A stretch of 64,000 nt of DNA from Candidatus Omnitrophota bacterium (lineage in GTDB: Bacteria; Omnitrophota; Gorgyraeia; Zapsychrales; Fredricksoniimonadaceae). The notes under the pieces are model-generated. The model did no database searches. It was not told where the DNA came from and worked only from the letters and a program-made list of their open reading frames with translations. The stretch lies in assembly GCA_028865345.1 (NCBI GenBank), contig JAGWKL010000003.1, forward strand, positions 184-64,183. The letters are read 5' to 3'. The translations under genes were made by a program, and so were the position numbers. Of the stretch, positions 1-64,000 are shown piece after piece (position 1 is the first letter of the stretch; the number at the start of each line of letters is the position of its first letter).

Positions 1-702
1 GAAGCCGATCGCCGGCGTGCCAGCTATTTAAGAAAGAAATACCGCCTGACAGTCGCGGACATCAATACTACCGTCGAAGAGGCGGGGATCTTGATTTTGG
101 CGGTGAAACCCCAGGACATGCCGGCCGTGCTTGAAAGTGTCAGGGCCTGCAGATGGGGCAAGCCCATCATTTCCATTGCTGCCGGACTTACGACAAGATT
201 TTTTGAGAAGCATTTTCCAGGCCTCAAAATTCCCGTGATCCGCTGCATGCCCAATATGCCGGCGCTGATCGGTGAGGGGATCACGGCCGTTTGCGCCGGC
301 AAATACGCAACGCCGGCGGATTTGAAATCAGCGCAGTCTGTCCTTAGTAGTGTTGGGGAGACGGTGGTTGTCAAAGAATCTATGATAGATGCGGTGACCG
401 CTGTTTCGGGCAGCGGCCCTGCGTATGTCTTTTTGTTTGTGGAACAATGGATGACTGCGGCGAAAAAATTGGGGTTCAAAGAGACGGAATCCCGGCAATT
501 GGTCTATCAGACGCTCATCGGCAGCGCTCATTTATTGGAAAGAAGTGAATTCGATGCCGCGACGCTCAGAGCCAAGGTCACTTCCAAAGGTGGAACTACT
601 CAAGCAGCTATGGAGGTGTTTTTAAAAGGTGATAGTTTTGAGAAACTAATGAAGAACGCTTTGCTTGCAGCAAAGAAGCGGGCGGGAGAATTGGCAAAAT
701 AG
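1..702 (+). CDS. proC: Pyrroline-5-carboxylate reductase, 5'-truncated at the window edge
   Basis: Frame 1 is open from nt 1 ([18 protein letters not shown]...) through the 203-aa ORF to the stop at 702. The C-terminal dimerisation region has the typical ProC motif pattern ([14 protein letters not shown]). Confidence 0.75.
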
Positions 703-723
703 CGGCGCCGGGCGGCTCCGGAT

Positions 724-830
724 TGATGTTGCCGAGCGGACGGCAAGCGTTCAAGTCATCTGGAAAGGGAAACCACCATCCTGGCCGCTGATAGTCTTCG
801 ACATTCGCCAAGAGGAGCACGGCAACATCA
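724..830 (+). promoter_or_regulatory. Candidate structured 5' leader of mtnP: 11-bp inverted repeat TGATGTTGCCG (724-734) / CGGCAACATCA (820-830) enclosing ~85 nt
   Basis: A perfect 11-bp inverted repeat was seen directly in the 166-nt proC-mtnP spacer. The RBS AAGGAAGGGG and ATG 869 follow. The only hint of function is a weak resemblance of GAGGAGCACGGCAAC to the SAH-riboswitch core, from memory. Confidence 0.25.
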
Positions 831-868
831 ATCCGGAGACAGGCCCCGGCGCAAGGAAGGGGAATAAC

Positions 869-1729
869 ATGGCCACAATCGGCATCATCGGCGGAAGCGG
901 ATTGTACCAGATCGAAGGGATCAGGAAGGTCAAAGAGGTCTCGGTCAAGACCCCTTTCGGAGCGCCATCGGATAAATTCATCACCGGTGAGCTGGAAGGC
1001 GTTCCCGTCGTATTCCTGCCGCGCCACGGCCGCGGCCACCGCATCAGCCCGTCGGAGATCAATTACCGCGCCAACATTTACGGGATGAAGAAGCTGGGCG
1101 TTGAGGCCATCATGTCGGTGTCCGCCTGCGGCAGCCTTAAAGCAAAATACAAGCCCATGGATTTCGTCATTCCCGACCAGTTTTTGGACCGCACCCGCAA
1201 AGGGCGCATCGACACCTTTTTTACCGATGGGATCGTGGCGCACGCGGCCTTCGCAGACCCTGTTTCCGGGGAGATCGCGGATATATTAGAGAAGGCCGCA
1301 CGCTCGCTCAGGCTGAGGGTCCATCGCGGCGGGACCTATGTGAACATGGAAGGCCCGCAATTCTCCACCAAGGCCGAGTCCAACCTTTACCGCAGCTGGG
1401 GCATGGACGTCATCGGCATGACCAATTTGACCGAGGCCAAGCTCGCCCGCGAGGCGGAGATTTCCTACGCGACGCTCGCCGCCGTGACCGATTATGACTG
1501 CTGGCACCCGTCGCATGATTCGGTCACGCTTGAGATGGTCATCGGTTACCTTAATAAGAACGTGGCCAATGCCAAGGCCATATTGAAAATCGCCATTGGA
1601 GAGGCAGGAAAACTAAAACGTTTCAGCGCCGCGGGGGCCATGAAATTTGCCGTCATGACAAACCCTGCCGTGATACCGGCCCGAAAGAAAAAAGAATTGG
1701 GGTTATTGATTGGAAAATACATCAAATAA
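869..1729 (+). CDS. mtnP: S-methyl-5'-thioadenosine phosphorylase (PNP/MTAP family)
   Basis: [13 protein letters not shown]... is the typical MTAP N-terminus, with RBS AAGGAAGGGG 8 nt upstream. The ORF-track start at 665 is an upstream in-frame extension; 869 is the family-consistent start. Confidence 0.85.
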
Positions 1730-4577
1730 AACAGATTACCAGAAGACCTTGAATCTGCCGCAGACGGATTTTGCCATGAAGGCGGGGCTCATCCAAAAGG
1801 AGCCGCAGATGCTCTCGCGCTGGCAAAAGGACAAGATCTACGATCAGATCCGCCGAAAGTCAAAAGGGCAAAAGCCTTTCATCCTGCACGACGGGCCTCC
1901 GTATGCCAACGGCCATATCCATATCGGCCATGCGCTCAACAAGGTCCTCAAGGACATGATCGTCAAGTACAAGACTATGAAAGGCTTTGATGCCTTGTAC
2001 GTTCCCGGCTGGGATTGCCATGGCCTGCCCATCGAGCACCAGTTGTTGAAAGACCTTAAAAGCTCCAAGTCCGATTTTGACACGCCCGTCTTTCGTAAAA
2101 AAGCGCATGACTATGCCTTGAAGTTCGTGGCCATCCAGCGCGATGAGTTCAAGCGCCTGGGGATTTTCGGCCAGTGGGATGATCCGTATCTTACCTTAAG
2201 CCCTCATTATGAATATTGGATTTTAAAATCTCTGGCGGAGTTGACCGGCAAGGGTTATGTCTACCGCAGTTTGAAGCCGGTGAACTGGTGTTTCAGTTGC
2301 GAAACGGCCCTGGCTGAAGCCGAAGTGGAGTACGAAGACCACACATCTCCGACGGTGTATGTGAAGTTTCAGGTCGAGAACCCGGAAAGTTTGGGTCTGC
2401 CCAAAGACAAAAAAGTCTCCCTGCTCATCTGGACGACGACGCCGTGGACATTGTTGGCGAATGCGGCGGTGGCGGTCCACCCTAAATTCACCTACGTTCT
2501 TGCGGAATTTGAGGATGAGATTTTGATCATTGAAGAGTCGAGGCACCATGAGCTTTTTATTAAGGGGCCTTATGGGGCCTTGGTTGTCCCCAAACTTCTT
2601 TCTCATGAAGGAACGGGGTTTCTCAATGAAAAGCAAGCCAATCAAATAAAACAGACGCTGGTCCCCAGGGTTTTTGGAAGAAAATCAGGGGAAGAATTAC
2701 AGAAAGTCACCTATGTCCATCCTTTTGCCAAGAAAGAACATTGCCCGGTTGTCACGGCCGATTATGTGACCAGGGAGGACGGCACGGGCCTGGTCCATAC
2801 GGCGCCGGGGCACGGCCAGGAAGACTTTCAGACGGGACTGCGTTACAATTTGCCTGTCCTGATGCCCGTTAATTCCAAAGGCGTGTTCACCGATGAAGGC
2901 GCGCCGTTTACGGGACAGCATGTTTTTAAAGCCAATGAACCTATCATTGCGGATTTAAAGAAAAGAGGGCTGTTATTTGCCAGCGAGCCTCTGCAACATT
3001 CTTATCCCCACTGCTGGCGCTGCAAGAACCCCGTTATTTTCCGCGCCACCGAGCAGTGGTTTTTAAACATCGATCATAAGGATTTGAGGGAACAACTCAA
3101 AAAAACCATTGAGACGCAGGTCGAGTGGGTCCCGCCGGCAGGGCGGGAGCGCATTTTAAGCATGGTGGCCGCCCGTCCGGATTGGTGCCTTTCCCGTCAG
3201 CGGCTGTGGGGCGTGCCCATCCCGGCCCTGGCCTGTGCCGGATGCGGGGGCAGGCAGAAACTTTTAGTCGAGGTCATCGAGCATGTGGCCGGGCTTGTCA
3301 AGACGCAGGGCAGCGGCGTCTGGTTTGAAAAAGATGTCAAGGAACTGGTGCCTGCCGGATTCAAATGCCCGGACTGCGGCGGTCATGATTTTCAAAAAAC
3401 CCAAGACATTCTGGACGTCTGGTTCGATTCCGGCGTAAGCCACCAGGCGGTGTTCCATGAAATGATCAAAACCCCGCTGCCGGCAGATCTTTACCTGGAA
3501 GGCTCCGACCAGCACCGCGGATGGTTTCAGTCTTCACTCATCCCGTCGGTGGCCATCGAGGCGCAGGCGCCCTACAGGCAGGTGTTGACCCACGGTTTTG
3601 TCGTCGACGGTGAAGGCCGCAAAATGTCCAAATCCCTGGGCAACGTGGTCAAGCCGCAGGAGATCGTGGACGCCTACGGCGCCGAGATCCTGCGTTTGTG
3701 GGTGGCGTCTTCATCCTATAACGAGGACGTGCGCATCTCCAAGGAGATCATCGAGCGCCTGGTGGACGCCTATCGCAAGATCCGCAACACCCTGCGCTAC
3801 TTATTAGGGAACCTGCACGGCTTTGATCCGGCCCAACATCCGCTCGAGTACGGGCGATTGTTGGAACTTGACCGCTGGGCCCTGAACCGTTTGGCCCGCA
3901 TGGTCGCGGCCATGGACCAGGCGTATGCGCGGTATGATTTTGTACAGGTCTTTAAAACGGTGTACGGTTTTTGTAATGAAGATTTGTCGAGCATTTATCT
4001 TGACATCCTCAAAGACCGACTGTATACTTTCCCCGCTCTTTCAAAGGAACGCAGGAGCGCGCAGACGGTTCTTTATCATACCTTGGACGCTTTGACCCGG
4101 ATTTTGGCGCCCGTGATGTCTTTTACGGCGGAGGAAGCCTTTGAGTTCTCCCCCAGGCGCCCGTCAGAAAGCCCGGACAGCGTCCATTGTTCGCATTGGC
4201 CTGACATTGATTCGCGCTGGCTTTCCGCCGACCTGGATTTAAGATATAAGGGTTTGTTTGAGAAACGCGATGAAGTGCTCAAAGCCCTGGACGAAAAAAG
4301 AAAATCCGGCGCCATCGGCAGCAGTTCGCAGGCCAAGGTCATGATCAGCGGGGACAAAAACACGTCAGCCTATTTGCGTTCTTTTGATGATTTGGCGTCC
4401 ATATTTATCGTATCTCAAGTTGAAATTAAAGAAGGACCGCAGGCCGTTGATATACTTCCGGCGGACGGCGTCAAATGCGCCCGCTGCTGGAAATGGCGTA
4501 CGGATGTGGGGCGCTCGGGCGCGCATCCGTGCTTGTGCGGCCGCTGTACAGAAATTGTTGAACAAAGATTTATATAG
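1710..4577 (+). CDS. ileS: Isoleucine--tRNA ligase
   Basis: 955 aa with the class I HIGH motif ([12 protein letters not shown]), KMSKS (KMSKSLGN) and a C-terminal Cys4 zinc finger (CARCWKW...CGRC). Confidence 0.95.
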
Positions 4578-4609
4578 TATACTTAGGTTTTAGCAGGAGG
4601 ACAGGCAGG

Positions 4610-4999
4610 ATGGTCTTAAAAAAGAAAAGAACAAACCCGAAATTCGAGCCGTATAAAAAACTGCTTTTGAGGATCAAGGAACAGATCGCCGGGGACATCC
4701 GCGGCCTGTCCGATGAGAACAACGGCAGCGGCAATGACCGTGGCGGTGATGTTTCGGGCCACGCCCTGCATATGGCGGATGTGGCCACCGACATGTATGA
4801 CCGTGAGTTCACCTTGGGTTTGGCCGCCAATGACCGTGAGCTTTTGTACCATGTCAATGAGGCCCTGCAGCGCATCGAAGACGGCAATTACGGCCTGTGC
4901 CAGACTTGCAAAAAATCGATTCCGGCAACGCGCCTTAAAGCGATTCCGCATGCGCAAACCTGTCTGAAATGCCAGGAATTGAAGGAATCAAGGCGTTGA
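4610..4999 (+). CDS. DksA/TraR-family C4 zinc-finger protein
   Basis: 129 aa with a C-terminal CxxC-x17-CxxC (CQTCKK...CLKCQ) and a coiled-coil N-terminus. It sits between ileS and lspA. Confidence 0.75.
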   Translation: MVLKKKRTNPKFEPYKKLLLRIKEQIAGDIRGLSDENNGSGNDRGGDVSGHALHMADVATDMYDREFTLGLAANDRELLYHVNEALQRIEDGNYGLCQTCKKSIPATRLKAIPHAQTCLKCQELKESRR

Positions 5000-5009
5000 T
5001 CGTAGCCCC

Positions 5010-5486
5010 ATGCACAGTGTTCGACGTTCCCAGTGGGACATCATTATTTTCTTGTCAGGTGTTGGCGTTGTTGTCCTTTTGGACCGCCTGACGAAGCACA
5101 TTCTCTCCGGCTTTTTGGGTTTGAATGAATCCATCACGGTGATCCCCCATATCTTGCGTTTCACCCTGGTCCACAATACCGGGATCGCCTTTGGTTTTTT
5201 CAGGGATTGCGGGGCCGTGTTTATCATCATTCCCGTCATCCTCACCGGGCTTTTGATTTATAACATCTGTTATTACCGCCATAGCCCGCATTTGTCCCGC
5301 ACCTATGTGGTGGCTTTTTCCCTGATTCTGGGAGGGGCCATCGGCAATTTGATAGACCGCATTTTATTGGGGTATGTGATCGATTTTATCGATTTCCGTA
5401 TCTGGCCGGTCTTTAATGTGGCGGACAGCGCCATCACTATCGGTGCCGCGATCATTCTGTTAAAATGTATTCCGGCCTCTAAATAA
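5010..5486 (+). CDS. lspA: Lipoprotein signal peptidase (signal peptidase II)
   Basis: 158 aa with four predicted TM segments and the conserved NxGxAFG and FNVAD motifs. The ileS-lspA synteny is conserved in many bacteria. Confidence 0.85.
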   Translation: MHSVRRSQWDIIIFLSGVGVVVLLDRLTKHILSGFLGLNESITVIPHILRFTLVHNTGIAFGFFRDCGAVFIIIPVILTGLLIYNICYYRHSPHLSRTYVVAFSLILGGAIGNLIDRILLGYVIDFIDFRIWPVFNVADSAITIGAAIILLKCIPASK

Positions 5487-5502
5487 TCAAAAAAGGATAT
5501 TT

Positions 5503-6258
5503 ATGCATCCTGTTCTTTTTAAAATCGGCCCCATCACCATTTACAGCTACGGCGTCATGCTGGCCACCGCTGTTTTGGTGTGCACCTATTTGTTGAGCCT
5601 TGACGCCAAACGTTCCAACATTTCTCAGGATACCGCCTATGACCTGGTGTTCTGGTGCCTGGTGGGAGGTTTTATCGGCGCCAGGATTTTTTATATTTTT
5701 CTCGAATGGCCGTATTACAGCGCCAATCCCCTGGCCATCCCCATGATCTGGGAAGGCGGGCTGGCCTGGCAGGGCGGTTTTATCGGAGGGATACTCTTCG
5801 GCGTATGGTTTGTCCGCCGCCACAAACTGTTTATAAGGCCGACCTTGGATTTGGTGGCGCCCTACATTGCCCTGGGCCAGTCCATCGGCCGCATCGGCTG
5901 TTTTCTAAAAGGATGCTGCTACGGCAAACCGGTCTCATGGGGCCCTTATTATCCGGTACACCATGCCAGGCTTTATCCCACCCAGTTGTTCGAATGCGCC
6001 ATGCTTTTTGTCATTTTTCTGGTCCTTAAAAAGGCCCAAAGCAAGCCCCACATGGCCGGGTTTATTTTTGTGCTTTATCTGTGGCTGGCCGCCGTCGAGC
6101 GTTTTGTCGTCGAGTTTTTCAGGGGGGACACCGTCCCCACCGGGACGCCTTTAAGCCTGGCGCAATATGTGGCCATAGGCGTTTTTATCTCAGGTTTAGT
6201 GTTACTGAAGGTCTTTAAGAAAAATGAAGCAAACGCTTACCGTCGCCCAGGAGCATGA
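5503..6258 (+). CDS. lgt: Prolipoprotein diacylglyceryl transferase
   Basis: 251-aa polytopic membrane protein with the Lgt signature region (GARIFYIFLEW...GGLAWQGG...GR). Confidence 0.85.
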   Translation: MHPVLFKIGPITIYSYGVMLATAVLVCTYLLSLDAKRSNISQDTAYDLVFWCLVGGFIGARIFYIFLEWPYYSANPLAIPMIWEGGLAWQGGFIGGILFGVWFVRRHKLFIRPTLDLVAPYIALGQSIGRIGCFLKGCCYGKPVSWGPYYPVHHARLYPTQLFECAMLFVIFLVLKKAQSKPHMAGFIFVLYLWLAAVERFVVEFFRGDTVPTGTPLSLAQYVAIGVFISGLVLLKVFKKNEANAYRRPGA

Positions 6259-7120
6259 AGACCTGCGTTTGGATGTCTATCTGGCCCAAAACCTGACGGA
6301 CGTGCCTTCGCGCATGTTTATTAAAAAATTGGCCGAAAAAGGCCTCGTGAAGGTCAACGGCCGCCTGGAAAGAATTAAGTACAAGGTCGCGGCCGGAGAC
6401 ACCGTTGAAGTGGATATGGGGCAGGCCGCCGCCCCCCAGGACATCCCGGCCGAAAAAATGGACCTGGATGTTTTTTATGAGGATGATGACCTGGCCGTCA
6501 TTAACAAGCCGCCGGGTCTGAGCGTGCATCCGGCCGGCAGCGCTCAAAGCGGCACCCTGGTCAACGGCCTGATCTGGCGTTATCGGGAATTGTCCGACGT
6601 CAATGGTGCCGACAGGCCGGGCATCGTCCATCGCCTGGACCGCGACACATCGGGTTTGATCCTGATTGCCAAAACCAATATGGCCCATGCGCGCCTGGGC
6701 CGGCAGTTTGAAAAGCATACGATCATCAAACGTTATGTCGCCCGTGTGGAAGGACAGGTAGCGTTCGACCAGGGGGTGATCGATGTCCCTTTGCAGAAGC
6801 ATAAGAAATATCATGATCACCGCCAGGTGGCACCCGAAGGTGAGGGCAAGGAAGCCGTCACCCTGTACCAGGTGCTAAAACGTTTTAGAAGTTCGACCCT
6901 GCTGGCCCTTTACCCTCAAACCGGACGCACGCACCAGTTGCGCGTTCATATGAAACATCTGGGCCACCCGATCCTGGGGGATGAAAAATACGGCCGCCGC
7001 GGCAGTTTTGGGCGCCTCGCCCTTCATGCCCAGGCGATCGCCTTCGCGCATCCGGGCACAAAAGCCTACCTTGAGTTTTCCTGCCCGACCCCGCCGGAAT
7101 TCCTGAAGGATGATTTATAA
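6224..7120 (+). CDS. rluD: 23S rRNA pseudouridine synthase (RluA/RluD family, with N-terminal S4 domain)
   Basis: Catalytic motif HRLDRDTSGLILIAKT and an N-terminal S4-like RNA-binding region. It overlaps the lgt 3' end by 35 nt, so the alternative start may be downstream. Confidence 0.8.
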   Translation: MKQTLTVAQEHEDLRLDVYLAQNLTDVPSRMFIKKLAEKGLVKVNGRLERIKYKVAAGDTVEVDMGQAAAPQDIPAEKMDLDVFYEDDDLAVINKPPGLSVHPAGSAQSGTLVNGLIWRYRELSDVNGADRPGIVHRLDRDTSGLILIAKTNMAHARLGRQFEKHTIIKRYVARVEGQVAFDQGVIDVPLQKHKKYHDHRQVAPEGEGKEAVTLYQVLKRFRSSTLLALYPQTGRTHQLRVHMKHLGHPILGDEKYGRRGSFGRLALHAQAIAFAHPGTKAYLEFSCPTPPEFLKDDL

Positions 7121-7197
7121 TTTTAGCCTTTACTGCGGTTTTCGTTCTTCTTATAATGTATTACTAACATTTAAAGACGCTGCACATAAGGGGTTTT

Positions 7198-8037
7198 ATG
7201 TCCATTAGAGGCGGAAGAACACTTACCATTTTTGTCATCCTGATCATTGTCTTGTTGGTGTCATCAACCAGCATCGGTTTTTATTTGTATCACTTGGAAA
7301 AACGTATGCTCAAGAATATCGAGAGGCAGCTCGATTCAGCCAACGCCGAGGGGGTGAAATTGCAGGCCCAGATGAAGGACCTGCAGGGCCAGTTGGCCTT
7401 GTCTCAAGACAAAAACAAGGAGGCTGACCAGAAGATCAACAACCTGCTTGATGAAGAAGATTTGAACGAGGGCCTGCGCGCGGCTTTGAAAAAAGAGAAC
7501 GCCGGTCTTAAAAGCCAGCTGGAAAATTTGACCCAGGCCGGCCAAAACATGAAGGCCGATCTGGATACCGCCAACGTTAAATTGTCCCAGTTCCAGGATT
7601 TATTAAAGACTTCGCAGGATAAAGCCGCGGTGTTGGAGGCCCGTCTGTCCAAACTGACGGAAACCAACCGCCAGATGCAAGACAAGCTCAATGCGTTAAA
7701 CAGCGGTTCTCCGGGGCAGGAGGCCTCAACGGCGCAGCCGGCACCTTCCGGCGGCAAAGGCGCCATGGAACTGGGCAAGATCGTCGTCGGGCCTCCCAGC
7801 GGCGCCACCCAGGGCAAGATTTTGAGCGTCGATACGGATGCCGATTTCGTGATTTTTAATTTAGGGTTAAAAGAAGGTGTCAAGCCCGATGCGGTCCTCT
7901 CGGTATACCGTGGGACCAGGTATTTGGGGGACATCAAAGCCGCCCGCGTGCAGGATGAAATGGCCGCCGCCGACATTGTCCCGCCCCTTACCGGCAAAGA
8001 TATACAGAAAAATGACACCGTGGTTTTAAAGCCGTGA
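7198..8037 (+). CDS. Membrane-anchored coiled-coil protein (hypothetical)
   Basis: N-terminal TM helix (LTIFVILIIVLLVSS), then ~180 aa of heptad-like Q/L/K-rich sequence and a C-terminal beta-rich domain (VDTDADFVIFNLGLKEGVKPDAVLSVYRG). Its stop overlaps the aroA start (ATGA). Confidence 0.55.
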   Translation: MSIRGGRTLTIFVILIIVLLVSSTSIGFYLYHLEKRMLKNIERQLDSANAEGVKLQAQMKDLQGQLALSQDKNKEADQKINNLLDEEDLNEGLRAALKKENAGLKSQLENLTQAGQNMKADLDTANVKLSQFQDLLKTSQDKAAVLEARLSKLTETNRQMQDKLNALNSGSPGQEASTAQPAPSGGKGAMELGKIVVGPPSGATQGKILSVDTDADFVIFNLGLKEGVKPDAVLSVYRGTRYLGDIKAARVQDEMAAADIVPPLTGKDIQKNDTVVLKP

Positions 8038-9263
8038 CATTCCATTGTCCGCCTGCCCATGGCCTGCAAGGCCGCATCCGTATTCCCGCATCCAAGTCCT
8101 ATACGTTGCGCAGTTTGCTCATCGCGGCCCGCGGCGGGGTCTCTCATATCAAGGATGCTTCGGATTGCGACGATGCCCTTGTGGCTTTAAGGACGGCAAA
8201 GGCTCTTAGAAGCTCTTCCAAAGCCAAAACAGCCTTATTTTCCGTCGGAGAATCAGGGACGACGTTGAGATTCCTGCTTCCTTTGCTGGCCTTATATACC
8301 GCTCGGGCCGTGGTCAGGGGCAAAGGCACCCTGGTGGGGCGGCCCAACGCGCATTTGTGCCGGGCGTTGCGGCGGCAGGGGATGGACATCCGGGGGACGG
8401 GACCCCGGGAATCTGTGCCCATTGTTTATAACGGCGGCGCTTTGCAAGGAGGCCGCGTCGAGATCGACGGCAGTTTGAGTTCCCAATTTATTTCCGGCCT
8501 TTTGATTGCCTTGCCGGGCGTTGCCCATGATTCACGGGTCATTTTGACGGGGAGCCGGCTGGTGTCCCAGGATTATGTCCGGATGACCATGCAGATTTTG
8601 GCCAGGGCGGGGATTGTCATCAAGCGTGTCTCGGCGAGGGAATATCAAGTCAAGGGCGGGCAGGTCTTTAAAGGTCTAAAAAGTTTTTGCGTTCCGTCCG
8701 ATTACGGCCTGGCGGCTTTTGCGCTGGCCGCGGCCGCGCTTTTGCCTTCCCTGGTCGTCTTGGAAGGGAATTGGGATGACGGCCTGGTGCAGTCCGACGG
8801 GCACATTTTGGAATTCATGCGGAGGATGGGCGTTGATTTCCAAAAGACCAGGCGGGCCATTAAAATCAAAGGGCCGTTTGATCTAAAGGGAGGTACGTTC
8901 TCACTCAAAAATTGCCCGGACCTGGTGCCCGTCATGAGCGTTTTGGCGCTTTTTGCCAGGGGAAAGACACGGCTGGTCGGCATACGTCACGCGCGCGCCA
9001 AGGAATCCGACCGTATCAGTGATTTGAGGAACGAACTTTTAAAGGTGGGGGCCCGCGTGGCTGAAACCGGAGACACTCTTACCATTGAGCCTCAGGCGGA
9101 TTATAAAAGCGGGCAACTGCTCGACTCCCATCACGACCACCGTTTAGCCATGGCCTTTACGGTCCTGGGCGCCAAGATCGGCTGCCGCGTGGCCGGCATC
9201 GAATCCTGCCGCAAATCCTACCCGAATTTTATCAACGACATGAAGTCCCTCGGTGCGTTGTAA
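8034..9263 (+). CDS. aroA: 3-phosphoshikimate 1-carboxyvinyltransferase (EPSP synthase)
   Basis: 409 aa with N-terminal LRIPASKSYTLRSLLIAA and C-terminal RVAGIESCRKSYPNF typical of EPSPS. Confidence 0.9.
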   Translation: MTFHCPPAHGLQGRIRIPASKSYTLRSLLIAARGGVSHIKDASDCDDALVALRTAKALRSSSKAKTALFSVGESGTTLRFLLPLLALYTARAVVRGKGTLVGRPNAHLCRALRRQGMDIRGTGPRESVPIVYNGGALQGGRVEIDGSLSSQFISGLLIALPGVAHDSRVILTGSRLVSQDYVRMTMQILARAGIVIKRVSAREYQVKGGQVFKGLKSFCVPSDYGLAAFALAAAALLPSLVVLEGNWDDGLVQSDGHILEFMRRMGVDFQKTRRAIKIKGPFDLKGGTFSLKNCPDLVPVMSVLALFARGKTRLVGIRHARAKESDRISDLRNELLKVGARVAETGDTLTIEPQADYKSGQLLDSHHDHRLAMAFTVLGAKIGCRVAGIESCRKSYPNFINDMKSLGAL

Positions 9264-9312
9264 TCAACCGCGTGGATTGCGGCCATAATACATTGCGTCG
9301 GGTGGCGAGGAG

Positions 9313-9418
9313 CGGCATTCAGGAGCGCACGGCAAGGGCGGCCTGACCTATTTAGTGAAACCACCTTCCAAAGCCGCTGAGCTATGCGATTCTGATCGCA
9401 GGAGCACCTGAATGCCGC
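9313..9418. ncRNA. Candidate structured RNA: 12-bp closing stem (GCGGCATTCAGG / CCTGAATGCCGC) with nested GCGGC/GCCGC and GCGAT-TCTG-ATCGC hairpins
   Basis: Nested inverted repeats were seen directly in the 276-nt aroA-mreB spacer. No known RNA family was confidently matched. SRP-RNA-like words (GGAAGG, AGGUCAGG on the − strand) occur but in the wrong order. Confidence 0.3.
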
Positions 9419-9539
9419 AACGAGCCGGGACCCGCCGCGAAGTCGAGAAACTTGTCCCTTATATATGCGTAAATGGTACAATCGCTTGGGCTTATAATTC
9501 GTTTGACAGCTCCGGAGCTTTTAGCTAATATGGTTCCTC

Positions 9540-10613
9540 ATGATTAATCAAATAAGGAAGTTTTTTAAGCTGATTTATGACCAGGCCCTGGGCCTGTTCT
9601 CAAAGGACATCGGTATCGATCTGGGCACCGCCACGACCTTGGTCTACGTCAAAGGCGAAGGGGTGGTGCTCTGCGAACCGTCGGTGGTCGCCATCGAAAA
9701 AGACACCAACCATGTTCTGGCCGTCGGTGAAGAGGCCAAGCGCATGCTGGGCCGCACGCCGGGCAGCATCGTGGCCATCCGTCCTATGAAAGACGGGGTC
9801 ATTTCGGATTTCGAAGTCACCGAGGCCATGCTCAAATATTTCATTAAAAAGGTGCAGCCCAACCGTTTTTCGTTCCGTCCCACCATTGTCATTGCCATTC
9901 CCTCGGGCATCACCCAGGTTGAAAAGCGGGCGGTGATCGATTCCGCCGAGCATGCCGGGGCCCGTAACGTGATCCTGATCGAAGAGCCCAAGGCCGCGGC
10001 CATCGGCGTCGGCCTTCCGGTGCATGAGCCCGCGGGCAACATGATCATTGACATCGGCGGCGGCACCACGGAATTCGCGGTCATTTCATTGGGGGGACTG
10101 GTGTACGCCAAATCCATCCGCATCGCCGGCGATGAAATGGACATGGCGATCATCGAATATTTGCGTAAAACTTATAATTTGATGATCGGTGAGCGCACCG
10201 CCGAAGAAATCAAGATCCGCCTCGGCTCCGCCTATCCGTTGGACGAGGAATTGAATATGGATGTGCGCGGCCGCGACCTGATTGCGGGCCTTCCCAAGAC
10301 CATCAACGTGACCTCCGTGGAGATCCGCGAGGCCCTGCAGGACCCTGTGCAGGCCATTGTGGACGCTTCCAAATCAACACTTGAGCATACGCCCCCGGAA
10401 CTGGCCTCGGACTTGATCGATCGCGGCATTGTCATGGCCGGCGGCGGTTCCCTGCTGCGGGGTCTGGACAAGCGCATTGCCGAAGAAACCGGATTGCCTG
10501 TGCATGTGGCCGATGACCCTTTGACCGCGGTGGTCAACGGAACAGGGGCGACCCTGAACATGTCTCCGCTGGTGCGCCGGCGTTTTACAGCCCAGGCCAA
10601 ATTAGATTTTTAA
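9540..10613 (+). CDS. mreB: Rod shape-determining protein MreB
   Basis: Actin-fold motifs [21 protein letters not shown] and [12 protein letters not shown]. Confidence 0.95.
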
Positions 10614-10620
10614 GTGAATC

Positions 10621-11400
10621 GTGTGGCGCAAAACTTTCAAAAAAGCCGCTTATATCGGCATCGTTGCCGTCCCCTTCCTGATCCTTTTTTTTCACCCGAA
10701 GAATTATAGGGCCGCCGGATTGTTAGACGCTGTTGCCGGGCCTGTGGATGCATGGCAGGGTCCTGTCTTCGAGTTGAAAAAATTGTTTTATTACAGGGAG
10801 ACGTATGATGAGTATGTGTATTTCAAAAGACAAAATGAAGTACTGAAAGCCAGGCTTACCGCGCTGCGGGAGGATGAAGAGGCCCGAAAACGTTATGATA
10901 AAATCCGGGATTTCCGCAATAGTCAAAGTTACGGGTCTATCGTGGCCGATGTCATCGGCCGGGACCCTTCTGATTGGAATGCGTCATTGATCATTGACCG
11001 CGGCCGCGCCGAGGGCCTCAAAGTGGGCCAGCCGGTGGTTAATCCGCTGGGGGTGGTGGGCAGGGTTTTTGAGACGGGCGAGCACACGGCCAAGGTGGTC
11101 TTGCTTTCCGATCCCACCTTTGCCGTTGCCGCGGTGGACCAGCGTTCAAGGGAAAACGGGCTTTTGACCGGCACGCTGGAAGGGAATTTACGCTTTGAAT
11201 ATTTGACGGACAAGGCGGACGTGAAGGTTGGGGATGTGCTGGTGACCTCCGGCTTAAGCACCGCCTTTCCGGAAGGGATATTGATCGGGCGTATTACCAA
11301 TGTGAGCGCCTCGGCCAACGTCCATAGCGTGGATTGCCTGGTAACGCCGGCGGTGGACCTTTCCCAGCTGGAAGAAGTAATTATTATTAAAAAGACATGA
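10621..11400 (+). CDS. mreC: Rod shape-determining protein MreC
   Basis: N-terminal TM segment, a coiled-coil stretch, then the MreC beta-domain region (GLVVGRV... pattern: PLGVVGRVFE). It lies immediately downstream of mreB. Confidence 0.85.
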   Translation: MWRKTFKKAAYIGIVAVPFLILFFHPKNYRAAGLLDAVAGPVDAWQGPVFELKKLFYYRETYDEYVYFKRQNEVLKARLTALREDEEARKRYDKIRDFRNSQSYGSIVADVIGRDPSDWNASLIIDRGRAEGLKVGQPVVNPLGVVGRVFETGEHTAKVVLLSDPTFAVAAVDQRSRENGLLTGTLEGNLRFEYLTDKADVKVGDVLVTSGLSTAFPEGILIGRITNVSASANVHSVDCLVTPAVDLSQLEEVIIIKKT

Positions 11401-11405
11401 ACGCC

Positions 11406-11434
11406 AAAAGGCCCAATTGCTTCGACGTCGAAAA
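11406..11434 (+). repeat. Copy 1 of the dispersed 29-nt motif AAAAGGCCCAATTGCTTCGACGTCGAAAA
   Basis: The motif ends 2 nt before the ATG (11437) of the ABC ATPase gene. It contains the perfect palindrome TTCGACGTCGAA. Confidence 0.8.
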
Positions 11435-11436
11435 CT

Positions 11437-12342
11437 ATGAACGCTATCTGCATAAAGGGTTTGGTCAAGACCTACCGCACCGGCACCCAGGCGCTTAAAG
11501 GGGTCGATTTAAGCATTGCCGACGGAGATTTCTTCGCGCTTCTGGGCGCCAACGGAGCCGGCAAGACCACCATCATCGGGATCTTGACAGGCCTGGTCAC
11601 CAAGACGGGGGGCAAGGTCGAGATCTTCGGCCATGATATCGACACGGATTTTGAAGCGGCCAAAAAATCGATCGGGGTGGTGCCCCAGGAGTTCAATTTC
11701 CACATGTTCGAGCAGGTGCAGGACATCGTGGTCAACCAGGCGGGCTATTTCGGTATCGATCATAAGACCGCCCTGAAGGACTCCCAAGAGATCCTCAAAC
11801 GGGTAGGGCTTTGGGAGAAGCGCAAAGCGATCAGCCGCACGCTCTCCGGAGGCATGAAGCGCAGGCTGATGATCGCCCGCGGCCTCATCCATCATCCCCG
11901 CATGCTGATCCTGGATGAGCCCACCGCCGGGGTCGACGTCGAGCTTCGCCACGGCATGTGGGAATATTTAAGGCAGATCAATGCCGCGGGCACGACCATC
12001 CTGTTGACCACGCATTACCTCGAAGAGGTCGAACAAATGTGCAACAACTGCGCGATTATCAAGGAAGGCGAGATCGTGCTTCTGGACAATGTGCGCCATC
12101 TTCTTACCAAGGTTCCCCAAGACACCTACCGGGTGACCGTCAAGGAAATGCTGTCCCTGGACCAGGTGCGTTCATTTAATCCCGTTAAGATCGACGAGCA
12201 CACCCTGGACATCGAAATCCAAAAGCGCGAAGAACTCAATGAGGTGATCCTGAAACTGGCCCAGAGCGGCTTTGTGATCACGGATTTCCACCCCAAAGGC
12301 AACCGTCTGGAAAAATTGTTCCTGGAGATCGTTCAACGATGA
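11437..12342 (+). CDS. ABC transporter ATP-binding protein (ABC-2 type)
   Basis: Walker A GANGAGKTT, signature LSGGMKRR and Walker B ILDEPT. Confidence 0.9.
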   Translation: MNAICIKGLVKTYRTGTQALKGVDLSIADGDFFALLGANGAGKTTIIGILTGLVTKTGGKVEIFGHDIDTDFEAAKKSIGVVPQEFNFHMFEQVQDIVVNQAGYFGIDHKTALKDSQEILKRVGLWEKRKAISRTLSGGMKRRLMIARGLIHHPRMLILDEPTAGVDVELRHGMWEYLRQINAAGTTILLTTHYLEEVEQMCNNCAIIKEGEIVLLDNVRHLLTKVPQDTYRVTVKEMLSLDQVRSFNPVKIDEHTLDIEIQKREELNEVILKLAQSGFVITDFHPKGNRLEKLFLEIVQR

Positions 12343-13109
12343 AAAGGGATTATTATATCGCTTTAAAGACCATCGTGCGCAAAGAGACCACCCGGATCAT
12401 CCGTATCTGGACCCAGACGCTTTTGCCGCCGTTGATCACCCAGACCTTATATTTCGTCATTTTCGGCAAGTTCATCGGCTCCCAGGTGGCGGCCATCCAC
12501 GGCGTCAGTTACATGGAATTCATCGTTCCGGGTCTCGTCATGATGGCGGTCATCAGCAATGCCTACGGCAACGTGGTGGCTTCTTTCTATGGCGCCAAAT
12601 TCCAGCGCAATATCGAGGAGATCTTAATATCCCCGGCCCCGGACTGGGTGATCATCGTCGGCTATGCGCTGGGCGGGGTGGTGCGCGGGGTGGTGGTGGG
12701 CTTTTTGGTTTTCGGCGTGTCCTTGTTTTTTGCCCATGCCACGGTGACGCATTGGTGGGCGGTCATCCTGTTTACTTTGTTTAGTTCCGTGCTGTTCTCC
12801 CTGGCGGCCCTGATCAACGGCATTTTTGCCCAAAATTTCGACGAGGTCGCATTTTTTCAGAATTTTATCCTCACACCATTAATCTATCTGGGCGGCGTTT
12901 TTTATTCCATCCACAGCCTGCCGCAAGCCTGGCAAAAAATATCGTTGTATAATCCGCTGGTGTACATGGTCAATGGTTTCAGGTATGGTTTTTTCGGGTT
13001 TTCAGACGTGGATCCTGGGGTGTGTTTGGTGATTTTGGTTGTCTTGACGGCCGTCCTGATGGCCATCAATTTATTTCTATTCAAAAAAGGCATAGGCCTT
13101 AAAAATTGA
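12339..13109 (+). CDS. ABC-2 family transporter permease
   Basis: 256 aa with 6 TM helices. Its start overlaps the ATPase stop (ATGA). Confidence 0.85.
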   Translation: MKRDYYIALKTIVRKETTRIIRIWTQTLLPPLITQTLYFVIFGKFIGSQVAAIHGVSYMEFIVPGLVMMAVISNAYGNVVASFYGAKFQRNIEEILISPAPDWVIIVGYALGGVVRGVVVGFLVFGVSLFFAHATVTHWWAVILFTLFSSVLFSLAALINGIFAQNFDEVAFFQNFILTPLIYLGGVFYSIHSLPQAWQKISLYNPLVYMVNGFRYGFFGFSDVDPGVCLVILVVLTAVLMAINLFLFKKGIGLKN

Positions 13110-13120
13110 GGGAGGATTTT

Positions 13121-13693
13121 ATGCGTCAACAAGTTCAAGCGCTGGTCGTGTTGGGGGCATTGTTAATAACATCAAGGGTTTTCGCCGCGGACACCTATGT
13201 GATTGACCCTCACCATACGTCTTTTTCTTTCATGGTCAAACACATGATGATCAGCAATGTGCCCGGGGAGTTCGATAAATTCAACGGGACAGTCACCTAT
13301 GATCCTAAGGATCTGGCCGCCTCCAGGGCGGAGGTGACTATTGATGCCGCCAGCATTGATACCCGTGTTGCCATGCGGGATGCGGACCTCAAAAGCCCGC
13401 ACTTCTTTGATGTGGCGAAGTATCCTGTGATCACCTTTGTCGCCACCAAATTCACTCCGGGCTACATTACCGGTGATTTGACCATGAAAGGCCTCACCAA
13501 GAGAATTACCATCCCTGTGACCATTGCAGGGCCGGTCAATGAAATGGGGCACCAAGCCATCGGCATTACAGGGACAACCACCATCAACCGCCAGGATTGG
13601 GGTATCAGCTGGAACAAAACGCTGGATCAGGGCGGGGTGGCGGTATCCAATGACGTGCTTCTCACTATAAGTATAGAGGCGGACAGGAAATAG
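13121..13693 (+). CDS. YceI-family periplasmic protein
   Basis: Signal peptide then the YceI-like core (YVIDPHHTSFSF...KHMMISNVPGEFDKFNG). The ATG at 13121 has a GGGAGG RBS, whereas the ORF-track start at 13106 is a TTG. Confidence 0.8.
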   Translation: MRQQVQALVVLGALLITSRVFAADTYVIDPHHTSFSFMVKHMMISNVPGEFDKFNGTVTYDPKDLAASRAEVTIDAASIDTRVAMRDADLKSPHFFDVAKYPVITFVATKFTPGYITGDLTMKGLTKRITIPVTIAGPVNEMGHQAIGITGTTTINRQDWGISWNKTLDQGGVAVSNDVLLTISIEADRK

Positions 13694-13748
13694 CCTTTTT
13701 ATCAAGCTGTTGGGAATGAATAATTTAGGATTCTGATGTATTAAAAGG

Positions 13749-13780
13749 TCCCCGTTGACATTTGTCGACGGGGATTTTTT
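13749..13780 (+). terminator. Rho-independent terminator after the yceI-like gene
   Basis: CCCCGTTGAC-ATTT-GTCGACGGGG, a 10-bp stem with one G-U pair, followed by ATTTTTTT. Confidence 0.7.
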
Positions 13781-13908
13781 TGCGCAAGCGTTTTCCCGAA
13801 ATGGGCCTGTAGGCCTTGTTTTCGCATAGACGGATGTTATTCTTGAAGTAGCAGCCTAAAGGGCCTCGTACCTTTGGGTTGTGAGTCCCTCGTTGCGGGA
13901 CGGAAAGG

Positions 13909-14583
13909 ATGGTCCGTATGAATACCATTACATTCATTCTGGATCCTCTGCGAACGGTGTTCGGTATCATCTCAAGTTTTGTCCCTACAGTGTTAGGGGT
14001 GCTGGCCGCGCTGGTTGTCGGTGGATTGGTGGCCCGGGAGACGGGCAAACTGGTTGGTGCTGTTTTAAAGCACATCCATGTTGATCGTATAAGCCATGAA
14101 ATCGGTCTGACGCACACCCTGGAAGCTGGAGGGATCAAGCGCTCCGTCAGTGACCTGATCGGTACGGTCATCAGCTGGGGCGTTATGATTACGGCGCTCG
14201 TGATCGCATTAACGTACGCGGGCGTTACCATTATCGGTCCCATCACCGGTCCTGTCATGGCTTATGTGCCATCCGTATTGACGGGTGTGGTGACCCTGAT
14301 GGTAGGCATGTTTTTGGCCCATATCGTGGCGGTATTTGTCCGCCTGATTGCGGCCAATACCAGCATGCCCAGGCCGGACCTGCTGGCGTCTTTTACCAGA
14401 TGGGCGGTCGTATTGATGGCTGTCGGCGTCTTTGTCAACAAGATCGGTTTTGGTTTCTTGTTGACCGGCGCGCCGCTGACCATGCTGGTAGGGGGCTTGA
14501 GCCTGGGGTTAGGCCTGGCCTTTGGTTTAGGCGGTAAAGATCACGCGTCCCATTACCTGGATCGTCTGTTGAAAAACAAGTGA
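13909..14583 (+). CDS. Polytopic membrane protein (hypothetical; Gly/Val/Leu-rich TM helices)
   Basis: 224 aa and about 6 TM segments. No family was recognised with confidence. Confidence 0.55.
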   Translation: MVRMNTITFILDPLRTVFGIISSFVPTVLGVLAALVVGGLVARETGKLVGAVLKHIHVDRISHEIGLTHTLEAGGIKRSVSDLIGTVISWGVMITALVIALTYAGVTIIGPITGPVMAYVPSVLTGVVTLMVGMFLAHIVAVFVRLIAANTSMPRPDLLASFTRWAVVLMAVGVFVNKIGFGFLLTGAPLTMLVGGLSLGLGLAFGLGGKDHASHYLDRLLKNK

Positions 14584-14678
14584 TCTCCCTCGCCGTTCCG
14601 AAATGGGGCGGGACGGCATCCACACGCCGGTAGTCCGTAAGGGCTACCGGCTATCCTTTTAGCTGCCCCCAACCTCGA

Positions 14679-14707
14679 TTTTACGCAGTCGAAGCAATAG
14701 GGCCTTT
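14679..14707 (-). repeat. Copy 2 (inverted orientation) of the dispersed 29-nt motif
   Basis: The reverse complement reads AAAGGCCCTATTGCTTCGACTGCGTAAAA. The GGCCCnnTTGCTTCGAC core is intact. Confidence 0.65.
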
Positions 14708-14815
14708 GATTGCCGCCCGTCCTTTTAATTCCGCTGATGTTCCGCTTCCGCCACCTTTTTTATATTGTATCCCGATTGGGTTATGCTATACTGTTGAGCA
14801 TCAAAAAGGCCTGTT

Positions 14816-15157
14816 ATGGATGGTGATAAACGCGCAAACCCGCGATTTTTGTATTCCGAGCCGGTGTCCTACGGGTTGCCTGAGGTCACTGTTAACGGCA
14901 GTATCGCGCGGAACATCAGTTTAAGCGGCATTTCTTTAAAAGCCCAGGGATTTGTTCCTTTGGGAACCGTCTTGGAGCTTCAAATACGTCCGCAAGATTC
15001 TCCCAAGATCATTTGGGCCAGGGCAAAAGTTGTCCGTATACGCCAGTTGTTTTCCGAAGATTGTTACGAGATCGGCCTTGAATTCATCAGGGATAAAGAG
15101 ACCATGAGAGCTGTCGGCAGGCTTATAGGTGCCGGTTTAAACCAACAAGTTAAATAA
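14816..15157 (+). CDS. PilZ-domain protein (putative c-di-GMP receptor)
   Basis: The RxxxR motif (RANPR) and the (D/N)xSxxG motif (NISLSG) have PilZ-typical spacing. Confidence 0.8.
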   Translation: MDGDKRANPRFLYSEPVSYGLPEVTVNGSIARNISLSGISLKAQGFVPLGTVLELQIRPQDSPKIIWARAKVVRIRQLFSEDCYEIGLEFIRDKETMRAVGRLIGAGLNQQVK

Positions 15158-15173
15158 GAGGAGTCAAAGAGTT

Positions 15174-15392
15174 ATGGCAGAAGCTGCTGCAGGAGCCCCG
15201 GTGGCCGAAGAAGTCAAAAATTGTCCCGCGTGCAAGAAACCTTTAAAGAAGGCAAGACGTTTCTACCGCAACGGCGCGTACTATTGCAATAACAATTGTT
15301 TCAAGAAAGCCCAGGCCTCCAGGGTGGCCGCAGCCCCGGCCGCTGAGAAAACGGGCCCGTCTGCTGAGGCGCAAGAGAAACCTCAATCCTAA
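15174..15392 (+). CDS. Small TRASH/YHS-like zinc-ribbon protein with Ala/Pro-rich tails
   Basis: 72 aa with CPACKK...x17...YYCNNNCFKK, matching the TRASH/YHS Cys pattern C-x2-C...YYC-x3-C. It has an RBS and sits between two PilZ genes. Confidence 0.5.
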   Translation: MAEAAAGAPVAEEVKNCPACKKPLKKARRFYRNGAYYCNNNCFKKAQASRVAAAPAAEKTGPSAEAQEKPQS

Positions 15393-15406
15393 AAGGGGGA
15401 GATCAA

Positions 15407-15802
15407 GTGCCTCTTCACTCCTCACTGCCTTTTTCCCAGGAAAAACGCCGCCATCCTCGATTAGAGAGCAAGATCCCCATCAAAATATCCGACGGTCATG
15501 GGGACATCCTTACGGAAACGAGAAACCTGAGTTGTTCCGGCGCGTTTTGCCGCGTTGATCAGAGGCTCGAGGTGATGAGCAGGCTGAAGATCCACCTGCT
15601 GTTGCCTTTTCGCAAAAATGACAAGGTGGTGACCAGAAAAGTCACCTGCCAGGGAGTCATCGTACGCGTGCAAGCCTCCCATGACGGGGATTATTATGAT
15701 ACGGCCATTTTTTTCAGCGACATAGCCCCCAAAGACAGCCGCGCCATTGGTGAGTTCATTGAAAGCATGGTGGAGAGTAAAAATTATGGACAATACAATT
15801 AA
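15407..15802 (+). CDS. PilZ-domain protein (second copy)
   Basis: RRHPR (RxxxR) and NLSCSG (DxSxxG-type) motifs. Confidence 0.75.
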   Translation: MPLHSSLPFSQEKRRHPRLESKIPIKISDGHGDILTETRNLSCSGAFCRVDQRLEVMSRLKIHLLLPFRKNDKVVTRKVTCQGVIVRVQASHDGDYYDTAIFFSDIAPKDSRAIGEFIESMVESKNYGQYN

Positions 15803-15962
15803 TTTATCCGTGACCCCTTTTCAGGCGCTTCTGGCTTTGGCTTTTCAGGTGTGGATGATCGTCTTTCCCGTCATCCTGATCCGTAAAATCAATTATTTGA
15901 CCGACCTGCTGCACGAGCATTTGGATGAAGACCAACAACGCGAGTCGCCCGGCAATTCCTAA
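15786..15962 (+). CDS. Small (58-aa) single-TM membrane protein (hypothetical)
   Basis: An internal ATG of ORF 15747 with GGAG 12 nt upstream, giving MDNTINLSVTPFQALLALAFQVWMIVFPVILI.... It overlaps both neighbours, so this is speculative. Confidence 0.3.
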   Translation: MDNTINLSVTPFQALLALAFQVWMIVFPVILIRKINYLTDLLHEHLDEDQQRESPGNS

Positions 15963-16635
15963 ATTGAAAATTCCCGTCCTGTATGAAGACGCCGATTGCC
16001 TGGTATTCAATAAACCGTCCGGACTTTTAGTTGTCCCTGCCGGCAAAAACGAGCGCCGTACGCTTGGGGCTATCGTCAATGAAGAACGCCGGGGACAGCA
16101 GCGTTTATACCCTGCCCACAGGCTCGACCGTGACACTTCAGGGGCGGTCCTTTTTGCCAAGGGTGAGGACTGCCGGCAGAGGTTGATGCAGTTTTTTAAG
16201 GCCAGGCAGGTCCGTAAAACCTACATCGCTTTTGTTCATGGGCGCCTTAAGGAAGCCCGCGGCAAGATCAGCATTCCCATCAAAGATTTTTATAGTGTCA
16301 AGTTTGCCAGGCACACGCCGGCCCAGTGGGCCCTGACGCATTATGAGGTCCAGGATTATTACAGAAATTTTACGGTCGTCAGGGTGATGCCGGTTACCGG
16401 AAGGACCAACCAGATCCGGATCCACATGGCCCAAATAGGCCACCCTCTGGTGGGTGAAGACAAGTACGCCTTCAGGCGCGATTTTGAATTGCGTTTCAGG
16501 CGCACCGCGCTGCATGCTTGGGCGTTGGAATGGCCGCGGATGACCGGGAAAGGCACAATCAGCGTCGAGGCGCCGCTGGCGCGGGACATGGCGGAGTTTT
16601 TAGAAAAACAAACGACAGACCGCTTCTCTAAATAA
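15925..16635 (+). CDS. RluA-family pseudouridine synthase (no S4 domain)
   Basis: HRLDRDTSGAVLFAKG catalytic motif. 236 aa. Confidence 0.85.
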   Translation: MKTNNASRPAIPKLKIPVLYEDADCLVFNKPSGLLVVPAGKNERRTLGAIVNEERRGQQRLYPAHRLDRDTSGAVLFAKGEDCRQRLMQFFKARQVRKTYIAFVHGRLKEARGKISIPIKDFYSVKFARHTPAQWALTHYEVQDYYRNFTVVRVMPVTGRTNQIRIHMAQIGHPLVGEDKYAFRRDFELRFRRTALHAWALEWPRMTGKGTISVEAPLARDMAEFLEKQTTDRFSK

Positions 16636-16698
16636 AAATTGAGGTAGCGGCACAATCCTGGAAATCAAATTTATTTATTTTAAGGAAGGAGACCATGG

Positions 16699-17010
16699 AT
16701 GAGCACAAATTATGAAAAATTAAGCCTTAAAGAATGGTGTGACCTTTGCCACAGCATTGCCCGCCAAAAAGGTTTCTGGGACGAAAAGCGCAACATCGGC
16801 GAAGCCCTGATGCTCATCGTCACCGAACTGGCCGAAGCCATGGAAGGCTATCGCCACCAGGACCAGGATAATTTCCGTGAAGAGCTGGCCGACACCTTTA
16901 TCCGTTTGTTCGATCTGTGCGGGGGATTGGGTATCGATATCCAGGCGGAGATCGTCAAGAAATCCGAAAAGAATAAACTGCGTCCGTACAAACATGGGAA
17001 AATTTGTTAA
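16699..17010 (+). CDS. MazG-like nucleotide pyrophosphohydrolase domain protein
   Basis: 103 aa. The EALMLIVTELAEAMEG and ELADTFIRLFDL helices match the MazG/dUTPase-like all-alpha NTP-PPase pattern. Strong RBS AAGGAAGGAG. Confidence 0.65.
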   Translation: MSTNYEKLSLKEWCDLCHSIARQKGFWDEKRNIGEALMLIVTELAEAMEGYRHQDQDNFREELADTFIRLFDLCGGLGIDIQAEIVKKSEKNKLRPYKHGKIC

Positions 17011-17455
17011 TTTAAGCTTGCTGTTGTTCCTGCTGGTTTTTTCCGGTTGCGCCTTTCGGCCTACGACCGATTACATCGGCAGGGTGGACCATCCTTACGA
17101 CAGAGAAATAAATGCCGGCATGCAGAAGGTGTCCGGCGCCGTTGTTTATGTCTTAAAAAAGAACGGGTGGAGCATTGCCGAAGAGTCCCTGCCGTCCATT
17201 TATGAGCGTAATGAGCGTTATGATCATGGGGTTTATAATACCCTGCTTATTATGACGGGCATTAAAAGACATTTTCACGTGTTCTGTTTCAGTTACACCC
17301 ATTTGAATGTTTTTATTTATTCTTTCGGCCATAGCAGCGAGGTGGAGGTTCGATACGAAGCCGTCACGCCGTTGGTCAGGCAATTTATTTCGACGCACAA
17401 CGATAAGATGGTCAACGGGATTCTGGATGCCATTGAACAAGAGGCCGATCGATGA
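16994..17455 (+). CDS. Lipoprotein (hypothetical)
   Basis: Internal ATG with a signal peptide and lipobox LLVFSGC. The longer ORF-track start at 16877 overlaps the mazG-like gene. Confidence 0.5.
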   Translation: MGKFVNLSLLLFLLVFSGCAFRPTTDYIGRVDHPYDREINAGMQKVSGAVVYVLKKNGWSIAEESLPSIYERNERYDHGVYNTLLIMTGIKRHFHVFCFSYTHLNVFIYSFGHSSEVEVRYEAVTPLVRQFISTHNDKMVNGILDAIEQEADR

Positions 17456-17470
17456 TATGATGCAAAAATT

Positions 17471-19444
17471 ATGTCGACGTTTGCCCTTAAAAGCCGTTTT
17501 AAACCCGTCGAAGAGCAGCGCAAGGCCATCGAGGCCCTTACCCGCGGTCTCAATGACGGCGTCAATGCCCAAACGCTCCTTGGTGTCACCGGCAGCGGCA
17601 AGACCTTCACGATCGCCAATGTCATCCAAAACGTCAACCGTCCCGCCCTGGTGATTTCCCACAATAAGACCCTGGCCGCCCAGCTTTACAGCGAGCTCAA
17701 GGAATTCTTTCCCGGCAACGCCGTTGAATATTTTGTCAGTTATTACGATTACTACCAGCCCGAGGCCTACATCCCCCAAACCGATATTTATATCGAAAAA
17801 GATTCTTCCATCAATGACCGCCTGGACCGCCTGCGCCTGGCCGCCACGACCTCGCTGATGTCCCGCCGGGACACCATTATCGTGGCCAGCGTATCCTGCA
17901 TTTATAACCTGGGTTCCCCGCAGGATTATCAAAACCAGATGGTGGGGCTGGCCGTCGGGCAAAAAAAAGACCGTGACGAAGTGCTCTCTCAACTGGTTGC
18001 CATCCAGTACGAGCGCAATGACTATGATTTCACCCGAGGGAAAATACGCGTGCGCGGGGACATTGTGGAGATCCAGCCGGCCTACCGCCAGGACGCCCTA
18101 AGGATCGAATTCTTCGATGATGAGATCGAGAAGATCAGGCAGATCGATCCTGTGTCCGGTGAGACCATAGCGCAATTGGACAAGACCTTTATTTATCCGG
18201 CCAAGCATTTTTTGATCTCGCCTCCGGGCTTAAAACAGGCCTTGCTTGATATGGAGGCCGAATTGAAAGCCAGGGTCCGGGAGTTGGAGTCCCAGGGCAA
18301 ACTCGTCGAGGCCCAGCGTCTGAATTCACGCACCCGTTACGACATGGAAATGCTCAAGGAAATAGGGATGTGCAAGGGCATTGAGAATTATTCCAGGATC
18401 CTTTCAGGAAGGCCGGCGGGCAGCCGGCCGTTTTGCCTTCTGGATTATTTCCCCGACGATTTTCTCACCATCATCGACGAGAGCCATGTCACCGTCCCGC
18501 AGTTGGGGGGCATGTATGAGGGGGACCGCTCGCGCAAGGAAATGCTGGTGGCCCACGGGTTCAGGCTGCCTTCCTGCCTCGACAACCGTCCTCTCAAGTT
18601 CCATGAAGTCGAGGCTCTTTTAAAGCAGCGCATTTATATGTCCGCCACCCCCGGGCCCTATGAACGCAAAGACTCAACCGCACACGTCGTGGAGCAGCTC
18701 ATACGTCCGACGGGGATCATCGATCCGCCCATTTTAGTGCGGCCCACGGAGGACCAGGTGGAAGACCTCATCAAAGAATGCCGGCAGCGGGCCTCTCAAA
18801 ATGAACGGGTGCTGGTTACGACCCTGACCAAGCGCATGGCCGAGGACCTGTGTTCTTATTGTGAAGATGCCGGTTTAAAGGTCAAATACCTGCATTCGGA
18901 CATCGAGACCATTGACCGTACCAGGATCCTGCAGGAGCTGCGTCAAAAAAAGTTCGATTGCCTCATCGGCGTCAACCTTCTGCGTGAAGGATTGGACTTG
19001 CCGGAGGTCTCTTTAGTTGCTATATTTGACGCGGACAAACAAGGGTTTTTGCGCTCCCAGACATCCCTGGTGCAAACGGCCGGCCGTGCCGCGCGTAACA
19101 TCCATGGGACGGTTATCATGTATGCGGACACTGTTTCTGTGGGGATGAAATCCGCTATTGCGGAATGTGAGCGCCGCCGTAAAATTCAAATGGAATTTAA
19201 CGCAAAACACGGGATCACGCCGACCAGCATTGCCAAAGCCATTAATCTGGGGATTGAGGAATACGCCGAAGCCGAGGATATGGTCATGGAAGCGAGCGGG
19301 CAGACCGACGAAGAGTTTGCGTTCTCCAATTATATCAGCGATCTTGAAGGGCAGATGGAAGCTGCAGCAAGAAATCTTGAATTTGAAAAGGCGGCCAGGA
19401 TCAGGGACAAGATCAAGGAATTAAAGAATGTTGCTAGCCGTTGA
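17471..19444 (+). CDS. uvrB: Excinuclease ABC subunit B
   Basis: 657 aa with Walker A GVTGSGKTFT, helicase motifs and a C-terminal UvrB/UvrC interaction helix (ARIRDKIKEL). Confidence 0.95.
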   Translation: MSTFALKSRFKPVEEQRKAIEALTRGLNDGVNAQTLLGVTGSGKTFTIANVIQNVNRPALVISHNKTLAAQLYSELKEFFPGNAVEYFVSYYDYYQPEAYIPQTDIYIEKDSSINDRLDRLRLAATTSLMSRRDTIIVASVSCIYNLGSPQDYQNQMVGLAVGQKKDRDEVLSQLVAIQYERNDYDFTRGKIRVRGDIVEIQPAYRQDALRIEFFDDEIEKIRQIDPVSGETIAQLDKTFIYPAKHFLISPPGLKQALLDMEAELKARVRELESQGKLVEAQRLNSRTRYDMEMLKEIGMCKGIENYSRILSGRPAGSRPFCLLDYFPDDFLTIIDESHVTVPQLGGMYEGDRSRKEMLVAHGFRLPSCLDNRPLKFHEVEALLKQRIYMSATPGPYERKDSTAHVVEQLIRPTGIIDPPILVRPTEDQVEDLIKECRQRASQNERVLVTTLTKRMAEDLCSYCEDAGLKVKYLHSDIETIDRTRILQELRQKKFDCLIGVNLLREGLDLPEVSLVAIFDADKQGFLRSQTSLVQTAGRAARNIHGTVIMYADTVSVGMKSAIAECERRRKIQMEFNAKHGITPTSIAKAINLGIEEYAEAEDMVMEASGQTDEEFAFSNYISDLEGQMEAAARNLEFEKAARIRDKIKELKNVASR

Positions 19445-20165
19445 TATAGGCAATACCACCATCGGCTTTGCCGTGCTCAACAACTCCGGGCGGATCAAAT
19501 CGTCGGTTGTCATTGATACGGATTCAAAGACCGGCAGGATAAAGGCGGTGGTTGCCAAGATTTTGAAAGCCGGGGGACTCAAAAGGGCCATCATATGCTC
19601 TGTTGTCCCCCGGGTTTCGAAGGTGCTGGAGAATATTTTAAAAAAGAGCATGCCTGTTGATATCATAGGCCGGGATATCTTCGTGCCGGTCAGGAACCGT
19701 TATAAAAATCCGAAACAAGTGGGCCAGGACCGTTTGGTGGGCGCTTTCGGCGCCATGAAAATTTATGGCCGCCCGTTGATCGTAGTAGACTTGGGAACAG
19801 CCGTCACCTTTGACGTTATCTCGCCCAAGGGGGAATATTTGGGGGGCGCCATCGTCCCGGGCCTTCGCTTGTCCGCGGAATCCCTATTTTTGAAAACCGC
19901 GCTTTTGCCCCATATCGAGATTGCGGCCCCGCGCCGGATCATAGGGAGAACGACCCGGGAAAGCATCCTTAGCGGCCTGTTTTATGGCTATGGCTCATTA
20001 TGCCGCGGGTTTATTGATTTAATAAGCCGGCAAATCAATCCCAAACCTAAGGTGGTGATGACCGGAGGGCATACCCGTCTCATGAAAAAGTTTGTCTCGC
20101 CTAAAATCCGCATTATTGATGAAGATTTAGTGTTTAAAGGGATTTATTTCTTGTCACGTTCATAA
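19428..20165 (+). CDS. coaX: Type III pantothenate kinase
   Basis: MLLAVDIGNTTIGFAV N-terminus and a GTAVTFD motif. Confidence 0.85.
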   Translation: MLLAVDIGNTTIGFAVLNNSGRIKSSVVIDTDSKTGRIKAVVAKILKAGGLKRAIICSVVPRVSKVLENILKKSMPVDIIGRDIFVPVRNRYKNPKQVGQDRLVGAFGAMKIYGRPLIVVDLGTAVTFDVISPKGEYLGGAIVPGLRLSAESLFLKTALLPHIEIAAPRRIIGRTTRESILSGLFYGYGSLCRGFIDLISRQINPKPKVVMTGGHTRLMKKFVSPKIRIIDEDLVFKGIYFLSRS

Positions 20166-20202
20166 CTAATTATATTTTATATAGATACAAACTTGACAAG
20201 CC

Positions 20203-20234
20203 ACTATTATATGTTAATCTTTCATAAATTGGTA
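20203..20234 (+). promoter_or_regulatory. Putative sigma70-type promoter of the giant gene (TTGACA, ~16-nt spacer, TAATCT) in an AT-rich 156-nt spacer
   Basis: A consensus −35 hexamer was seen, but the −10 assignment is ambiguous. Confidence 0.3.
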
Positions 20235-20321
20235 AGAAAACGTTTTTTAATGTTGTTTTTCCAACCTAAGGCGGATTCCCTTGGGTAGATAGAAAATTCA
20301 TTCACGTAAGGAGAACAGTAA

Positions 20322-23300
20322 ATGACTTTTTCATCCATCCGCCGTTCCTGGTATTCCCGTTATATTAGCTTATGTCTTATGGCCGCCTTTATAGGGACCA
20401 TGGTGATTACGCCTAAGGCTTATGCTCAGGAGGGGGTTTTGGGACTGCCCCAACCAGGGGCAATGGTGGATCTATCTCCCGCTTATGTGCCGCTCATGAT
20501 CACCGGTTTGACCGTGCATCCCCACAATCCTTTATTAATGGATTTTATTGTTAATACCGGCAACAGCGGCTTGGATGCCGCCCAGGTTAAAAAAGAATCC
20601 GGCCGCCTGATCAAATATTTTTTGGCCTGCCTCACCATTCCCGAGAACGATCAGTGGGTCAACCTTTCGCCGTATGAAAAAGACCGCATCATCCCCAAAG
20701 ATTTAGGGCAGACCGTATTGGGCCGGGATATGCTGGCCCAGGATTATATTTTGAAACAATTGACCGCGTCCATGATCTATCCGGAAAAGAATTTGGGAAG
20801 GAAATTTTGGAACGACGTTTACGCAAAGGCTCGTCAGATGTACGGCACCACCCAAATCCCGGTGAATACTTTTAATAAGGTATGGATTTTGCCGGAGTTT
20901 GCCCAAGTCTATGAACATGGCAACACCGTACTTGTCGTCAAGAGCCATCTCAAGGTCATGCTCGATCAGGATTATCTGGCTTTAAAACACCATGCGCAAG
21001 GGGTGAGCAGCACGGCCGAAGAATCCAAAGTCGATACGCTCGGAAGTCAAATCGTCCGCCAGGTCATTCTTCCGGCCATAGAACATGAAGTCAACACGGG
21101 CAGGAACTTCGCCCAAATGCGCCAGATCTATAATTCCATGATCCTGGCCGTCTGGTTTAAGGAGAATTTGAAGCAGGCCCTTCTCAACCAGGTCTATACG
21201 GACAGATCCAAGGTCAACGGCGTCAATGTGGCTGACCCGGCCATTAAAGAAAAGATATACAGGCAGTATCTTGAGGCCTATAAGAAGGGGGTATTCAACT
21301 ATATTAAGGAAGAGACCGACCCTAACAGCCAGGAGACCATCCCTCGTAAATATTTCTCCGGAGGGCTGACTCCGTTTGATGCCGCCATGCTTCATAAGGT
21401 GCCGGCAGAGGAAGCCGAGGCCGATCTTAGCGGCCAGCCTGGAAGAACTTTCGATCTCCTGAGTGAGGTCGGCAAGGTTCCGGGGAACGCGGCCCATCCC
21501 AACGCGGCGATGACGGTTTCTTTGAATAGGGGCTTAACAGAGGCATTGAATCAATTAGGCGTTTCAAATCAACTCAATGCGGTCCAGGGAATCATGGTGG
21601 ATGCCGTCAATGTTGAGGGGTTTTTGGGTAATTTGGATAAATTGTATGAGGGCAAGAAAAGTCCGGAAGCCATCAAAACCGCCCTCACCAATGTCGGGAT
21701 TCTGTCAAGAGACGGCACAAGCATTACCACAGAAATATTTGATCAAAACAATGCAGTGACGATGTTCAAATCCAGGTTGGGCGTCAAGGAAGTTTATGTC
21801 CTGAGCATTCAAAAAGCCATGGTGGATGCCATGGATGTGCCCCAATTTTTAAAATCATTTCCGGATGAACAGCAATCCACTGTTGCAGAGGCTTTAGTCA
21901 ACAACGGCGGAGACAACGGCATTTTTGAGGCGTTCAAGCCTTTTGTATCAACGCCCCAAACTTCCAACGCGGCCATGACATCGACTATTGAAAGCGCATG
22001 GCGACGGGCTGATGAGATGGGATTAAAGGGAGCGATTTTGTTGGAATTTGAAGAAGAACATCCCCGGGGAGGCGGAGACATTAATTTATTTGTCCCGGCC
22101 GTCCTTGCACCATTACATCAGGTGAAAGGGAAGCTGCTTTCCGGTTTTCCTCACGGCTCTGGTAAAGATGTTTATATTGATGGGACTCCCGGTTTTTCTC
22201 CCGATAATATTATTATGATCAAATGGAAGGATCTGGTTTATTTGGCCCCGCATCTAAAGCCCCAGGGGTTGTCGGCCATTTTGAGTTTTTTTCAGGCGCA
22301 ACACCAGGGATTGCCCCAAGCCAATGATTTGATAGAGATCGTACGGACCGATGCGGCAATGGCTGGCCAACCCAGCCGGCAGCTGGAAAATATTTTGTCG
22401 GAAAAAGTGACATCGGTCAAAGAAAGCATGCAGCCCCTGCTGGAGGCTTACGACGCGGCCAAGGCCCAAGGTCAGGCCGATAAGGTCAAAGGCATTGAAG
22501 GCGAAATCAACCAGATCGTCGACAAGGTCAATGTCTACGATCAATCCAACCCCGAAGATTTGGTCCTTTCTGATGATGTTCAATCCCTGGCAGGCTTCTT
22601 AAGCAGTCCCGATGTTCGGGTCTATCAGAATGAGGCCAGGCAGGATCTTTTAACGGGCGACTATGTGCCGCAATTTATTTTTGCCGGCGCGGCCACGCGC
22701 CTTAACCGTGGGCCGATGTATAACTTGGATATTTGGGACATAGCTGTGGAAATGGGTAAGGCCAAACCGGGAGATGCCAAGTCACATATGGGTATGGGGC
22801 CCCGCCAGATCATGGCTTACCGTTTGGCGTTGGAATCCCTGGCCCAGAAGAATGGGCTTCCGGTGCAGGAGGTTCTGGCCAGGCAGAAAATGATCGTTAA
22901 CGTGAATGCTGACGTTGAGCAGATTGTTCTGGACGATTTTCTCAAGAATGATTTCTACGGATTCGACCCGGACAATGTTTATTTCATCACCCAGCCGACC
23001 TTCCATGGTTATAAATTTGAAAACGGTCGTTTGGTGTTTGATCCGAAAAGCCCCACGGTGCCTTATGGTCATGGATATAATTTTATGCAATTGGGCCAGC
23101 CGGGGCAGGCGTATACATTGGGTCTCGACGGAAGCCGCCGCTATTTGAAAGGCAGTGTTTTGAGCCAGTTCCCTGATGATGCCCTCATTGGCAGCCATCG
23201 CATCAATGATTTGACCAAACTCTCCGAGGATTCCGTGGTCAGTGTGGATAAACTGGCTTTTGCGATCGCCAAATTTGAACAGGGCTTTGACGTGGTCGGG

Positions 23301-26018
23301 GAACTGGTCGATAACCCCAACAAGCAAAAAGGCGGGAATGTGTTGAAGAACAGGAAGACCGGCAAGAGCTTTCTGATTGAGACTTCGAATGTCAAAGGCA
23401 ACCCGGCGCTCATCAAGCTCCTGGATGAAGCTGGGAAGGTGGGCGCGCCGTATAATGCTTTCAGGCTGGTGTATAAGGTCGGAGGTTTAAAAAAGATCCT
23501 GCAGGAAAATTTGCCGTTTAACCTGAGGTTCAAGGATGGAGAGTTTTATTTGGAGGCGGTTACAGGTGATGTGACCCAAATGCCTGATACAAATGCCGTG
23601 TTCATGAACTCAGGGGAGCAGATACATGATTTTAAAGAGCCCAAGAATATGGACGATGCTCTCTATTATTTGAGGAAAAGCGACGATCAAATAGCTTCCG
23701 CTAATCCGGCGATGGTTACAGATGAATCCATTTTGTCCTGGCGCTCCCCGCACGGCCTGTCCTTGAGCCAGGTTTTGGACAAGATCATCAAGGAGTACGA
23801 TATCCGCGGATTTGACGGATATGGCGATCAGACGCAATATCCCCAGCAGATGGATGCCACGTTGCTGCGCTGGATCGGCCGGGCGTTGGGGATGGTGAAA
23901 TTTTATTCGGCGGCGCACGACAGGGAAGTCCAATTGAAGCCGGGGGACACCTTTGTTATCGGCGGCGACAATGGGCCGTCAACGGAGGAATTGGTAAAGA
24001 AGAATTTGATTAAAGGCTTGCGCGATGTGGGGATCAACGTGATCGACCTGGGCGTCACCAATTCCGGGCACACGTATAAGAGCATTAAAGAATTTGGGGC
24101 GCAGGGCGGCCTGTATGTTACGCGCAGTCATGTGGAGGTGGGGACCAACGGCGCAAAACCCATTATCGACGGCATTACCCTTTATGGTGAAATGCTTACG
24201 GCCATTAAAGGCCAAATCCTCAAGGCGGAGTACCGCAAGGCGCAGCGCGGGGAATTAATGACCGAACATGAGCCGGAAGCGGCAAGTTTGAGGGCCAGGG
24301 CAAAACAAGCCTATCTGGATTCATTGAAGCGGGATTACCGCGGATTGGCTGACCAGCTGTCGCAAATGGGATTGCGGGTGGCCGTTAATTTAAACAGCGG
24401 TTCCATGGCGGCAGATGCCGATTATCGCCAGGTGATCCGCGATATTCTCGGTGCGGGGAATATTGAAACCTTTCTTAAAGAGGAACCGGATGCGCTGGCC
24501 ACAAAGGGCCTGGCCGATCCGTCACGTGCCGACGAAAAAGCTTTGGCCCACAAGGAAGCCAATATTGTGGCCTACTCCGAAAACCATCCGGACGTTCCTG
24601 TTTTTAACTTTGACCTGGACGCGGACAGGGTGAGTATTTTATGGAACGGCCGGCTTTTCCTGGGGGATGAAATATTTTATCCCATCATTGAATACCAGTC
24701 GACCCTGGCGCCCTATGCGGATATCCTGAGAAATGAAGCGGGGTTTGCTTTTGATTCGCGGATGAAATCGGAAGTTTTTGAACTGGCGAAGCATTTTGGC
24801 GTAAAAGCCGGGCTGCACCCGAAGGGGCACTCAAAAGTGAAAGCCACCATGGATGTCATCCTGCGCCAGATCGCCTCCCAAAGAGGAATGACGGTGGCCA
24901 AATTTTTGAAAACACATCCCGGCTTCCGCATGGCCGAACCGGAGTATTCGCTTCATATGTTCCTTTCGAATTCCAGGGGGGAATCCTTGGATGATGCCCT
25001 GGATTTCATGTTTTTCTGGCTCAACGCGTGGGGAAAAGTTACAGAAGCAAAAGGCGATTCCCAGCTCACGCTTGCACAATACATTCAGAATTTAAAGGAT
25101 AAAGGCATTATTAACGATGCCAAGCAGGTGCCGGAACAGCGCATCCCCATTAATGAAGACGCCAAATTTGATTCGATGACAAAGATGAAAAATGCGGTGA
25201 TTGACTTTTTTGCGGGGCGGGATGATTTCGAATATATCAGCGATTACCGGGACTCCAGCAAGAGGTCAAAATCCTATGCGTTGGTCAATAATGACGGCGT
25301 GTTTCATTTGTATACCCCTTACGGCGAGGCTTTCTGGGGATGGTCAAACACTTCTCCGAAAGTGGCCATTGGCGTGCAAAGCGCCACGGAGGAATCCAAG
25401 AAGCGGTTGGCCCAAATCGTCACGGCCATGTATATTCATGCCCGCAACAGGGTCGCTGAGGATTTGCACATCAGCCTTCCCCAAATAGATCCGCTTGAAA
25501 CAAAGGCGCTTTATCAGCTTATGGGGGCATCATCTCCGGGCGAGTTGGAAGGCAAGATCCTTGAGAAATATCCGACCATGGAGGCCGCCTTAAGCGCAAT
25601 ACCCGATGCCGCGATGGCTGCAAGCAGTGCGGTCATTGGAGAAGAAACCGATTGGCTGCGGGCGATCAATTCTTCCGGCAGCAATGAGCAGCTTAAAGGA
25701 ATCACCAAACAGCTCTCCCGCAGCGGATTGCCGGAGCGTGAAATAGAAAAATTGATCCAGGCCGCCAATTTCAGGCGAAAACTCATCTTTAAGAATGAAA
25801 AGAATAAATACGGCTTGGGCAGATCTCAAGCCGAGCCCGGCGGTATCGACCTTAATTCCAGAACGCTGAACATGGAGAGTACGGGGCAAAAGGTGCACAT
25901 CACCTTTGACCCTGCCATGATCGCGCAATTCCGTCGCGGGGATTTTTCCGGCGTTAAAATCCAAATTCTCAACGTTGTTCCGATCCAGCTTGCGCCGTTA
26001 TTGGGTCTCAAACAATAG
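20322..26018 (+). CDS. Giant (1,898-aa) signal-peptide protein with internal phosphohexomutase-like and UDP-sugar-pyrophosphorylase-like regions
   Basis: One uninterrupted ORF with an AGGAG RBS and an N-terminal signal peptide (…AFIGTMVITPKAYA|QE). By eye, residues ~1120-1500 follow the phosphoglucomutase/phosphomannomutase motif order (DIRGFDG; VIGGDNGPS; GGLYVTRSHVEVGTNG in place of TASHNP; DLDADR in place of DGDGDR). Residues ~760-1100 have NTP-transferase/UDPGP-like loops (FAGAATRLNRG; PYGHGYNF). The rest is unassignable. Confidence 0.8.
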   Translation: MTFSSIRRSWYSRYISLCLMAAFIGTMVITPKAYAQEGVLGLPQPGAMVDLSPAYVPLMITGLTVHPHNPLLMDFIVNTGNSGLDAAQVKKESGRLIKYFLACLTIPENDQWVNLSPYEKDRIIPKDLGQTVLGRDMLAQDYILKQLTASMIYPEKNLGRKFWNDVYAKARQMYGTTQIPVNTFNKVWILPEFAQVYEHGNTVLVVKSHLKVMLDQDYLALKHHAQGVSSTAEESKVDTLGSQIVRQVILPAIEHEVNTGRNFAQMRQIYNSMILAVWFKENLKQALLNQVYTDRSKVNGVNVADPAIKEKIYRQYLEAYKKGVFNYIKEETDPNSQETIPRKYFSGGLTPFDAAMLHKVPAEEAEADLSGQPGRTFDLLSEVGKVPGNAAHPNAAMTVSLNRGLTEALNQLGVSNQLNAVQGIMVDAVNVEGFLGNLDKLYEGKKSPEAIKTALTNVGILSRDGTSITTEIFDQNNAVTMFKSRLGVKEVYVLSIQKAMVDAMDVPQFLKSFPDEQQSTVAEALVNNGGDNGIFEAFKPFVSTPQTSNAAMTSTIESAWRRADEMGLKGAILLEFEEEHPRGGGDINLFVPAVLAPLHQVKGKLLSGFPHGSGKDVYIDGTPGFSPDNIIMIKWKDLVYLAPHLKPQGLSAILSFFQAQHQGLPQANDLIEIVRTDAAMAGQPSRQLENILSEKVTSVKESMQPLLEAYDAAKAQGQADKVKGIEGEINQIVDKVNVYDQSNPEDLVLSDDVQSLAGFLSSPDVRVYQNEARQDLLTGDYVPQFIFAGAATRLNRGPMYNLDIWDIAVEMGKAKPGDAKSHMGMGPRQIMAYRLALESLAQKNGLPVQEVLARQKMIVNVNADVEQIVLDDFLKNDFYGFDPDNVYFITQPTFHGYKFENGRLVFDPKSPTVPYGHGYNFMQLGQPGQAYTLGLDGSRRYLKGSVLSQFPDDALIGSHRINDLTKLSEDSVVSVDKLAFAIAKFEQGFDVVGELVDNPNKQKGGNVLKNRKTGKSFLIETSNVKGNPALIKLLDEAGKVGAPYNAFRLVYKVGGLKKILQENLPFNLRFKDGEFYLEAVTGDVTQMPDTNAVFMNSGEQIHDFKEPKNMDDALYYLRKSDDQIASANPAMVTDESILSWRSPHGLSLSQVLDKIIKEYDIRGFDGYGDQTQYPQQMDATLLRWIGRALGMVKFYSAAHDREVQLKPGDTFVIGGDNGPSTEELVKKNLIKGLRDVGINVIDLGVTNSGHTYKSIKEFGAQGGLYVTRSHVEVGTNGAKPIIDGITLYGEMLTAIKGQILKAEYRKAQRGELMTEHEPEAASLRARAKQAYLDSLKRDYRGLADQLSQMGLRVAVNLNSGSMAADADYRQVIRDILGAGNIETFLKEEPDALATKGLADPSRADEKALAHKEANIVAYSENHPDVPVFNFDLDADRVSILWNGRLFLGDEIFYPIIEYQSTLAPYADILRNEAGFAFDSRMKSEVFELAKHFGVKAGLHPKGHSKVKATMDVILRQIASQRGMTVAKFLKTHPGFRMAEPEYSLHMFLSNSRGESLDDALDFMFFWLNAWGKVTEAKGDSQLTLAQYIQNLKDKGIINDAKQVPEQRIPINEDAKFDSMTKMKNAVIDFFAGRDDFEYISDYRDSSKRSKSYALVNNDGVFHLYTPYGEAFWGWSNTSPKVAIGVQSATEESKKRLAQIVTAMYIHARNRVAEDLHISLPQIDPLETKALYQLMGASSPGELEGKILEKYPTMEAALSAIPDAAMAASSAVIGEETDWLRAINSSGSNEQLKGITKQLSRSGLPEREIEKLIQAANFRRKLIFKNEKNKYGLGRSQAEPGGIDLNSRTLNMESTGQKVHITFDPAMIAQFRRGDFSGVKIQILNVVPIQLAPLLGLKQ

Positions 26019-26040
26019 CAGGCCCCGTTTCCGGATGGTT

Positions 26041-26067
26041 TTAGCACTCCGGCAAATTCACTGCTAA
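26041..26067 (+). promoter_or_regulatory. Degenerate CIRCE-like inverted repeat (TTAGCACTC-N9-CACTGCTAA)
   Basis: The left half is perfect. The right half differs from GAGTGCTAA at 2 positions. It lies 34 nt upstream of the consensus CIRCE. Confidence 0.4.
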
Positions 26068-26074
26068 AATTTTC

Positions 26075-26103
26075 TTGACAAAAATTTTATCTACCGCTAT
26101 ATT
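26075..26103 (+). promoter_or_regulatory. sigmaA-type promoter of groES-groEL (−35 TTGACA 26075-80; 17-nt spacer; −10 TATATT 26098-103)
   Basis: Consensus hexamers with canonical spacing. The −10 overlaps the CIRCE. Confidence 0.65.
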
Positions 26104-26128
26104 AGCACTCTGAATTTAGCAGTGCTAA
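26102..26128 (+). promoter_or_regulatory. CIRCE operator (HrcA binding site): TTAGCACTC-TGAATTTAG-CAGTGCTAA
   Basis: Matches the CIRCE consensus TTAGCACTC-N9-GAGTGCTAA with one mismatch. It is positioned at the transcription start of groES. Confidence 0.85.
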
Positions 26129-26199
26129 GAATGAACTTTCCCCCTGAAAGCTCTTAGAAAAAATTCATTATTAACCGTTTTTTACCAAGGAGGAGATGT

Positions 26200-26490
26200 A
26201 TGTCTATCCAACCATTAGCTGACCGCATTGTGGTCAAGGTGCTGGAAGCTAAAGAAGTCACCAAGGGAGGCATTTTACTTCCGGACACCGCGAAGGAAAA
26301 GCCTCAGGAAGGCAAGGTCATTGCCGCAGGTAAAGGAAAAACCTCTGATAACGGCCAACTTGTGCCCCTGGAAGTCAAGGTGGGTGACCGCATCCTGTTT
26401 GCCAAATACGGCGGTACGGAAATCACCACCACGGACGGTGAAGAGCTTTTGATCATGAAGGAAGATGATGTTTTGGCCATTGTAAAATAA
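26200..26490 (+). CDS. groES: Co-chaperonin GroES
   Basis: 96 aa with the mobile-loop region ([18 protein letters not shown]). Precedes groEL. Confidence 0.95.
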
Positions 26491-26512
26491 ATTTTCTTAA
26501 GGAGGTAGTCAA

Positions 26513-28162
26513 ATGGGAGCAAAACAATTGATTTTCGAAGATGAAGCACGCCGCAAGGTCCTGCGCGGAGTTGAGCAGTTATCACGCGCGGTCAAGGTCA
26601 CCTTGGGGCCCAAAGGCCGCAACGTGGTCCTGGACAAGAAATTCGGTAGCCCTACCGTCACCAAGGACGGTGTATCTGTCGCCAAGGAGATCGAACTGGA
26701 AGATCCTTATGAAAACATGGGCGCCCAGATGGTCAAGGAAGTTGCCGAAAAGACCTCTGATATTGCGGGGGACGGAACAACCACCGCCACGGTCCTGGCT
26801 GAGGCCATTTACCGTGAAGGTTTGAAGAACGTCACGGCCGGTGCCAATCCCATGGCCCTTAAGCGCGGGATTGAAATAGCCGTGGAGCGGGTGGTGTCCA
26901 AGGTGGAAAAGATCGCCAAAAAGGTCGACCTGAAGAATACCAAGGAAGTCGAGCAGGTGGCCACCGTCGCCGCCAACAACGATAATGTCATCGGCAAAAA
27001 GATCGCCGAGGCCTTCGAAGCGGTCGGCAAGGACGGCGTCATCACCGTTGAAGAAAGCAAGACCATCAATACCGAATTAAAGATCGTCGAGGGTATGCAG
27101 TTCGACCAGGGCTATCTGTCCCCGTATTTCTCCACGGACATGGAAAAGATGGTCTGTGAGCTGGAAGACCCTTATATCCTGCTTTATGAAAAGAAGATCT
27201 CCAGCATTAAAGACATCCTGCCGGTCCTGGAAAAAGTGGCCAAGGCCGGACGTCCTTTGTTGATCATCTGCGAAGAAGTCGAGGGCGAGGCGCTGGCCAC
27301 CCTGGTCGTCAATAAGATGCGCGGCACCCTGCATTGCGCCGCGGTGAAAGCCCCGGGCTACGGCGACCGCCGCAAGGAGATGCTTAAAGATATTGCTGTT
27401 TTAACCGGCGGCAAGGCCGTCACTGAGGACTTGGGCCTTAAGCTGGAAAATATCGATGTCCCCGATTTAGGCCGTGCCAAGAAGGTCAAGATCGACAAGG
27501 ACAATACCACGATCGTGCAGGGCGGCGGCAAACAGGCGGATATCAAGGCCCGCCTGGCCCAGATCAAAAACCAGATCGAGACCACCGATTCTTCCTATGA
27601 TAAAGAGAAATTGCAGGAACGCCTGGCCAAGATCGCCGGCGGGGTGGCCATCATCAATGTGGGCGCTGCCACAGAATCCGAAATGAAGGAAAAGAAGGCC
27701 CGTGTGGAAGACGCGCTGCATGCGACCCGCGCGGCCGTGGAAGAAGGCATTGTCCCGGGCGGCGGTGTGGCCTTGTTGCGCTGCATCGGGGACGCCTTGG
27801 CGGACAGCCTTAATGGGGATGAAAAAACAGGCGCCGAGATCGTCCGCCGCGCCCTGGAATCTCCCTTGCGCCAGTTGGCCCTCAATGCCGGCAAGGAAGG
27901 CTCCGTTATTGTCGAGAGTCTCCGGGAGAAAGGGAAAAACGCCAATTTCGGTTATGATTTTAATTCCGACAAGGAAGTCGACATGATCGACGCGGGCATC
28001 ATCGATCCTGCCAAGGTGACCCGCACGGCTTTGCAGAATGCGGCGTCCATCGCGGCGTTGCTTTTGACCACAGAATGCCTGGTCACGGACGTTCCTGAAA
28101 AGGAAAAACCGGCCATGCCTCCGATGCCTGGCGGCGGTGGCGGTATGGGTGGGATGTATTAA
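26513..28162 (+). CDS. groEL: Chaperonin GroEL
   Basis: 549 aa with the hallmark [12 protein letters not shown] and a C-terminal GGM tail ([10 protein letters not shown]). Confidence 0.97.
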
Positions 28163-28180
28163 TCAACCGCGGTTGAAAAA

Positions 28181-28212
28181 GGGACAGGGCCATAGCCCTG
28201 TCCCTTTTTTTA
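28181..28212 (+). terminator. Rho-independent terminator after groEL
   Basis: GGGACAGGGC-CATA-GCCCTGTCCC (10-bp perfect stem) followed by TTTTTTTT. Confidence 0.8.
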
Positions 28213-28241
28213 TTGACTTTTTGCCCTGTATAATGTATAAT
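28213..28241 (+). promoter_or_regulatory. Putative promoter of the guaB-like/guaA operon (−35 TTGACT 28213-18; 17-nt spacer; −10 TATAAT 28236-41)
   Basis: Consensus hexamers with 17-nt spacing. A second TATAAT lies 7 nt upstream. Confidence 0.45.
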
Positions 28242-28310
28242 TCCGCTTCAAATTCATTTTTATACCTCTTTCTTAAGTCTATATCTTATTGAAAATAAAG
28301 GAGTTAAGCA

Positions 28311-29480
28311 ATGGCCGATTGGATTGGTATCGGGCGGCGTGCACGCAGATGTTATGGCTTTGATGAGGTGGCTCTGGTCCCCGGCACGGTAACGGTGAAC
28401 CCCGGTGAAGTGGATACTACCTTTATTTTAGGTAAATATAAATTTTCCGTTCCTATCATGGCCGCTTCCATGGACGGCGTTGTTGACGTCAATTTTGCGA
28501 TTGCCATGGGCAAACTGGGAGGCATTGCGGTCTTGAACCTGGACGGCATCCAGACCCGTTATGATGATCCCAAAGAAATTCTGGACCAGATAGCTTCCGC
28601 CACGCCCGAAGAAGCCACCAAACTTGTCCAGAGCCTTTACGACAACGCCAAATTCCCCGTCAAAGATAAGTTGATCGCCAGGCGTATCCAGCAGATCAAA
28701 GAAGCCAAGGTGCCGGCGGTCGTCAGTTGTATCCCCCAGAATGCCGCCCATTTTTCCAAAATCGCCGTTGAAGCGGGGGTGGACATTTTTATCGTGCAGT
28801 CAACCGTGGCAACGGTCCGCCATGTCGCCACGGAGTATAAGATCCTGGATTTGGCGCAATTTTGCAGGGACACCAAGGTCCCCGTTATCGTCGGTAATGT
28901 GGTCACCTACGACATGGCCCTGGAGATCATGGAGGCCGGCGCTTCGGCGGTCCTGGTCGGCATCGGGCCCGGCGCTGCGTGCACCTCACGCGGAGTTTTG
29001 GGCATCGGCGTGCCCCAAATCACGGCAACGGTCGATTGCTGCGCGGCCCGGGATTATTATTTCAAACGCAAAGGCCAGTATATCCCCATGATCACCGACG
29101 GAGGTATGCGCATCGGCGGCGAGATCTGCAAGGCTTTTGCGGCCGGCTCGGATGCCGTCATGGTGGGTTCTGCTTTTGCCAAGGCCACAGAGGCGCCGGG
29201 GCGGGGATATCATTGGGGCATGGCGACGAGCCACGCCAATCTGCCGCGCGGCACGCGCATCCGTGTCGGCACCAGCGGCACCCTGAAGGAGATCCTCATA
29301 GGACCGGCCAAGGTCGATGATGGTTCTCAGAATTTGATCGGCGCCTTAAAAACATCCATGGGGTCCTTGGGCGCCGGCAACATCAAAGAAATGCATGACG
29401 TGGAAATTATCCTCGCACCCTCCATCCAGACGGAAGGCAAGGTCTTTCAGATCGGCCAACGGGTGGGTATGGGCAAGTGA
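28311..29480 (+). CDS. guaB: IMP dehydrogenase / GMP reductase family protein (short form without the CBS subdomain)
   Basis: TIM-barrel motifs of the IMPDH family, including the catalytic-loop Cys ([12 protein letters not shown]) and GGMRIGGE. At 389 aa it is ~100 aa shorter than CBS-containing IMPDH. It sits next to guaA. Confidence 0.75.
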
Positions 29481-29546
29481 CACTACTCTACGACGTCAAA
29501 GGAATCTCTCTTAAAAGCCTTTTGACACTAACAGGAGCAATGGCGC

Positions 29547-31268
29547 ATGGCTCAAAAAAAAGCCGTCAAGAAGACAGTTAAAAAGACAGTTCCAAAAGCC
29601 GTTAAGAAGGCCCCTGCCGGCCGGTTTGCCGCGAGCAAGCCCAAACGCAAGCCTGTGCACGGTTTGATGAAACCCATCAAACTGCGTTCCTCCTCAAAAA
29701 TTGTTCCCATGGAGATAAGAAAGCAGCGCAGCCGCGACATCATCCTGATTTTGGACATGGGGTCCCAGTATACCCAGCTCATCGCCCGCCGGGTGCGCGA
29801 AAGCAAGGTCTTCAGCCAGATCGTCCCTTATACGATCAGTATCGAAAAGATCAAGGAAATTTACCCCAAGGGCATTATCCTTTCCGGGGGGCCGCAGAGC
29901 GTCACGGACAAGAACGCGCCGTTGCCCAATCCTGAAATATTTAAATTAAACATCCCGATTTTGGGTGTTTGCTACGGCATGCAGGCCATCACCCATATGC
30001 TGGGAGGCAAGGTCGCCCGCGCCAAGGACCGCGAATACGGCAAGGCCGAGCTTTTCATTGATAACAACAAGGATTTGTTCAGCAACCTCTCGACGAATTT
30101 GACCTGCTGGATGAGCCACGGCGATGAGATCACAACGCCTCCGCCTGGCTTTACGCGCATAGCTCACACCTTGAATGCGGCCAATGCCGCCATTGCCAAC
30201 CGCCATCGCAAGATTTACGGTGTGCAGTTCCATCCCGAAGTGGTGCATACGCAGCGCGGACTTCAGATCATCCAGAATTTCGCTTATACCATATGCGGAT
30301 GCCTGCCGCGCTGGACCATGGACCGGTTCATCACAGCGGCCGTCAAGCAGATCCAGGACGCCGTCGGAAGCAAGAAAGTGGTTTTGGGTTTGAGCGGGGG
30401 GGTGGATTCGTCCGTCGTCGCTGTACTGTTGCAGAAAGCCATCGGCGGCCGCCTGTATTGCATTTTCGTGGACAACGGCCTGCTGCGAAAGAATGAGTCC
30501 GCTTCCGTCGCACGTACGTTTAAAGGCCATTTTAAAATGAATTTGACCTTAGTCGAGGCCCAAAAGCGCTTCCTGGACAGGCTTAAAGGCGTTGAAGACC
30601 CCGAGCAGAAACGTAAGATCATCGGCGATGAATTTATCCGGGTCTTTCAGGACGCCGCCAAAAAGATCAAAGGCGTTGAATTTCTGGCCCAGGGGACCTT
30701 ATATCCCGATGTCATAGAATCCGTGGCCGCCCACGGCGGGCCTACGGCCGTCATCAAAAGCCACCATAATGTCGGCGGCCTGCCCAAGGACATGAAGTTC
30801 AAATTGATCGAGCCCCTGCGTGAGTTGTTCAAGGATGAAGTGCGCCTGATCGGCAAGAACCTGCAGATGCCCGAATCCATCCTGAAACGCCAGCCTTTCC
30901 CGGGCCCCGGCCTGGCCATCCGCGTCATCGGAGAAGTGACGCCTGAACGTTTGGAAATCTTGCGCGAGGCGGACGACCGGGTATTGGATGAGATCAAGAA
31001 AGCGGGGCTTTACCATGATCTGTGGCAGTCTTTTGCCGTGCTCCTTCCCATCAAGACTGTCGGGGTCATGGGGGACCAGCGTACCTATGAAAATGTCATC
31101 GCGTTGCGTTGTGTCACCAGCGCCGACGGCATGACCGCTGACTGGGCGCAACTGCCCTATGATGTGTTGGGCCGCATTTCCAACCGCATCATCAACGAGG
31201 TCGCGGGCGTCAACCGTGTCGTGTACGACATCAGTTCCAAACCTCCAGCCACCATTGAGTGGGAATGA
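29547..31268 (+). CDS. guaA: GMP synthase (glutamine-hydrolysing) with a ~55-aa Lys/Ala/Val-rich N-terminal extension
   Basis: The GATase domain starts at [20 protein letters not shown], with PP-loop SGGVDSSV and the C-terminal dimerisation domain. The ATG at 29547 has an AGGAG RBS at −10, which supports the basic extension ([23 protein letters not shown]...). Confidence 0.9.
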
Positions 31269-31367
31269 TGGCGATAATTTTGTATTGATTCTTGGCGGTC
31301 TTAGGGTTAAATTAATGTACGATTTAACCTTAAGGTCCCTGGGTCTTGGGGACAGGCCTTTGCATAA

Positions 31368-34300
31368 ATGAGCGATCCGCAATTCGTCCACCTTCACGTC
31401 CACACCCAATATTCCCTGTTAGACGGCGCTTGCCGCGTCGATGAATTGGTCGGCAAGTGCGCCCAGTTCGGCATGCCGGCCTTGGGGCTGACCGACCACG
31501 GGAATATGTTCGGCGCCATCCATTTTTATAAGGCCTGCCAAAAAGCCAAAATTAAACCCATCATCGGTTGTGAAGTGTATGTTTCACCCTCCGGCCGTTT
31601 CGAGAGGGCCTCCGACCAGAAAAACATTTGTCATTTGACCCTGTTGGCCGCCGACAATGAGGGCTATGCCAATTTGATGAAATTAGTCAGCGCGGCCTAT
31701 TTGGAAGGTTTCTATTATAAGCCGCGCATTGACAAGGACATTTTAGCCAAGCATGCGCGCGGGCTTATCGGCACCTCGGGTTGCCTTAAGGGCGAGGTGG
31801 CCGGGCATTTATTGCGGGGGTCTTTCGAATCCGCGTTGAAGACGGCGGCGCAATACGCCGAGATCTTCCCCCGTGGGCATTATTACATCGAGCTCATGGA
31901 CCACGGCATCATGGAACAAAAAAAGGTCAATGAAGACTTGGTCAGGATCGCCGGTCAGTTGGACCTGCCGCTGGTGGCGAGCAATGACGTGCATTATATC
32001 GAGCGTACCCAGGCCATGGCGCACGAAACCCTGCTGTGCATCCAGACCCAGATGACCTTAAATGATCCCCAACACATGCGGTTCGGCACAGACCAGTTTT
32101 ATTTTAAAAGCCCCCAGGATATGGCCGCCCTTTTTGCCGGATTTCCCGACGCTGTTAAAAACACCATGGCTATTGCCGAACAGTGTGATTTAAAGCTGGA
32201 TTTCAGCCAGTATCACCTTCCGCATTATGATGTGCCCGGGGGCATGAGTCTTCAAGCCTACCTGTTTGATCTGTGCGAGAAGGGGGTGTCTAAACGTTAC
32301 CCTGACAGGGCCAATGACGAAGCGTTGCGCCGGCGCCTGGAATACGAGCTTAAGACCATTGCGGACATGGGGTTTGTCAGTTATTTCCTGGTAGTATGGG
32401 ACTTCATCAACTATGCCAAATCCATCGGTGTTCCTGTCGGGCCGGGCCGCGGTTCGGCCGCCGGCAGCCTGGTCAGTTACCTGTTGGGGATCACGGACTT
32501 GGACCCCATCAAATACGGCCTGCTGTTCGAGCGTTTCTTGAACCCGGGCCGCAAAAGCATGCCGGACATCGACATCGACTTTTGTTTCGAACGCCGCGGC
32601 GAGATCATCGATTATGTCACTAAAAAATACGGGGCCGATAATGTGGCCCAGATCATCACCTTCGGGTCCATGCAGGCCAAGGCCGCGGTGCGCGACGTGG
32701 GCCGGGCCATGGGGATGAGTTACCCGGATGTCGACCGCATTGCCAAGCTCATCCCCAACGAATTGGGGATCACCATCGAGCAGGCCCTGAACGTGGAGCC
32801 GCAATTGCGGCAGGCCGTTGAATTCGACAAGACCGCCCAACAGTTGCTGGCCACGGCCCGGGTGCTGGAGGGGCTCAACCGCCACGCCTCCATCCATGCC
32901 GCGGGTGTCGTCATTGCAGACAAGCCCCTGACGGAATACGTGCCTTTGTTCAAAAGTTCCGACGGGCAGATCACCACGGCCTTTGATATGGACGGCATCT
33001 CCCAGATCGGGTTGGTGAAAATGGATTTTCTGGGTTTAAGGACCCTGACTGTCATTGACCAGGCCGTCAAGCTCATCAAGAAACACCAGGGTGTGGAGAT
33101 CAATATTGATACCATTCCTCTCGACGATAAGAAAACCTACGAGATGTTGTCAAGCGCCTGTGCCATGGGGGTGTTCCAGGTGGAAAGCGGGGGCATGCGC
33201 GATCTATTAAAGAAAATGAAACCCTCCGAGTTTGAGGACCTCATCGCCATCAATGCCCTTTACCGTCCCGGGCCGATGGGTTCAGGCATGCTGGATGATT
33301 TTATCAGGCGCAAGCGCGGCGAGCAGAAGATCGCCTACCCGCATCCCAAACTGGAGCCCGTGCTTAAATCCACCTATGGGATCATTCTTTACCAGGAACA
33401 GGTCATGCAGATCGCCTCGGTTATGGCGGGTTTCAATATGACCCAGGCCGATGACTTGCGCAAGGCCATGGGGAAGAAAATAGCGTCGGAAATGCAAAAA
33501 ATGCGGTCCTTTTTTATCGACGGGTGCGCCAAGACCAGCCTGATGCCGGGGCCCCAGGCTGATCAGCTATTTGATTTGATCGATTATTTCGCCGGTTACG
33601 GGTTCAACCGCAGCCATTCCGCGGCCTATGCGCTGATCACCTACCGCACCGCCTATTTAAAAGCCAATTATCCGGTGGAGTATATGACGGCGCTGTTGAC
33701 TTCGGAAAAAGACAATACGGACAAGGTCGTTGAATATATCAAGGAATGCGCGAGCCTGGGGATCGACGTTTTGCCGCCGGATGTCAACCATAGTTATGCC
33801 CAATTCACCGTGGAAAAGAACAAAGCCGTCCGTTACGGCCTGCTGGCCGTCAAAAATTTGGGCGCCGGAGCCATTGAATCCGTCGTCCAGGCCCGCAGGG
33901 AAGGCGGGGCGTTTGCTTCCGTGTTTGATTTCTGCGGCCGTGTTGACCTGCGTTTGAATAACCATAAGGTCCTGGAAAGCTTGATCAAGTGCGGCGCTTT
34001 CGATGTCTTTAAATGCCGGAGGTCCCAGATGATGGCGGTGCTGGACATGGCCCTGGAGGTGGGAACGCGCCGACAAAAAGAAAAAGAGGTCGGCCAGATC
34101 TCTTTCTTTAATATGGCAGAAGAGGGCAGCGGCTTTGGCGGGAACCAGGAGGGCTTGCCCGACATCCCGGAATGGCCGCAGGCTTCAGTTTTGGCCCATG
34201 AAAAGGCCCTGTTGGGGCTTTATTTGAGCGGCCATCCGCTGGACCGCTATAAAACCGAGATCGAGAAATTCGCTGATTTTACGACGGGCAATATCAAAAA

Positions 34301-34802
34301 CGCCCGCGATGGGCAGGAGGTCCGCATGGTGGGGCTTATCACGGGCGTCAAGCTGACCACCACCAAGAAAACCAACGAACGCATGGCCATCGTGGGGCTG
34401 GAGGACAACGACGGAGAGATGGAAATCGTGGTATTTCCATCCAGCTATGCCCAGGTTTCTCCTTATTTGAAGGAAAATACAGTGGTGGTGGTCAAGGGCA
34501 AGGTGAGTTTCCGGGATGGTTTTCCCAAAATGGTGGCCAATGAAATGGCGGGCATTGATGAGGTCTATGATCTGGTCAAGTCTGTGCAGGTGGATTTATC
34601 GGATTCGGGCCAGTTTGAGAAATTAAAAGAGAAGCTGATGCGTTTCCCCGGCAAGACCCCTGTGTATTTGCAGATGCACGCGGATAATTATAAAAAAGTG
34701 CAGATTTTGGTGGGTGAAGAATTTTATGTCACGCCCAGCGAAGTTTTGGTGGAAGAGATCAAGGTGTTGGTGGGGGAGAATAATTTTTCGTTGACACTGT
34801 AA
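31368..34802 (+). CDS. dnaE: DNA polymerase III alpha subunit
   Basis: 1,144 aa with an N-terminal PHP domain (HLHVHTQYSLLDG), the palm (GxxKMDFLGLRTL) and a C-terminal OB fold. Confidence 0.95.
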   Translation: MSDPQFVHLHVHTQYSLLDGACRVDELVGKCAQFGMPALGLTDHGNMFGAIHFYKACQKAKIKPIIGCEVYVSPSGRFERASDQKNICHLTLLAADNEGYANLMKLVSAAYLEGFYYKPRIDKDILAKHARGLIGTSGCLKGEVAGHLLRGSFESALKTAAQYAEIFPRGHYYIELMDHGIMEQKKVNEDLVRIAGQLDLPLVASNDVHYIERTQAMAHETLLCIQTQMTLNDPQHMRFGTDQFYFKSPQDMAALFAGFPDAVKNTMAIAEQCDLKLDFSQYHLPHYDVPGGMSLQAYLFDLCEKGVSKRYPDRANDEALRRRLEYELKTIADMGFVSYFLVVWDFINYAKSIGVPVGPGRGSAAGSLVSYLLGITDLDPIKYGLLFERFLNPGRKSMPDIDIDFCFERRGEIIDYVTKKYGADNVAQIITFGSMQAKAAVRDVGRAMGMSYPDVDRIAKLIPNELGITIEQALNVEPQLRQAVEFDKTAQQLLATARVLEGLNRHASIHAAGVVIADKPLTEYVPLFKSSDGQITTAFDMDGISQIGLVKMDFLGLRTLTVIDQAVKLIKKHQGVEINIDTIPLDDKKTYEMLSSACAMGVFQVESGGMRDLLKKMKPSEFEDLIAINALYRPGPMGSGMLDDFIRRKRGEQKIAYPHPKLEPVLKSTYGIILYQEQVMQIASVMAGFNMTQADDLRKAMGKKIASEMQKMRSFFIDGCAKTSLMPGPQADQLFDLIDYFAGYGFNRSHSAAYALITYRTAYLKANYPVEYMTALLTSEKDNTDKVVEYIKECASLGIDVLPPDVNHSYAQFTVEKNKAVRYGLLAVKNLGAGAIESVVQARREGGAFASVFDFCGRVDLRLNNHKVLESLIKCGAFDVFKCRRSQMMAVLDMALEVGTRRQKEKEVGQISFFNMAEEGSGFGGNQEGLPDIPEWPQASVLAHEKALLGLYLSGHPLDRYKTEIEKFADFTTGNIKNARDGQEVRMVGLITGVKLTTTKKTNERMAIVGLEDNDGEMEIVVFPSSYAQVSPYLKENTVVVVKGKVSFRDGFPKMVANEMAGIDEVYDLVKSVQVDLSDSGQFEKLKEKLMRFPGKTPVYLQMHADNYKKVQILVGEEFYVTPSEVLVEEIKVLVGENNFSLTL

Positions 34803-34896
34803 GTCGTTGTTGGTACGATACTTCCGTTTAATTTGAAGAAAAACCAACTCGTCTAAGTTGCGATAAAGCGGCAGGTTTTGTTAAGGAGAGTCTTTA

Positions 34897-35169
34897 ATGA
34901 CCAAAAAGGATATCGTTTTAAAAATCACCGATGCCACCGGCATCAAGCAAGTGGATGTCAAAAAGATCGTGCAAAAAACTTTTGATGTCATTGTTGATTC
35001 CCTGATGCAGGGGGACAAGGTGGAGTTGCGTAATTTTGGGGTCTTTAAGATCAAAGAGCGACGCGCCCGTTTCGGCCGTAATCCCCGCACGGGACAGAGC
35101 GTTCCCGTCCCTCCCCGGAAAGTCGTGGTTTTTAAGTCCGGTCTGGAAATGAAGCAGAAAGTCAAATAG
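34897..35169 (+). CDS. HU/IHF-family DNA-binding protein
   Basis: 90 aa with the HU arm motif (RNFGVFKIKERRARFGRNPRTGQSV). Confidence 0.85.
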   Translation: MTKKDIVLKITDATGIKQVDVKKIVQKTFDVIVDSLMQGDKVELRNFGVFKIKERRARFGRNPRTGQSVPVPPRKVVVFKSGLEMKQKVK

Positions 35170-35182
35170 CCGTCCAATTCAC

Positions 35183-36457
35183 GTGAATAAAACCTTCGCC
35201 GTCCCCCGCGGGACATCCGATATATTACCCGATGCTATTCCACTCTGGGAAGCATTAGAATCCAAGGCCAGAAAAATTTGTAAATCCTACGGCTACAGGG
35301 AAATCCGTACGCCTATCTACGAGGACATTAATCTTTTTAAAAGGTCCCTTGGAGCAACCAGTGATGTGGTCCATAAACAGCTTTTAGAGATGGTTTCAAG
35401 CAAAGAAGAGGAAGGCTACGCTCTGCGTCCGGAAGGGACGGCATCCATTGTGCGTTCTTATCTTGAGAACAGTTTTGACAAGAAAGAGCCTTTATCCAAA
35501 TTTTTTTATATTGGTCCCATGTTCCGCGGTGAGCGTCCGCAAAAAGGGCGGTTACGCCAGTTTCATCAAATTGGAGTAGAAGCTATAGGTACTGATGGTG
35601 CTTCTCCATTTCTTGACGCGGAGATCTTGACTTTGGTCATGCATCTGCTCCAAGAGTTTCATGTCCAAGGGCCAAAACTTAAAATTAATTCTTTGGGGTC
35701 TAAAGAAGATAAAGAAAGAATCTCATTATGGTTACGCAAAGAATTTACTAAACATAAAAATGAATTATGCGAAGATTGCCAAAGACGTTATGAACACAAT
35801 GTTTTTCGTGTTCTTGACTGTAAAAATGAGAAATGCCGTAAAATAGTCGATTCATTTGTTCAAGATTTGCCTTTGTCCGATATAAGTAGGGGATATTTTG
35901 AGGCGGTTCAGAAGGCATTGAAAGAAGCAGGTATCAATTTTGAGATCGCTCCTCATTTGGTAAGAGGATTGGATTATTATACACATACGGTTTTTGAAAT
36001 AACGGCAGAGGGGCTGGGGAGCCAAGATGCTGTCGGGGCAGGAGGACGTTACGCAGGGCTTTTAGACGATTTGGGCGGGAACGAAAAAACGGAGTATGGT
36101 GCTATTGGTTTTGCGTTAGGAATGGAACGGATATTATTGGCTTCTGGCAAGGCCCAAGAGGGGCCTCAAACAATAGATGCCTTTGTGATTGAAACTCAGG
36201 CAGAGTATCAATTTCGATCGTTTCAATTATTAAGCGATTTACGTAAGAATGGCATCAGCGCTACGACAAATTTTTCAGGCGGTTCGATGAAGTCCCTAAT
36301 GAATCAAGCCAACAAAGCCAATGCCCGGTTCGCTTTGATCATCGGTGATCAGGAATTTAAAGATGAGACTGTTTCAGTAAAAAACATGAGTACCAGTCAG
36401 CAGGAGACGGTGGCTTTATCAGGAATTATCGAGATAATGAAGGATAAATTGAAATAA
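35183..36457 (+). CDS. hisS: Histidine--tRNA ligase
   Basis: The GTSDILP N-terminus, class II motifs and a C-terminal anticodon-binding domain. GC content is visibly lower (~40-45%) than in the neighbouring genes. Confidence 0.9.
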   Translation: MNKTFAVPRGTSDILPDAIPLWEALESKARKICKSYGYREIRTPIYEDINLFKRSLGATSDVVHKQLLEMVSSKEEEGYALRPEGTASIVRSYLENSFDKKEPLSKFFYIGPMFRGERPQKGRLRQFHQIGVEAIGTDGASPFLDAEILTLVMHLLQEFHVQGPKLKINSLGSKEDKERISLWLRKEFTKHKNELCEDCQRRYEHNVFRVLDCKNEKCRKIVDSFVQDLPLSDISRGYFEAVQKALKEAGINFEIAPHLVRGLDYYTHTVFEITAEGLGSQDAVGAGGRYAGLLDDLGGNEKTEYGAIGFALGMERILLASGKAQEGPQTIDAFVIETQAEYQFRSFQLLSDLRKNGISATTNFSGGSMKSLMNQANKANARFALIIGDQEFKDETVSVKNMSTSQQETVALSGIIEIMKDKLK

Positions 36458-36524
36458 TGCGTGTCGTCGGGTGTGCCACGACGAGCCAGGACCCGATGAT
36501 GCCAGGAAGAAAGGTTTTATCGTC

Positions 36525-37931
36525 ATGAGGACGCACACGTGTGGGGAATTGAACAAGGATTTCAAAGACCAGGAGGCCGTCCTTTGCGGGTGGGTGCACC
36601 GCAGGCGCGACCACGGCAAGCTTATTTTTATCGACATCCGCGACCGTTACGGCATCACCCAGGTCGTCTTTGTGCCGTCGGTATCTCCCGAGGCCCATCA
36701 GGAGGCCCAGAAATTGGGCCCTGAGTTCGTGGTGAAGATCACCGGGACCGTCAATGTGCGTCCACCCAAGAACGTCAATCCCGAATCAAGCACGGGGGAC
36801 ATTGAGCTTTTGGCCAAGAAATTGGAGATATTGAATACGGCCAAGGTGCCGGTCTTTGAGATCGACGACCATATCGAGGCTGCCGAAGATGTGCGCCTGA
36901 CGTACCGTTATTTGGACATCCGCCGCAAGAGGGTGCGTGATTCCCTGGTTTTGCGCCATCGCATCTGCAGCGCCATGCGTTCGTTTTTGAACGGTGAAAA
37001 GTTTACCGAGATCGAGACCCCTGTGCTGACCAAATCGACCCCCGAGGGCGCCCGCGATTTTTTGGTGCCTTCCCGCCTGAACCAGGGGGCTTTTTATGCT
37101 TTGCCGCAGTCACCGCAACTTTTCAAACAGATCCTCATGGTGGCGGGCATGGACCGTTATTACCAGATCGTCAAGTGTTTCCGCGACGAGGACCTGCGCG
37201 CCGACCGCCAGCCGGAATTCACCCAGCTGGATATGGAGATGTCCTTTGTGGACCAGGATTTTGTTTTTGACCTGACGGAGCGCATGTATAAAAGCATATT
37301 CAAAGAAGTCCTCGATATTGATCTTAAAACGCCTTTTGCGCGTATGACCCATGCCGAGGCCATGGCCAATTATAACAGCGATAAGCCGGACATCCGTCAG
37401 GACAAAAACAACCCCAAAGAGTTTGCTTTTTTGTGGGTTGTGGATTTTCCTTTGTTCAAGTATAATACGGACGAAAAACGCTGGGACAGTGAGCATCATC
37501 CTTTTACCGGCCTTCATCCCGATGATGAGCATTTTTTGGAGGAAGGCAAGTACGCTCAGGTCCGCGGCCGCTGTTACGACCTGGTCCTTAACGGCAATGA
37601 GATCGGCAGCGGTTCGATACGTATTCACCGGCGTCAATTACAGCAGAAGATTTTTGACATCATCGGCATTGCCCCGCAGGAGGCGGAGGTGCGTTTCGGT
37701 TTTTTATTGCGGGCTTTTGAATATGGAGCGCCCCCGCATGCCGGGGTGGCCTACGGCATTGACCGTCTGGTGACGATCTTGACCGGTAATGCGTCCATCC
37801 GCGATTGCATCGCTTTCCCCAAGACCCAGAAAGGGACATGTTTGATGACGGAGGCCCCGTCGGACGTGGATGCCGGGCAGCTCAAAGATTTGGGACTGGT
37901 GGTTGTGAAAAAAAATGAAGGACCCAATTAA
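36525..37931 (+). CDS. aspS: Aspartate--tRNA ligase (short bacterial-type; insertion/GAD domain apparently absent)
   Basis: N-terminal OB fold, class II motifs (FRDEDLRADRQPEFTQLD; HHPFT; GIDRL). It is ~468 aa from the ATG at 36525, which has RBS AGGAAGAAAGG. The ORF-track start at 36471 is an upstream extension. Confidence 0.88.
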   Translation: MRTHTCGELNKDFKDQEAVLCGWVHRRRDHGKLIFIDIRDRYGITQVVFVPSVSPEAHQEAQKLGPEFVVKITGTVNVRPPKNVNPESSTGDIELLAKKLEILNTAKVPVFEIDDHIEAAEDVRLTYRYLDIRRKRVRDSLVLRHRICSAMRSFLNGEKFTEIETPVLTKSTPEGARDFLVPSRLNQGAFYALPQSPQLFKQILMVAGMDRYYQIVKCFRDEDLRADRQPEFTQLDMEMSFVDQDFVFDLTERMYKSIFKEVLDIDLKTPFARMTHAEAMANYNSDKPDIRQDKNNPKEFAFLWVVDFPLFKYNTDEKRWDSEHHPFTGLHPDDEHFLEEGKYAQVRGRCYDLVLNGNEIGSGSIRIHRRQLQQKIFDIIGIAPQEAEVRFGFLLRAFEYGAPPHAGVAYGIDRLVTILTGNASIRDCIAFPKTQKGTCLMTEAPSDVDAGQLKDLGLVVVKKNEGPN

Positions 37932-37945
37932 TAGGAGAACGGACT

Positions 37946-38560
37946 ATGTTGAATAAAAATTTAGCTTTGGTGGTGATGGTGCTCTTTGCGGCCGGCTGCG
38001 GTTTGGAGGCCAGGACCTATGTGATGACCAAACCCCGTGTCGGCCTGAACCGCGGGACAGGCAACGGCGGTTGTGTCGTGGGCACATGCCCCCCGGCACC
38101 GGCACCCGCAGAGACGACCCGCAAGGTATATGTGCTGGAGATCACCAAGCCGGTCCCGGAATCCAAGGTCGAAAAAATAGAGGAGCAGGCGATCAACGCC
38201 ATCGCCCAAACCGCCCCCCAACCATCTTCCGAGACGGTCCCTGCAGCGCCGGCGCCGACGGTAAATACCCAAAGTTCCCAGCCTCAAGTAACGGTTCCGG
38301 TGATCGGGGAGAGGCCGGGTACGATTGCAACGACCCCGTCAACGCCCGCAGCGGCAACAACACCGGTAGAGCAAAATCACGGGAACCTGCAGCCTGCCTC
38401 TTATACGGTGCAAAAGGACGATACGCTGCAGAAAATTTCCAAGAAGGTTTATGGCACCTACAGCAAATGGTATAAAATTTACAAGGCCAACAAAGACAAA
38501 ATCAAGAATCCTAATGTCCTGCGGCCCGGTACGGTGCTGACTATTCCACCGGTAAAATAA
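37946..38560 (+). CDS. LysM-domain lipoprotein
   Basis: Lipobox LFAAGC, a Pro/Thr/Ala-rich linker and a C-terminal LysM (YTVQKDDTLQKISKKVYG...VLRPGTVLTIP). Confidence 0.75.
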   Translation: MLNKNLALVVMVLFAAGCGLEARTYVMTKPRVGLNRGTGNGGCVVGTCPPAPAPAETTRKVYVLEITKPVPESKVEKIEEQAINAIAQTAPQPSSETVPAAPAPTVNTQSSQPQVTVPVIGERPGTIATTPSTPAAATTPVEQNHGNLQPASYTVQKDDTLQKISKKVYGTYSKWYKIYKANKDKIKNPNVLRPGTVLTIPPVK

Positions 38561-38586
38561 ATCTGTTTTCTTAAGGAAGGGTGTGA

Positions 38587-39543
38587 ATGGATTTTCGTTT
38601 GGAATTGAACAATAACCGTGATTTGCAGTTTTTGTTCGGACGCCATGATCAAAATTTGAAAATCATCGAGAAAGAATTAGGGGTCCGTATCGTCCGTGCC
38701 GAGGACGGCATCAAGATCATCGGCAGTGACCCCCAGCTTACGGTCGCCCGCGAACTGTTCCATTACCTGATGACCTTTGTCGAGAAGGGCAAGGATGTCA
38801 AGAAATCCGACATCGTTTACGCTCTGCGCCTGGTCGACAAAGATAAAGAGATCGATTTCAAGCGCCTGGCCAAGGAAAAGATCGAAGTGTCGGTGCAGGG
38901 CTTGATCACGCCCAAAACCAAGGGGCAGATCGAATATATCGAGGCCATCAAGACCAATGACCTGGTTTTTTGCATCGGTCCCGCCGGAACAGGGAAGACC
39001 TATTTGGCCATTGCCATGGCGGTCAATGCCCTCAAAAAAGGACTGGTGCGCCGCATTGTCCTGACCCGTCCGGCCGTGGAAGCCGGGGAAAACTTAGGAT
39101 TTTTGCCGGGGGACATGGTGGAAAAGGTGTTGCCCTACCTGCGCCCGTTGTACGATGCCCTTTACGATATGATGGAACCTGAAAAGGTCGAGCATTACAG
39201 CGAGCAGGGGATCATCGAAGTCGCTCCCCTGGCGTTTATGCGCGGGCGCACGCTTAACGAGGCTTTTGTGATCCTCGACGAAGCCCAAAATGCGCGGCCC
39301 GACCAGATGAAGATGTTTTTGACCCGCATGGGCTTCGATTCCAAGGTCGTGGTGGCCGGCGACGTGACCCAAAGCGATCTGCCGTCTCCGGAGAACAACG
39401 GCCTGGCCGAGGCCAACCGGGTCCTGGCCCACGTGCCTGAGATCAAGTTCATCCATTTGACCAGCGAGGACACGGTCCGTCACGAGCTGGTGCAAAAGAT
39501 CATCGAAGCCTACGCGCAATCCAACGGCTCCAACAAACATTAA
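38587..39543 (+). CDS. phoH: PhoH-family ATPase
   Basis: Walker A GPAGTGKTYLA and Walker B ILDEAQN. Confidence 0.9.
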   Translation: MDFRLELNNNRDLQFLFGRHDQNLKIIEKELGVRIVRAEDGIKIIGSDPQLTVARELFHYLMTFVEKGKDVKKSDIVYALRLVDKDKEIDFKRLAKEKIEVSVQGLITPKTKGQIEYIEAIKTNDLVFCIGPAGTGKTYLAIAMAVNALKKGLVRRIVLTRPAVEAGENLGFLPGDMVEKVLPYLRPLYDALYDMMEPEKVEHYSEQGIIEVAPLAFMRGRTLNEAFVILDEAQNARPDQMKMFLTRMGFDSKVVVAGDVTQSDLPSPENNGLAEANRVLAHVPEIKFIHLTSEDTVRHELVQKIIEAYAQSNGSNKH

Positions 39544-39554
39544 AGTTCACGGCC

Positions 39555-40913
39555 TTGAAGGGACAGGGCATGCCCAATAAATTCATTTCTATCAACCAGA
39601 GCATCGGGGTGGCAGGCTCCTTCCTGGTTTTGATCGTATTTTGTTATTTTGCCGGATTCCCGTTGATCGCTCCTTTGCTGGTGTTCTTTTGCGGCATCCA
39701 TCTGTTTTATTTTAAGAAAGCCAATTCCCGTATTTTTCTGCATTTGTCCCTGCTGTTGGCCCTGCTTGTTTTTGCGGCCAATGCCGTTAAATCCTATGGG
39801 CACCTCATCCATTTTTATCTGCCGGTGGCCTCTCTGGCCATGCTCACGATGCTTTTGTTCAACGACGCGCAGGTCAGTTTCATTATGGCTTTGTTGGGCG
39901 CGGTGGTGGCCTGCCTCATCCTCGGGTTCGGCCTTAACGAGATGCTGATCTTTTTTTTGGGCGGACTTGCCGGCAGCTGGCGGGTACGGGAGGCGCGTAC
40001 CCGCGGGGTGGTGATCGAAGCGGGGATTTTGGTCTCCGTCATCCAGGTGATCTGCGCTTTCCTGATCAATCCCGTCGCCAATAAAGATATTGTCATATAT
40101 ACCCTCAAACCCCTGGCGTTCAACGGGCTGATAAGCGCTTTTGTGGTGATTGCGGCCTTAAAAGTTTTTGAGACGATCTTCGGCGAGATCACCAATTTCA
40201 CTCTCCTGGAACTTTCCGATTCTTCTCATCCTTTGTTAAAGCGCATGGTGGTGGAAGCTCCCGGGTCCTACCACCATAGTCTGATCGTCAGCAACCTGGC
40301 GGAAGCGGCGGCCGATGCCATCGGCGCTAACGCGCTTTTGGTCCGGGTGGGGGCGTATTACCATGACATCGGCAAACTGGTCAATCCCGAGTATTTCACG
40401 GAGAACCAGTTGGTTGTCGGTAATAAACATGACGAGCTGGAGCCGTCCATGAGCCGCCTGGTCATCTCCAATCATGTCAAGGAGGGCGTTGAGCTGGCGC
40501 ACAAATACCGCCTGAACAAGCGTATCGTCGATTTCATCCCCGAGCACCACGGCACCAGCATCATGTATTATTTTTATCAGAAAGCCCTGGCGGAAGGGCC
40601 CCATGAAGGCCTCAACGAACGTGATTACCGTTATCCAGGTCCCAAGCCGCAGAGCAAGGAGACCGCCATTGTACTGCTGGCGGATTCTGTGGAAGGCGCC
40701 ACCCGGGCTTTGGAAGAGCATACGTTGAAACGCATTGAAGACGTGGTGCGCAAAGTGATCAATAATAAATTCATCGACGGCCAGTTGGATGAATGTAACC
40801 TGACATTAAGGGAGATCGATACGATCGCCTCCAGCTTTGTGCGGGTCTTAAGCGCCACGTATCACAGCCGCATCAAATATCCCGAAGAGCGTTCTTCTGA
40901 CAAGAATTCATAA
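39555..40913 (+). CDS. 7TM-HD family membrane-associated phosphohydrolase (HDIG domain)
   Basis: An N-terminal 7-TM region and a C-terminal HD motif (HH...YYHDIGK). Conserved phoH-HD-ybeY synteny. Confidence 0.85.
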   Translation: MKGQGMPNKFISINQSIGVAGSFLVLIVFCYFAGFPLIAPLLVFFCGIHLFYFKKANSRIFLHLSLLLALLVFAANAVKSYGHLIHFYLPVASLAMLTMLLFNDAQVSFIMALLGAVVACLILGFGLNEMLIFFLGGLAGSWRVREARTRGVVIEAGILVSVIQVICAFLINPVANKDIVIYTLKPLAFNGLISAFVVIAALKVFETIFGEITNFTLLELSDSSHPLLKRMVVEAPGSYHHSLIVSNLAEAAADAIGANALLVRVGAYYHDIGKLVNPEYFTENQLVVGNKHDELEPSMSRLVISNHVKEGVELAHKYRLNKRIVDFIPEHHGTSIMYYFYQKALAEGPHEGLNERDYRYPGPKPQSKETAIVLLADSVEGATRALEEHTLKRIEDVVRKVINNKFIDGQLDECNLTLREIDTIASSFVRVLSATYHSRIKYPEERSSDKNS

Positions 40914-40924
40914 GGAAGGGATCC

Positions 40925-41326
40925 TTGGAAATAGCCTTAAAAAACCTTCAAAAGAAGATCTCCATTCCCCAAGGTCCGGTCATCAAGGCGGCTCAGGCGG
41001 CCTTGCGCAAGCTTAAGGGCGTCAACAAGGCGCGCTGCCTTTCGATCGTTTTTGTCGGCCCCAAGCGCATGCGCGCGATCAATAAGAAATATTTGGAGCA
41101 TGATTATGTGACGGATGTGCTGACCTTTGATCTCGGGAAGGGTGTCGCCGAGATCATCATCTGTCCGCTCATGGCCCGCGTCAATGCACGGGTCTGTCAA
41201 ACGACGACCGGCAGGGAAATCATTCTCTATGTCATCCACGGTATTCTGCATCTGGCCGGTTTTGACGACCACCGGCCGAAAGACATCATCCGAATGCGGC
41301 GGATGGAGAGAGAATTGCTAAAATAA
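40925..41326 (+). CDS. ybeY: Endoribonuclease YbeY (rRNA maturation)
   Basis: HGILHLAGFDDH matches the H-x3-H-x5-H zinc motif. 133 aa. Confidence 0.85.
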   Translation: MEIALKNLQKKISIPQGPVIKAAQAALRKLKGVNKARCLSIVFVGPKRMRAINKKYLEHDYVTDVLTFDLGKGVAEIIICPLMARVNARVCQTTTGREIILYVIHGILHLAGFDDHRPKDIIRMRRMERELLK

Positions 41327-41373
41327 GAGGATAAATTTTCTTGTTTTTGATATTCGGCCATAGTATTTCCCTC

Positions 41374-41486
41374 GCAGGCACGCTCGCCGCGTCCAGCGAC
41401 GCGGCTTCACTAGGGCCCGGGCCGATTTGTCGCCGCATGGAAAAAACGCAAGCGAACCATGCCAAATCGGCCCTCTACTGCCTGCT
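41374..41486. other. Multi-stem structured element (~113 nt)
   Basis: Perfect complementarity was seen directly, in a cloverleaf-like arrangement. The outer stem is GCAGGCA/TGCCTGC. Hairpin 1 is GCCGCGTC-CAGC-GACGCGGC (8 bp). Hairpin 2 is GGGCCGATTTG…CAAATCGGCCC (11 bp) with nested GCATGG/CCATGC. No family was assigned. Confidence 0.3.
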
Positions 41487-41516
41487 CGGAAAATACAATG
41501 GCCTCATATGCAATTC

Positions 41517-41754
41517 TTAAAGAGAGGAATTTATTATTTTTGCGACTGTAGCTTTTAGCCAAAGCAGCTCATGCTTCTGAGGGCATCCCTCGGCTTTTGG
41601 CCGAGGGATGGCTGAACTTGTTCGAGCCTTGAAGTTCTAGAGAACTTCAAGGCGAGTTGTTCAGCCACCGAAGAAGCATGAGATCTTTGGCGACCCCACC
41701 GTAGGCGGGGTAAAAGCGGTTCCAGGAGCAAAAATAATAAGTTCCTCTCTTAAG
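41517..41754. repeat. ~238-bp imperfect nested palindrome (MITE-like) with ~23-nt terminal inverted repeats and TTAA at both edges
   Basis: The termini are TTAAAGAGAGGAATTTATTATTTTTGC (left) and GCAAAAATAATAAGTTCCTCTCTTAAG (right). Internal arm matches are CTCATGCTTCT/AGAAGCATGAG and GGCTGAAC/GTTCAGCC. The central 13-bp perfect palindrome is GCCTTGAAGTTCT-AG-AGAACTTCAAGGC. The left arm carries an extra hairpin CATCCCTCGGC-TTTTG-GCCGAGGGATG. Confidence 0.5.
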
Positions 41755-41815
41755 AAAGTTTATTGATCGTCATTCGTGAACAAAAGGGACAAGATTCCTA
41801 TTCTATAGAAGTAAT

Positions 41816-42316
41816 ATGAAACGTATCATAGCCATAGCGCTTATCTCTTACTTCGCCTATGCCCTGGAATTCCTGCTGTACAATTTCTGGGGGCCGTGGG
41901 GCCGGTGGCTCAAGCCGGAGCTCATGCTCCTGGTGGTGATATTCTTTAACCTGTATTTGGGGATACGTTTCAGCATCATCGCCGCGCTTTTTTGCGGAAT
42001 ATTCAAGGACGCATCGGGGATAGCGCCCTTCGGGACATATCTGCTGGTTTACCTGTCGGCAAGTTACTTGACGACGTTCGTGCGGCGGTATTTGTACGAA
42101 CCCGGTTCAAGGTTTTCCAGGATCGTCGTCGTTTTTTGCGTTGTCGTGGGGTGTTTTATCGTGCAGACCGTCCTGGCAAACATGGGCCGACAGGTCGCTT
42201 TGGGCCCCTCGCTCGTCTACATTTTAGTTCCGCAGCTGTTGACAACGCTTGCCGCTGCCACCTATGTTTTTGCGCAGTTAAAAAATATCAGCGTGTTTTT
42301 CACATTAAAGGGTTAG
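41816..42316 (+). CDS. mreD: Rod shape-determining protein MreD
   Basis: 166-aa polytopic membrane protein immediately upstream of PBP2. Hydrophobic profile and size fit MreD, but the family is weakly conserved. Confidence 0.7.
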   Translation: MKRIIAIALISYFAYALEFLLYNFWGPWGRWLKPELMLLVVIFFNLYLGIRFSIIAALFCGIFKDASGIAPFGTYLLVYLSASYLTTFVRRYLYEPGSRFSRIVVVFCVVVGCFIVQTVLANMGRQVALGPSLVYILVPQLLTTLAAATYVFAQLKNISVFFTLKG

Positions 42317-42317
42317 G

Positions 42318-44030
42318 ATGCGCCTCAATATCATTCAATCCGTTGTTTTTTTCCTGCTGGGGGCGATCATCTGTAGTTTGTTTTATATGCAGATCATCCA
42401 TGGCGCCTATTGGCGCCGCCAGAGCACGAATAATCGCATCCGTATCGTGCCTGTCGACGGACCGCGGGGAAGGATCCTGGACCGTCATGGGACCGTTTTG
42501 GCCGATGACCGGGTGGCATTTGAGGTGGGGGTCATTCCCCAGGACATCGAGGATCAAGGGGCTTTATTCGGTTATTTAGGAAGCGTGCTTCATCAAGACC
42601 CCCAATCCCTGGAGCGCCGCTTCGGGCGTGAAAAACAGGCCCCTTTCGCGCCTGTCATTCTGGCGGAGGATGTCCCGCGTCAGCTCGCCATCAAGATCGA
42701 GGAGGAAAAATTTGTTTATCCGGGGCTGATCGTCCAGCAGGGCTTCGAACGTTACTATCCTTTTCATGACATCGGCGCGCATGTGCTGGGTTATGTGGGC
42801 AAAATCAGCAAAGATGAGATTGCCGAAAACCATTCCTACGGTTATACGCCTTTAAGCCGGGTGGGGAAAACAGGCATTGAAGAAGAGTACGAACCGTTTT
42901 TAAAAGGACATCCGGGGGGCCGTCAGATCGAGGTCAACAGCCGCGGCCGGCAGGTGCGCCTCCTGGGCCTCAAGGATCCGTCGGCTGGAAACGACGTGGT
43001 GCTGACCGTGGATGCGCGCCTGCAGGCGGCGGCCCAGGAATTGTTAAGCGGACAGCGCGGCGGTATAGTGGTCATGAATTTAAACACCGGAGAATTGTTG
43101 TCTTTGGTCAGCTCGCCTTCCTATGACCCGAATGTTTTTTTGGACAAGACCAGGTCCGGCGAGCTGCGTTCCTATTTGAATGATCCCCTGACGCCTTTGT
43201 TTGACCGTGTGACTTGCGGCCTTTACCCGCCGGGTTCGGTGTTCAAGGTCCCGGAAGCCCTGGCCGCCATCCAGCTTCACAAGATCACGCCCCAGACGAC
43301 CTTTTTCTGTCCGGGGTACATGTTGGTGGGCAAGAGAAAATTTCATTGCGCGGAAGTGCACGGGGTGCAGGACCTGCAAGAGGCCATTGCGCATTCCTGT
43401 AATGTTTATTTTTTCCATGTCGGCCTGCTGCTCCAACCGCACCTCATCGGCGCATTTGAGAAAGCTTTCGGGCTCACTCGTCCCACAGGAATAGACCTGC
43501 CTTACGAGGCCAGGGGCCATATGGTGACCAAGGCATCAAGGGGCAGGCCGTGGTATACGGGGGATGTGCTGAATTTGTCCATCGGCCAGGGGTATACGCT
43601 GGTGACGCCTCTGGAATTGACGGTGATGATGGCGGCGGTCGCCGATGACGGCATCGTTTTGCAGCCCCGCCTTGTCCGGCAGATAGGCGGCCGTCTGCTT
43701 ATACCGGAAGATCTGTCCAAAAGGCCATTGATCAAGCTGCGCAAGCAAACATGGCAGATCGTGCAACAGGGACTTAGAGCCTGCATTGATGATCCGACGG
43801 GAACATGCCGTGACCTGGCAGCGGTGCCGGGTCTGGATATTTACGGTAAAACAGGCACCGCTCAAACTGTTTACGGTAAGCCCAATGACGCATGGTTCGT
43901 GGGCTATACGCGGTCTGCCAAAGCAGGCATCGCTATCTGCGTTTTTCTGGAATACGGAGGGTCGTCCGAGAATGCCGTCAAAATTGCCCGGGATCTGCTT
44001 TTAAAACTTCAAACCCTCAAGGTCATATGA
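42318..44030 (+). CDS. mrdA: Penicillin-binding protein 2 (peptidoglycan D,D-transpeptidase)
   Basis: N-terminal TM segment, PBP dimerisation domain and a transpeptidase domain with SxxK (SVFK), SxN (SCN) and KTG (KTGTA) motifs. Confidence 0.9.
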   Translation: MRLNIIQSVVFFLLGAIICSLFYMQIIHGAYWRRQSTNNRIRIVPVDGPRGRILDRHGTVLADDRVAFEVGVIPQDIEDQGALFGYLGSVLHQDPQSLERRFGREKQAPFAPVILAEDVPRQLAIKIEEEKFVYPGLIVQQGFERYYPFHDIGAHVLGYVGKISKDEIAENHSYGYTPLSRVGKTGIEEEYEPFLKGHPGGRQIEVNSRGRQVRLLGLKDPSAGNDVVLTVDARLQAAAQELLSGQRGGIVVMNLNTGELLSLVSSPSYDPNVFLDKTRSGELRSYLNDPLTPLFDRVTCGLYPPGSVFKVPEALAAIQLHKITPQTTFFCPGYMLVGKRKFHCAEVHGVQDLQEAIAHSCNVYFFHVGLLLQPHLIGAFEKAFGLTRPTGIDLPYEARGHMVTKASRGRPWYTGDVLNLSIGQGYTLVTPLELTVMMAAVADDGIVLQPRLVRQIGGRLLIPEDLSKRPLIKLRKQTWQIVQQGLRACIDDPTGTCRDLAAVPGLDIYGKTGTAQTVYGKPNDAWFVGYTRSAKAGIAICVFLEYGGSSENAVKIARDLLLKLQTLKVI

Positions 44031-44113
44031 TCCTGTGGGATAAACGTGCTCTCAAAATAGGGGAGAAAATAGTGGATGGGTCTTACAGGTATGGTAAAAT
44101 ATTTTTACAAAAT

Positions 44114-46921
44114 ATGATAAAAATATTTTTAGGAGTATTTATACTATTCCTTTTTCCACCGGCCGGGAACGTCCTTGTTTTTGCCGGCCAACCCGCATCC
44201 GATTCGAACGGTCAATCTCTCACACCGACGGAAACAGCCCAACAGACCAAGGCCCATGAGTATTATGAAAAGGGCATGAAGCTGATCAACGAAGGCAAAC
44301 CCGACGAGGCGAGTCAATATTTTGAAAAGGCCATCCAGTTGGCCCAAACTCTGCAACAACCGAACATCAAGCAGCCTTCCCGGCAGCAAGCCGCCGTTTC
44401 GCCTAAAGCCGCGACCGTGCCTGTTCTGACTAAGCCCGAGGAAGGTCAAAAGACACAACAGCAACAGCAACAACAGCAACAGCAGGCAGAGAAGCGGCGC
44501 CGGCAACAAGAGGCTCTGCGCCAACAGGAATTCGAGGCAAAAAGACGTCAACAGATGGAGGCGCTTCAACAGCAGTATGTGCAGGCCATCAGATTATATA
44601 AGAAGAAAGAAATGGACAAAGCTTTAGGGGCATTCAAGGAGATTGAAAATTCATATCCTGATTTTAAGAGGACGACGGGATACATAGAGCGCATTGAGCG
44701 CTGGCAGGCGGAGCGCAAAGAGCTGGCAGAGAGGCGCCAGATGGCGCTGGAACTGAAAGCCAGGAACGATCAGGCTTCCAAAATATATGACACGGCCCTG
44801 CGTTCATACCGTGCCCGTCAATGGCAGGCGGCCGGCGCCCAATTCGAATCTGTGGCGCAGATAATTCCGGATTATAAACATACCCAATGGTATTTGAAAA
44901 AGATCGGAATTTTTATGGCCAGGGAAGCGGCCCGGCCGTCGTCTCCCTCGCCGGTCGAGGGCAGCCCCAAGCCCGCTGCGGCACCGGTCAAACCCAAGTT
45001 GACGTCTGCCCCCGCACCGGTTGTGCCTGTGGTCAAGACGGCGGTTGATTCCCTGGAGGACCAGCAAAAACAAGCCCGGGACATTGCGGCTTTGGCCCAA
45101 GAATCATCCATGCTTTATCATCAGATCGCCGACATTGCCGACGATAAGTCGACCATCCAAACAAAGGCCAAAATGGCCCAGGTTGATGAGATCCTGAACG
45201 GTTTAAAAGCGAATAAGGAACGCCTTTATCAAGAAGACCTCGCTTCCGAAGTTGAAAAATTCTACCAGCAGGGCCGGGATTATTTGGGTTCCCATGATTA
45301 TGCGAACGCTAAAATCAAATTCATGGAAGTGGAGCATATCTGGCCCGATTATAGAGACACCCGCCGTAATTTGGGCCGCATTGATGAAGCCTTAAAGAAA
45401 CAAAGCGTCGAGGCCATCACCGGGCGGGAACGGGCACGGGCGGAGCAGTTTGAGAAAATGCAGTATCAGGAAATCGCCGCGCAATTACGGCGTGATGAAT
45501 TAGAGCAGGAAAATGAGCTGCGCCTGGCCCGGCAGCAGCAGGATTCTTTAAAAGAACTTGCCCGAAAAGCTTCCGATATCAATGATGACATCATCCGTCT
45601 CTCACGGGCCCAGGATTATGAAGGCATGAAAAGGAAGTTCGTCCAATTACAGGGCACTATTGATGCCTTGACGCAGCTTAAAGCGCAGATGGCCATGCAA
45701 CAAGGCAAAATAGAACGCGCCAAACAACTGAGCCGGGACGCCATCCGACGCCGTGATGAATTGATGAGGGAAGCAAAACAGGAGAACGGTCAAATTTCGG
45801 GGAGCACGAAAAGCTCATATCATCAAAAGGAGCTTTCTGGATTTTTGCTTTCCAACCGGCCCACCAGAGCGGATATTTACAAACGCCGCGAGATCATGCG
45901 GGAGCAGAACGCCCTATTTGATGAAGCCGTTGAATGTTATGCCCGCCGTCAATATGCTCAGGCCAAACTTCTTTTTGGCGAGTTGGCCAGTCAGCATGAC
46001 CGCAGGTCCGAGGCCTGGCTTAAAAAAGTGGACCGGGCCATTACCCGGGAGCTCCTTAAAGGCCAGGAAGCGCAAGTTCGGGAACGGACGGCATTTTTAG
46101 AGGACCAGTTGAAAGCCCAGCGCCAACTGGCTGTGGTCCAGGAGCGCGAACGCCGGCACCAAAAGAAATTGACCGAAGAGTTGGAACGCCAGAAGCGCGC
46201 TTACGAAGACAACCGTTTGATGCAATGGCGGAAACAAGAGATGCTCGAGGCCCAGGTTCTTGAACGCCGGCGCCAGGAAGAAAAGCATGCCCAATGGGAA
46301 AAAGAGAAGGCAAAAGAAGAGAGAGAGTTCCGTTTCCGTAGAATAACAAATGCGGCAAAGCCGGCCGCAATAAGCTCTAAGGCCGGGGCGCAAGCTCGAA
46401 GTACCCTATCTAAAGCGAAGCTTGCTGCTGTTTCGCATGCCGCAACTGTTGAGGTCAAGCCTAAACCTGCTGTTGCCAAACCCAAACCTGTTGCGGTCAA
46501 GCCTAAACCTGTTGCGGCCAAGCTTAAACCTGTTGCGGCCAAGCCTAAACTTGTTGCGGCCAAACCCAAACCTGCTGCTGTCAAATCCAAACCTGTTGTT
46601 GTGCATGCTGCTTCGCTTGAGGTCCGGCGTGAAGAGCTCCGTAAGCAATTACAGCATGGGGTTGAGTCCCTTTATCAGGGGGCCTTAAGTTTATACCGGG
46701 CAGGAGATTATGCCCAAGCCGCGAACAGATTCAAAGATGTTGATGAAATATTCCCCGGCTATAAAAATACCAGAGAATATATGGACAAGGCCCGCCGGAA
46801 GTCTTCGGCCGTAAACTCTGAGGCTCCCGCGAACCCCCATGTGTCCGGGAATTCAACATCGAATAACCGCCAGGGTTATATTTCCAGAGCGTTGGATTTA
46901 TTTGATACGAATGACCAATAA
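44114..46921 (+). CDS. Secreted repeat protein: poly-Q tract, charged coiled-coil segments, six dispersed TPR-like motifs, C-terminal KPKPVAA tandem repeats
   Basis: The ATG at 44114 gives a signal peptide ([24 protein letters not shown]). The ORF-track start at 43892 overlaps mrdA. The recurring motif is Y-x2-G/A-x3-Y-x4-Y-x2-A-x3-F-x8-PDYK(D/N)T-x2-YL (e.g. [29 protein letters not shown]). ER/Q-rich heptad regions lie between copies. Confidence 0.6.
44457..44486 (+). repeat. (CAR)10 trinucleotide repeat encoding Q10
   Basis: caacagcaacagcaacaacagcaacagcag, seen directly. Confidence 0.9.
46457..46603 (+). repeat. Seven tandem 21-bp units (AAGCCTAAACCTGTTGCGGCC-like) encoding (KPKPVAA)7
   Basis: Seven head-to-tail units of 21 bp each, with 0-4 substitutions per unit. 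They also create the spurious alternate-frame ORF 46422..46688. Confidence 0.9.
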
Positions 46922-48980
46922 TTCCAACCATCTTATCGACGAAAAAAGTCCCTACCTTCTGCAGCATGCCCATAATCCCGTTGATTGGTATCCTTGGGGT
47001 CAGGCCGCTTTTGACAAGGCCAAACACGAAAATAAGCCGGTCCTGTTGTCCATAGGATATTCCACATGCCACTGGTGCCATGTGATGGCCCATGAAAGTT
47101 TCGAGGACGAAACGGTCGCCCAAATCATCAACGATCATTTTGTCGCCGTCAAGGTGGACCGCGAAGAACGCCCGGACATTGACCATATTTACATGACGGC
47201 TGTCACAGCCATGACGGCCCAAGGCGGATGGCCTTTGACGGTTTTTTTGACCCCGCAGGGCGAACCGTTTTACGGAGGGACGTATTTCCCGCCGTATGCC
47301 AAATGGGGGAGTACCGGTTTTATCGATCTGCTCCATTCGATCGCGGCGGCATGGGACAAGGACCGCGGCAATATTTTGTCTTCCGGACGTTCCATCGTCG
47401 ACGAGCTTCGGCGACGCGTTTCCGTAGTCTCATCGGGTGCGGTGGCGGACAAGATTTTATTGGACCGGGCCTTTGAGCAGATGAAAAATCAGTTTGACGC
47501 CCTCAACGGGGGGTTTGGAGCGGCCCCCAAATTTCCGATGGGGCATAATTTATCATTTTTATTGCGTTATGGCAAATCAACCCGGACGCCGGAAGCGTTG
47601 GATATGGCAGGCAAAACCTTGACGGCCGTGGCCCATGGAGGCATCGGGGACCATTTGGGCGGCGGATTCCACCGCTACTCAACGGATCCGCATTGGCATT
47701 TGCCGCATTTTGAAAAAATGTTATACGACCAGGCCCTGCTGTCAAGGGCGTATTTGGAGGGCTATCAAGCCACAGGTTCGGCGGAATATGCAAAGACGGC
47801 GCGGGAGGTCCTCGATTATGTGCTGAGGGACATGACGGATGAGGGAGGCGGTTTTTATTCCGCCGAGGATGCCGATAGCCTGCAGGAGGGACATTTAAAG
47901 GAAGGGGCCTTTTATGTCTTTACGCAGGCGGAGATCGTTGAGGCTTTGGGGCGCGACGGCGCCGAGGTCTTTAATTATTGCTATGGCGTCGAACCTGATG
48001 GTAACGCCCGTTTTGACCCCCACGGTGAATTTAAGGGAAAGAACATATTATATCTTGCCCACTCCATTCCAGAGGCGGCGGATAAATTTCACGGGCACAG
48101 CGATGAAATTCAGAGTATGCTTATGGAAGGAAGACAAAAGTTATGGGCCTTGCGTAACCGTCGCGGCCATCGTCCGCACAGGGATGATAAAATATTGTGC
48201 GATTGGAACGGTTTGATGATGGCAAGCTTTGCCTTGGCCGGCCGGGTTTTAAATGAGCCAAGGTATGCCCGGGCCGCCTCAAGGGCCGCTGATTTTATTT
48301 TGACCCATCTGATGACTGCCGGTTGCGCCCAAGAACCGTGCGGGCGGCTTTTGCACCGCTGGCGTGACGGCCAGGCAGGGATTACGGCGACCCTTGACGA
48401 TTATGCGTTTCTTATTTACGGCCTCCTGGAAGTGTATGAGGCGGCCTTTGATGAAAAATATCTGGGTACGGCCCGGCATTTGGCAGATGAGATGATCAGG
48501 CTTTTTGCCGACGACGCCGGAGGTTTTTTTATGACGGCCGTTGACGCAGAAGCTTTGATTATGCGGCCGAAGGACATGTATGACGGAGCTTTGCCATCAG
48601 GAAATTCAGTCGCCGCCCTGGATTTGCTGAAGTTGTATGCTTTGAACGGAGGAGAAATTTATAACTCCCGGGCTCGGGATTTATTCACCTGCGCGCAGCC
48701 TCTTTTGTCTCAGACACCTTGGGCTTATAGTTTTTTATTGTCCGCCCTGGGTTGGTATCTGGAGGGGCCTTTGGAGATCACGTTCCAAGGCCGTCGCAAT
48801 GATACAACCATTGCCGGAATGCTGGAAATATTGTATAAATACTTTATACCTTATAAAGTCGTTAAGTATGTTTCGGACCAATCTCGGCCGCCGCAGGCTC
48901 TTATTTGCTGCCGGGGCGCATGCCGTCCGCCGGTCAACAGTATCGATGCTTTTGAGGAGTTAATATGCTTATTCAAATAG
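46911..48980 (+). CDS. Thioredoxin-domain protein of the DUF255/YyaL family (thioredoxin-like N-terminus plus alpha/alpha-toroid domain)
   Basis: N-terminal [47 protein letters not shown] is the DUF255 hallmark. The ATG at 46911 overlaps the upstream stop by 11 nt. Confidence 0.85.
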
Positions 48981-49897
48981 CTTTCTTCTGTCTGCTGATT
49001 GTGGCGCTGTTGGCCGGGGTCTTCAGCTATTTCCCGCAATTGCACAGGACCATCCGTCCCTTGAAATTTGCCATGGACAGTATCGGGTATACGGGTGTAG
49101 AGACACTCAATAAAAAAAGGTCCCAACAGATCAATGTGGCGGTCAAGAGCGGTCTTATGGATATCCACAAGCGGATGGATGCTGTTGCCGTGGAACAGGA
49201 CAGGCTTTTGGATGCGCTGACGGACCAACAGGCTGTATTGCAAGAAGCCAACAGGGACGCCCAGACAGTATTGCTTGAGGCCAAGAAAGCAGGCAGAAAG
49301 GGGGATAAAGACATCTTGCAGCTTGAAGCGCTTGCCTCCCAAATGAACGATCAGCAGCGTCTCCTGGTGGCCCATGGCCAATACCTGGTCTCACTCAACG
49401 ATCAATTGACAAAAAGCAGGGAGAGGCTTGCGCAGCAAGCTGACATAGCAAATATGGATGCCCAATCCTCCCTGGATTCAATCCGCCAGAATTATGCATC
49501 TTTTGAAAGCCAGGCTTCCGAGTTATTTAATAAGGTGGATGAATATAACCGGGAGCTCAGACAGGGGGTCGGAAAAATGCAGGAACAGATTTCTGGCATA
49601 AGTAATCCCTCTTATGGCAGCTATGCCCATGACATGGCTCAGGAACGTATCCAGAGCTTGCTGGATAAAGAGCAGGAAGATATGGCGAGAGTGGCCGACT
49701 GCCAGCAAAGAAATTTGGACCTGGCACAAGAGGCCCGGGAAAAACTGGCCGATTCCCGGGAGAGATCAGAGGACCTCGAGCGGCGTGACCGGGACTTGAT
49801 CGACGAGGAACACCAAAAACAAGAAGACCAACAGTCCATGATCCGGCAGCGCATGGCCGATGAACAACAGCGCATGCAGGACCAACAAAACCGGTAA
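48965..49897 (+). CDS. Membrane-anchored long coiled-coil protein (hypothetical)
   Basis: N-terminal TM segment ([16 protein letters not shown]), then ~280 aa of Q/E/R/L-rich heptad sequence. Confidence 0.5.
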
Positions 49898-49910
49898 TTT
49901 TCCCCTTTTC

Positions 49911-51368
49911 ATGAAGATCATCAGAACCATTCTCGTTAGCCTGTTGGCGTTGATGCTGGTCGCCGCCACCGTTCTTTTTATATTCTTTCAGACTTTTGAC
50001 GCAGACCAGTATTTTCCCCGAATGGCCCCAAAAGCATCAAGGGCATTGGGGCGGACGGTGGTCTTGGGGCATATGGGGCTGGGGTTGTCTTTACGGGGCA
50101 TTACCGTCGACGCAGGACCTGTGACTGTGGCGGACGACCCCGGATTTACAACACAACCGTTCATTGAGGTCAAGAGGGTCCGTATCGGCCTTAACTGGTG
50201 GGCTCTCATAGCCCGTCGGAAAATCCAAATTACAACCATCCTCCTGCAGTCGCCGCAGATCCATTTTATCATTAATGAGCAGGGGGATGTCAATGTTCAT
50301 AGTTTTGCTCAGAATGGCGTCTTATCGGGTGGCGAGGAATGGATGTTAAGGAGCGCACGGTACCGGCACAAGGGGCAGCCTATTGGGGAATCACCGTTGA
50401 AGCGGGCTTTTGGGTTGCCCTCGCGTCCCAAGGAGCACCTTAACATCCATTCCGAGCCAAGCCCCGCTGCGTCGCCAATTTCTATAGAAATACGGGACGC
50501 TTCCATTTCTTTAATCGACCAAAATCCTTATGTGCCCCTGGATATTTGGCTGGAAGGTGTCGATGCCGATGTGAAGGGTTTTTCTTTCTCTGCTCCATTT
50601 GTTTTGTCCTTCGGCGGCTGTTTTTACAGGAATGCCCCCAATGTCCATGCCCGAGCTCAGATGTATTTTGATGCCCTCCGGAAAACTTTCAACATCACTA
50701 ACCTGCAATTGGCAGCCGATCTCTCCAGGCTTCAGGCCGATAGGCTCGACGGTATTTCTCCGGGAACGCCGGGAACAGCCGTTCTTAAAAACATCACCGG
50801 GAAACTGGGGCTGGACATGGGCCATCTGGATTTTAGCCCTACCGCGGGGGTTTACGCCGATGGCCATATCACCGTCACCGACGGGGTATTAAAGGGGTTC
50901 AATATCATTAAATTTCTTTTTTCCCGGTTCCTGGGTAATTTTATAGGAGGCAATATCGAAGCTCTTTTTAAACGTCAAAGCCAGCTGACCGCGCCCGATA
51001 CCGTCATTCAAAGAGCCGTTGTTCAGTTTTCCTATCGCCGGGGCACCCTGTTCATCGATGATTTTCTTGCCCAAACCAATATTTTTGAATTGAACGCCAA
51101 AGGTTTGCTTATGCCGGGATGGAATGCAGACATGCAGACCGTGTTGCATTTGGACCGGAATGTTTCCGAGGGGCTGATCGGTGAGTTTCATGGATTAAAG
51201 CGCCTGGAGGACACAAGTCAGCGCGTCGTCATAAACGCGAGCCTCAAAGGGACCATCCCTCATTTAAAATACAAGCCGGACAAGGATTTCAGAAAAGAAA
51301 GCAGAAAAGCGCTGATGGAAGAAGGCGGCAATATTTTAGGCGCCTTATTGGGCGCTCGCGGGCTGTGA
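49911..51368 (+). CDS. AsmA-family protein (envelope biogenesis / inter-membrane lipid transport family)
   Basis: The internal ATG at 49911 gives an N-terminal TM anchor (MKIIRTILVSLLALMLVAATVLFIFF) followed by a beta-rich repetitive sequence typical of the AsmA-like N-terminal region. The assignment is by overall pattern. Confidence 0.55.
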   Translation: MKIIRTILVSLLALMLVAATVLFIFFQTFDADQYFPRMAPKASRALGRTVVLGHMGLGLSLRGITVDAGPVTVADDPGFTTQPFIEVKRVRIGLNWWALIARRKIQITTILLQSPQIHFIINEQGDVNVHSFAQNGVLSGGEEWMLRSARYRHKGQPIGESPLKRAFGLPSRPKEHLNIHSEPSPAASPISIEIRDASISLIDQNPYVPLDIWLEGVDADVKGFSFSAPFVLSFGGCFYRNAPNVHARAQMYFDALRKTFNITNLQLAADLSRLQADRLDGISPGTPGTAVLKNITGKLGLDMGHLDFSPTAGVYADGHITVTDGVLKGFNIIKFLFSRFLGNFIGGNIEALFKRQSQLTAPDTVIQRAVVQFSYRRGTLFIDDFLAQTNIFELNAKGLLMPGWNADMQTVLHLDRNVSEGLIGEFHGLKRLEDTSQRVVINASLKGTIPHLKYKPDKDFRKESRKALMEEGGNILGALLGARGL

Positions 51369-52702
51369 TGAAAACGTGGATCGCTGCATTCCTTTTGGCG
51401 CTTTTGGCATTGGGCGTCTATTGGCCCCACAGGGACGCCCAATTTGTTTTGGATGATTATTATACGGTGGTCCGCAACCCGCTGATCAAAAACCCCTCCC
51501 TGTACCGGAATATTTGGACATCGCGCCTGTTCGATGCGAGTACATCATCGGGATACATCAAGTTCGGGTATTGGCGGCCGGTCTTGGAGTCCTCATGGAT
51601 ATTGGATTACCGTTTATTCGGCTTGAAGGCATGCGGCTATCAATGGGTGAACCTTTTGATCCACGCCTTCAATTGTTTTCTGGTTTATATTTTATGGCGC
51701 GGTCTTTTCGGTTCGGCTTCTCTGGGGCTCAAGGCGGCCCTTTTATTTTGCGCCCTGCCGACGCAGGAGTGGGTGGTGCGTTACGTGACCGGCCGCGGGG
51801 ACGAATTGAGCGCCTTGTTTGCCTTGGTGTCGTTGATAGCCCTGACGCGGGCCATCAGGAGCGGAATGAAGCGATGGGCATTTCCGGCTTTTATATGCTT
51901 AGGTCTAGCCGCCCTGACCCGTGAGGTGGCGATTTCTTATCTTCTGTACGGCTTGCTGATCTATTTTTACGCCAAAGGCGAAGTCAAAAGCATCAACCGT
52001 TTTTGCGGCTGGTGGGTCCTTATCGGGACATTGCCTTTTTTGCTCATCTGGTCCATTGTCCCCAAGCAGGGCAATATTCTGATATGGCATGTTTTCTATT
52101 TTGCTTCCGCAGGTTTTTGCCTGTGGCTGGCCCAGGGGCGCTTAAGATGGGTCATTATAGGAATTGCTTTTTTTGCTTCCGTAAGTTTTTACCAGGGGCG
52201 GTTTTGGTCGACGGAAGAGACCCTGCTGCGTCATACCAGGAGCCTGGAATGGTGGCCGCGCACTGTGGTGGCCCGGCAGCTGTTGATGAAATACGATGAG
52301 GACATCCCTGCCGTCAAAGGCATGATCAGCCGGTCCCGGGACCATCTTATCAAAGCCATGTGGTTACGCCGCCTGGGGACCATCTATTTTTTCCATCATG
52401 ATAACGCTCTCGCCCGACAGGCCTTTTTACAGGCCTTGTCGGTGGCCCCCTTTGATATCGACAGTCTGGATGCCCTGGCAGTTATCGCCCATGATGAAGG
52501 TCAGGAAGACCGGAGCCTGAAGTACCTGGACCGTGCCTTAACGATCGACCCTTCTTATCCTGATACTTTAAGGACTTTAGGGATCCATTATTACCTCTGT
52601 AAGGATTTTTCCAGGGCCAGGTTTTTTTTGAAAACGAGCCTGTTTTACGATCCTGATAACGCCCAGGCCAGGGATCTTCTTCGTGCTTTGCCAACCCTAT
52701 GA
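51365..52702 (+). CDS. TMTC-like polytopic membrane protein with C-terminal TPR repeats (DUF1736-type)
   Basis: The N-terminus FVLDDYYTVVRNPLI and …GYQWVNLLIHAFNCFLVY match the conserved start of the bacterial TMTC/PMT-like 'TPR membrane protein' family. C-terminal TPRs (…LRRLGTIYFFHHDNALARQAFLQALSVAPFD…). Confidence 0.6.
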   Translation: MMKTWIAAFLLALLALGVYWPHRDAQFVLDDYYTVVRNPLIKNPSLYRNIWTSRLFDASTSSGYIKFGYWRPVLESSWILDYRLFGLKACGYQWVNLLIHAFNCFLVYILWRGLFGSASLGLKAALLFCALPTQEWVVRYVTGRGDELSALFALVSLIALTRAIRSGMKRWAFPAFICLGLAALTREVAISYLLYGLLIYFYAKGEVKSINRFCGWWVLIGTLPFLLIWSIVPKQGNILIWHVFYFASAGFCLWLAQGRLRWVIIGIAFFASVSFYQGRFWSTEETLLRHTRSLEWWPRTVVARQLLMKYDEDIPAVKGMISRSRDHLIKAMWLRRLGTIYFFHHDNALARQAFLQALSVAPFDIDSLDALAVIAHDEGQEDRSLKYLDRALTIDPSYPDTLRTLGIHYYLCKDFSRARFFLKTSLFYDPDNAQARDLLRALPTL

Positions 52703-52722
52703 ATTAGTGTATACTAAAATCT

Positions 52723-53151
52723 ATGCCGTGCTCCGACAGTTCTTCAGGGATCAATCTGCGCCTGGATTTAAACGAGCGACTGGTCAAATTCGATTTCGCC
52801 AAGATCACCTGTTCCAGCGAAATCGGCGGGGACAGGAGACTGTCCCGGTTTTGCAGCGGGAAGGCGCTGGAAGAGGTCCTCGGGTTCGATTTCAGGATGC
52901 TGGTTTCTGCCCTGGGGATCAACGATGATGAGGAAGCGCAGTTTATCCTTTATATGGAATTAGACGCGCTCAAGGCGGCCGTGTGCGCGTATCTGGGCAT
53001 AGAGTACGAGGGGGTGGACAGCGAGCGTTGCAAGATATCGTCGGTCGAGCACGGCGATGAGTTCATCGATATTGCCCTGGTGATCCTGCCGCCGAAGCAG
53101 TTGCCCAAAATCCTGCCTTGCAGCCTTAACGAACGTCAGGCTTCTTCCTGA
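52723..53151 (+). CDS. Hypothetical protein (142 aa)
   Basis: An open frame with plausible composition and no competing ORF. No motif was recognised. It is the last + strand gene before the convergent ilv operon. Confidence 0.35.
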   Translation: MPCSDSSSGINLRLDLNERLVKFDFAKITCSSEIGGDRRLSRFCSGKALEEVLGFDFRMLVSALGINDDEEAQFILYMELDALKAAVCAYLGIEYEGVDSERCKISSVEHGDEFIDIALVILPPKQLPKILPCSLNERQASS

Positions 53152-53174
53152 TGGGGTGATTGCAGGGGGAGTTT

Positions 53175-53669
53175 TTAAGTTTCTTGCCGTCCGCGGGTGA
53201 TCAGGATCTTCCCTGTGCGGATCATTTCCACGATGCCGAATTTCTTAAGGAGGGTTTCGAATTCATTGAGTTCGGCCGTCGTGCCTGTCTGCTCGATGAT
53301 GTAGTAGCCTTGCGAGGCGTCATCGATGCGCACGCGGAATTTGCGCGCGTTTTTGGCCACAAACGTTTTGACCGCCGCAGAGGTTTTGGTTTTAAGCAAT
53401 GCCAGTTCTTTTTCCACGGTGTCGGCCGGATGCTCTTCACAGTGGATCACGTCAACGAGTTTATTGACGTTTTTGATGATCATCTCCAGGGTCGTCACAT
53501 CGCCTTTGGCGGTGATGGTCATGCGGGAAAATTTAGGATTCACCGTCGGAGAGACCACCAGAGAATCGATGTTGTAGCCGCGGCGGGCAAACACCAATGC
53601 AATACGCACAAGCACGCCCGGCTTATTGGCCACCAAAACGCTGATCGTATGAAGAGGGATTTTATCCAT
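53175..53669 (-). CDS. ilvH: Acetolactate synthase small (regulatory) subunit
   Basis: N-terminal ACT domain (ISVLVANKPGVLVRIALVFARRGYNIDSL). Immediately downstream of ilvB. Confidence 0.85.
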   Translation of the reverse strand: MDKIPLHTISVLVANKPGVLVRIALVFARRGYNIDSLVVSPTVNPKFSRMTITAKGDVTTLEMIIKNVNKLVDVIHCEEHPADTVEKELALLKTKTSAAVKTFVAKNARKFRVRIDDASQGYYIIEQTGTTAELNEFETLLKKFGIVEMIRTGKILITRGRQET

Positions 53670-53674
53670 AGGTT

Positions 53675-55417
53675 TTAAGTCGATCCCGACGGTTTTTCCA
53701 TCTTTTTGGCCGGTTTCTCGATGATCATGTGGTGCGCCGATTTACCGGCAGGCACCATGGGAAACACATTATCTTCCTTGATGACTTCCGCATGAAGGAC
53801 GCAGGGGCCTTTGTAGCTCATGGCATCACGCATCACATCTTCGCAATGTTCGGGCTTGTTCATATGGAAGCCCTTGATCCCGTAACTTTCCGCTAATTTC
53901 ACAAAATCAGGGTTGCCTTCCAGATCAACGCCGGAGAGCCGGTTGTCAAAAAAGAGTTCCTGCCATTGGCGCACCATGCCCAAGTACTTATTGTCGATGA
54001 TGATGACTTTGACGGGAAGCTTGTGTACGAACACCGTGGCCAGTTCATACAAAGTCATCTGGAAACCGCCGTCACCCACGATCGCCACCACAAGTTCCCC
54101 GGGCGCGGCGAACTGGGCGCCTACGGCTGCGGGAAAGCCGTAACCCATGGTCCCCGCCCCGCCGGAGGACAGCCAGTGATTGCCTTTTTGGGACAGGTAA
54201 AACTGGGCGGCCCACATCTGGTGCTGTCCCACGTCGGTGGTGACAATAGCCTTGCCCTGTGTGACCTTATAACAGGTGTCGATGACCTGCTGGGCGGTAA
54301 GGCCGTTGGTCGTATTGTATTTCAGGGGAAATTCCTTTTTATAATAGTCCAGTTCCTGGAGCCACGCGGCCGTGTCCAGGGGTTCAATAAGCTTGGTCAA
54401 TTCTTCCACTGCTTCGCGGGCCTGGCCCAGCACATAGGCGTCGGGTTTGACGATCTTATTGATCTCGGCAAAATCCACGTCGATATGAAGCTTCCTGGCA
54501 TTGACGCAAAATTCGTTGTTATTGCCGTTGATGCGGTCATCCCAACGTGAACCGATGGAAAGGATCAGGTCGCAGTTCACCAGCGCTTTGTTGGCATAAG
54601 CGGTCCCGTGCATGCCTAACATTCCCAGGGACAAAGGATGGGTCTCAGGGAATTCGCCTTTGCCAAGAAGCGTATTGGTCACCGGCGCCTGCAATTTCTC
54701 CGCCAATTTTTTGATCGCGGCCCCGGCATGGGAAAGCACGGCGCCGTGCCCAACGAGCAATAAGGGCTTTTTGCTGCCTTTGAACATTTTGGCCATCTTG
54801 ACGATGTCTGCCTTATGAGGCGAAGGCGTGTCTTTCTTATAGCCCGGGATGTCCATTTCCGGATCAAGACTATCGCCTGTAAACGGGGCCGAGGTGATAT
54901 CCTTGGGCAAATCAATGAGGACAGGCCCGGGCCGTCCGGTCTGGCAGATATGCCAGGCTTCCTTGATGATGCGGGGGATATCGTTGGTATTTTTGACCAA
55001 ATAGCTGTGTTTCACCACCGGCATGGTAATACCGGAAATATCCGCTTCCTGAAAAGCGTCTTTACCGAGCATGGAGGTGATGGTCTGCCCGGTCAGGACG
55101 ATCATGGGCACGGAATCCATCATGGCGGTCAGGATCCCTGTGACGGTGTTGGTGGCTCCCGGTCCCGAGGTGACGAGCACGACGCCGGGCCTGCCGGTAA
55201 CGCGGGCATAGCCGTCTGCCATGTGGGTGGCGCCTTGCTCGTGGCGGGTCAGGATAAGCTTGATGCTGGAGCCTACCAGGGCATCGAAAATCGGTATGGC
55301 GGCGCCGCCGGACAGTCCCCAGATATATTCAGCCCCAAAACTTTCCAGGCATTTGATCAGGGCTTCGGCGCCGTTGATAGGTTTCTTAGGTGTTGTTTTA
55401 GAGGGTTCTTTGTTCAT
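53675..55417 (-). CDS. ilvB: Acetolactate synthase large subunit (ThDP-dependent)
   Basis: 580 aa with the ThDP-binding motif GDGGFQM...N and an FAD-binding middle domain. Confidence 0.9.
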
Positions 55418-55459
55418 AAATTCCCTTTGAAGTAAAGGGGATATATTATCACATTTAAC

Positions 55460-55771
55460 TCATTTAAGCAACTCTGCCAGCTCTCCGTTTTCATGCATCT
55501 CGGCGATGATGTCCGCGCCGCCGACAAATTCCCCGTTGATAAAGACTTGGGGGATGGTGGGCCAGTTGGTAAATTCCTTGATCCCCTGGCGCAGTTGGTC
55601 GTCGGAAAGGACATCGTGGTCTTTGAGGGCAACGCCGTAAGACTGCAGGATCTGCACCGCCCGTCCGGAAAATCCGCACATGGGGGAAGCCGCAGTGCCT
55701 TTCATATAGATCACTACTTTGTTATTCTTGACGTCGTCTTCAATTTTTTTACGTAATTGATCGGTCAACAT
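55460..55771 (-). CDS. grxD: Monothiol glutaredoxin (Grx4/GrxD family)
   Basis: CGFS active site (MCGFSGRAVQIL). Confidence 0.85.
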   Translation of the reverse strand: MLTDQLRKKIEDDVKNNKVVIYMKGTAASPMCGFSGRAVQILQSYGVALKDHDVLSDDQLRQGIKEFTNWPTIPQVFINGEFVGGADIIAEMHENGELAELLK

Positions 55772-55795
55772 AGCGACTCCTGTTGGTTGGTTTTG

Positions 55796-56053
55796 TTAAA
55801 GCCCGTATTGCGATTTGGCTTCATCCCATTTGGCCGGCGTAAAGGTCTTCAGCCCCAGGGCATGGACCACTTGAAAAACATCCTTGATGGAGGCCATGAC
55901 CATCTGCTGCTGTTTAAATACAGGCATCCCCTCAAACGCAGGGGATATGACAAAAGCCTGCAGGTGCGCCCCGTCATTCATGGGATCAAGCACATGGGCC
56001 TGAGATCCAGGGACGGCAGATTCGATCCGGTGTTTGATTTCTTCGGTTGTCAT
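55796..56053 (-). CDS. BolA-family protein
   Basis: 85 aa. The C-terminus VHALGLKTFTP matches the BolA (…IHAL…T.TP) pattern. Confidence 0.7.
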   Translation of the reverse strand: MTTEEIKHRIESAVPGSQAHVLDPMNDGAHLQAFVISPAFEGMPVFKQQQMVMASIKDVFQVVHALGLKTFTPAKWDEAKSQYGL

Positions 56054-56310
56054 GGTTTATTTTTCTTAATCCACTCAATAATATCCAATGATTCATAAAG
56101 GGCCTTACCGTCAATGACAAGGCAGGGGACCTGGGGCTTGCCGCCGATCGCAACCAGCTCATCGCGCCATGCGGGATTTTCACGGATGTCCTTCATGGGC
56201 ACAACAATGCCTTCTTTATTCAAAAAATCCCTGACCCTCTGGCAATAAGGGCATGCCATAAAATGGTATAAAGTTAAGTCCGACAATATTCTTTGTTTTT
56301 TCGACGTCAT
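56050..56310 (-). CDS. Dithiol glutaredoxin
   Basis: CPYC active site (MACPYCQRV). 86 aa. Confidence 0.8.
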   Translation of the reverse strand: MTSKKQRILSDLTLYHFMACPYCQRVRDFLNKEGIVVPMKDIRENPAWRDELVAIGGKPQVPCLVIDGKALYESLDIIEWIKKNKP

Positions 56311-56328
56311 AAGCGGGTTCCAATTGCG

Positions 56329-57264
56329 TTATTTTAGCAAGTTTTCTACAAAATCAATGATTTTTTCTTCCAGCTTGACGTTGTATAAACGGTTCATTTC
56401 CTGAAGGCAGGTGGGAGAGGTGACGTTGACTTCGATCAGAAAATCACCCAGGATGTCGATCCCAACGAAATAAAGGCCGAGTTCCTGGAGATGTGGCTTA
56501 AGAATGCTGATGATTTTTTTATCGTTGGTGTCGACTGTGGCGGGTTGGGGTGCGCCGCCCGCATAAAAGTTGTTGCGGTGCTCACCTTCTTCATGCAGGC
56601 GCAGCACGGCCCCGAGGACTTCTCCGTCCAGAAGAAGGATGCGTTTATCGCCTTTTTGGGCTTGGGGCACGTATTTCTGGACGATGATGGCCTTGTTGTA
56701 GCGGTCGCTCAGGGTCTCCAGGACGACCTTGGTGTTGGAGTCCCCGTTTTCGATATGAAATACGCCGGCGCCCCCGAATCCGTCGGTGGGCTTGGCGATG
56801 ACATTTTTATGCCTGGCGACAAAATCAAGCAGGTCCTTTTTATCAGAGGAGATGATGGTGGGCGGCGTCAAGTGTTTAAACCGGCTGACCCACACCTTTT
56901 CGTTGACGGTGCGAAGCCCCGCAGGATTGTTGATGACCGCTATATGTTTGGGCAAATGCTCCAGGAGCCATGTGTTCATGATGTATTGCTCATCCAGAGG
57001 CGGGTTGGGGCGGATAAAGACCGCATGAATGTCATCTTGGCTCAATCGTACCGCACGTTCTTCTCGAAACGGCATGTGTGCGATATTCTGGGGGGCGACC
57101 TTGGTGGCATGAAAATACACCTTACCTTCAGCGAAGCCGATGCCGTCTTCAGGCACATGGTAGACGTCGTGGCCGCGGCTATGGGCGCATAACATCATCA
57201 CAAAGGTGGTGTCCGACTCGAAGGAAACCGTTTCCAGAGGGTCCATTAAAAAGACGAATTTCAT
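56329..57264 (-). CDS. gshB: Glutathione synthetase (ATP-grasp)
   Basis: MKFVFLMDPLETV… N-terminus and ATP-grasp fold motifs. It overlaps the upstream gshA-like gene by 4 nt. Confidence 0.8.
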   Translation of the reverse strand: MKFVFLMDPLETVSFESDTTFVMMLCAHSRGHDVYHVPEDGIGFAEGKVYFHATKVAPQNIAHMPFREERAVRLSQDDIHAVFIRPNPPLDEQYIMNTWLLEHLPKHIAVINNPAGLRTVNEKVWVSRFKHLTPPTIISSDKKDLLDFVARHKNVIAKPTDGFGGAGVFHIENGDSNTKVVLETLSDRYNKAIIVQKYVPQAQKGDKRILLLDGEVLGAVLRLHEEGEHRNNFYAGGAPQPATVDTNDKKIISILKPHLQELGLYFVGIDILGDFLIEVNVTSPTCLQEMNRLYNVKLEEKIIDFVENLLK

Positions 57265-58562
57265 GCCGGTCCTTTAGCCGTATTGGCTTTTAAGTCCATG
57301 ATCTCCTGGCCCGCGGCCGTGCCCGCGATACGTCCCAGGATACGGTAAATGTCGAATATGTTCAGATTGTGTGCAATGCCGCAGTCCCCGCCGTATTTGT
57401 CCAGGTGCGGGCACATTTTCTGGAAAGACATGCCGCCGGGAGAGTTGAGGTTTTCCCGGGGACTCTTGCCTGTATGATAGCGGTAAAATCCGCCGACGAA
57501 ATTGTTGTCGATCTGGTACAGGCATACTTCGCAGGGGTTCTCTTCGATACGGTGGATGGTGGGCACGCCTTCCTGCAGCAGAAAATGGGTGATGGTCTGC
57601 GCGTCCTTGCCGCGGGAGAGGTCGTTGCGCTTTTTACGGTTCAATTCCAGGATCTGCGCCGGGTCTTCGATGGGGACCACCCCCAGCCCGTAGGTGCCGG
57701 AATCGGATTTGACAAAAATAAACGGCTTGCTGTCGATGGCGTGTTCATGGTATTTGTTTTGGATGTTTTCAAAGAGTTTGACCGCGGCCTGGTAAAGCCG
57801 TTTCTGGTCATCTTCGGCATTGATATTCACATGGTTTTCCACTTCATACAGGCAGGAAAACTGCCAGGGGTCGAGCCCCACGATACCGGCGAATTCCCGG
57901 ATGAGGTTGTTGGCGCGTTGGAAATGCCCGGACTTAAGCCGGGTGTGCCATCCGGCAAGGATGGAAGGGAAGACCGGTATCTTGACCTGTTTTAATTCCT
58001 CAGGAATGCCGGCAGAGAGATCGTTGTTCATGATGATCATGTCAAAATTGATGTCCCCCTGTTTGATCTTCTCCAGCACGCGTTTGACGCAATGGATTTT
58101 AACGGTTTGGCCGCTGGCAGTTTCCATTTCGATGGCGCTGGCCGCCTGCGCGCAAAAGGATGGTTCCTGGATAAAGAAAGAGGCTATTTGGGCATTGAAG
58201 CCGGCCTTGGTGATGATTTCCTGCAGGATACGGACATTTTCCAGATACCAGGTATTGCGCGTATGTTCTTCAGCAACGATCAATATGGAGGCAGCGTCGG
58301 GCACACGCGCCAGGATAGCTTTCTTAATAAGGCCTTCGGCGTCCGCCAACCCGTGCTCGCAGAGATTGTTAAAGCCTGCGGGAAAAAGGTTGGTGTCAAC
58401 CACCGCGATCTTAAAACCCGCGTCACGGATGTCCACCGATGTGTAAAAAGGCGTGTAGCGTTGTTCATGGGTCAGGAGCCAGCGGTGGATGGTCCCCTGG
58501 CGCTGCTGGATGCAGGGCACGCATAAACTTTGCGAGAAGTTTTGGTTGACCGTAAGTTTCAT
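57261..58562 (-). CDS. gshA: Putative glutamate--cysteine ligase
   Basis: 433 aa. The assignment comes mainly from context (translationally coupled to gshB and followed by glutaredoxins) plus general size and composition. Few diagnostic motifs were recognised by eye. Confidence 0.5.
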   Translation of the reverse strand: MKLTVNQNFSQSLCVPCIQQRQGTIHRWLLTHEQRYTPFYTSVDIRDAGFKIAVVDTNLFPAGFNNLCEHGLADAEGLIKKAILARVPDAASILIVAEEHTRNTWYLENVRILQEIITKAGFNAQIASFFIQEPSFCAQAASAIEMETASGQTVKIHCVKRVLEKIKQGDINFDMIIMNNDLSAGIPEELKQVKIPVFPSILAGWHTRLKSGHFQRANNLIREFAGIVGLDPWQFSCLYEVENHVNINAEDDQKRLYQAAVKLFENIQNKYHEHAIDSKPFIFVKSDSGTYGLGVVPIEDPAQILELNRKKRNDLSRGKDAQTITHFLLQEGVPTIHRIEENPCEVCLYQIDNNFVGGFYRYHTGKSPRENLNSPGGMSFQKMCPHLDKYGGDCGIAHNLNIFDIYRILGRIAGTAAGQEIMDLKANTAKGPA

Positions 58563-58636
58563 ATATTTTTCCTGTCATTCCCGGATGCTTTTATCGGGGC
58601 GCCATAGTATAATACTAAATTATGATTAAAGCAAAG

Positions 58637-58665
58637 AAAAGGCCCTGTTGCTTCGACGGCGAAGA
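58637..58665 (+). repeat. Copy 3 of the dispersed 29-nt motif (AAAAGGCCCTGTTGCTTCGACGGCGAAGA)
   Basis: Lies in the divergent gshA / bolA intergenic region. Confidence 0.75.
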
Positions 58666-58726
58666 GTCGCGTGGGGTGATCGAACGCATCCTCGCGCAGG
58701 CATTCGCGCCGGATTCTTTAGAGGTC

Positions 58727-58755
58727 AAAAGGCCCAATTGCTTCGACTTCGAAAG
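58727..58755 (+). repeat. Copy 4 of the dispersed 29-nt motif (AAAAGGCCCAATTGCTTCGACTTCGAAAG)
   Basis: Ends 9 nt before the GTG start of bolA. Its 3' end (CGAAAGGG) doubles as the RBS. Confidence 0.75.
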
Positions 58756-58764
58756 GGTTGGTTT

Positions 58765-59013
58765 GTGATCGGGGCAAAGATTGAGCATATATTAAATGTA
58801 ACTTTTAAGCCAGATTATCTCGAAGTCATAGACGAAAGTTACAAGCATGCCGGACATGCCGGCGCCTCTCAGGGCGGGCATTACCGCATCACCGTCATAT
58901 CGAAAAGTTTCAGGGGCAAGAAACTCCTGGAAGTCCACCGCATGATTTACCGGGCCCTGGAGGCGGTCAAACCTTCCATTCATGCGCTGAGCATCAAGGC
59001 CGGTGCTGCTTAA
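58765..59013 (+). CDS. bolA: BolA/IbaG-family protein
   Basis: ESYKHAGHAG…GGHYRITVISKSFRGKKLLEVHRMIYRALEAVKPSIHALSIKA closely follows the BolA signature. GTG start with RBS AAAGGG. The ORF-track start at 58648 is an upstream extension. Confidence 0.8.
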   Translation: MIGAKIEHILNVTFKPDYLEVIDESYKHAGHAGASQGGHYRITVISKSFRGKKLLEVHRMIYRALEAVKPSIHALSIKAGAA

Positions 59014-59789
59014 GTGCGCAGTTTATAGCCGATCCTGAATAAGTAGACCGTTGCCGTAAAGATCGTCATCGCCATTCCTAAGCTGACCAGGGCGCAGGTG
59101 ATGGCGGGCGTGTCCGTGACATTGGTCATGCTGTAACGGATGCCGGAGACCATATAGTAGAGAGGGTTGAAATGTGAGATGATCTGCAATACAGGCGGCA
59201 GCATGAACAGGGGATGGAACACCCCGCCCAGGAGGGCCAGGGGAATGATCACATAGGTGTTCCATATGGAGAGCATGCCGAAATCTTCCGCCCACAGGGC
59301 CCCCATCATCCCGGCGCAGGAAAAAATCACCGCGATGGTCAGCATGAAAAAAAGCAAGGCCAGCGGATGGGTGATCGGGGTGGGCGTAAAAAACAGGGAC
59401 ACCAGCCAAACGCTCACACAGACAAGGATGCCGCGGGCCACCCCTCCGGCCAGAAGGCCTAAAACCATTTCGATATAAGAAAGGGGCGCCAGCAGGATTT
59501 CCTGGATATGGTTGTGCCAGCGGCCTATAAACAGCGACGAGGAAGTGTTTTCGTAGCTGCTCGAGATCAAATTCATGGCCATGAGGCCGGGAGTGATGAA
59601 TTGCAAATAGGTCAATCCGGTGGCGGAGAAATCAACGCGCGAACCGATGGCCACACCAAAAATATACATAAAAAGGGCAGAGGACACCAGCGGCGGGAAA
59701 AGGGTCTGGTTGGCCACCGAGAAAAAGCGGTGGATCTCTCTTTTAGCCAGGGCCAGAACGCCGATCGGGTTGGTCACCAGATGCAACAT
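59010..59789 (-). CDS. ABC-2 family transporter permease (paralog of 12339..13109)
   Basis: 259 aa with 6 TM segments. Clear sequence similarity to the + strand permease (e.g. FITPGLMAMNLISSSYENTSSSLF vs FIVPGLVMMAVISNAYGNVVASFY). Confidence 0.85.
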   Translation of the reverse strand: MLHLVTNPIGVLALAKREIHRFFSVANQTLFPPLVSSALFMYIFGVAIGSRVDFSATGLTYLQFITPGLMAMNLISSSYENTSSSLFIGRWHNHIQEILLAPLSYIEMVLGLLAGGVARGILVCVSVWLVSLFFTPTPITHPLALLFFMLTIAVIFSCAGMMGALWAEDFGMLSIWNTYVIIPLALLGGVFHPLFMLPPVLQIISHFNPLYYMVSGIRYSMTNVTDTPAITCALVSLGMAMTIFTATVYLFRIGYKLRT

Positions 59790-60517
59790 TATTCTATCCC
59801 CGTGATTTCCAGAAAAACGTCCTGCAGGGACTTGTCCTGCAAAATTTGTTTTTTATCGCCGATGCGCACGATGGTGCCATTATTGATGATGCCGATGGTT
59901 TTGCAAAGCTTTTCTGCTTCTTCCATATAATGGGTGGTCAAAAAGATGGTTTTGCCTTCTTTGTTGAGCTGCAGCAGATAGTCCCAGATCAGGAATTTCA
60001 GTTCCAGGTCGCAGCCGGAGGTCGGCTCGTCGAGGATAAGTATTTCCGGGTCATGGATCAGGGCGCGGCACAACAGCAGGCGTTTTTTCATCCCGCCGGA
60101 CAGGGCCCGGTGTTTGCAGTTGCGTTTCTCGGCAAGGCCGAAACGGTCAAGCAATTCATTGGCCCGGCGTTTGGCTTCCCAGGGGATGATGCCGAAATAT
60201 TCAGCCTGATAAACTAAAAGCTGATAGATGGTCAAAAAAGGATCAAAATTGGATTCCTGGGCGCAGAGGCCGATCAGGCGGCGGCTGTGGAGGTATTCCG
60301 AGGTGACATCGTATCCGAAGACTTTCACCTGGCCGTTTTGATAATTGGAAAGCCCGGTCAGGACATTGATGGTGGTGGTTTTGCCGGCGCCGTTGGGCCC
60401 TAAAAAGGCGAAGAAATCCCCGCGCTTGACCTCGAAAGAAATTTTGTTCAGGGCCTGGAAATTTTCATAAAATTTGGTCAGGGCTTTGATGGAGATGGCC
60501 AGTTCCGAATTACGCAT
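59789..60517 (-). CDS. ABC transporter ATP-binding protein (paralog of 11437..12342)
   Basis: Walker A GPNGAGKTT, signature LSGGMKKR, Walker B ILDEPT. The start was taken at MRNSELAIS (ATG 60515-60517), because the ORF-track extension overlaps the next gene. Confidence 0.85.
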   Translation of the reverse strand: MRNSELAISIKALTKFYENFQALNKISFEVKRGDFFAFLGPNGAGKTTTINVLTGLSNYQNGQVKVFGYDVTSEYLHSRRLIGLCAQESNFDPFLTIYQLLVYQAEYFGIIPWEAKRRANELLDRFGLAEKRNCKHRALSGGMKKRLLLCRALIHDPEILILDEPTSGCDLELKFLIWDYLLQLNKEGKTIFLTTHYMEEAEKLCKTIGIINNGTIVRIGDKKQILQDKSLQDVFLEITGIE

Positions 60518-61895
60518 TTTTTTTCTCCAAAGCGGCTTTTGCTTTTCGGGCGGCGTTGCGGACGATTTCCGGCAAGGCCGGATGGATATAAATGGTGCGC
60601 AGCATATCGTCAAGCGTTGCATTCATATTCATGTACGCGATGATCATGTGGACCATGTCTGAGGCCTCGGGCCCGATGATGTGCCCGCCTAATATCTTGC
60701 GGGTTTTGCGGTCGACCAGGATTTTACAAAAACCATGGTCAGCCAGCAGGGCCATGCCCATGGCCGAGCTTTTGTAAGGATTAAGCCCGACGGCGTAATC
60801 AATGCCTTGGGCCTTCAATTCTTCTTCCGTAGCTCCCACCGAGGCCACCTGTGGATGGGTGAATACCGCGTGAGGCATGGGAGGATAATGGATGGGAGTC
60901 TTCGGCGTACTGCCGAATAAATAGTCAAAAAGGTATTCGCCTTCGAAATTAACGCTGTGGCGGAAGAAATATCTTCCGATGCAGTCTCCAAGGGCGAAGA
61001 CCCCGGGCACGCTCGTTTCCAGGAATTCATTGACCTTGATAAAGTTGCCGGGCAGCAACTCAATGCCCGTATTGATGAGGTCAAGCGTGTCCGCGTTGGA
61101 CGTGATCCCGGACGCCATCAAGAGCGCCTGCGCGCTGACAGCAAGATTTTCCCCGTTTTGGGAATAGTGCACGGTGAAAATGTTGTTATGGTGTTCGACC
61201 TTTGTTACGGCCGCACCCAGGAGGACATCATGATAACGGCTAAAGACTTTCTGGAATTCCGCGGCAATCTCTGCATCTTCTTTGCGTAAAAGTTTCGAGC
61301 GTACCAGGAAGGTCGTCTTGGTGCCCAGGCTGCCGTAAGCGTGCCCTAATTCACAGGCGATGTACCCGCCGCCGATGATGATCATCGACGAAGGCAGGGC
61401 GGTATTGCGCAGCGCCTCGGTGGACGTCATAAAGGGTGTACCGGCCAGGCCCGGAATATGAGCAACGGCAGGGCGCGTGCCCACGGCGACAAAAATTTTG
61501 TCTGCCGTGATTTGTTCGCCGTTGATCTCGATGGTTTTATTGTCAAGGAAGCGGGCCGCGCCTCTGTAAAAACTGATGTTGGGATGCTTGGTATAATTGG
61601 CCTCGATTTTGTCCGAATCCGCGTCCACCGTTGAAGAGATCCGGCTTATAAGTTTGGCAAAATCAACCTGGAATTTCGGATCATTGTGAATATCGAAGCG
61701 GTGCGCTTCCTTGATCTCCGTGGCCACATCCGCGGGGTGGATGAGCATCTTGGAAGGGATGCAGCCGCGGTTGAGGCAGGTGCCGCCCAGGCGGTCCTTT
61801 TCGATGACCGCGACCTTAAGTCCCCTGGAAGCGGCAGGGGACGAGATTTTGGCCCCGCCGCCTGAGCCGATGGTGATAATATCAAACTTTTTCAT
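60510..61895 (-). CDS. FAD-dependent pyridine nucleotide-disulfide oxidoreductase (dihydrolipoyl dehydrogenase / glutathione reductase family)
   Basis: FAD-binding GSGGGA, redox-active disulfide GGTCLNRGCIPSK and the C-terminal HPALPE interface motif. Lpd-like rather than Gor-like by motif, with no E2 partner in the window. Confidence 0.7.
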   Translation of the reverse strand: MKKFDIITIGSGGGAKISSPAASRGLKVAVIEKDRLGGTCLNRGCIPSKMLIHPADVATEIKEAHRFDIHNDPKFQVDFAKLISRISSTVDADSDKIEANYTKHPNISFYRGAARFLDNKTIEINGEQITADKIFVAVGTRPAVAHIPGLAGTPFMTSTEALRNTALPSSMIIIGGGYIACELGHAYGSLGTKTTFLVRSKLLRKEDAEIAAEFQKVFSRYHDVLLGAAVTKVEHHNNIFTVHYSQNGENLAVSAQALLMASGITSNADTLDLINTGIELLPGNFIKVNEFLETSVPGVFALGDCIGRYFFRHSVNFEGEYLFDYLFGSTPKTPIHYPPMPHAVFTHPQVASVGATEEELKAQGIDYAVGLNPYKSSAMGMALLADHGFCKILVDRKTRKILGGHIIGPEASDMVHMIIAYMNMNATLDDMLRTIYIHPALPEIVRNAARKAKAALEKKNA

Positions 61896-61973
61896 AATTT
61901 TACCCGCGTCTCATCGGGGCCTGGTTCGTCGCGATGTTGACGTGCTTCTGATTGAAACGTGTAGCCAGAAGCC

Positions 61974-63005
61974 TTATAGGACGAGGTTTCCCTCATTCGC
62001 CCTTGCCTCACTTTCCGTCCGCTCGTTAACATCGCTCCCCACCACCCGGTGAGACGTTAGATATTTTTCCAAACAGTCGACCACTTGTCCTATCGTCGTG
62101 CATTGCATTAACGCGCTCCTGACGGACGAAATATTGGACAATCCTTTTAAATAGCCTACGTAATGCTTGCGGAAGGTCAAAACCCCGTATTTTTCTCCCT
62201 TATACCTTACATTTAATTTCAAATGCTCGATGCAGGTCCGGATTTTTTCTTCAATGGACGGCTCCGGCAGGTGTTCGCCCGTTTGCAGGTAATGCTTGGT
62301 TTGCTTGAAGATCCAGGGATTGGCAATGGCGCCGCGGCCGATCATGACCCCGTCGCAGCCGGTTTCCAGCATGGCTTGGGCGTCTTGGGGGCAGGTGATG
62401 TCCCCGTTTCCGATCACAGGAATACGCACCGCTTTCTTGATTTTTTCAAGCCATGTCCAGTCGGCAAAACCGCTGTGCGCCTGCGCGCGGGTGCGGCAGT
62501 GCAGGGTCAGGGCCCGGGCGCCGCTGTTTTCCACCATTTTGGCAACGTCCAGGATGACAATGCTTTCTTCGTCCCAGCCCAGCCGGGTCTTGACCGTCAC
62601 CGGCAATTGGGTGGCCCGGACCGTCGCACGCACGATTTTCTCAAACAAGGCGAGGTCGCGCAAAAGGCCGGCGCCTTCATTGCGGGCCACATGGTTTTTT
62701 ACCCAGCAGCCGCAGTTGATATCGATAAAATCGGGCTTTAATTTTTCAATGGACTGTGCCGCTTCCGCCATGCTCTCGGGGCGGCCGCCGAAAATTTGGA
62801 TGGCCACGGGGCGCTCTTCGTCATCGATCTGGATTTTTTCCATGATGCGCGGGATGTCGCGGATAATGCCTTCGGAAGATGTAAATTCGGTGTAGACGAT
62901 GTCCGCGCCCAGGCGCTTGCAGATAAGTCGGAAGGGAAGTTCCGTGACGTCCTCCATGGGTGCCAGGCACAGCGGTTTATTGATCTCAATGGGACCGATT
63001 TTCAT
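61974..63005 (-). CDS. dus: tRNA-dihydrouridine synthase
   Basis: LAPMEDVTELPFRL N-terminus and an FMN-binding TIM-barrel with catalytic Cys (DINCGCW). Confidence 0.85.
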   Translation of the reverse strand: MKIGPIEINKPLCLAPMEDVTELPFRLICKRLGADIVYTEFTSSEGIIRDIPRIMEKIQIDDEERPVAIQIFGGRPESMAEAAQSIEKLKPDFIDINCGCWVKNHVARNEGAGLLRDLALFEKIVRATVRATQLPVTVKTRLGWDEESIVILDVAKMVENSGARALTLHCRTRAQAHSGFADWTWLEKIKKAVRIPVIGNGDITCPQDAQAMLETGCDGVMIGRGAIANPWIFKQTKHYLQTGEHLPEPSIEEKIRTCIEHLKLNVRYKGEKYGVLTFRKHYVGYLKGLSNISSVRSALMQCTTIGQVVDCLEKYLTSHRVVGSDVNERTESEARANEGNLVL

Positions 63006-63133
63006 AAGGAGGGTTATTATAGCTGAATTCCCCGTGGATGCAAATATTGCATGCTCTTGCCTTTTGACGGCTTTCGCCTATAATTAAGCGTCCGTAGCAG
63101 CTCAACTTTACGACGTCGAAAGGACAGGAAATA

Positions 63134-64000
63134 TTGGCTATCGTGTTGGATCCAAGCGAACCCCCGATCAACCGCGGCATAAAGACCGTCGGCATCGGCA
63201 AAAAAGGGAGCAAAAGCCTCACCTTCCAGCTGGCCCTGGAAATAGCCGAGGACTTAAAGTCAGGTAAGGTCAGTGAGGCGGCCAAGGGCGCCTTTTTTGC
63301 CGGCTTATGCGCTAAAGGCATAGGGCCGGATGAAGAAGTTTTGGGCAGGGCTTTTCCCCCCGGCGTTCTGGACGATCCGGCCGAATTATTAAAAACAATC
63401 GCCGCTGACGCTCCGGAATTTGTGCTTTGGATCTGCAGGCAATTGTCGGAAGGTCATACGCTGGATAAGCAAACCGCTTATGATCTGGGAAAATTTTTGT
63501 TTTCCGAAGGGCCCGGCGATGCGGCCCGCGGATGGGTGGCCAGTTTCCTGCGGGTGCGTTACGAAACCGACGACGAATATGAGGGCCTGCTGCAGGCCAT
63601 GGAGGACACTCTCGGGCCCCCATTTAAGGCTCCGGCGCCGGAAGGTGAGCCGGTCATCCAGATTTCAGAACCTTTTGACGGGACGGACCATTCCTATATG
63701 ATCACCCCTTTGATCGGCCGGGCCTTGCAGGCCCAAGCCTATCGGGTGGTGCACCAGGTTGGCCGCAACAGCGGGCCCAAGGCAGAAATGAACTTGTGGG
63801 ACATTGCCCGGGCTTTGGGAACAAGGCCCGCGGCGAGCAATGCAGATTTATCCTCGGCTAAACCCGAATTCGGGTGGTTTTTCCATCAGTCCGTGATGTC
63901 ACAGGCCCTGGACCGCTGGGTGGACCTGCGCCGTCAGATCATCAAGCGGCCGTTTTTGGCCACCCTTGAAAGATTCATCGATCCGTTGAAGGCACAGATT
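63134..64000 (+). CDS. Anthranilate phosphoribosyltransferase-like protein (glycosyltransferase family 3; TrpD/TrpD2-like), 3'-truncated at the window edge
   Basis: Translated by hand, since the frame is open to the window end and so not in the ORF track. N-terminal helical domain (FQLALEIAEDLKSGKVSEAAKGAFFAGLCAKG), DGTDHSYMITPL and KRPFLATLERFIDPL resemble TrpD motifs. The start (TTG 63134 or GTG 63143) is uncertain. A partial copy of the 29-nt motif lies just upstream. Confidence 0.5.
   Translation, partial: MAIVLDPSEPPINRGIKTVGIGKKGSKSLTFQLALEIAEDLKSGKVSEAAKGAFFAGLCAKGIGPDEEVLGRAFPPGVLDDPAELLKTIAADAPEFVLWICRQLSEGHTLDKQTAYDLGKFLFSEGPGDAARGWVASFLRVRYETDDEYEGLLQAMEDTLGPPFKAPAPEGEPVIQISEPFDGTDHSYMITPLIGRALQAQAYRVVHQVGRNSGPKAEMNLWDIARALGTRPAASNADLSSAKPEFGWFFHQSVMSQALDRWVDLRRQIIKRPFLATLERFIDPLKAQI

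Follow-up and report, generated by a model that had tools for sequence, protein, structure and literature searches.

Repeat copies in the window

The window, that is the whole stretch of 64 kb of DNA that was analysed, contains four exact occurrences of AAAGGCCCNNTTGCTTCGAC. The four main copies of the surrounding element lie between mreC and a gene encoding an ABC ATPase (PF00005), in the intergenic region between an MscS-like gene and a PilZ gene, and twice at the 5' end of bolA (PF01722). A scan with the 17-mer GGCCCNNTTGCTTCGAC found exact matches at 11410-11426 (plus strand), 14688-14704 (minus), 58641-58657 (plus) and 58731-58747 (plus). This 17-mer has 15 specified bases, four matches in 128 kb (both strands) are far above chance expectation, and shuffled sequence equals the count only with three mismatches permitted. 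The initial annotation, which reported four full copies sharing a core and excluded chance, is thereby confirmed on these points. In an nhmmer profile search of the window the four main copies score 27-40 bits, and no further close copies were found there with the 10-mer TTGCTTCGAC or by fuzzy search. The features are as follows.

11397-11406, plus strand: left copy of the duplicated target, ATGAACGCCA, including the former ABC ATPase start codon and, as TGA, the stop of mreC
11407-11436, plus strand: element copy 1, 30 nt, AAAGGCCCAATTGCTTCGACGTCGAAAACT, separating the stop of mreC from the start of the ABC ATPase gene; 37.7 bits (nhmmer)
11437-11446, plus strand: right copy of the duplicated target, ATGAACGCTA, with the working ABC ATPase start
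14679-14707, minus strand: element copy 2, in the gap that separates the MscS-like and PilZ genes; 33.6 bits (nhmmer)
14803-14815, plus strand: sixth copy, a deletion remnant, AAAAAGGCCTGTT, next to the ATG of the PilZ gene
17456-17470, no strand: unoccupied site; filled in the relative L034, which also has a 62-nt duplicate of the gene's 3' end
58608-58613: conserved TATAAT
58622-58636, plus strand: native bolA start, ATGATTAAAGCAAAG (MIKAK), 8 nt past the TATAAT; identical to the first codons of the element-free L149 and L153
58637-58678, plus strand: element copy 3, old and diverged, 42 nt, in frame (KRPCCFDGEESRGV); 27.3 bits (nhmmer)
58679-58727, plus strand: displaced native bolA codons 6-21 (IERILAQAFAPDSLEV), ending in GTCA; GC3 0.71, host-like
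58728-58764, plus strand: element copy 4, up to the bolA GTG; 0 mismatches to the consensus, 40.4 bits, Shine-Dalgarno-like tail AAAGGG
58765-58828, plus strand: replacement bolA 5' end, 21 codons, with GAAGTCA before T; GC 0.37, GC3 0.38, z -2.5
60500-60525 (about 60515), no strand: unoccupied site at the overlapping stop/start ATGCGTAA; two copies here in the relative L070
63104-63135, minus strand: sister-subfamily copy, AATATTTCCTGTCCTTTCGACGTCGTAAAGTT, opposite in strand to the TrpD-like gene and overlapping the TTG at which that gene is predicted to start

The closeness to start codons first given for two of these copies holds, at slightly different distances. Copy 1 had been placed 2 nt before the ATG of the ABC ATPase gene; it does adjoin this gene, and it runs directly up to the ATG with no spacing. 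The copy near the bolA GTG is indeed close to it, at 7 nt and not 9. A fifth copy, described as partial and placed at 63107, is real; it is a full-length member of a sister subfamily (pattern AATATTYCC...TTCGACGTCGTAAAGTT) that is also present at other loci, and its 3' half (63120-63104, minus strand) has an nhmmer E-value of 0.083. Being on the minus strand, it runs antisense to the TrpD-like gene. At the PilZ position of the remnant at 14803-14815, the relative L141 has an intact element, 11 nt past the same TATACT box.

Distribution and sample

One genome per species was scanned with AAAGGCCCNNTTGCTTCGAC, which gave 24 loci, and a metagenome scan gave 118 loci; loci and relatives are cited below by L numbers. 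Nineteen of the 24 genome loci come from Ca. Omnitrophota or 'uncultured Planctomycetales' MAGs, and the others look like chance matches within unrelated coding sequence; most of the 118 metagenome loci are Omnitrophota-type. Once duplicates and chance matches had been removed, 101 copies were kept. A search of related genomes, suggested in the initial annotation, thus places the motif at about 100 further sites in Omnitrophota-type MAGs and metagenomes. These loci are mainly short MAG or metagenome contigs. They were fetched with an exact 18-base pattern, so that conservation of the core, unlike that outside it, is given by construction. The window is a contig of a Ca. Omnitrophota MAG, and its ABC ATPase is encoded on JAGWOE010000009.1 of GCA_028871075.1, where BolA and MreC are labelled as Candidatus Omnitrophica proteins. 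A literature search by motif sequence returned nothing relevant. The motif represents a new family of REP-, MITE- or SDR-like mobile repeats, very small in size and belonging to a phylum without cultivated members, and it is not regulatory.

Anatomy of the element and target site

Over the 101 copies, the conserved positions run from -1 to +30 and read A|AAAGGCCCAATTGCTTCGAC-N-TCGTAARGTT, often followed by GTGTCA (the bar marks the junction); at the preferred site the junction is GTGTCA|AAAGGCCC... The 5' boundary is invariant and the 3' extent variable; units measure 30-31 nt, or 37 nt with the GTGTCA tail, and older or variant copies 42-61 nt. The variants are a sister family with AATATTCCC replacing AAAAGGCCC, a longer type in which 29 nt are inserted behind AATTGC, and one in which TTTGGCGGTAGTA takes over once TTGCTTCG has been read. 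About 40% of the copies run directly into a different repeat, (GTGTCA)TTGCGAGGAGC...GCGACGAAGCAATCT. Direct tandem doublets are found in L006, L074, L061, L073 and L110, with tandem arrays of 37-38-nt units in L006 and L074, and the only inverted pair is in L034; element copies nested by insertion are also present. The element holds no ORF and no terminal inverted repeats, the best agreement between its first 14 nt and the reverse complement of its last 14 nt being 6 bases.

The base preceding the element is A in 89% of copies, and before it come C (66%), T (58%) and G (56%). On the other side, a T follows the right-hand flank repeat in 11 of the 12 long cases. These counts indicate insertion at A|T, best in (GT)GTCA|TT. 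The GTGTCA tail of the element, when a T comes next, forms this target anew, which accounts for tandem and mixed arrays.

The initial annotation had the motif usually abutting start codons. This does not hold over the 101 copies of related genomes, which are mostly intergenic and in either orientation, some lying at gene 3' ends and some inside genes. By the crude gene calls that underlie the orientation and position counts, the intergenic gene pairs divide into 17 co-oriented and 19 anti-oriented. No orientation bias was detected with respect to local GC skew (38:46, p 0.45), a noisy proxy on short contigs. The suggested targeting of gene 5' ends is only apparent; what is targeted is A|T within (G)TCA|T-like sequence.

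Occupied and unoccupied sites

The motif forms the core of a mobile DNA repeat, 30-42 nt long, with an A|T target and a fixed 5' boundary, and insertion of this repeat rebuilds genes. Orthologous empty and filled sites are available at five places. Between mreC and the ABC ATPase gene the site is empty in L157, where the two genes overlap in ATGA, and in L156, where they are separated by an 8-nt spacer. It is filled in the window, which reads ...ACATGAACGCCA|element|ATGAACGCTATC. This comparison indicates that copy 1 entered GCTA|TC, three codons into the ABC gene, and that the 10-nt repeat on its two sides holds the start codon. ATGAACGCCA and ATGAACGCTA agree in 9 of 10 bases, and the lone mismatch is at a synonymous third position.

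At the second place, bolA is element-free in L148, L149/L150, L152 and L153/L154, which have ATAGTATAAT, 7-8 nt, then ATGATTAAAGCAAAGATTGAA; L153 shares the gene order of the window, GshA(-), BolA, ABC-2(-), ABC_tran(-). Judging from this 7-8-nt gap to the conserved -10 box, the element-free bolA would be leaderless. In the window, the first ATG opens a 48-codon ORF (58622-58768) that reads MIKAK-KRPCCFDGEESRGV-IERILAQAFAPDSLEV-KRPNCFDFERVGL and whose TGA overlaps the new bolA GTG, giving GTGA, and we infer that the new start is reached by termination-reinitiation. Both repeat copies stop at GTCA|T in the bolA of two organisms, the site being GAR-GTC-A|T. For comparison with the GC3 values listed above, the remaining bolA has 0.60-0.71 and the other genes 0.54-0.75. 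Copy 4, which lies between the diverged flank copies of bolA, is a perfect consensus. A sigma-54 or sigma-70 promoter reading of the motif was rejected because of unsuitable spacing, and a promoter scan of the bolA region returned no full site.

In the gene for the NUBPL/Mrp-type ATPase, L015 and L045 have no element, whereas L075 and L082 have one. Between dtd and tatD the site is empty in L080 and L096. There L099 has a simple reverse insertion after GTCA with zero duplication, a copy that is now diverged, and L014 carries this old copy of L099 together with a new perfect one accompanied by a 19-codon repeat of the dtd 3' end. Conversely, the window provides the empty allele for the insertions of L034 (17456-17470) and L070. 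Old copies have decayed or been deleted, which indicates that individual copies are not maintained.

Copies lie in frame within LpxB (L018, L042), TatD (L080, L099), QueC (L028) and BolA (window) and at the N-terminus of an ABC ATPase (L070), where they are translated as K-R-P-N-C-F-D, as K-A-Q-L-L-R or, reversed, as H-D-V-E-A-I-G-P-F. Assembly chimeras joined at the repeat were considered and rejected: they presuppose strains whose essential genes are disrupted, and this architecture is found again in independent assemblies, including a 77-kb NCBI contig.

Repeated gene ends at the flanks

The sequence up to the element's 5' boundary was compared with the sequence starting at its 3' boundary. 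Flanks of different loci were paired as a control, whose 95th percentile served as the threshold. Flank repeats exceed it in 30 of the 101 copies, with lengths of 6-185 nt and only about 12 long cases. They usually hold a gene start or a gene end, one copy being continuous with the intact gene and the other a fragment. Repeated gene starts are those of the ABC ATPase and BolA (window), AtpE (L004), QueC (L028), an FAD oxidoreductase (L064), Mrp (L075, L082), a response regulator (L090) and tRNA-Arg (L016), and repeated gene ends those of Dtd (L014), the L034 gene, an lpd-like gene (L070) and a tRNA 3' half (L108). Some repeats are identical or near-identical (20/20 for the tRNA-Arg of L016, 77/81 in L004, 9/10 at copy 1 of the window), and that of copy 2 is weak (17/27).

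What lets copies at gene ends persist is the duplicate of that end which comes with the element. The motif probably abuts start codons because these genomes are compact, with overlapping genes, because A|T occurs within ATG, and because only insertions that rebuild the gene survive. The element tail (AAGG, AGGAG or AAAGGG) lies 5-10 nt ahead of many rebuilt starts, where it plausibly acts as a ribosome-binding site.

Divergence of the two flank copies

Mismatches between the two flank copies fall on codon positions 1, 2 and 3 in 42, 28 and 91 cases (p 1e-9), and indels between them are in frame, as in the 9-nt difference of QueC. The L034 fragment retains its stop codon (TAA vs TAG), and the L070 copies differ by six synonymous changes vs one nonsynonymous change. 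In the window, the two bolA copies are 56% identical to each other and each is 70-76% identical to element-free relatives. Taken together, these codon-position, indel and identity data indicate that both copies diverged mostly as working coding sequence. Neutral decay of the displaced fragment is ruled out by the codon-position counts, the in-frame indels and the retained stop.

The BolA of L147 is discordant along its length: the proteins nearest to its C-terminal part (85%) have N-termini like the displaced fragment (81%), not like the N-terminus in use (50%), which fits another clade. Base composition differs as well. At 12 loci, AT-richness relative to the locus marks the copy 3' of the element (mean z -1.3, p 0.0009) but not the displaced one (z -0.44, p 0.14); a paired comparison of the two copies is marginal (p 0.08), and gene starts are AT-rich generally. 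In L014 and the window's bolA, a step up in GC content coincides exactly with the boundary of the repeat, and L014 is a 3'-end case, whose step cannot be explained by start-codon effects.

Proposed mechanism and alternative explanations

On balance, we consider it somewhat more probable than not that the repeat is a miniature non-autonomous mobile element of Ca. Omnitrophota that is mobilised with a donor gene end as a cassette. This is favoured over simple target duplication because of the third-position differences between the flank copies, the AT-rich 3' copy and the foreign N-terminus of the L147 BolA. Mobilisation would proceed from the fixed 5' end and stop either at the element's own GTGTCA or at the first (G)TCA|T-like site reached in adjoining DNA, yielding a small cassette composed of the element and a gene end. 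Such a cassette, often from another lineage, would then enter the same conserved site of the homologous gene and provide its end, the native end being left behind. Adjacency to start codons would follow from the A|T in ATG, from touching genes, from the survival of rebuilt genes and from the tail serving as ribosome-binding site. The more specific proposal of a self-repairing mini-cassette spreading between Omnitrophota lineages, which takes the adjacent gene end up to the next (G)TCA|T, inserts at the homologous site and creates a chimeric gene, is plausible and more tentative. As for the enzyme, the geometry would best fit a trans-acting HUH-type nickase, IS91-like or IS200-like, which is a conjecture by analogy. 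Points against it are that the element offers an HUH enzyme no stable hairpin to bind, that no strand bias is apparent relative to GC skew, and that a search of 1.1 Mb for Y1 transposases came back empty. An all-against-all BLAST of 1232 ORFs near 140 loci revealed no enrichment of transposases or recombinases, no integrase cluster and no recurrent neighbour. No free cassette, circle or orphan cassette was observed, and the short near-identical repeats (copy 1 of the window, the tRNA-Arg of L016) fit ordinary target duplication equally well.

The same mobile element might instead insert without a cassette, through variable staggered cuts that produce repeats identical at birth, one side of which is later changed by homologous recombination with the alleles of strains that lack the element. 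In such a scheme overwriting would be one-sided because the heteroduplex halts at the element, and the displaced fragment would consequently remain gene-like. IS1549/IS1634, with direct repeats of 8-514 bp, are a precedent (PMC2266710), and the identical or near-identical repeats of L016 (20/20), L004 (77/81) and copy 1 of the window (9/10) agree with it. The displaced Mrp fragment is identical at 76 of 78 positions between L075 and L082, against about 88-92% in the flanks, which suggests a recent exchange. This pair also raised the idea that selection may act on the displaced fragment; in a sliding identity profile the fragment is high, yet no outlier. Against this stands the need for recombination between sequences that are 25-45% diverged. 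Staggered cuts also leave unexplained the AT-richness of the 3' copy alone with its step at the boundary and the discordant N-terminus of the L147 BolA. Moreover, the element lacks the inverted repeats of a DDE-type transposon, and the insertion of L099 is simple and without any duplication. We regard staggered cutting as unlikely.

It is very improbable that the repeat is the scar or minimal attachment site of a site-specific recombinase, left where larger integrative elements carrying replacement gene ends were deleted down. A displaced native end, the element and a replacement end with synonymous differences do form the hallmark of a gene-end integrase, and the tRNA cases (L016, L108, L126) fit. 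However, there are always only 30-42 nt between the repeat copies, the repeats vary from 0 to 185 nt, dozens of genes with nothing in common contain the sites, the flanks show no recurring integrase genes, and tandem arrays of 37-38-nt units occur.

The least credible reading, with hardly any probability left to it, makes the motif a cis-regulatory element that selection conserves ahead of genes, as a 5'-UTR RNA hairpin or as a transcription-factor operator; both forms had been put forward in the initial annotation. The AAGG/AGGAG tail 5-10 nt ahead of many starts, the small palindromes of the core (GGCC, CAATTG, TCGA) and the orthologous in-frame copies of LpxB and TatD, which are far more conserved than their flanks, are in its favour. 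However, the palindromic 3' hairpin that had been described proved weak. The RNA folding of the consensus and of the four copies gave z-scores of -1.0 to +0.6 vs shuffles, with structures that differ between copies, and DNA folding gave minimum free energies of -1.9 and -1.4 kcal/mol (z +0.17 and +0.48) and no stable hairpin. No Rfam family matches: tRNAs and chance matches were all that came out when the window and 15 loci were scanned at gathering thresholds and the bolA region by E-value. The diverged copies show scattered changes resembling random decay and no compensatory ones, and orthologous copies decay. Both orientations are equally common, antisense, 3'-end, intragenic and tandem copies exist, and the neighbouring genes (MreC/ABC, PilZ, BolA, LpxB, TatD, Dtd, AtpE, QueC, tRNAs) are functionally unrelated to one another. 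Given the folding, decay, orientation and intragenic copies, neither an RNA switch nor an operator fits.

Significance

A motif that looks like a conserved 5'-UTR element is thus selfish DNA, which matters for annotation: short 'upstream ORFs', odd N-terminal extensions and inserts of 10-14 residues (KRPNCFD...) in Omnitrophota proteins are footprints of the element and say nothing about the biology of the genes concerned. It is among the smallest elements having direct empty/filled-site evidence, and its insertion is tolerated in touching or overlapping and even essential genes (bolA, atpE, dtd, lpxB, tRNA) through a second gene end. Should the cassette reading be true, housekeeping genes would be chimeric across lineages; the duplication or replacement of gene ends would be an unusual trait of real interest to mobile-DNA specialists, and the 20-nt invariant core would offer a tractable handle with which to look for the enzyme and to follow gene flow through this uncultivated phylum. 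The mini-cassette, if true, would represent the replacement-end strategy of integrases shrunk to about 100 nt and served by a trans-acting enzyme, and would let short pieces of essential genes pass from species to species.

Comparison with known systems

REP/REPIN sequences are short, non-coding, non-autonomous repeats whose RAYT transposase is external (PMC3116915). The element resembles them in its size of about 30-40 nt, its mostly intergenic location, its clusters and tandems and its lack of an internal transposase, whereas it has no stable palindrome, forms direct arrays and not inverted doublets, has in-frame copies and carries flank repeats of up to 185 nt. A phmmer search for RAYT/Y1 transposases in 1.1 Mb of loci with IS200 and YafM queries found nothing below an E-value of 0.09, which is a weak negative. 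The REP-like mobile repeat proposed in the initial annotation stands as to mobility (empty and filled sites, arrays, nested insertions, decay) and not as to a classical REP.

Small dispersed repeats (SDR, 21-27 nt) have reportedly been described in Nostocaceae by Elhai and co-workers in 2008. They are likewise very small, mobile-like, mutually nested and located inside otherwise conserved sequence, but differ by their unrelated sequence and their phylum; we know of no report of long flank repeats or gene-end replacement for them.

Insertions of IS1634/IS1549 are flanked by direct repeats of 8-514 bp, for which there is no known mechanism (PMC2266710). Variable long direct repeats are shared with the element (6-185 nt here). 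In contrast, these are DDE elements of 1.5-2 kb with inverted repeats, while the element has 30-42 nt and neither ORF nor such repeats, and its flank repeats have often diverged the way coding sequence does. A DDE-derived MITE would differ by its terminal inverted repeats and its duplication of fixed length, which here ranges from 0 (L099) to 6-185 nt. With IS200/IS605 (PATE) the L099 insertion after GTCA and the A|T rule agree; in contrast, a third of the copies have flank repeats, and the lagging-strand orientation bias of that family has no counterpart in the 38:46 ratio against GC skew, which is noisy on short contigs.

Islands that target tRNA genes, and e14 or phage 21 in icd, are kb-sized, encode an integrase, use a fixed attachment site and carry a replacement gene end. 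As with these, the gene is rebuilt here from element-borne sequence and the diverged native end is left opposite, but the whole insert measures only 60-220 nt and many unrelated genes are hit.

IS91/ISCR elements are kb-sized and encode an HUH Y2 transposase, and one-ended products of IS91 end at GTTC or CTTG. The element differs in its 30-37 nt and in encoding no enzyme. The likeness is one of sequence geometry, which more loosely also recalls IS200/IS605 and REP/RAYT: a fixed end is combined with a variable far end at a target-like sequence, neighbouring DNA being carried along. Indeed, the 5' boundary of the element is invariant, and both repeat copies end in ..(G)TCA before T.

Upstream region of bolA

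Three features were located in the window around the native start of bolA:
58574-58602, the small hairpin repeat GTCATTCCCGGATGCTTTTATCGGGG, a third repeat type, immediately upstream of the bolA -10 box
58608-58624, the conserved ATAGTATAAT and the native bolA start that follows it
58622-58768, a 48-codon upstream ORF that takes in the native start of bolA, the two copies of the element and the displaced fragment (native bolA codons)

The hairpin repeat occupies the same position in two relatives (L149 and L150), and units similar to it are present at two other loci, L037 and L052. In relatives that lack the element (L148, L149, L152 and L153), ATAGTATAAT is conserved and the bolA start lies only 7-8 nt after it; their bolA mRNA is therefore probably leaderless. 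A promoter scan found no matching -35 box. The last bases of the window's upstream ORF overlap the new start codon of bolA as GTGA, so translational coupling of this ORF to bolA is possible.

Insertions in other genes

Insertions were also found in protein-coding and tRNA genes. In queC (L028:2900-2970), a second, slightly diverged element copy, KAQLPQRRKVAS, is inserted in frame, and the QueC protein still contains a short GYDC motif in duplicate. Upstream of the ATP synthase c-subunit gene, at L004:3930-4300, three tandem units each combine the element with the atpE 5' end (22 codons), the native Shine-Dalgarno sequence being in the first unit. First and last units differ, in an array partly masked by N, by eight substitutions: seven are synonymous, and the eighth turns the junction codon GTG into GTT. 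Among the tRNA genes serving as insertion sites (L016:4590-4830, L108:1359-1500 and L126), the tRNA-Arg of L016 shows a perfect duplication of its 20-nt 5' part, with an older unrelated insertion farther upstream, while at L108 the element is followed by a diverged tRNA 3' half.

For Mrp, we compared two species from the same sample (Ga0209824; L075 and L082). The displaced fragments are identical at 76/78 positions, versus 86% identity for the working copies (continuous with the intact gene) and about 88-92% for the neighbouring genes. Such high identity of the displaced fragment could reflect either recent exchange or constraint.

Element variants and associated repeats

A long variant of the element, in which 29 nt (GAACAACTGTGAGTGTCCGGCATGAGGAC) separate AATTGC from CTTCGAC, was found at five loci (L034, L037, L062, L073 and L083). 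A very weak match to the sister subfamily at 56300-56331 of the window, AATATTCTTTGTTTTTTCGACGTCATAAGCGG (6.5 bits, E about 10), could be either a degraded copy or a chance match. One contig, ERZ1036636, is a chance hit and not Omnitrophota; it terminates at L058:5557-5611 in Illumina Nextera adapter sequence (..GAGATGTGTATAAGAGACAG), which is assembly contamination.

About 40% of element copies are directly followed by a second repeat family, composed of (GTGTCA)TTGCGAGGAGC, a variable loop and GCGACGAAGCAATCT. It is absent from the window and occurs at:
L006, L007, L009-L011, L037, L081 and others
L155:2078-2235, in reverse orientation, between the genes for MreC and the ABC ATPase

This second family gave no match in Rfam; the 3' arm of the repeat reads as the reverse complement of ATTGCTTCG, a sequence it shares with the motif.

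What the first reader, a model, noticed from the sequence alone, without database searches (positions are those of the whole stretch)
20322..26018. Giant exported protein that appears to embed both UDP-glucose-forming enzymes (phosphohexomutase-like + UDP-sugar pyrophosphorylase-like)
A 1,898-aa ORF with a classical signal peptide and its own AT-rich upstream region. By eye, residues ~1120-1500 carry the alpha-D-phosphohexomutase motif series in the canonical order. DIRGFDG matches the GxDGIRG-type entry loop. GGLYVTRSHVEVGTNG is the active-site Ser loop, with SHVE in place of SHNP. DLDADR is the metal loop, with all three Asp kept. Residues ~760-1100 carry UDPGP/UAP-like loops (FAGAATRLNRG; PYGHGYNF). 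Having Glc-6-P→Glc-1-P→UDP-Glc chemistry inside one giant secreted or anchored polypeptide, flanked by ~700 and ~400 aa of unassignable sequence, would be unusual. The alternative is a catalytically dead, sugar-phosphate-binding surface protein. Gene GC is a few points below its neighbours.
Basis: partly seen in the sequence, partly recalled or inferred. Interest (0 to 1): 0.8.

Follow-up and report, generated by a model that had tools for sequence, protein, structure and literature searches.

The report
Exported capped two-enzyme cassette protein
This real 1,898-residue gene from an uncultured Omnitrophota bacterium encodes a protein with an export signal that carries two divergent sugar-activating enzymes between conserved end-caps, and it belongs to a family of thousands of such "capped cargo" proteins whose purpose is unknown.

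Summary
The ORF at 20322..26018 (+) is real. Its N-terminus looks like a classical Sec signal peptide. Residues 681-1127 are a divergent UDP-sugar pyrophosphorylase (UDPGP) homologue. Residues 1132-1761 are a divergent phosphohexomutase with the catalytic Ser-His, the DxDxDR metal loop and the ExSxH sugar loop conserved.

The protein is not a one-off. It belongs to a large unnamed family seen almost only in Omnitrophota-type MAGs: 8,311 clusters at 50% identity, with several copies per genome. Members share four parts:
- a signal peptide;
- a conserved N-cap of about 320 residues with no detectable fold relative;
- variable cargo made of typically cytoplasmic domains (glycolytic and sugar-nucleotide enzymes, kinases, even REC and HTH domains);
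- a C-cap of about 60 residues (GGIDLN…FDPAMI…PLLGL).

In this protein every module border carries a D/N-x-A-M motif. The motif is about 50-fold enriched in the family and nearly absent from neighbouring genes.

Two preprints already note sugar-metabolism domains in exported Omnitrophota giant proteins. I found no description of the caps or of the junction motif.

The most likely function is inferred, not shown. I read it as an exported or delivered enzyme cassette that converts partner-cell NDP-hexose, hexose-1-P and hexose-6-P.

The parts
20166..20321 (+). AT-rich upstream spacer (29.5% GC) with a Shine-Dalgarno AAGGAG at 20308-20313
   Evidence: Promoter-like hexamers at 20151-20210 are consensus matches only.
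20322..20426 (+). Predicted Sec signal peptide, aa 1-35, with predicted cleavage AYA|QEG
   Evidence: Sequence. Family-wide n/h/c-region statistics over 175 N-termini. Not run through SignalP.
20427..21377 (+). N-cap, aa 36-352: conserved family domain (LPxPGxMV…WVNLSPYEKDR…DYILKQLTAS…PRKYFSGG)
21378..21512 (+). Linker with two D/N-x-A-M motifs (aa 353-356 DAAM, 394-397 NAAM); 63% GC
   Evidence: Low pLDDT in the model.
21513..21965 (+). Module B, aa 398-548, function unknown; followed by NAAM at aa 549-552 (nt 21966-21977)
   Evidence: Borders from HSP ends and the motif. No PDB or Pfam relative.
21978..22349 (+). Module C, aa 553-676, function unknown; adjacent to the UDPGP-like module also in P0004 and P0005; followed by DAAM at aa 677-680 (nt 22350-22361)
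22362..23702 (+). Module D, aa 681-1127: divergent UDP-sugar pyrophosphorylase (UDPGP/UAP)-like nucleotidyltransferase. Loops: FAGAATRLNRG 787-797, FYGF 878-881, PYGHG 914-918, KQKGG 1001-1005. Followed by NPAM at aa 1128-1131 (nt 23703-23714).
   Evidence: Profile against PDB 2yqc, E=3.9e-7. hhalign against canonical UDPGP segments, 97.2% probability, E=3e-11. Invariant G, R, GHG, KGG and D columns.
23715..25604 (+). Module E, aa 1132-1761: divergent alpha-D-phosphohexomutase-like enzyme. Ser1269-His1270, D1431/D1433/D1435-R1436, E1541-S1543-H1545, S1675-N-T-S-P1679. About 170 aa of insertions. Followed by DAAM at aa 1762-1765 (nt 25605-25616).
25617..25838 (+). Helical tail, aa 1766-1839 (three predicted helices)
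   Evidence: AF2 model, pLDDT 77-91
25839..26015 (+). C-cap, aa 1840-1898: GGIDLN…ITFDPAMIAQFRRGDFSGV…PLLGLKQ. Contains the seventh D-x-A-M (DPAM 1863-1866, nt 25908-25919) at the start of its only predicted helix.
   Evidence: Shared by 94 of 119 homologues. In 79 related loci it is essentially always on the same protein as an N-cap. No autonomous fold predicted.

Best explanation
The gene encodes a Sec-exported modular protein of an Omnitrophota-specific 'capped cargo' family.

Shown:
- Architecture: signal-peptide-like N-terminus, N-cap, two unknown modules, a UDPGP-like module, a phosphohexomutase-like module, a helical tail and a C-cap.
- Every border carries a family-specific D/N-x-A-M motif in an otherwise variable linker.
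- Both enzyme modules keep their catalytic motifs under strong conservation.
- The N-cap and C-cap co-occur on the same protein.
- Cargo across the family is a shuffled set of cytoplasmic-type domains.

Inferred:
1. The protein crosses the inner membrane through Sec and is cut after Ala35.
2. The two caps act together in a post-export step: surface retention, or transfer towards or into a partner (prey or host) cell.
3. The enzyme pair works where nucleotide sugars and sugar phosphates are available, meaning partner-cell cytoplasm or its leaked contents.
4. There it interconverts NDP-hexose + PPi <-> hexose-1-P + NTP (module D) and hexose-1-P <-> hexose-6-P (module E).
5. The module order matches the harvesting direction, NDP-hexose to hexose-6-P.
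6. The D/N-x-A-M linkers are flexible junctions that may also be processing or recognition sites.
For: Anatomy and homology.

Export signal: positive-inside n-region, short h-region and AxA-type c-region in 175 of 175 family N-termini analysed. There is no other hydrophobic segment of TM length in the protein.

Family scale and distribution:
- 8,311 clusters, with the N-cap at the N-terminus in all 150 listed hits.
- At least 592 loci in species-representative genomes, almost all titled Omnitrophota or Planctomycetales MAGs, with several per genome and tandem arrays.

Caps: C-cap hits pair with an N-cap except where the ORF is truncated or split.

Cargo:
- Cytoplasmic-type and mosaic: hexokinase, PGI, TIM, PGK, enolase, PPDK, NDK, ADK, glycogen synthase, malate synthase, ICL, REC, HTH.
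- The UDPGP-like module recurs beside PGM, hexokinase, NDK, ADK and GT2/glucan synthase, a coherent sugar-nucleotide theme.
- An uncapped canonical 479-aa phosphohexomutase sits next to a capped gene in one MAG. A capped PGK lies outside any gap-pgk-tpi context. Both suggest the capped enzymes are accessory copies.

D/N-x-A-M motif:
- 116 DAAM observed against 2.1 expected.
- 3.7 per 1000 aa in this protein against 0.07 per 1000 aa in the 34 other window ORFs.
- Enriched at module borders: 27% within 15 aa against 10% for random placement.
- Codons differ between copies, so selection acts on the peptide.

Precedents:
- A PVC-group parasite secretes PGM and glycogen enzymes: Chlamydia CT295 (PMC9251005) and PMC4829429.
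- Preprints report sugar-metabolism domains in predicted extracellular parts of Omnitrophota giant proteins (10.1101/2023.11.21.568195; 10.64898/2026.06.07.730766).
- Omnitrophota are inferred to be host-dependent or predatory (PMC10066038).
Against: - No experiment or dedicated predictor supports export. The call rests on sequence rules.
- UTP, PPi, Mg2+ and glucose-1,6-bisphosphate are not expected in a periplasm, so activity needs an unusual location.
- No conserved neighbouring secretion or protease gene was found in 79 loci.
- The N-cap fold could not be assigned.
- The C-cap has no autonomous predicted fold.
- About a third of long family members (60 of 189) carry at most one D/N-x-A-M, so the motif cannot be essential to the family's mechanism.
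- Both enzyme modules are divergent: SHVE instead of SHNP, AGAATRL instead of GGxGTRL, and the phosphate-loop Arg apparently replaced. Activity and substrate are therefore uncertain.
- The accessory-copy argument rests on two loci only.
Confidence: 0.45

Rival explanations
1. Membrane-tethered cytoplasmic metabolon. The N-terminal hydrophobic segment is an uncleaved anchor and the whole cargo stays on the cytoplasmic face. There the UDPGP-like and PGM-like modules make NDP-hexose for the cell's own glycogen or envelope glycans, and the caps act as scaffold or oligomerisation elements.
For: All cargo types in the family are cytoplasmic-type and need ATP, UTP or DNA: kinases, NDK, REC, HTH. The module combinations form a coherent hexokinase-PGM-UDPGP-NDK-glycogen synthase route. 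Nielsen & Lui consider inner-membrane-anchored cytoplasmic enzymes for the TM-only class of giants (10.64898/2026.06.07.730766).
Against: K/R lie before the hydrophobic core, not after it, in all analysed N-termini (2.8 against 0.5). The core is signal-peptide length. It is followed by Pro and a small-x-small site. Standard topology rules therefore put the bulk outside. An uncapped canonical phosphohexomutase exists beside a capped gene.
Confidence: 0.2
2. Non-catalytic display. The two enzyme-like modules are degenerate and serve as sugar-phosphate or nucleotide-sugar binding (lectin-like) modules on an exported adhesin or scavenger protein.
For: Module D escapes Pfam UDPGP entirely. Module E reaches only PGM_PMM_I. 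The family HMM of module E does not find the canonical PGM domains of other members. The consensus loops are altered: SHVE, AGAATRL, GWSNTSP.
Against: The phospho-Ser/His, all three metal-loop Asp plus Arg, the E-x-S-x-H loop, the YDIRG Arg and the GTNGxK Lys are conserved in 12 homologues that are only 38-58% identical to the query overall, apart from one R-to-F change in YDIRG in P0002. GHG, KGG and the TRL Arg are conserved in module D. Such conservation is typical of active enzymes.
Confidence: 0.15
3. Bacterial polyprotein. After export the chain is cut at the D/N-x-A-M junctions, and perhaps at the invariant Gly-Gly motifs at the inner edges of the caps, releasing free enzymes. This refines the main explanation rather than excluding it.
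For: The motif sits in variable, low-confidence linkers at every module border here and is enriched at module borders family-wide. It is nearly absent from other proteins. Invariant YFSGG and GGIDLN flank the cargo. The preprints report C39 double-glycine peptidase domains and suspect cleavage, but state that cleavage points are unknown (10.1101/2023.11.21.568195).
Against: No protease is linked to the family. A third of members lack the motif. In the C-cap the same motif starts a predicted helix inside a conserved element, which fits a structural or recognition role as well. No proteomic evidence is available.
Confidence: 0.3
4. Artefact: a chimeric ORF created by misassembly or by read-through of separate genes.
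For: None found.
Against: An identical 1898-aa protein sits on a 192-kb NCBI contig. P0003 shares the D+E arrangement at 49% identity over 98% of that segment. Thousands of proteins have the same cap-cargo-cap layout.
Confidence: 0.01

Closest known systems
Omnitrophota giant proteins: 'Archaeovorins' (West-Roberts et al. 2023 preprint, 10.1101/2023.11.21.568195) and the 'multi-enzyme metabolic cluster' class (Nielsen & Lui 2026 preprint, 10.64898/2026.06.07.730766)
   Same: Same phylum. Signal peptide or membrane association. PGM/PMM, hexokinase, starch synthase, TIM, PGI, FBPase and PPDK domains embedded in large exported polypeptides. Function unknown and cleavage suspected.
   Different: Those studies treat proteins of at least 10,000-30,000 aa with many TM helices. 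This protein is 1.9 kaa with a signal peptide only. The conserved N-cap, the C-cap and the D/N-x-A-M junction motif are not described in the parts of those papers I read or searched.
MARTX toxins (own knowledge: Vibrio RtxA-type multifunctional autoprocessing toxins)
   Same: Conserved N- and C-terminal regions flank a mosaic, recombining array of effector domains joined by short linkers that are cut to release the effectors in the target cell.
   Different: No RTX or glycine-rich repeats, no cysteine protease domain and no type-1 secretion signal were detected. This protein has a Sec signal peptide instead. The cargo is central-metabolism enzymes rather than toxins. Delivery and cleavage are unproven.
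Secreted glycogen-pathway enzymes of Chlamydia trachomatis, including the phosphoglucomutase CT295 (PMC9251005; PMC4829429)
   Same: A PVC-group, host-dependent bacterium exports housekeeping-type sugar-phosphate enzymes (PGM, glycogen synthase and others) to process host UDP-glucose or Glc-1-P into importable Glc-6-P outside its own cytoplasm.
   Different: The Chlamydia enzymes are separate proteins with type-3 secretion signals. They have no caps, no fusions and no Sec signal peptide.
alpha-D-phosphohexomutase superfamily (e.g. P. aeruginosa PMM/PGM, PDB 1k35/4il8; 3uw2)
   Same: Domains I-III align (E=1.5e-14). The Ser-His loop, DxDxDR metal loop, GHSxVK, an E-x-S-x-H sugar loop and an S-N-T-x-P phosphate loop are present.
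   Different: SHVE replaces SHNP. There are about 170 extra residues. Domain IV is recognised only at motif level, and the phosphate-loop Arg is not evident. The module is embedded in an exported multi-module protein.
UDPGP family (PF01704; UDP-GlcNAc pyrophosphorylase UAP1 2yqc, UDP-glucose pyrophosphorylases)
   Same: N-terminal helical region, a nucleotide loop of the xGxxTRL type, FYGF, PxGHG and KGG motifs in canonical order. HHalign probability 97%.
   Different: Below Pfam detection. The Gly-rich loop is AGAATRL. The module forms its own subfamily, found only inside capped proteins in my searches.

Membership tests
alpha-D-phosphohexomutase superfamily | Significant match to family HMMs or structures over domains I-III | tested here: met
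   Pfam PGM_PMM_I E=5e-9, above the cut-off. NCBIfam PgmG aa 1155-1514 to model 9-317/460, E=7e-15, far below the equivalog cut-off. Profile against PDB 3uw2, E=1.5e-14, profile 19-369 to chain 23-337.
alpha-D-phosphohexomutase superfamily | Phosphoserine loop T-(A/G)-S-H-N-P | tested here: inconclusive
   TRSHVE: Ser1269 and His1270 are kept and align with the catalytic SH of 4il8. N-P is replaced by V-E. The loop is invariant in 12 homologues.
alpha-D-phosphohexomutase superfamily | Metal-binding loop D-x-D-x-D-R | tested here: met
   DLDADR 1431-1436 aligns with DGDGDR of 3uw2. D, D, D and R are invariant.
alpha-D-phosphohexomutase superfamily | Sugar-binding loop (GEESGH type) and domain IV phosphate-binding loop (R-x-S-x-T-x-P type) | tested here: inconclusive
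   E1541-Y-S-L-H1545 and W-S-N-T-S-P 1674-1679 are conserved. They lie outside the significant alignments. The domain IV alignment was not significant, and the Arg is not evident.
alpha-D-phosphohexomutase superfamily | Mutase activity | not testable with these tools
   Needs an enzyme assay.
UDPGP (PF01704) nucleotidyltransferases | Match to the Pfam model at the gathering threshold | tested here: not met
   No PF01704 hit, even at E<=1.
UDPGP (PF01704) nucleotidyltransferases | Remote homology to solved or Pfam-positive UDPGP members across the catalytic core | tested here: met
   Profile A1 against 2yqc, E=3.9e-7, two stretches. hhalign against PF01704-positive segments: 97.2% probability, E=3.1e-11, 231 columns.
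UDPGP (PF01704) nucleotidyltransferases | Nucleotide loop G-x-G-T-(R/S)-(L/M), P-x-G-H/N-G and K-G-G motifs | tested here: inconclusive
   AGAATRL (Arg793 invariant), PYGHG 914-918 and KQKGG 1001-1005 (K, G, G nearly invariant) are present. The two Gly of the loop are Ala.
Omnitrophota capped-cargo family (defined here) | Signal-peptide-like N-terminus followed by the N-cap (LPxPGxM … WVNLSPYE … RKYFSGG) | tested here: met
   aa 1-352. Best-scoring hit of the family profile..
Omnitrophota capped-cargo family (defined here) | C-cap GGIDLN…FDPAM…PLLGL within about 15 residues of the C-terminus | tested here: met
   aa 1840-1898
MARTX toxins | Glycine-rich RTX-type repeats, an inositol-hexakisphosphate-activated cysteine protease domain, and a type-1 secretion signal without a Sec leader | tested here: not met
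   No such Pfam or NCBIfam domains. A Sec-type leader is present. The resemblance is architectural only.
Sec-exported proteins (SPase I substrates) | n-, h- and c-regions with small residues at -3 and -1 | tested here: met
   Manual rule-based analysis only. SignalP/DeepTMHMM and experiment were not available.

The most novel reading that the evidence does not exclude
Omnitrophota export polyproteins built from ordinary cytoplasmic enzymes and regulators. A dedicated N-cap/C-cap pair carries them out of the cell and towards or into a partner cell. The D/N-x-A-M junctions, and the Gly-Gly edges of the caps, are the processing or recognition code that divides these proteins into working units. 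That code might also apply to the phylum's 10-150 kaa giants. In this reading the protein is a delivered 'UDP-hexose to hexose-6-phosphate' harvesting cassette.
Probability: 0.2. Interest if true: 0.9.

Novelty: new variant of a known kind. Interest (0 to 1): 0.7.

Why it matters
Omnitrophota are widespread, ultra-small and probably host-dependent or predatory bacteria. Their large proteins are a recognised puzzle, and published work says it cannot tell whether or where they are cut, or why glycolytic domains appear on the outside of the cell.

This window gives a compact, tractable example of 1.9 kaa with one signal peptide and two recognisable enzymes. It also points to three concrete handles:
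- a conserved N-cap;
- a conserved C-cap that always accompanies it;
- a short junction motif that marks module borders.

These handles make several questions directly testable:
- Is the cargo exported?
- Is it cut at the motif?
- Do the caps mediate delivery?
- Do exported central-metabolism enzymes feed the bacterium from a partner cell's metabolites, as Chlamydia does with secreted PGM?

If instead the cargo proves cytoplasmic, the family would be an unusual way of tethering metabolism to the membrane.

Tried and rejected
- The C-cap model showed no autonomous fold, so I ran no fold search on it.
- The C-cap database search returned only three short fragments because of the word index, and was uninformative. 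I replaced it with a local HMM search of the fetched loci.
- Modules B and C (aa 398-676) have no PDB or Pfam relative.
- I considered internal translation starts at the Met of D/N-x-A-M and rejected them, because no Shine-Dalgarno precedes any of the seven ATGs.
- I considered a DNA-level recombination repeat at the junctions and rejected it, because codons differ between copies.
- I looked for a conserved partner gene (protease or secretion component) next to capped genes in 79 loci and found none.
- The family HMM of module E did not detect the canonical PGM domains of other members, so module E is a separate deep subfamily.
- No replacement punctuation motif was found in lineages poor in D/N-x-A-M, only S/P-rich linkers.
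- Rfam found nothing in the window, and there are no tRNAs.
- The Kizina et al. 2022 proteomics paper (PMC9004380) is not held.
- The first literature query was too loose and gave nothing useful.
- 'Omnitrophota' plus 'polyprotein' found no paper.
Full report
**The observation**

The ORF 20322..26018 (+) is the longest in its neighbourhood, at 1898 aa with an ATG start. AAGGAG lies 8 nt upstream of the ATG. The 156-bp spacer before the gene has 29.5% GC. The gene itself has 50.1% GC against 52.4% for the window, and its first third is lowest at 46.7%. An identical protein is deposited as a hypothetical protein (KGJ09_02775) of a Candidatus Omnitrophica MAG, on a 192-kb contig.

The neighbours are ordinary chromosomal genes. 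Upstream lie ileS, a pseudouridine synthase, uvrB and coaX. Downstream lie groEL, an IMPDH-like gene, guaA, dnaE, hisS, aspS, phoH, a PBP2-type transpeptidase and an AsmA-family gene. The AsmA-family gene fits a two-membrane envelope.

**The N-terminus**

The sequence MTFSSIRRSWYSRYISLCLMAAFIGTMVITPKAYA|QEG has three Arg before a hydrophobic core of about 15 residues. A Pro sits at -6 and A-Y-A at -3 to -1. No signal-peptide predictor was available, so I measured the same features in 175 family N-termini:
- 2.8 K/R against 0.25 D/E before the core, and 0.5 K/R after it.
- Mean Kyte-Doolittle value of 2.57 for the best 12-mer.
- 97% have a small-x-small site before the conserved LPxPGxM that opens the mature domain.

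Apart from the weakly hydrophobic end of the C-cap, no other stretch approaches TM length or hydrophobicity. By standard rules this is a cleavable Sec signal peptide and the bulk of the protein lies outside the cytoplasm. This is inferred, not shown.

**The two enzyme-like modules**

Residues 1132-1761 belong to the alpha-D-phosphohexomutase superfamily:
- Pfam PGM_PMM_I, E=5e-9, above the gathering score.
- NCBIfam PgmG over aa 1155-1514, E=7e-15.
- phmmer hits to P. aeruginosa PMM/PGM structures.
- A 7-sequence profile reaches E=1.5e-14 over domains I-III of PDB 3uw2 and 4il8. In that alignment DLDADR pairs with DGDGDR and GHSKVKA with GHSLVKA.

In 12 homologues that are only 38-58% identical to the query overall, several motifs are essentially invariant. 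They are YDIRG (one homologue, P0002, has YDIRF), TRSHVE[VI]GTNGxKP, DLDxDR, EYS[LT]HMF and WGWSNTS. The phospho-Ser/His, the metal-binding Asp triad and the general acid-base positions are therefore kept. SHNP has become SHVE, about 170 residues are inserted, and the phosphate-loop Arg is not evident.

Residues 681-1127 get no Pfam hit. Two other tests support UDPGP homology:
- A 12-sequence profile hits UDP-GlcNAc pyrophosphorylases. The best is 2yqc at E=3.9e-7, in two stretches that include the nucleotide loop and the FYGF region.
- A profile-profile comparison with Pfam-positive UDPGP segments from other family members gives 97.2% probability, E=3e-11, over 231 columns. It pairs AGAATRL with AGASTRM, FYGF with YGF, PYGHG with PLGHG and QKGG with QKGG.

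**What the flanks are**

Local BLAST of the protein against its 119 best database relatives shows three things. All of them share aa 1 to about 350 at 50-77% identity. Most share aa 1840-1898. The middle differs from protein to protein.

The middle of other members holds many domain types:
- canonical PGM, UDPGP, hexokinase, PGI, transaldolase, TIM, PGK, enolase and PGAM;
- PEP synthase/PPDK, FBPase, NDK, adenylate kinase and glycogen synthase;
- NAPRTase, glutamate dehydrogenase, malate synthase, isocitrate lyase and an aminotransferase;
- a carrier-protein domain, response-regulator receivers and an XRE-type HTH.

About half of the members have no recognisable cargo.

A profile of the N-terminal module finds 8,311 representative clusters (50% identity) at E<=1e-3, and 6,636 at E<=1e-30. 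In all 150 hits listed the match starts within about 50 residues of the protein N-terminus. A scan of one genome per species finds at least 592 loci. Nearly all are titled Omnitrophota or, for one MAG series, 'uncultured Planctomycetales'. There are several per genome (four loci of one MAG among the best 80) and tandem arrays of two or three capped genes.

A local HMM of the C-terminal module hits 73 ORFs in those loci. Sixty also carry the N-cap. The other 13 are truncated at a contig edge, or look like split continuations of an upstream capped ORF, or carry a variant N-cap. The two caps therefore belong together.

Neither cap matches Pfam or NCBIfam.
- C-cap: the model shows extended chain and one helix, with no autonomous fold. 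This suggests it folds against a partner.

**The junction motif**

In this protein the tetrapeptide [DN]-x-A-M occurs seven times, at aa 353, 394, 549, 677, 1128, 1762 and 1863. Six of these coincide with the module borders defined independently by BLAST HSP ends. The seventh (1863) lies inside the C-cap.

- Enrichment. In the 120 relatives DAAM occurs 116 times against 2.1 expected. NAAM, DPAM and NPAM are 30- to 60-fold enriched.
- Context. The 526 sites lie in otherwise variable sequence.
- Position. 27% of internal HSP ends lie within 15 residues of a motif. Random placement gives 10%, with a maximum of 14% in 200 trials.
- Specificity. Density is 3.7 per 1000 aa in this protein against 0.07 per 1000 aa (one site in 15,280 aa) in the other 34 ORFs of the window. 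In related loci it is 1.7 per 1000 aa in capped ORFs against 0.35 in other ORFs.
- Level of selection. The codons differ between copies and no Shine-Dalgarno precedes the internal ATGs. The signal therefore acts on the peptide, and internal initiation is unlikely.

Two caveats apply. About a third of long family members (60 of 189) have at most one such motif and use S/P-rich linkers instead. In the C-cap the motif (DPAM) is the N-terminal cap of the only predicted helix. The motif is thus a lineage-specific junction mark. Whether it is a cleavage site, a recognition helix or a purely structural linker element cannot be decided here.

Two invariant Gly-Gly motifs also sit at the cargo-facing edges of the caps: YFSGG at the end of the N-cap and GGIDLN at the start of the C-cap.

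**How it most likely works**

Shown:
- A signal-peptide-like leader.
- Two co-occurring caps.
- Shuffled cytoplasmic-type cargo.
- Conserved catalytic motifs in both enzyme modules.
- A recurrent sugar-nucleotide theme around the UDPGP-like module. It sits next to canonical PGM in P0004, P0013, P0018 and P0019, hexokinase in P0005, NDK in P0121, adenylate kinase in P0135 and a GT2/glucan-synthase in P0137.
- No conserved partner gene nearby.

Inferred: the protein is exported by Sec, the caps mediate a later targeting step, and the enzymes act where nucleotide sugars and sugar phosphates exist outside the producer's cytoplasm. That place would be the cytoplasm of a partner cell, or its leaked contents.

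Several points favour this reading:
- ATP-, UTP- and DNA-dependent domains behind an export signal make sense mainly in another cell's cytoplasm.
- Omnitrophota are inferred to be host-dependent or predatory (PMC10066038).
- A capped PGK lies beside other very large genes rather than in a gap-pgk-tpi context.
- One MAG has a canonical uncapped 479-aa phosphohexomutase directly upstream of a capped gene. These last two observations suggest the capped enzymes are accessory copies, but they are only two loci.
- Chlamydia, another PVC-group parasite, secretes its PGM and glycogen enzymes to turn host UDP-glucose into importable Glc-6-P (PMC9251005, PMC4829429). The module order here, pyrophosphorylase then mutase, matches that harvesting direction.

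I put this explanation at about 0.45. The main rival is a cytoplasm-facing membrane-tethered metabolon, at about 0.2, because it contradicts the positive-inside pattern of all 175 N-termini. Non-catalytic binding modules get about 0.15, and an artefact about 0.01. Processing at the motif is a refinement of the main explanation, with a probability of about 0.3.

**Relation to what is known**

Two preprints describe the general phenomenon.
- West-Roberts et al. (10.1101/2023.11.21.568195) report TIM, PGI, FBPase, PGM/PMM, aldolase and PPDK domains in predicted extracellular parts of giant Omnitrophota 'Archaeovorins'. They suspect proteolytic processing and state that cleavage points are unknown.
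- Nielsen & Lui (10.64898/2026.06.07.730766) define a 'multi-enzyme metabolic cluster' class among proteins of at least 10 kaa. It includes PGM, starch synthase and hexokinase, mostly with signal peptides or TM helices, and they leave the function open.

Seymour et al. (PMC10066038) do not mention such fusions. I found no description of the 0.6-4 kaa capped family, of its caps, or of the junction motif. I could not read Kizina et al. 2022.

Architecturally the nearest analogue is the MARTX toxin layout (own knowledge): conserved ends, mosaic effector array and processed linkers. None of its defining domains is present. The two enzyme modules are new deep subfamilies of known enzyme superfamilies.

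**Verdict**

It must be re-framed, however. This is one member of a very large, unnamed, Omnitrophota-restricted family of exported capped-cargo proteins, not a unique fusion. I rate it a new variant of a known kind, with interest 0.7.

Noticed in passing
window 21345-21365 (RKYFSGG) and 25839-25856 (GGIDLN): Invariant Gly-Gly motifs sit at the cargo-facing edges of both caps. The preprints report C39 double-glycine peptidase domains as recurrent in Omnitrophota giant proteins, so the caps might be removed at these sites.
   Followed up: no
L020:3700-14191, L030:1354-11771, L066:2340-13138, L008:6408-15334, L011:2765-9091: Capped genes often occur as head-to-tail tandem arrays of two or three paralogues with different cargo.
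   Followed up: partly
P0139 (aa 2130-2192) and other members of alignment A5: Some capped proteins carry an XRE-type helix-turn-helix, response-regulator receivers, an acyl-carrier domain, isocitrate lyase or malate synthase as cargo. The glyoxylate-shunt enzymes are notable because a survey of 176 complete Omnitrophota genomes reported that shunt absent.
   Followed up: no
L004:439-1878: A canonical uncapped 479-aa phosphohexomutase (full-length GlmM/PGM model matches) lies about 650 bp upstream of a capped gene in the same MAG. It is only 28% identical to the capped PGM cargo it matched best.
   Followed up: partly
L080:1-25967: A capped phosphoglycerate-kinase protein (1988 aa) is preceded by a 4952-aa ORF, a HEAT-repeat protein and a MazE-like antitoxin. 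Downstream, after mutL and mutS and several small ORFs, lie a pilin-like gene, an Rce1-like protease and a secretin.
   Followed up: no
L079 (contig DYOU01000064.1): One capped gene lies on a 6.3-kb contig of a MAG labelled Candidatus Elulimicrobium (Patescibacteria group). Another homologue (P0135) is labelled Candidatus Eisenbacteria. These could be mis-binning or rare occurrences outside Omnitrophota.
   Followed up: no
window 43892-46921 vs 42318-44030: The 1009-aa TPR-containing ORF overlaps the end of the PBP2-type transpeptidase gene by about 140 nt as listed. Its true start is probably further downstream.
   Followed up: no
window 34001-36000: A second low-GC stretch (46%) with high GC skew lies around the 380-bp spacer between dnaE and hisS. 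No Rfam family was found there.
   Followed up: partly
window 21378-21512: The linker between the N-cap and module B has 63% GC, far above the rest of the gene (45-52%), and holds two junction motifs 41 residues apart.
   Followed up: no

Follow-up and report, generated by a model that had tools for sequence, protein, structure and literature searches.

What is the half kilobase of hairpin-rich DNA that separates ybeY from mreD in this Omnitrophota genome, and how did it come to lie there? We analysed a stretch of 64,000 nucleotides of contig JAGWKL010000003.1 (assembly GCA_028865345.1), which we call the window. A preliminary description, made from the letters of this DNA alone, had picked out in the spacer a nested imperfect palindrome with the architecture of a miniature inverted-repeat element (MITE) or of a large structured RNA. 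The genes that frame the spacer are the following:

40925 to 41326, forward strand: ybeY, encoding the endoribonuclease YbeY (133 aa; Pfam PF02130, E = 9e-25).
41816 to 42316, forward strand: mreD (166 aa; PF04093).

Both belong to a string of co-directional genes that comprises phoH, a 7TM-HD gene, ybeY, mreD and mrdA. The GenBank accessions of YbeY and MreD, MDE2008996.1 and MDE2008997.1, are adjacent, which is consistent with no annotated gene lying between them. A Pfam scan of 48 ORFs of the window returned housekeeping families only, with no transposase, integrase or reverse transcriptase; the lack of a transposase, already noted for the palindrome, therefore holds across the whole window. 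Nor did the window yield any tRNA or tmRNA.

The same junction was read in three other assemblies of the species, found through their exact MreD: L001 (GCA_028871075.1), L002 and L003 (Logan). In these sister strains the flanks match the window at 99.6-99.9% identity as far as 41316 on the left and starting at 41812 on the right (BLAST), and the MreD protein is identical in strains with and without the additional DNA. Their ybeY-mreD spacer is 16 nt long, and the region that differs between the two forms of the locus is delimited as follows:

41317 to 41811, no strand assigned: strain-specific segment, 495 nt in place of 25 nt (ATTAGCAGAATAAATTTATCCCTTA) of the sister strains (BLAST, SNP map and gapped alignment).

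The edges of this insert are sharp. From 41311 the window reads AGAATTGCTAAAATAAGAGGATAAATTTTCTTG..., where the sister strains read CGAATTATTAGCAGAATAAATTTATCCCTTA, and the left edge falls somewhere within 41311 to 41339. The C-terminus of YbeY differs from 41311 on as well, ending in ...RMERELLK* in the window and in ...RMESELLAE* in the sister strains; in this clade YbeY usually ends in ELLK*. YbeY of the window type (MDE2008996.1) occurs on one contig of 192,530 nt; the 134-aa type that goes with the short spacer is recorded for three further genomes and for Logan assemblies. Counted by assembly, the insert is present in one of the six available for the species (three of them were read at the junction, and the short form in two more is implied by protein records).

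Excluding the junction, the window differs from L001 by no SNP (40850-43677), from L003 by a single SNP in the covered part, and from L002 by six. These SNPs are few and scattered, and they do not cluster at the insert. Over about 55 kb of the window compared with the sister loci the sequences are collinear, the only other indel being a 42-nt length change in a 21-nt tandem repeat, and the insertion at the junction is an exceptional event across the DNA compared. Because the window is nested by its SNPs among strains without the insert, and because all insert-less strains have an identical short junction, the segment was gained in the lineage of the window and not lost repeatedly elsewhere. 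Read from the assembled junctions, both the presence/absence polymorphism and its direction are clear. Deletion in the other strains was considered and rejected, since the window sequence does not contain their 25 nt as a subset and the short form is identical in all three.

The comparison was extended to five more distant lineages (MreD 68-76% identical), in which the gene order is kept and the spacers measure -4, 25, 26 and 92 nt. The insert sequence is absent from the ybeY-mreD junction of all five. It had been reasoned beforehand that a single copy genome-wide, together with the identical sequence at this locus in relatives, would speak for a locus-specific structured terminator or leader; as to the locus in relatives, the junctions of the sister strains and of the five distant lineages gave the opposite result.

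Within the insert the most conspicuous structure is the palindrome, which ranks top among the inverted repeats of the 64-kb window. Its parts are these:

41514 to 41757, no strand assigned: domain 2, the nested imperfect palindrome, 244 nt with its extended stem (list of helices, repeat pairs, folds and arm-versus-arm alignment).
41514 to 41543, no strand assigned: left terminal arm, TTCTTAA, one bulged base, then GAGAGGAATTTATTATTTTTGC; 7 + 22 pairs with 41728-41756 (list of helices).
41728 to 41756, no strand assigned: right terminal arm, GCAAAAATAATAAGTTCCTCTC followed by TTAAGAA (list of helices).
41626 to 41653, no strand assigned: central perfect palindrome, GCCTTGAAGTTCT AG AGAACTTCAAGGC, in which 41626-41638 pairs with 41641-41653 (13 + 13 nt).
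41585 to 41609, no strand assigned: left-arm-specific hairpin with a perfect 11-bp stem, which has no counterpart in the right arm.
41693 to 41711, no strand assigned: right-arm-specific hairpin, ACCCC.CC ... GG.GGGGT.

About 98 pairs form in the predicted fold of domain 2, 96 of them Watson-Crick and 2 G-U, and the same counts are obtained for the opposite strand. The terminal arms 41520-41548 and 41723-41751, of 29 nt each, have a complementarity of 90%, and the predicted terminal stem consists of a perfect 22-bp helix and an extension of 7 bp, with a single G-U wobble that sets T 41531 against G 41740. Further inside, the arm pair CTCATGCTTCT/AGAAGCATGAG is 100% complementary over 11 nt, and so is the pair (T)GGCTGAAC/GTTCAGCC(A), also written TGGCTGAAC/GTTCAGCCA, over 9 nt. 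When aligned with each other the two arms are near-identical where they overlap, save for the arm-specific hairpins, and the symmetry of the palindrome is that of the DNA itself. Terminal arms, inner arm pairs, centre and arm-specific hairpins had all been reported in the preliminary description and were recovered in place.

Folding, which had been put forward as a check, yielded a structure far beyond chance. The minimum free energy (MFE) of the + strand RNA is -137.4 kcal/mol, against -69 +/- 4.4 kcal/mol for dinucleotide shuffles (z = -15.6). The - strand reaches -128.3 kcal/mol (z = -13.7), and the palindrome folded as single-stranded DNA gives z = -15.0. With the extended stem, the values for the two strands are -141 and -132 kcal/mol. 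The termini had been described as each bounded by TTAA. This tetranucleotide is indeed found on both sides, but it lies within the stem: pairing runs past it, TTCTTAA (41514-41520) with TTAAGAA (41750-41756), and carries the stem out to 41514-41757. Since the two TTAA copies sit inside the stem, they cannot be claimed as target-site duplications.

The unit that differs between strains, at about 495 nt, is larger than the 244-nt palindrome, and also holds a second hairpin domain and a tail:

41317 to 41338, forward strand: left micro-region, which resembles the ancestral ybeY stop region and carries the new stop codon (41324-41326).
41320 to 41347, no strand assigned: small A/U-rich hairpin of 12 pairs that spans the ybeY stop codon (fold of 41305-41520).
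41310 to 41518, no strand assigned: domain 1, a branched hairpin of about 200 nt with the closing stem GAGAATTGC/GCAATTCTT (repeat pairs and folds).
41758 to 41811, forward strand: A/T-rich unstructured tail of 54 nt, leading up to the mreD start codon.

Domain 1 is a second large structure of the spacer, to which the preliminary description makes no reference. Its long arms (41350-41380 and 41479-41509, 31 nt) are 81% complementary and enclose two inner hairpins (41386-41405 and 41419-41473). The predicted fold has -93 kcal/mol on the + strand (z = -6.8) and -94.7 kcal/mol on the - strand (z = -6.2). By gapped alignment, the tail at the right end of the insert has no significant similarity to the ancestral spacer.

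Taken as a whole, the 495-nt unit neither ends in terminal inverted repeats nor is flanked by direct repeats. The empty site provides no evidence of a target duplication, as 25 nt are replaced there, and it contains no TTAA (the site lacks the whole 495 nt). An att duplication of the integrase type was examined and discarded, the displaced ybeY end not being present at the right end of the insert. No promoter-like or terminator-like site was found on the + strand of the insert (41000-42100 was scanned for terminators). The palindrome stem is followed by AAGAAAGUUUAUUG, and neither large stem has a U-tract behind it.

Further copies, a search for which had been suggested as a check, were sought in the window, the sister loci, species-representative genomes, metagenomes, IMG/VR, phages and plasmids, and none was found. 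With the element or the spacer as query, blastn returned only self-matches in the 64-kb window, and no second copy exists in about 55 kb of the sister strains or in about 127 kb of fetched loci. The exact 21-mer common to both terminal arms has two matches in 185,579 species-representative genomes (GTDB) and one in 241 million JGI metagenome records. We dismissed these three (Bacteroidia, Eubacteriales and an unrelated contig) as chance, each being a single arm with no partner arm nearby. In IMG/VR, five motifs (the 20-mer terminal repeat, the centre, an arm hairpin and two domain-1 motifs) gave 0 matches. A blastn search of phages and plasmids with the insert and its flanks (41300-41830) found nothing at E <= 0.01, and the terminal repeat gave only chance matches to plasmids (E >= 1), none of them at the end of an IS. 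The sequence GAGAGGAATTTATTATTTTTGCGACTGTAGC and the centre of the palindrome are candidate 31-mer tags for tracing the donor lineage by k-mers.

Proteins and RNA families were searched in the same way. The six-frame stop-free segments of the insert, concatenated, have no match at E <= 10 among 5.8 billion proteins. The insert does contain a 59-aa ORF (41341-41520) with a TTG start, the motif AAGAGGA 8 nt upstream and a hydrophobic N-terminus. It has no Pfam match, and among 1.84 billion representatives it finds one marginal match (E = 4.7e-4, 29% identity), spread over four separate stretches of a 394-aa protein. Against Rfam 15 the whole window has 0 matches at the gathering score, and 41200-41900 has three junk matches only at E <= 10. 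The insert thus has no coding capacity, no transposase and no known RNA family. An antisense link between the right arm and the 5' region of mreD was also looked for; the several matches of 9-14 nt are not collinear and stay at chance level, and this candidate was dropped.

How does the insert compare with known repeats? Prokaryotic MITEs go down to one copy per genome, and MITEAba12 has 1-22 copies per genome (PMC10969869). A single copy therefore weakens MITE membership without excluding it, since single-copy MITEs are on record (PMC10969869). The palindrome has terminal inverted repeats, a small size (below about 600 bp) and no coding sequence, and it shows strain polymorphism, the polymorphic unit being 495 nt; several dispersed copies sharing a consensus, as in MITE families, were not found within the collections searched. 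Of the earlier likening to a MITE, the part that gains support is the reading as mobile or foreign DNA, absent from the junction of near-identical strains. The part that gains none is the 238-bp palindrome as the mobile unit with TTAA at its borders: the unit is the 495-nt segment, 25 nt were replaced, TTAA belongs to the stem and the collections searched contain no further copy. With a single copy and no clean duplication of the target, the palindrome is a putative rather than a proven MITE in the strict sense.

The closest parallels are otherwise found among small palindromic repeats. Like the Correia elements of Neisseria (CREE/NEMIS), which are non-coding, 100-300 bp long and have terminal inverted repeats of about 25 nt, the palindrome lies in an intergenic spacer inside a transcription unit, folds over its whole length into a long hairpin and varies in presence between strains. 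Correia elements, however, have copy numbers from tens to hundreds, share a recognisable consensus and show a TA duplication, whereas the insert is known from one copy, for which no duplication can be demonstrated and no related sequence exists in the collections searched; moreover, what was gained is a unit twice as large as the palindrome, with a second and unrelated hairpin domain in it. ERIC/IRU, RUP, BOX, RPE and REP/REPIN are likewise imperfect palindromes located just past stop codons or between co-transcribed genes, and ERIC variants exist in which internal insertions add sub-hairpins. These families have many copies with a consensus, and REP also has a RAYT transposase, but neither feature was found for the insert within the window and the collections searched. 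For REP/REPIN in particular, the unit measures 244 nt (REP, 20-40 nt), it is found in a single copy, and the window holds no Y1 transposase.

In the nearly full-length self-complementarity of their DNA and the equivalence of their strands, foldback elements are closer to the palindrome than are classic MITEs, in which only the termini pair; foldback transposons, however, are a eukaryotic class with sub-repeated arms. Elements derived from IS200/IS605 (PATE) have subterminal hairpins without terminal inverted repeats, insert without duplication 3' of a fixed 4-5-nt target and depend on a cognate TnpA. Such an origin would agree with the hairpin-rich ends of the insert and with its lack of a duplication, but there is no TnpA in the window and only one copy was found. 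Intrinsic terminators and mRNA-stabilising 3' hairpins also place a stable stem-loop directly after a stop codon; here there is no U-tract, the large structures (244 and 209 nt) have about ten times the size of a terminator, and they are absent in the sister strains. We know of no bacterial family with both the architecture and the sequence of the palindrome.

Small palindromic repeats unrelated to the insert do occur in the spacers that flank ybeY in relatives. One repeat, GTGTCATTGCGAG...CGACGAAGCAATCT, is located downstream of ybeY in lineages L010-L013 and upstream of ybeY in L018 and L019, so that this family is found at two intergenic sites in two lineages. Another, GGATTCCCGCTTTCGCGGGAATGACAG, is located in the spacer of L018. 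Gene calls extend into these repeats and produce odd YbeY termini, and the repeats themselves are absent from the window. Their presence in the ybeY spacers of relatives indicates that such junctions are colonised by palindromic elements in this clade, which supports a general reading as palindromic DNA and no specific family assignment.

On this evidence we favour, with slightly better than even confidence, the reading that one strain recently gained a piece of orphan palindromic DNA, non-coding and of the MITE or foldback type, which lies in an insert of 0.5 kb and is passively co-transcribed. The palindrome would be one module of a hairpin-rich non-coding block of about 0.5 kb that a single lineage gained recently. 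Arrival of the block would have overwritten about 25 nt belonging to the ancestral 16-nt spacer and to the 3' end of ybeY. In our reading the block is orphan palindromic DNA, selfish or foreign in nature and akin to MITE, foldback or REP elements; it would have been mobilised in trans or imported rather than evolved in place. It could have arrived by transposition, by illegitimate insertion with local damage, or by the import, from an unsampled relative, of a homologous but diverged junction across very short identical patches.

A form of this last route that dispenses with transposition in this genome is the foremost alternative, although we consider it unlikely. A long structured spacer resident at the ybeY-mreD junction of unsampled related Omnitrophota would have been copied in by homeologous recombination, for example after DNA uptake, with crossovers in short conserved patches (GGATGGAGAG on the left and TAATATGAAACG on the right). 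The left end of the insert is what recommends it. This end encodes the clade-usual terminus ...ELLK* in place of the SELLAE* of the sisters; GAATTGCTAAAATAA and its counterpart in the distant relative L018, GAATTGTTAAAATAA, agree at 14 of 15 nucleotides; and AGGATAAATTT is identical to the ancestral stop region, AGAATAAATTT, at 10 of 11 positions (shuffle p ~0.016). With these matches the segment resembles a diverged homologue of the junction and not random foreign DNA, and the replacement of 25 nt, rather than a clean insertion, also fits recombination. To judge from its sequence, then, the likeness of the left 20-30 nt to a diverged ybeY end fits the import of a homologous allele as well as it fits transposition. 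Against an allele replacement, the adjacent coding sequence has no donor-type SNPs, the flanks being identical up to 41310 and from 41812, and both crossovers would hence need only about 10-12 nt of homology. Besides, no similarity to the ancestral spacer can be detected at the right end, no lineage with such a spacer was found in any collection searched, and the origin of the hairpins in the donor would be left unexplained.

An improbable alternative is that the insert is a functional structured RNA of the + strand, acting as a processing or stability module in cis, as a leader of mreD-mrdA, or as an acquired cassette with a non-coding RNA gene. The extreme stability of the predicted folding, the position in an operon on the sense strand, and the G-U pair of the terminal stem, which favours the + strand by about 9 kcal/mol, would all agree with it. 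Nevertheless, neither the 99.9%-identical strains nor any of the relatives examined carry the sequence, which is hence dispensable and not conserved. It has no match in Rfam, no promoter-like or terminator-like signal on the + strand and no homologues in the relatives and collections searched. With G-U pairs at 2% and strands that fold nearly equally, the predicted structure is what DNA palindromes, rather than evolved RNAs, typically show. As modelled, such a proportion of Watson-Crick pairs between near-identical arms is the signature of a palindrome that is recent or maintained at the DNA level, not of an RNA under long selection. The large structured RNA of the preliminary description is for these reasons not supported.

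We find it very improbable that the whole segment of about 0.5 kb is a self-contained, protein-less mobile module of an undescribed kind. Such a module would integrate at gene junctions through hairpin DNA and micro-homology, replacing a short stretch of its target. It would bring a substitute 3' end for the upstream gene, here ELLK* in the case of YbeY, similar to the way in which integrative elements repair the genes they enter.

There is a yet slimmer chance that the 495 nt are an artefact of assembly, that is, a chimeric path in a metagenome graph or a product of amplification. The insert is seen in one metagenome-assembled genome, with no second independent assembly, and palindromes are a known class of artefact in amplified or long-read data. 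Its sequence, however, is novel and not an inverted copy of the neighbouring genome sequence, and an imperfect palindrome with arm-specific sub-hairpins is unlike fold-back chimeras. The YbeY frame is intact at the junction, where it has the ELLK* end typical of the family, and the rest of the 64 kb is perfectly collinear with the sister strains.

Finally, loci of type I toxins are in many cases limited to particular strains and rich in structure, and a cassette for a small protein such as a type I toxin-like peptide would be in keeping with the hydrophobic N-terminus of the 59-aa ORF and with the Shine-Dalgarno-like AAGAGGA upstream of TTG 41341, the structured mRNA regulating its expression; we regard this as hardly credible, given the one fragmented match in place of a credible homologue, the absence of a Pfam family and of any hit among the 5.8 billion proteins, the adjacent YbeY and MreD accessions, which leave no annotated gene, and the location of the ORF wholly within a symmetric hairpin that gives ORFs of similar length on both strands.

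If the insert is indeed a recent gain of palindromic DNA, what would it do in its operon? The missing U-tract terminator, the missing promoter-like site and the co-directional operon position suggest that the block is probably transcribed through, and mreD and mrdA would then be expressed by read-through from upstream. In transcripts that contain Correia elements, the paired terminal inverted repeats are where RNase III cuts (PMC10969869). By analogy, the terminal stem of 22 + 7 bp would form double-stranded RNA, a standard substrate of RNase III, and could be cut likewise. Such a cut would uncouple ybeY from the mreD-mrdA mRNA while expression of both is retained, and the effect expected of a processing site of this kind would be neutral or mildly polar. 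We have no evidence that the block benefits its host.

On present evidence the insert does not open a new class of biology; it would be an orphan, so far in single copy, among the known kinds of palindromic elements. For work on RNA structure it carries a caution, which is that very stable predicted folds (z ~ -15) may belong to recent DNA palindromes instead of functional RNAs, and that a comparison from strain to strain quickly tells the two apart. If our reading is true, this locus would be a dated snapshot of palindromic junk DNA entering the compact genome of an uncultured member of the Omnitrophota, a single event on a 99.9%-identical background, in an operon that joins RNA maturation (ybeY) with genes of cell shape (mreD and mrdA). 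The strains with and without the insert would then form a natural pair in which to learn what a 244-nt hairpin does to the expression of an operon.

Two Omnitrophota lineages, both more distant relatives, share a small palindromic repeat, GTGTCATTGCGAG...CGACGAAGCAATCT, which lies in a different intergenic spacer in each, on one side of ybeY or the other:

L010 2460-2500, also in L011-L013: repeat downstream of ybeY
L018 1500-1560, also in L019: repeat upstream of ybeY

Because gene calls run into this repeat, YbeY is given an artificial extension at its C- or N-terminus (...SLRGAP, ...NDEAISL). The repeat looks like a dispersed REP/MITE-like family. The locus with the closest YbeY relative, L018, also has a 92-nt ybeY-mreD spacer (L018 1969-2060), in which two other hairpins, CACCCCCGA...TCGGGGGT and GGATTCCCGCTTTCGCGGGAATGACAG, are enclosed by a CTGTCA...TGACAG stem. 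The DSRFRGND-coding motif of this spacer is found too as the end of a protein from another lineage (P0152).

Within the window, two further long inverted repeats lie inside ORFs:

716-838, within a PNP_UDP_1 gene: arms of 22 nt with 95% complementarity, separated by 79 nt
50330-50459, within an AsmA-like gene: arms of 25 nt with 88% complementarity, separated by 80 nt

The 10-nt palindrome TTCTATAGAA occupies positions 41801-41810, in the tail of the strain-specific insert and shortly 5′ of mreD, and a second copy (50480-50489) forms the middle of a 32-nt palindrome at 50469-50500. Its presence at both sites is possibly due to chance.

A 21-nt tandem repeat is present in 7.3 copies at positions 46446-46598, within a large ORF encoding a TPR protein. 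Compared with strain JAGWIR010000010.1, the window carries 42 additional nucleotides here, that is, two units, and over the ~55 kb compared with sister strains that change is the sole length difference seen besides the insert.

The mre genes are split, mreB-mreC (9540-11400) being 30 kb apart from mreD-mrdA (41816-44030), which are placed after phoH, the 7TM-HD gene and ybeY instead of beside mreB-mreC; this arrangement is conserved in all relatives examined. Downstream of mrdA, relatives carry giant ORFs of 2254-4029 aa. The window itself contains an ORF of 1898 aa (20322-26018), for which a weak PGM_PMM_I domain is the sole Pfam match. Giant proteins appear to be common in the Omnitrophota clade of the window.

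Finally, three small genes fill what at first seemed to be a 912-nt gap separating large ORFs; their products, judged from sequence, look like two Grx-like proteins and one BolA-like protein:

55460-56310, - strand: putative Grx-like (103 aa), BolA-like (85 aa) and Grx-like (86 aa) genes

These putative genes adjoin gshA, gshB and another bolA, and this proximity suggests a redox/Fe-S cluster neighbourhood.

Follow-up and report, generated by a model that had tools for sequence, protein, structure and literature searches.

Periplasmic proteins with TPRs, among them CpoB and LpoA, regulate peptidoglycan synthases. CpoB (YbgF, the 'TolA-binding protein') has approximately 250-300 amino acids, with a trimeric coiled coil at its N-terminus and an unbroken TPR array after it; its gene belongs to the tol-pal (tolQRAB-pal) cluster. 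BamD (YfiO) is a lipoprotein with five contiguous TPRs, and RodA of the SEDS group, whose gene usually comes after mrdA, is a polytopic membrane protein of the FtsW_RodA_SpoVE family. The gene analysed here, referred to as X, belongs to a Candidatus Omnitrophota MAG and lies close to mrdA in a window of 64 kb, i.e. the whole stretch of DNA that was studied. Like CpoB, its product is predicted to be Sec-exported and to combine a helical/coiled-coil part with TPR hairpins of the BamD/YbgF type; unlike CpoB, it has 935 amino acids and its units are isolated within long helices. It has a single hydrophobic segment, in contrast to RodA, and no match to FtsW_RodA_SpoVE in Pfam. We infer, tentatively but in preference to the alternatives weighed below, that X is an exported, non-enzymatic structural protein, a segmented alpha-helical rod that would act as an extracytoplasmic scaffold.

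The open frame that contains X spans 43892-46921 on the forward strand, on which X, its parts and its immediate neighbour genes lie. Read from the ATG at 44114, which is the likely start and is supported by homologues, X is a complete gene (44114-46921) of 935 codons plus stop, whose translation is that of a secreted, all-alpha repeat protein. The first-pass annotation had let the start region overlap the 3' end of mrdA. This applies only to the upstream open frame and to an alternative ATG at 44027, which forms an ATGA with the mrdA stop codon; the homologue-supported start lies 83 nt past the mrdA stop. The accompanying description of a signal-peptide protein of about 935 amino acids downstream of mreD-mrdA agrees with our results. 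A Sec-type signal peptide, read from the sequence, occupies aa 1-24 (44114-44185) and is followed by GQP; it is supported by the homologues, which share an n-h-c region that ends in AFA directly before D(Q/E)P. The N-terminus contains no cysteine, and X is therefore not a lipoprotein. The only hydrophobic segment is N-terminal; whether it is cleaved as a signal peptide or kept as an N-in anchor, most of the protein would lie outside the cytoplasm. Besides the Sec signal, Pfam and NCBIfam scans gave no match to a lipobox, a sortase motif, PEP-CTERM or a T9SS CTD.

A unit HMM built solely from the units of other proteins, and then run on X, identified five units (aa 152-197, 220-264, 379-425, 597-641 and 850-895), which score 41-61 bits; the best score among 200 shuffled versions of X was 10.6 bits. 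The TPR-like unit is 48 aa long, with the consensus xxxxLYxxAxxLYxxxxYxxAxxxFxxVxxxxPDYKxTxxYLxxI. Unit 1 (aa 150-197; 44561-44704) scores 51.2 bits with this HMM and has a pLDDT >90; its AF2 model comprises the end of a long helix, a 14-aa helix B, a loop and the start of the following long helix. Unit 2 (aa 220-266; 44771-44911; 55.8 bits) also has a pLDDT >90, as compared with 91-94 for unit 3 (aa 379-426; 45248-45391; 57.1 bits) and 90-92 for unit 5 (aa 849-896; 46658-46801; 61.2 bits). Unit 4 (aa 597-642; 45902-46039; 40.8 bits) is a variant without the PDYK loop and is kept as such in orthologues. Where six copies of about 40 aa had been proposed, five strong units of 48 aa stand. The sixth, near the N-terminus, is a TPR hairpin of the canonical kind (aa 47-80; 44252-44353; pLDDT 83-90) that matches Pfam TPR_2 at 25.6 bits (cutoff 27), TPR_1 and TPR_8; in addition, a degenerate unit lies at approximately aa 498-514. 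The PDYK(D/N)T-type ending ascribed to all copies is seen as P(D/G)(Y/F)(K/R)xT in four of the five units, whereas the fourth has QHDRRSEAW in its place.

The relation of these units to TPRs bears on the labels 'TolA-binding protein' and 'BamD', which JGI gives to several homologues and which, taken at face value, would make X the Omnitrophota orthologue of CpoB or BamD. At the level of the single unit a relation is indeed evident. The consensus, the profile matches and the AF2 model (pLDDT >90) all give the TPR residue pattern (aromatic and Ala positions in helix A, Ala/Phe in helix B, Pro after helix B) and helix hairpin, and the unit profile matches consensus TPR in the PDB (E 3.7e-9) and, as its best natural match, the TPR domain of YbgF (2xev; E 2.7e-7); BamD chains are matched weakly (E ~0.05-0.3). 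Among 44 units, 18 match TPR_2 and 10 match TPR_6, in both cases below the gathering score, and 12 match PF13525. In BamD it is the first TPR hairpin that the units are similar to, and the N-terminal TPR of X scores 27.7 bits against the NCBIfam BamD model, TIGR03302; this is far below its cutoff of 81.4 bits, the score against the YfiO model PF13525 is likewise under its own (20.3 vs 25 bits), and only about 35 residues are matched. No match to CpoB (tol_pal_ybgF) or TolA_bind_tri is found in X at E<=0.1, and X passes the cutoff of no curated Pfam or NCBIfam model, the TPR and BamD matches being sub-threshold throughout. A run of at least three adjacent stacked TPRs, as in a superhelix, is absent, and Foldseek TM-scores to TPR domains are 0.06-0.2. 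X also differs from BamD in having no lipobox cysteine and from both proteins in its architecture, in its length (935 vs ~250 aa) and in its surroundings, as neither the scanned ORFs of the window nor 15 related loci contain tol or pal genes. Orthology with CpoB or BamD is thus contradicted by the family-model, architecture and neighbourhood tests and is exceedingly improbable; of the proposed TPR or CpoB membership, the unit-level likeness to TPRs is what remains. We conclude that both labels are over-calls on genes of this family.

Between the units, long helices alternate with disordered hinges. A P/Q-rich disordered linker (44354-44482; pLDDT <50 for aa 83-111) follows the N-terminal TPR and ends in the Q10 tract noticed earlier (aa 114-123), for which TRF reports CAA/CAG repeats at 44455-44484. 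A Pro-rich flexible hinge, recognised by composition (aa 267-312; 44912-45049; pLDDT <50 for aa 276-312), follows unit 2, and several homologues have P/A/V-rich segments at this place. The next segment, aa 313-378 (45050-45247), is helical, non-repeat and conserved in three alignments (A2, A3 and A4); it contains the motif QIADIADD, and AF2 predicts helices at aa 313-338 and 345-392. Two long helices (aa 416-498 and 502-563; 45392-45802; pLDDT 83-89 in a fragment model) then meet at the degenerate unit. The block of aa 416-563 is strongly conserved in the alignments and has a best a/d occupancy of 0.88, and the two helices possibly pack as an antiparallel coiled-coil hairpin, judging from the model. 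The suggestion of long heptad segments is thus borne out for this block; it fails for aa 630-740, where the best a/d occupancy is 0.62. The latter is predicted as one helix of 111 residues (pLDDT 80-87), made up of unit 4 helix C and the ER/K-rich helix that follows unit 4 (46040-46333), and would be approximately 16 nm long if straight. Charged residues make up 50% of it, opposite charges are paired 15 times at i/i+4 and 18 times at i/i+3, and it lacks a hydrophobic seam; by this composition it looks like an ER/K single helix.

The last hinge (46334-46600; pLDDT <50) is A/K/P-rich and disordered and carries the (KPKPVAA)7 array of the first-pass annotation, which TRF confirms at 46446-46598 as a 21-nt period repeated 7.3 times with 81% matches. 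X and a 98%-identical protein, P0001, differ here by an exact 14-aa (2-unit) indel, and other homologues have plain P/A/V-rich linkers in place of the array, which is, as read from these sequences, lineage-specific and copy-number polymorphic. Binding of polyanions was rejected as a family-wide property, since the net charge of the orthologues spans -21 to +43. At the C-terminus, a motif search across loci recovered a conserved peptide, S(K/R)ALDLFD(P/T)N(A/D)(K/Q)-COOH (46868-46918), in which ALDLFD always ends 4 residues ahead of the stop. The peptide occurs in 10 loci and the window (8 distinct loci after removal of duplicates) and is restricted to close orthologues. It is found once per locus, on X alone, and the idea of a shared sorting signal was rejected. 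Its codons differ synonymously between loci, and selection therefore acts at the protein level.

The AF2 model of X is all-alpha, with pLDDT >90 in the units, 80-90 in the long helices and <50 in the hinges. Its pTM is 0.29, or 0.37 in a second run on the best-conserved fragment, where confidence is no higher, so that the overall arrangement is unreliable; in its all-alpha character the fragment model agrees with the full one. The long helices are highly charged, run for 47-111 residues without a break and are connected, in the model, by the units, each of which forms a joint of three helices: the incoming helix ends as helix A, helix B (14 residues) and the P-D-Y-K-x-T loop follow, and the outgoing helix starts as helix C. 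Three Pro-rich disordered hinges divide the rods. Neither the full model nor a fragment of aa 305-590 has a Foldseek match in the PDB at E<=0.001 (TMq 0.06-0.28), and by this comparison of models no solved structure shares the whole architecture. In the X of the window, 22 to ~200 residues of helix or hinge separate the units. Across the family, spacing from unit to unit is 59-128 aa or more and never 34 aa; these values, and the lack of a solved counterpart, bear out the earlier remark that TPR units spaced singly are atypical. The 1,166 unit intervals of the family cluster at 63, 77, 88, 92, 99 and 128 aa, of which 99 is the commonest, and the highest peak of their periodogram is at 3.6 residues (phase 0.5 turn), which is what an uninterrupted helix from one joint to the next would produce. 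With every distinct spacing entered only once, this signal loses significance (R 0.21-0.24 vs a null mean of 0.245), and heptad (7-residue) quantisation is weaker than the 3.6-residue signal.

A hypothetical protein from a Candidatus Omnitrophica MAG shares 98% identity with X, and 32 other homologues have 25-55% identity. At E<=1e-30 the family numbers 224 cluster representatives; each protein has 4-23 units, nearly all members have signal peptides, and a search of GTDB with a 10-sequence alignment found only 4 loci. Pfam scans of five long relatives gave TPR matches only, and neither these nor X yielded an enzymatic or any other domain. The alignments contain conserved non-repeat blocks besides the units. 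This, together with the synonymous variation in the C-terminal peptide, indicates that the family is real and under selection. Literature searches gave no description of it, and it is, on the sequences searched, an undescribed and uncharacterised family seen so far in Omnitrophota only.

The genomic position of X, in the place after mrdA where rodA is normally found, had suggested a link to the elongation machinery, and X could accordingly be read as a protein that assists or regulates the elongasome, as a partner of PBP2/MreCD that stands next to mrdA in function as well as in the genome. MreD (41816-42316; TIGR03426, 44 bits) and mrdA/PBP2 (42318-44030; TIGR03423, 536 bits) form a block at 41816-44030 upstream of X. 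The three genes are tightly spaced on one strand, with an mrdA-X gap of 83 nt in the window and 20-70 nt in relatives, and a scan between mrdA and X gave no convincing promoter or terminator. Five loci, with just 34-55% identity among their X proteins, share this arrangement, and CpoB and LpoA would offer a precedent, by analogy, for a TPR-containing periplasmic regulator. However, in a tally of 15 distinct X loci, window included, MreD-PBP2 lies upstream in only five (the window, L002, L006, L008 and L011), and in a rough NJ tree the mrdA-adjacent loci are derived. Linkage to mrdA is thus absent from 10 of the 15 loci, and the proposal fails the refuting condition that the first-pass annotation itself had set. 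In the window mreB and mreC lie 30 kb upstream and no rodA was found among the scanned ORFs of at least 150 aa; the mre genes are thus scattered in the genome, which makes gene order near mrdA weak evidence. Neither Pfam nor NCBIfam scans revealed similarity of X to RodA, MreC, LpoA or full-length CpoB. A role in the elongasome is very unlikely, and proximity to mrdA should not be taken as a sign of it; the place of X beside mrdA is, from the gene orders compared, a lineage-specific accident rather than a conserved link. Separately, a conserved structured non-coding element of approximately 230 nt lies upstream of mreD, at 41530-41745.

The conserved linkage of X is downstream. A DUF255/Thioredox_DsbH gene (46911-48980; PF03190, E 1.3e-77), whose CxxC motif is CHWC, is followed by a gene for a 310-aa protein with an N-terminal TM helix, a Q/E/R-rich helical remainder and no family match (48965-49897), and by a gene for an AsmA-like protein with an N-terminal membrane anchor (49860-51368; Pfam AsmA, E 2.5e-15). 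The likely start codon of the DUF255 gene lies inside the last codons of X; this overlap of 11 nt, which is kept in most loci, implies translational coupling. The DUF255 gene adjoins X in 13 of the 15 loci, an AsmA-like gene lies downstream in 13, and one or both are present in 14; most loci have a gene of 90-324 aa in the position of the 310-aa protein. The DUF255 protein has no signal peptide, so that the tightest genetic link of X is to a probably cytoplasmic protein. X evolves fastest in the block (24-55% identity, as compared with 48-72% for DUF255 and 69-74% for PBP2).

Upstream of X, two loci have unrelated genes, and in seven of the 15 a giant ORF of 2,362-8,064 aa ends between 8 nt inside and 134 nt before the X start. 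X might be a surface-exposed or extracellular fibre, stalk or anchor acting together with the giant product, the adjacency to mrdA in the window being a secondary rearrangement; as such it might help these very small cells to attach to hosts or prey. An intramolecular isopeptide domain, CLIPPER/DUF11 (bioRxiv 10.1101/2025.04.25.650565), has Pfam matches in three of the seven giant ORFs. The giant protein of L005 carries a signal peptide, the giant-adjacent order is more widespread and basal in the rough NJ tree, and a paralogue, P0026, also follows a giant ORF, without DUF255 or AsmA. X moreover shows the rapid evolution and variable length that are frequent in surface proteins. Nevertheless, X has no recognised secretion or anchoring signal besides its Sec signal, and the lineage of the window keeps X without an adjacent giant gene; tblastn with the L005 giant protein gave no homologue in the window. 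The adjacency could be a mere operon boundary, and the X family is not mentioned in a study of giant genes in Omnitrophota (10.1101/2023.11.21.568195). We therefore regard a surface fibre as somewhat unlikely, although more probable than an elongasome partner.

The favoured reading, an exported segmented rod, fits the signal peptide, the all-alpha model and an architecture unmatched among solved structures, and it retains the scaffold part of the earlier proposal of a periplasmic or outer-membrane scaffold. We propose that X is co-transcribed with envelope genes, as predicted from the gene layout, and that its conserved partners would be the coupled DUF255 thioredoxin-like gene and the AsmA-like membrane protein, rather than mrdA. 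Secondary structure and the precedent of TPRs suggest that helices A and C run parallel in the TPR-like joint, in which case each long helix would prolong the one before it without a change of direction; the result would be stiff rods of some 10-20 nm with flexible hinges between them. Within the periplasm or the cell envelope, X would then serve as a spacer, a tether or a scaffold, with the joints and the C-terminal peptide as putative docking sites and the lineage-specific cationic (KPKPVAA)n hinge as an adjustable linker that possibly binds polyanions. Hinge length and KP copy number vary between 98%-identical strains, which fits a spacer whose length drifts. In a bolder version, the family would constitute a novel class of spectrin-like exported rods, in which TPR-like joints link ER/K segments at half-integer-turn spacings and which act as a ruler or tether of the envelope. 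In the ultra-small cells of Omnitrophota such rods could set or bridge the distance for an AsmA-like lipid-transport protein or anchor the product of the upstream giant ORF, and their reach would be adjusted through hinge length and the number of modules (4-23); we consider this version rather unlikely.

To our knowledge, the envelopes of Omnitrophota are almost unstudied. The X family reaches 23 modules in this phylum of very small, partly host-dependent bacteria, and its pairing with AsmA-like genes (13 of 15 loci), together with the frequent pairing with giant ORFs, makes it a concrete candidate for the organisation or spanning of the envelope. If the structural reading is true, rods of the spectrin or single alpha-helix (SAH) type would have in X an exported bacterial equivalent with a TPR-derived joint, a design unmatched among solved structures.

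Three further systems are comparable in part. TonB and TolA are exported envelope proteins with Lys-Pro-rich or Ala/Lys-rich extended segments, and the (KPKPVAA)7 array of X recalls the (KP)n tract of TonB; X differs in having no TonB or TolA domains and no such membrane anchor, and its KP array is confined to one lineage. ER/K SAH domains resemble helix 630-740 and the linkers between units, which are 40-50% charged, with dense i/i+4 pairs and few hydrophobic a/d residues. However, SAH domains are known mostly from eukaryotic cytoplasmic proteins and, unlike the helices of X, are not punctuated by TPR-like joints. Spectrin-type repeats (eukaryotic spectrin and bacterial EzrA) have no sequence or Foldseek similarity to X and are cytoplasmic, whereas X is predicted to be exported; its joints are TPR-like, and its helix B has only 14 residues, so that most of each long helix is unbundled. 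Nonetheless, the three-helix joints modelled in X recall spectrin, in which the last helix of one repeat likewise runs unbroken into the first helix of the next, and the module period is approximately 100 residues, with a commonest spacing of 99 aa in the X family and bundles of ~106 aa in spectrin. By analogy, X may work like a spectrin-type rod.

The open frame that contains X, the 935-aa secreted helical repeat protein encoded next after mrdA, spans 43892-46921 (+) of the window. The start backed by homologues is the ATG at 44114, which yields 935 aa (44114-46921) and lies 83 nt downstream of the mrdA end at 44030. The first-pass annotation had the start of X overlapping the 3' end of mrdA, which is incorrect for the homologue-backed start; overlap with mrdA is confined to the upstream portion of the frame and to an alternative ATG at 44027, which forms ATGA with the mrdA stop. 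The identification of mreD and mrdA directly upstream of X is secure. The N terminus is a signal sequence of 24 residues followed by GQP, and an n-h-c pattern ending in AFA before D(Q/E)P is common to the N termini of all full-length relatives. X is a genuine gene on which selection acts, and its product is exported and all-helical. No catalytic domain was detected in X, and Pfam scans of X and of five long relatives gave no domain other than TPR.

X belongs to a sizeable family known so far only from Omnitrophota. A hypothetical protein from a Candidatus Omnitrophica MAG is 98% identical to it, and a word-indexed search retrieved 31 more relatives, which are 750-1,500 aa long and show 25-55% identity. 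When 1.84 billion cluster representatives were searched exhaustively with a profile, 224 matched at E<=1e-30 and 513 at E<=1e-10. The relatives listed range from 169 to 2,406 aa, the longer ones carrying 4-23 copies of the repeat unit, and nearly all complete relatives among the matches listed have a signal peptide. The single named relative comes from Candidatus Zapsychrus exili, likewise a member of Omnitrophota. A close relative occurs in only four species-representative genomes, two labelled Omnitrophota and two 'uncultured Planctomycetales'.

The position of X after mrdA, where rodA would be expected, had been taken as a possible link to the elongation machinery. Synteny was tallied over fifteen distinct loci, after merging duplicates (L002/L003/L048, L006/L010 and L001/L062). 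MreD-PBP2 lies upstream of X in only five of them (the window, L002/L003/L048, L006/L010, L008 and L011), so that X does not always follow mrdA, and in a rough NJ tree this order is derived. A link through gene position is therefore not upheld, and X is at best tentatively an elongasome accessory, the five mrdA-adjacent loci speaking for this reading and the derived state of their gene order against it. The order that is basal and in the majority in the same tree places X after a giant ORF of 2,362-8,064 aa, as seen in seven loci (L001/L062, L005, L007, L009, L013, L015 and L016). Three of these seven ORFs have recorded Pfam matches to CLIPPER/DUF11, an intramolecular-isopeptide domain (10.1101/2025.04.25.650565), and the single complete example has a signal peptide. 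The main rival to the reading that we propose below would make X a fibre on the cell surface or a partner to the giant protein encoded upstream; the five MreD-PBP2 loci and two with unrelated upstream genes (L004 and L012) do not share this arrangement. The remaining locus, L014, is not assigned to a class.

The downstream side is more constant. In 14 of the 15 loci X is followed by a DUF255/Thioredox_DsbH gene and/or an AsmA-like gene, usually with a gene of 90-324 aa between the two; the exception is the paralogue P0026, which follows the 8,064-aa ORF. The DUF255 gene probably starts (MTNNSNHL...) within the final codons of X, so that the two genes share 11 nt (46911-46921); this overlap (AATGCCAAATAA) is kept in most related loci. 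Its retention implies, as far as gene layout can tell, that the translation of an exported protein and of one that lacks a signal peptide has stayed coupled. X belongs to operons with the DUF255 and AsmA-like genes, without a specific link to mrdA.

Several further observations concern these loci. One MAG, GCA_041643075.1, contains two family members: one at the usual locus (L013, JBGGHH010000614.1 1-10418), preceded by an ORF with a CLIPPER domain (2,656 aa or more), followed directly by the AsmA-like gene and lacking DUF255; the other (L015) is an 805-aa paralogue that comes after the 8,064-aa ORF and a small gene resembling an antitoxin, and has no DUF255 or AsmA gene beside it. The rod-shape genes of the window are split, with mreB (9540-10613) and mreC (10621-11400) about 30 kb upstream of mreD-mrdA (41816-44030), and the window ORFs scanned include no member of the rodA/FtsW family. 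A LysM-domain protein (37946-38560 (+)) with a lipoprotein-like N terminus (...LFAAGC) and a long Pro/Thr/Ala-rich linker heads the phoH-HD-ybeY-mreD-mrdA block, as it does in L002 and L006. A 1,898-aa ORF (20322-26018 (+)), for which Pfam gives no more than a weak match to PGM_PMM_I (aa 1201-1304) and which is otherwise uncharacterised, is unrelated to the giant ORFs found before X elsewhere.

ybeY and mreD are separated by 490 nt (41327-41815) that lack any ORF longer than 59 aa and contain a conserved non-coding element of ~230 nt (41530-41745), shaped as a long rod with an apical Y; it recurs in L002 (16191-16419), L001 (17192-17420 (-)) and L017-L062. The MFE values of its two strands are -94.6 and -92.5 kcal/mol (z -8.6 and -9.9 against shuffled sequence), and it is 81-82% identical to intergenic DNA of a relative whose X protein is only ~36% identical. 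A search with a 31-nt pattern taken from its core matched 46 metagenome contigs, normally once each; the gene contexts vary, as does the orientation. RNAalifold of 35 sequences gave 51 pairs, compensatory double changes being seen in 23 of these, and Rfam returned no match. The element, which is independent of the X finding, is a candidate for a new structured Omnitrophota RNA, perhaps 6S-like, or for a palindromic element acting at the DNA level.

Within the conserved block, X evolves much faster than any other gene, with 24-55% identity between L001-L016 and the window; the corresponding values are 48-72% for DUF255, 69-74% for PBP2, 83-91% for ilvB and 63-100% for a 141-aa ORF. The net charge of orthologues ranges from -21 to +43. 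Outside the repeats, orthologues share two sequence blocks, an ER-rich block after unit 4 and a C-terminal peptide, S(K/R)ALDLFD(P/T)NAK, which always ends four residues before the stop; synonymous-site variation within its codons indicates selection at the protein level. The Q10 tract noted earlier was recovered by TRF (44455-44484), as was the KPKPVAA-type array (21-nt unit, 7.3 copies, 46446-46598). This array is restricted to the window lineage, other members having plain P/A/V-rich linkers at the same position, and in the 98% identical P0001 it is shorter by exactly two units (14 aa, 42 nt), either a strain copy-number polymorphism or a repeat collapse in one assembly.

Six TPR-like copies sharing a PDYK-type motif had been described. 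Five 48-aa units are detected at 41-61 bits with a profile made solely from the units of other proteins (top score of 200 shuffles of X, 10.6 bits), and the sixth copy is a canonical N-terminal TPR (TPR_2 25.6 bits, cutoff 27); the motif, P(D/G)(Y/F)(K/R)xT, is present in four of the five units. The AlphaFold2 model built with the family alignment is wholly helical, with a mean pLDDT of 70.7 and a pTM of 0.29, so that trust is limited to local features; a fragment model of residues 305-590 (pTM 0.37) was globally no better. In each unit, at pLDDT >90, the end of a long incoming helix leads to a 14-residue helix B, the PDYK loop and the start of a long outgoing helix. Long helices cover residues 111-163, 187-233, 345-392, 416-498, 502-563 and 630-740. 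Disorder (pLDDT <50) is predicted for the P/Q linker with the Q10 tract, a Pro-rich hinge (276-312), residues 558-584, the whole A/K/P region including the tandem array (741-829) and residues 903-921. The helices cannot all be called heptad-based. Helices 416-498 and 502-563, with an a/d occupancy of 0.88, adjoin at a degenerate unit and so could pair as an antiparallel hairpin. Helix 630-740 is poor in this respect (0.62) and is 50% charged, with 33 opposite-charge pairs at i/i+3 or i/i+4, a composition with ER/K single-helix character. Unit-to-unit spacing across the family clusters at 63, 77, 88, 92, 99 and 128 residues. In a periodogram computed from 841 short spacings, the maximum lies at 3.6 residues (R 0.52) with a half-turn phase, as a single uninterrupted helix from joint to joint would produce; this signal loses significance once every distinct spacing is counted singly, and we therefore treat it as suggestive. 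The modular design of X, with single TPR-like joints inside long charged helices and flexible hinges between, is unusual.

We propose that X would form extended, segmented rods and could serve as an envelope spacer, tether or scaffold, with the joints and the C-terminal peptide as putative docking surfaces. Literature searches found no description of the family. Automatic annotation labels some relatives 'TolA-binding protein' or 'BamD', and membership tests reject X as an orthologue of CpoB or BamD. Foldseek searches of both models against solved structures returned nothing at E<=0.001, the best matches being TPR proteins (TM-scores 0.06-0.28). The suggested check against TPR and CpoB families yields similarity at the level of the unit: the unit profile (consensus EAEKLYQEAVDLYKSKKYAEAKEKFLEVEKIIPDYKSTRRYLKRIDQD) matches designed consensus TPRs (E 3.7e-9), the YbgF/CpoB TPR domain 2xev (E 2.7e-7) and, weakly, BamD, and single units match TPR_2, YfiO and TPR_6 below threshold. 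Judged by these profile matches, the unit corresponds to one TPR hairpin plus the start of the following helix. X lies outside every curated family and presents a known motif in a new arrangement.
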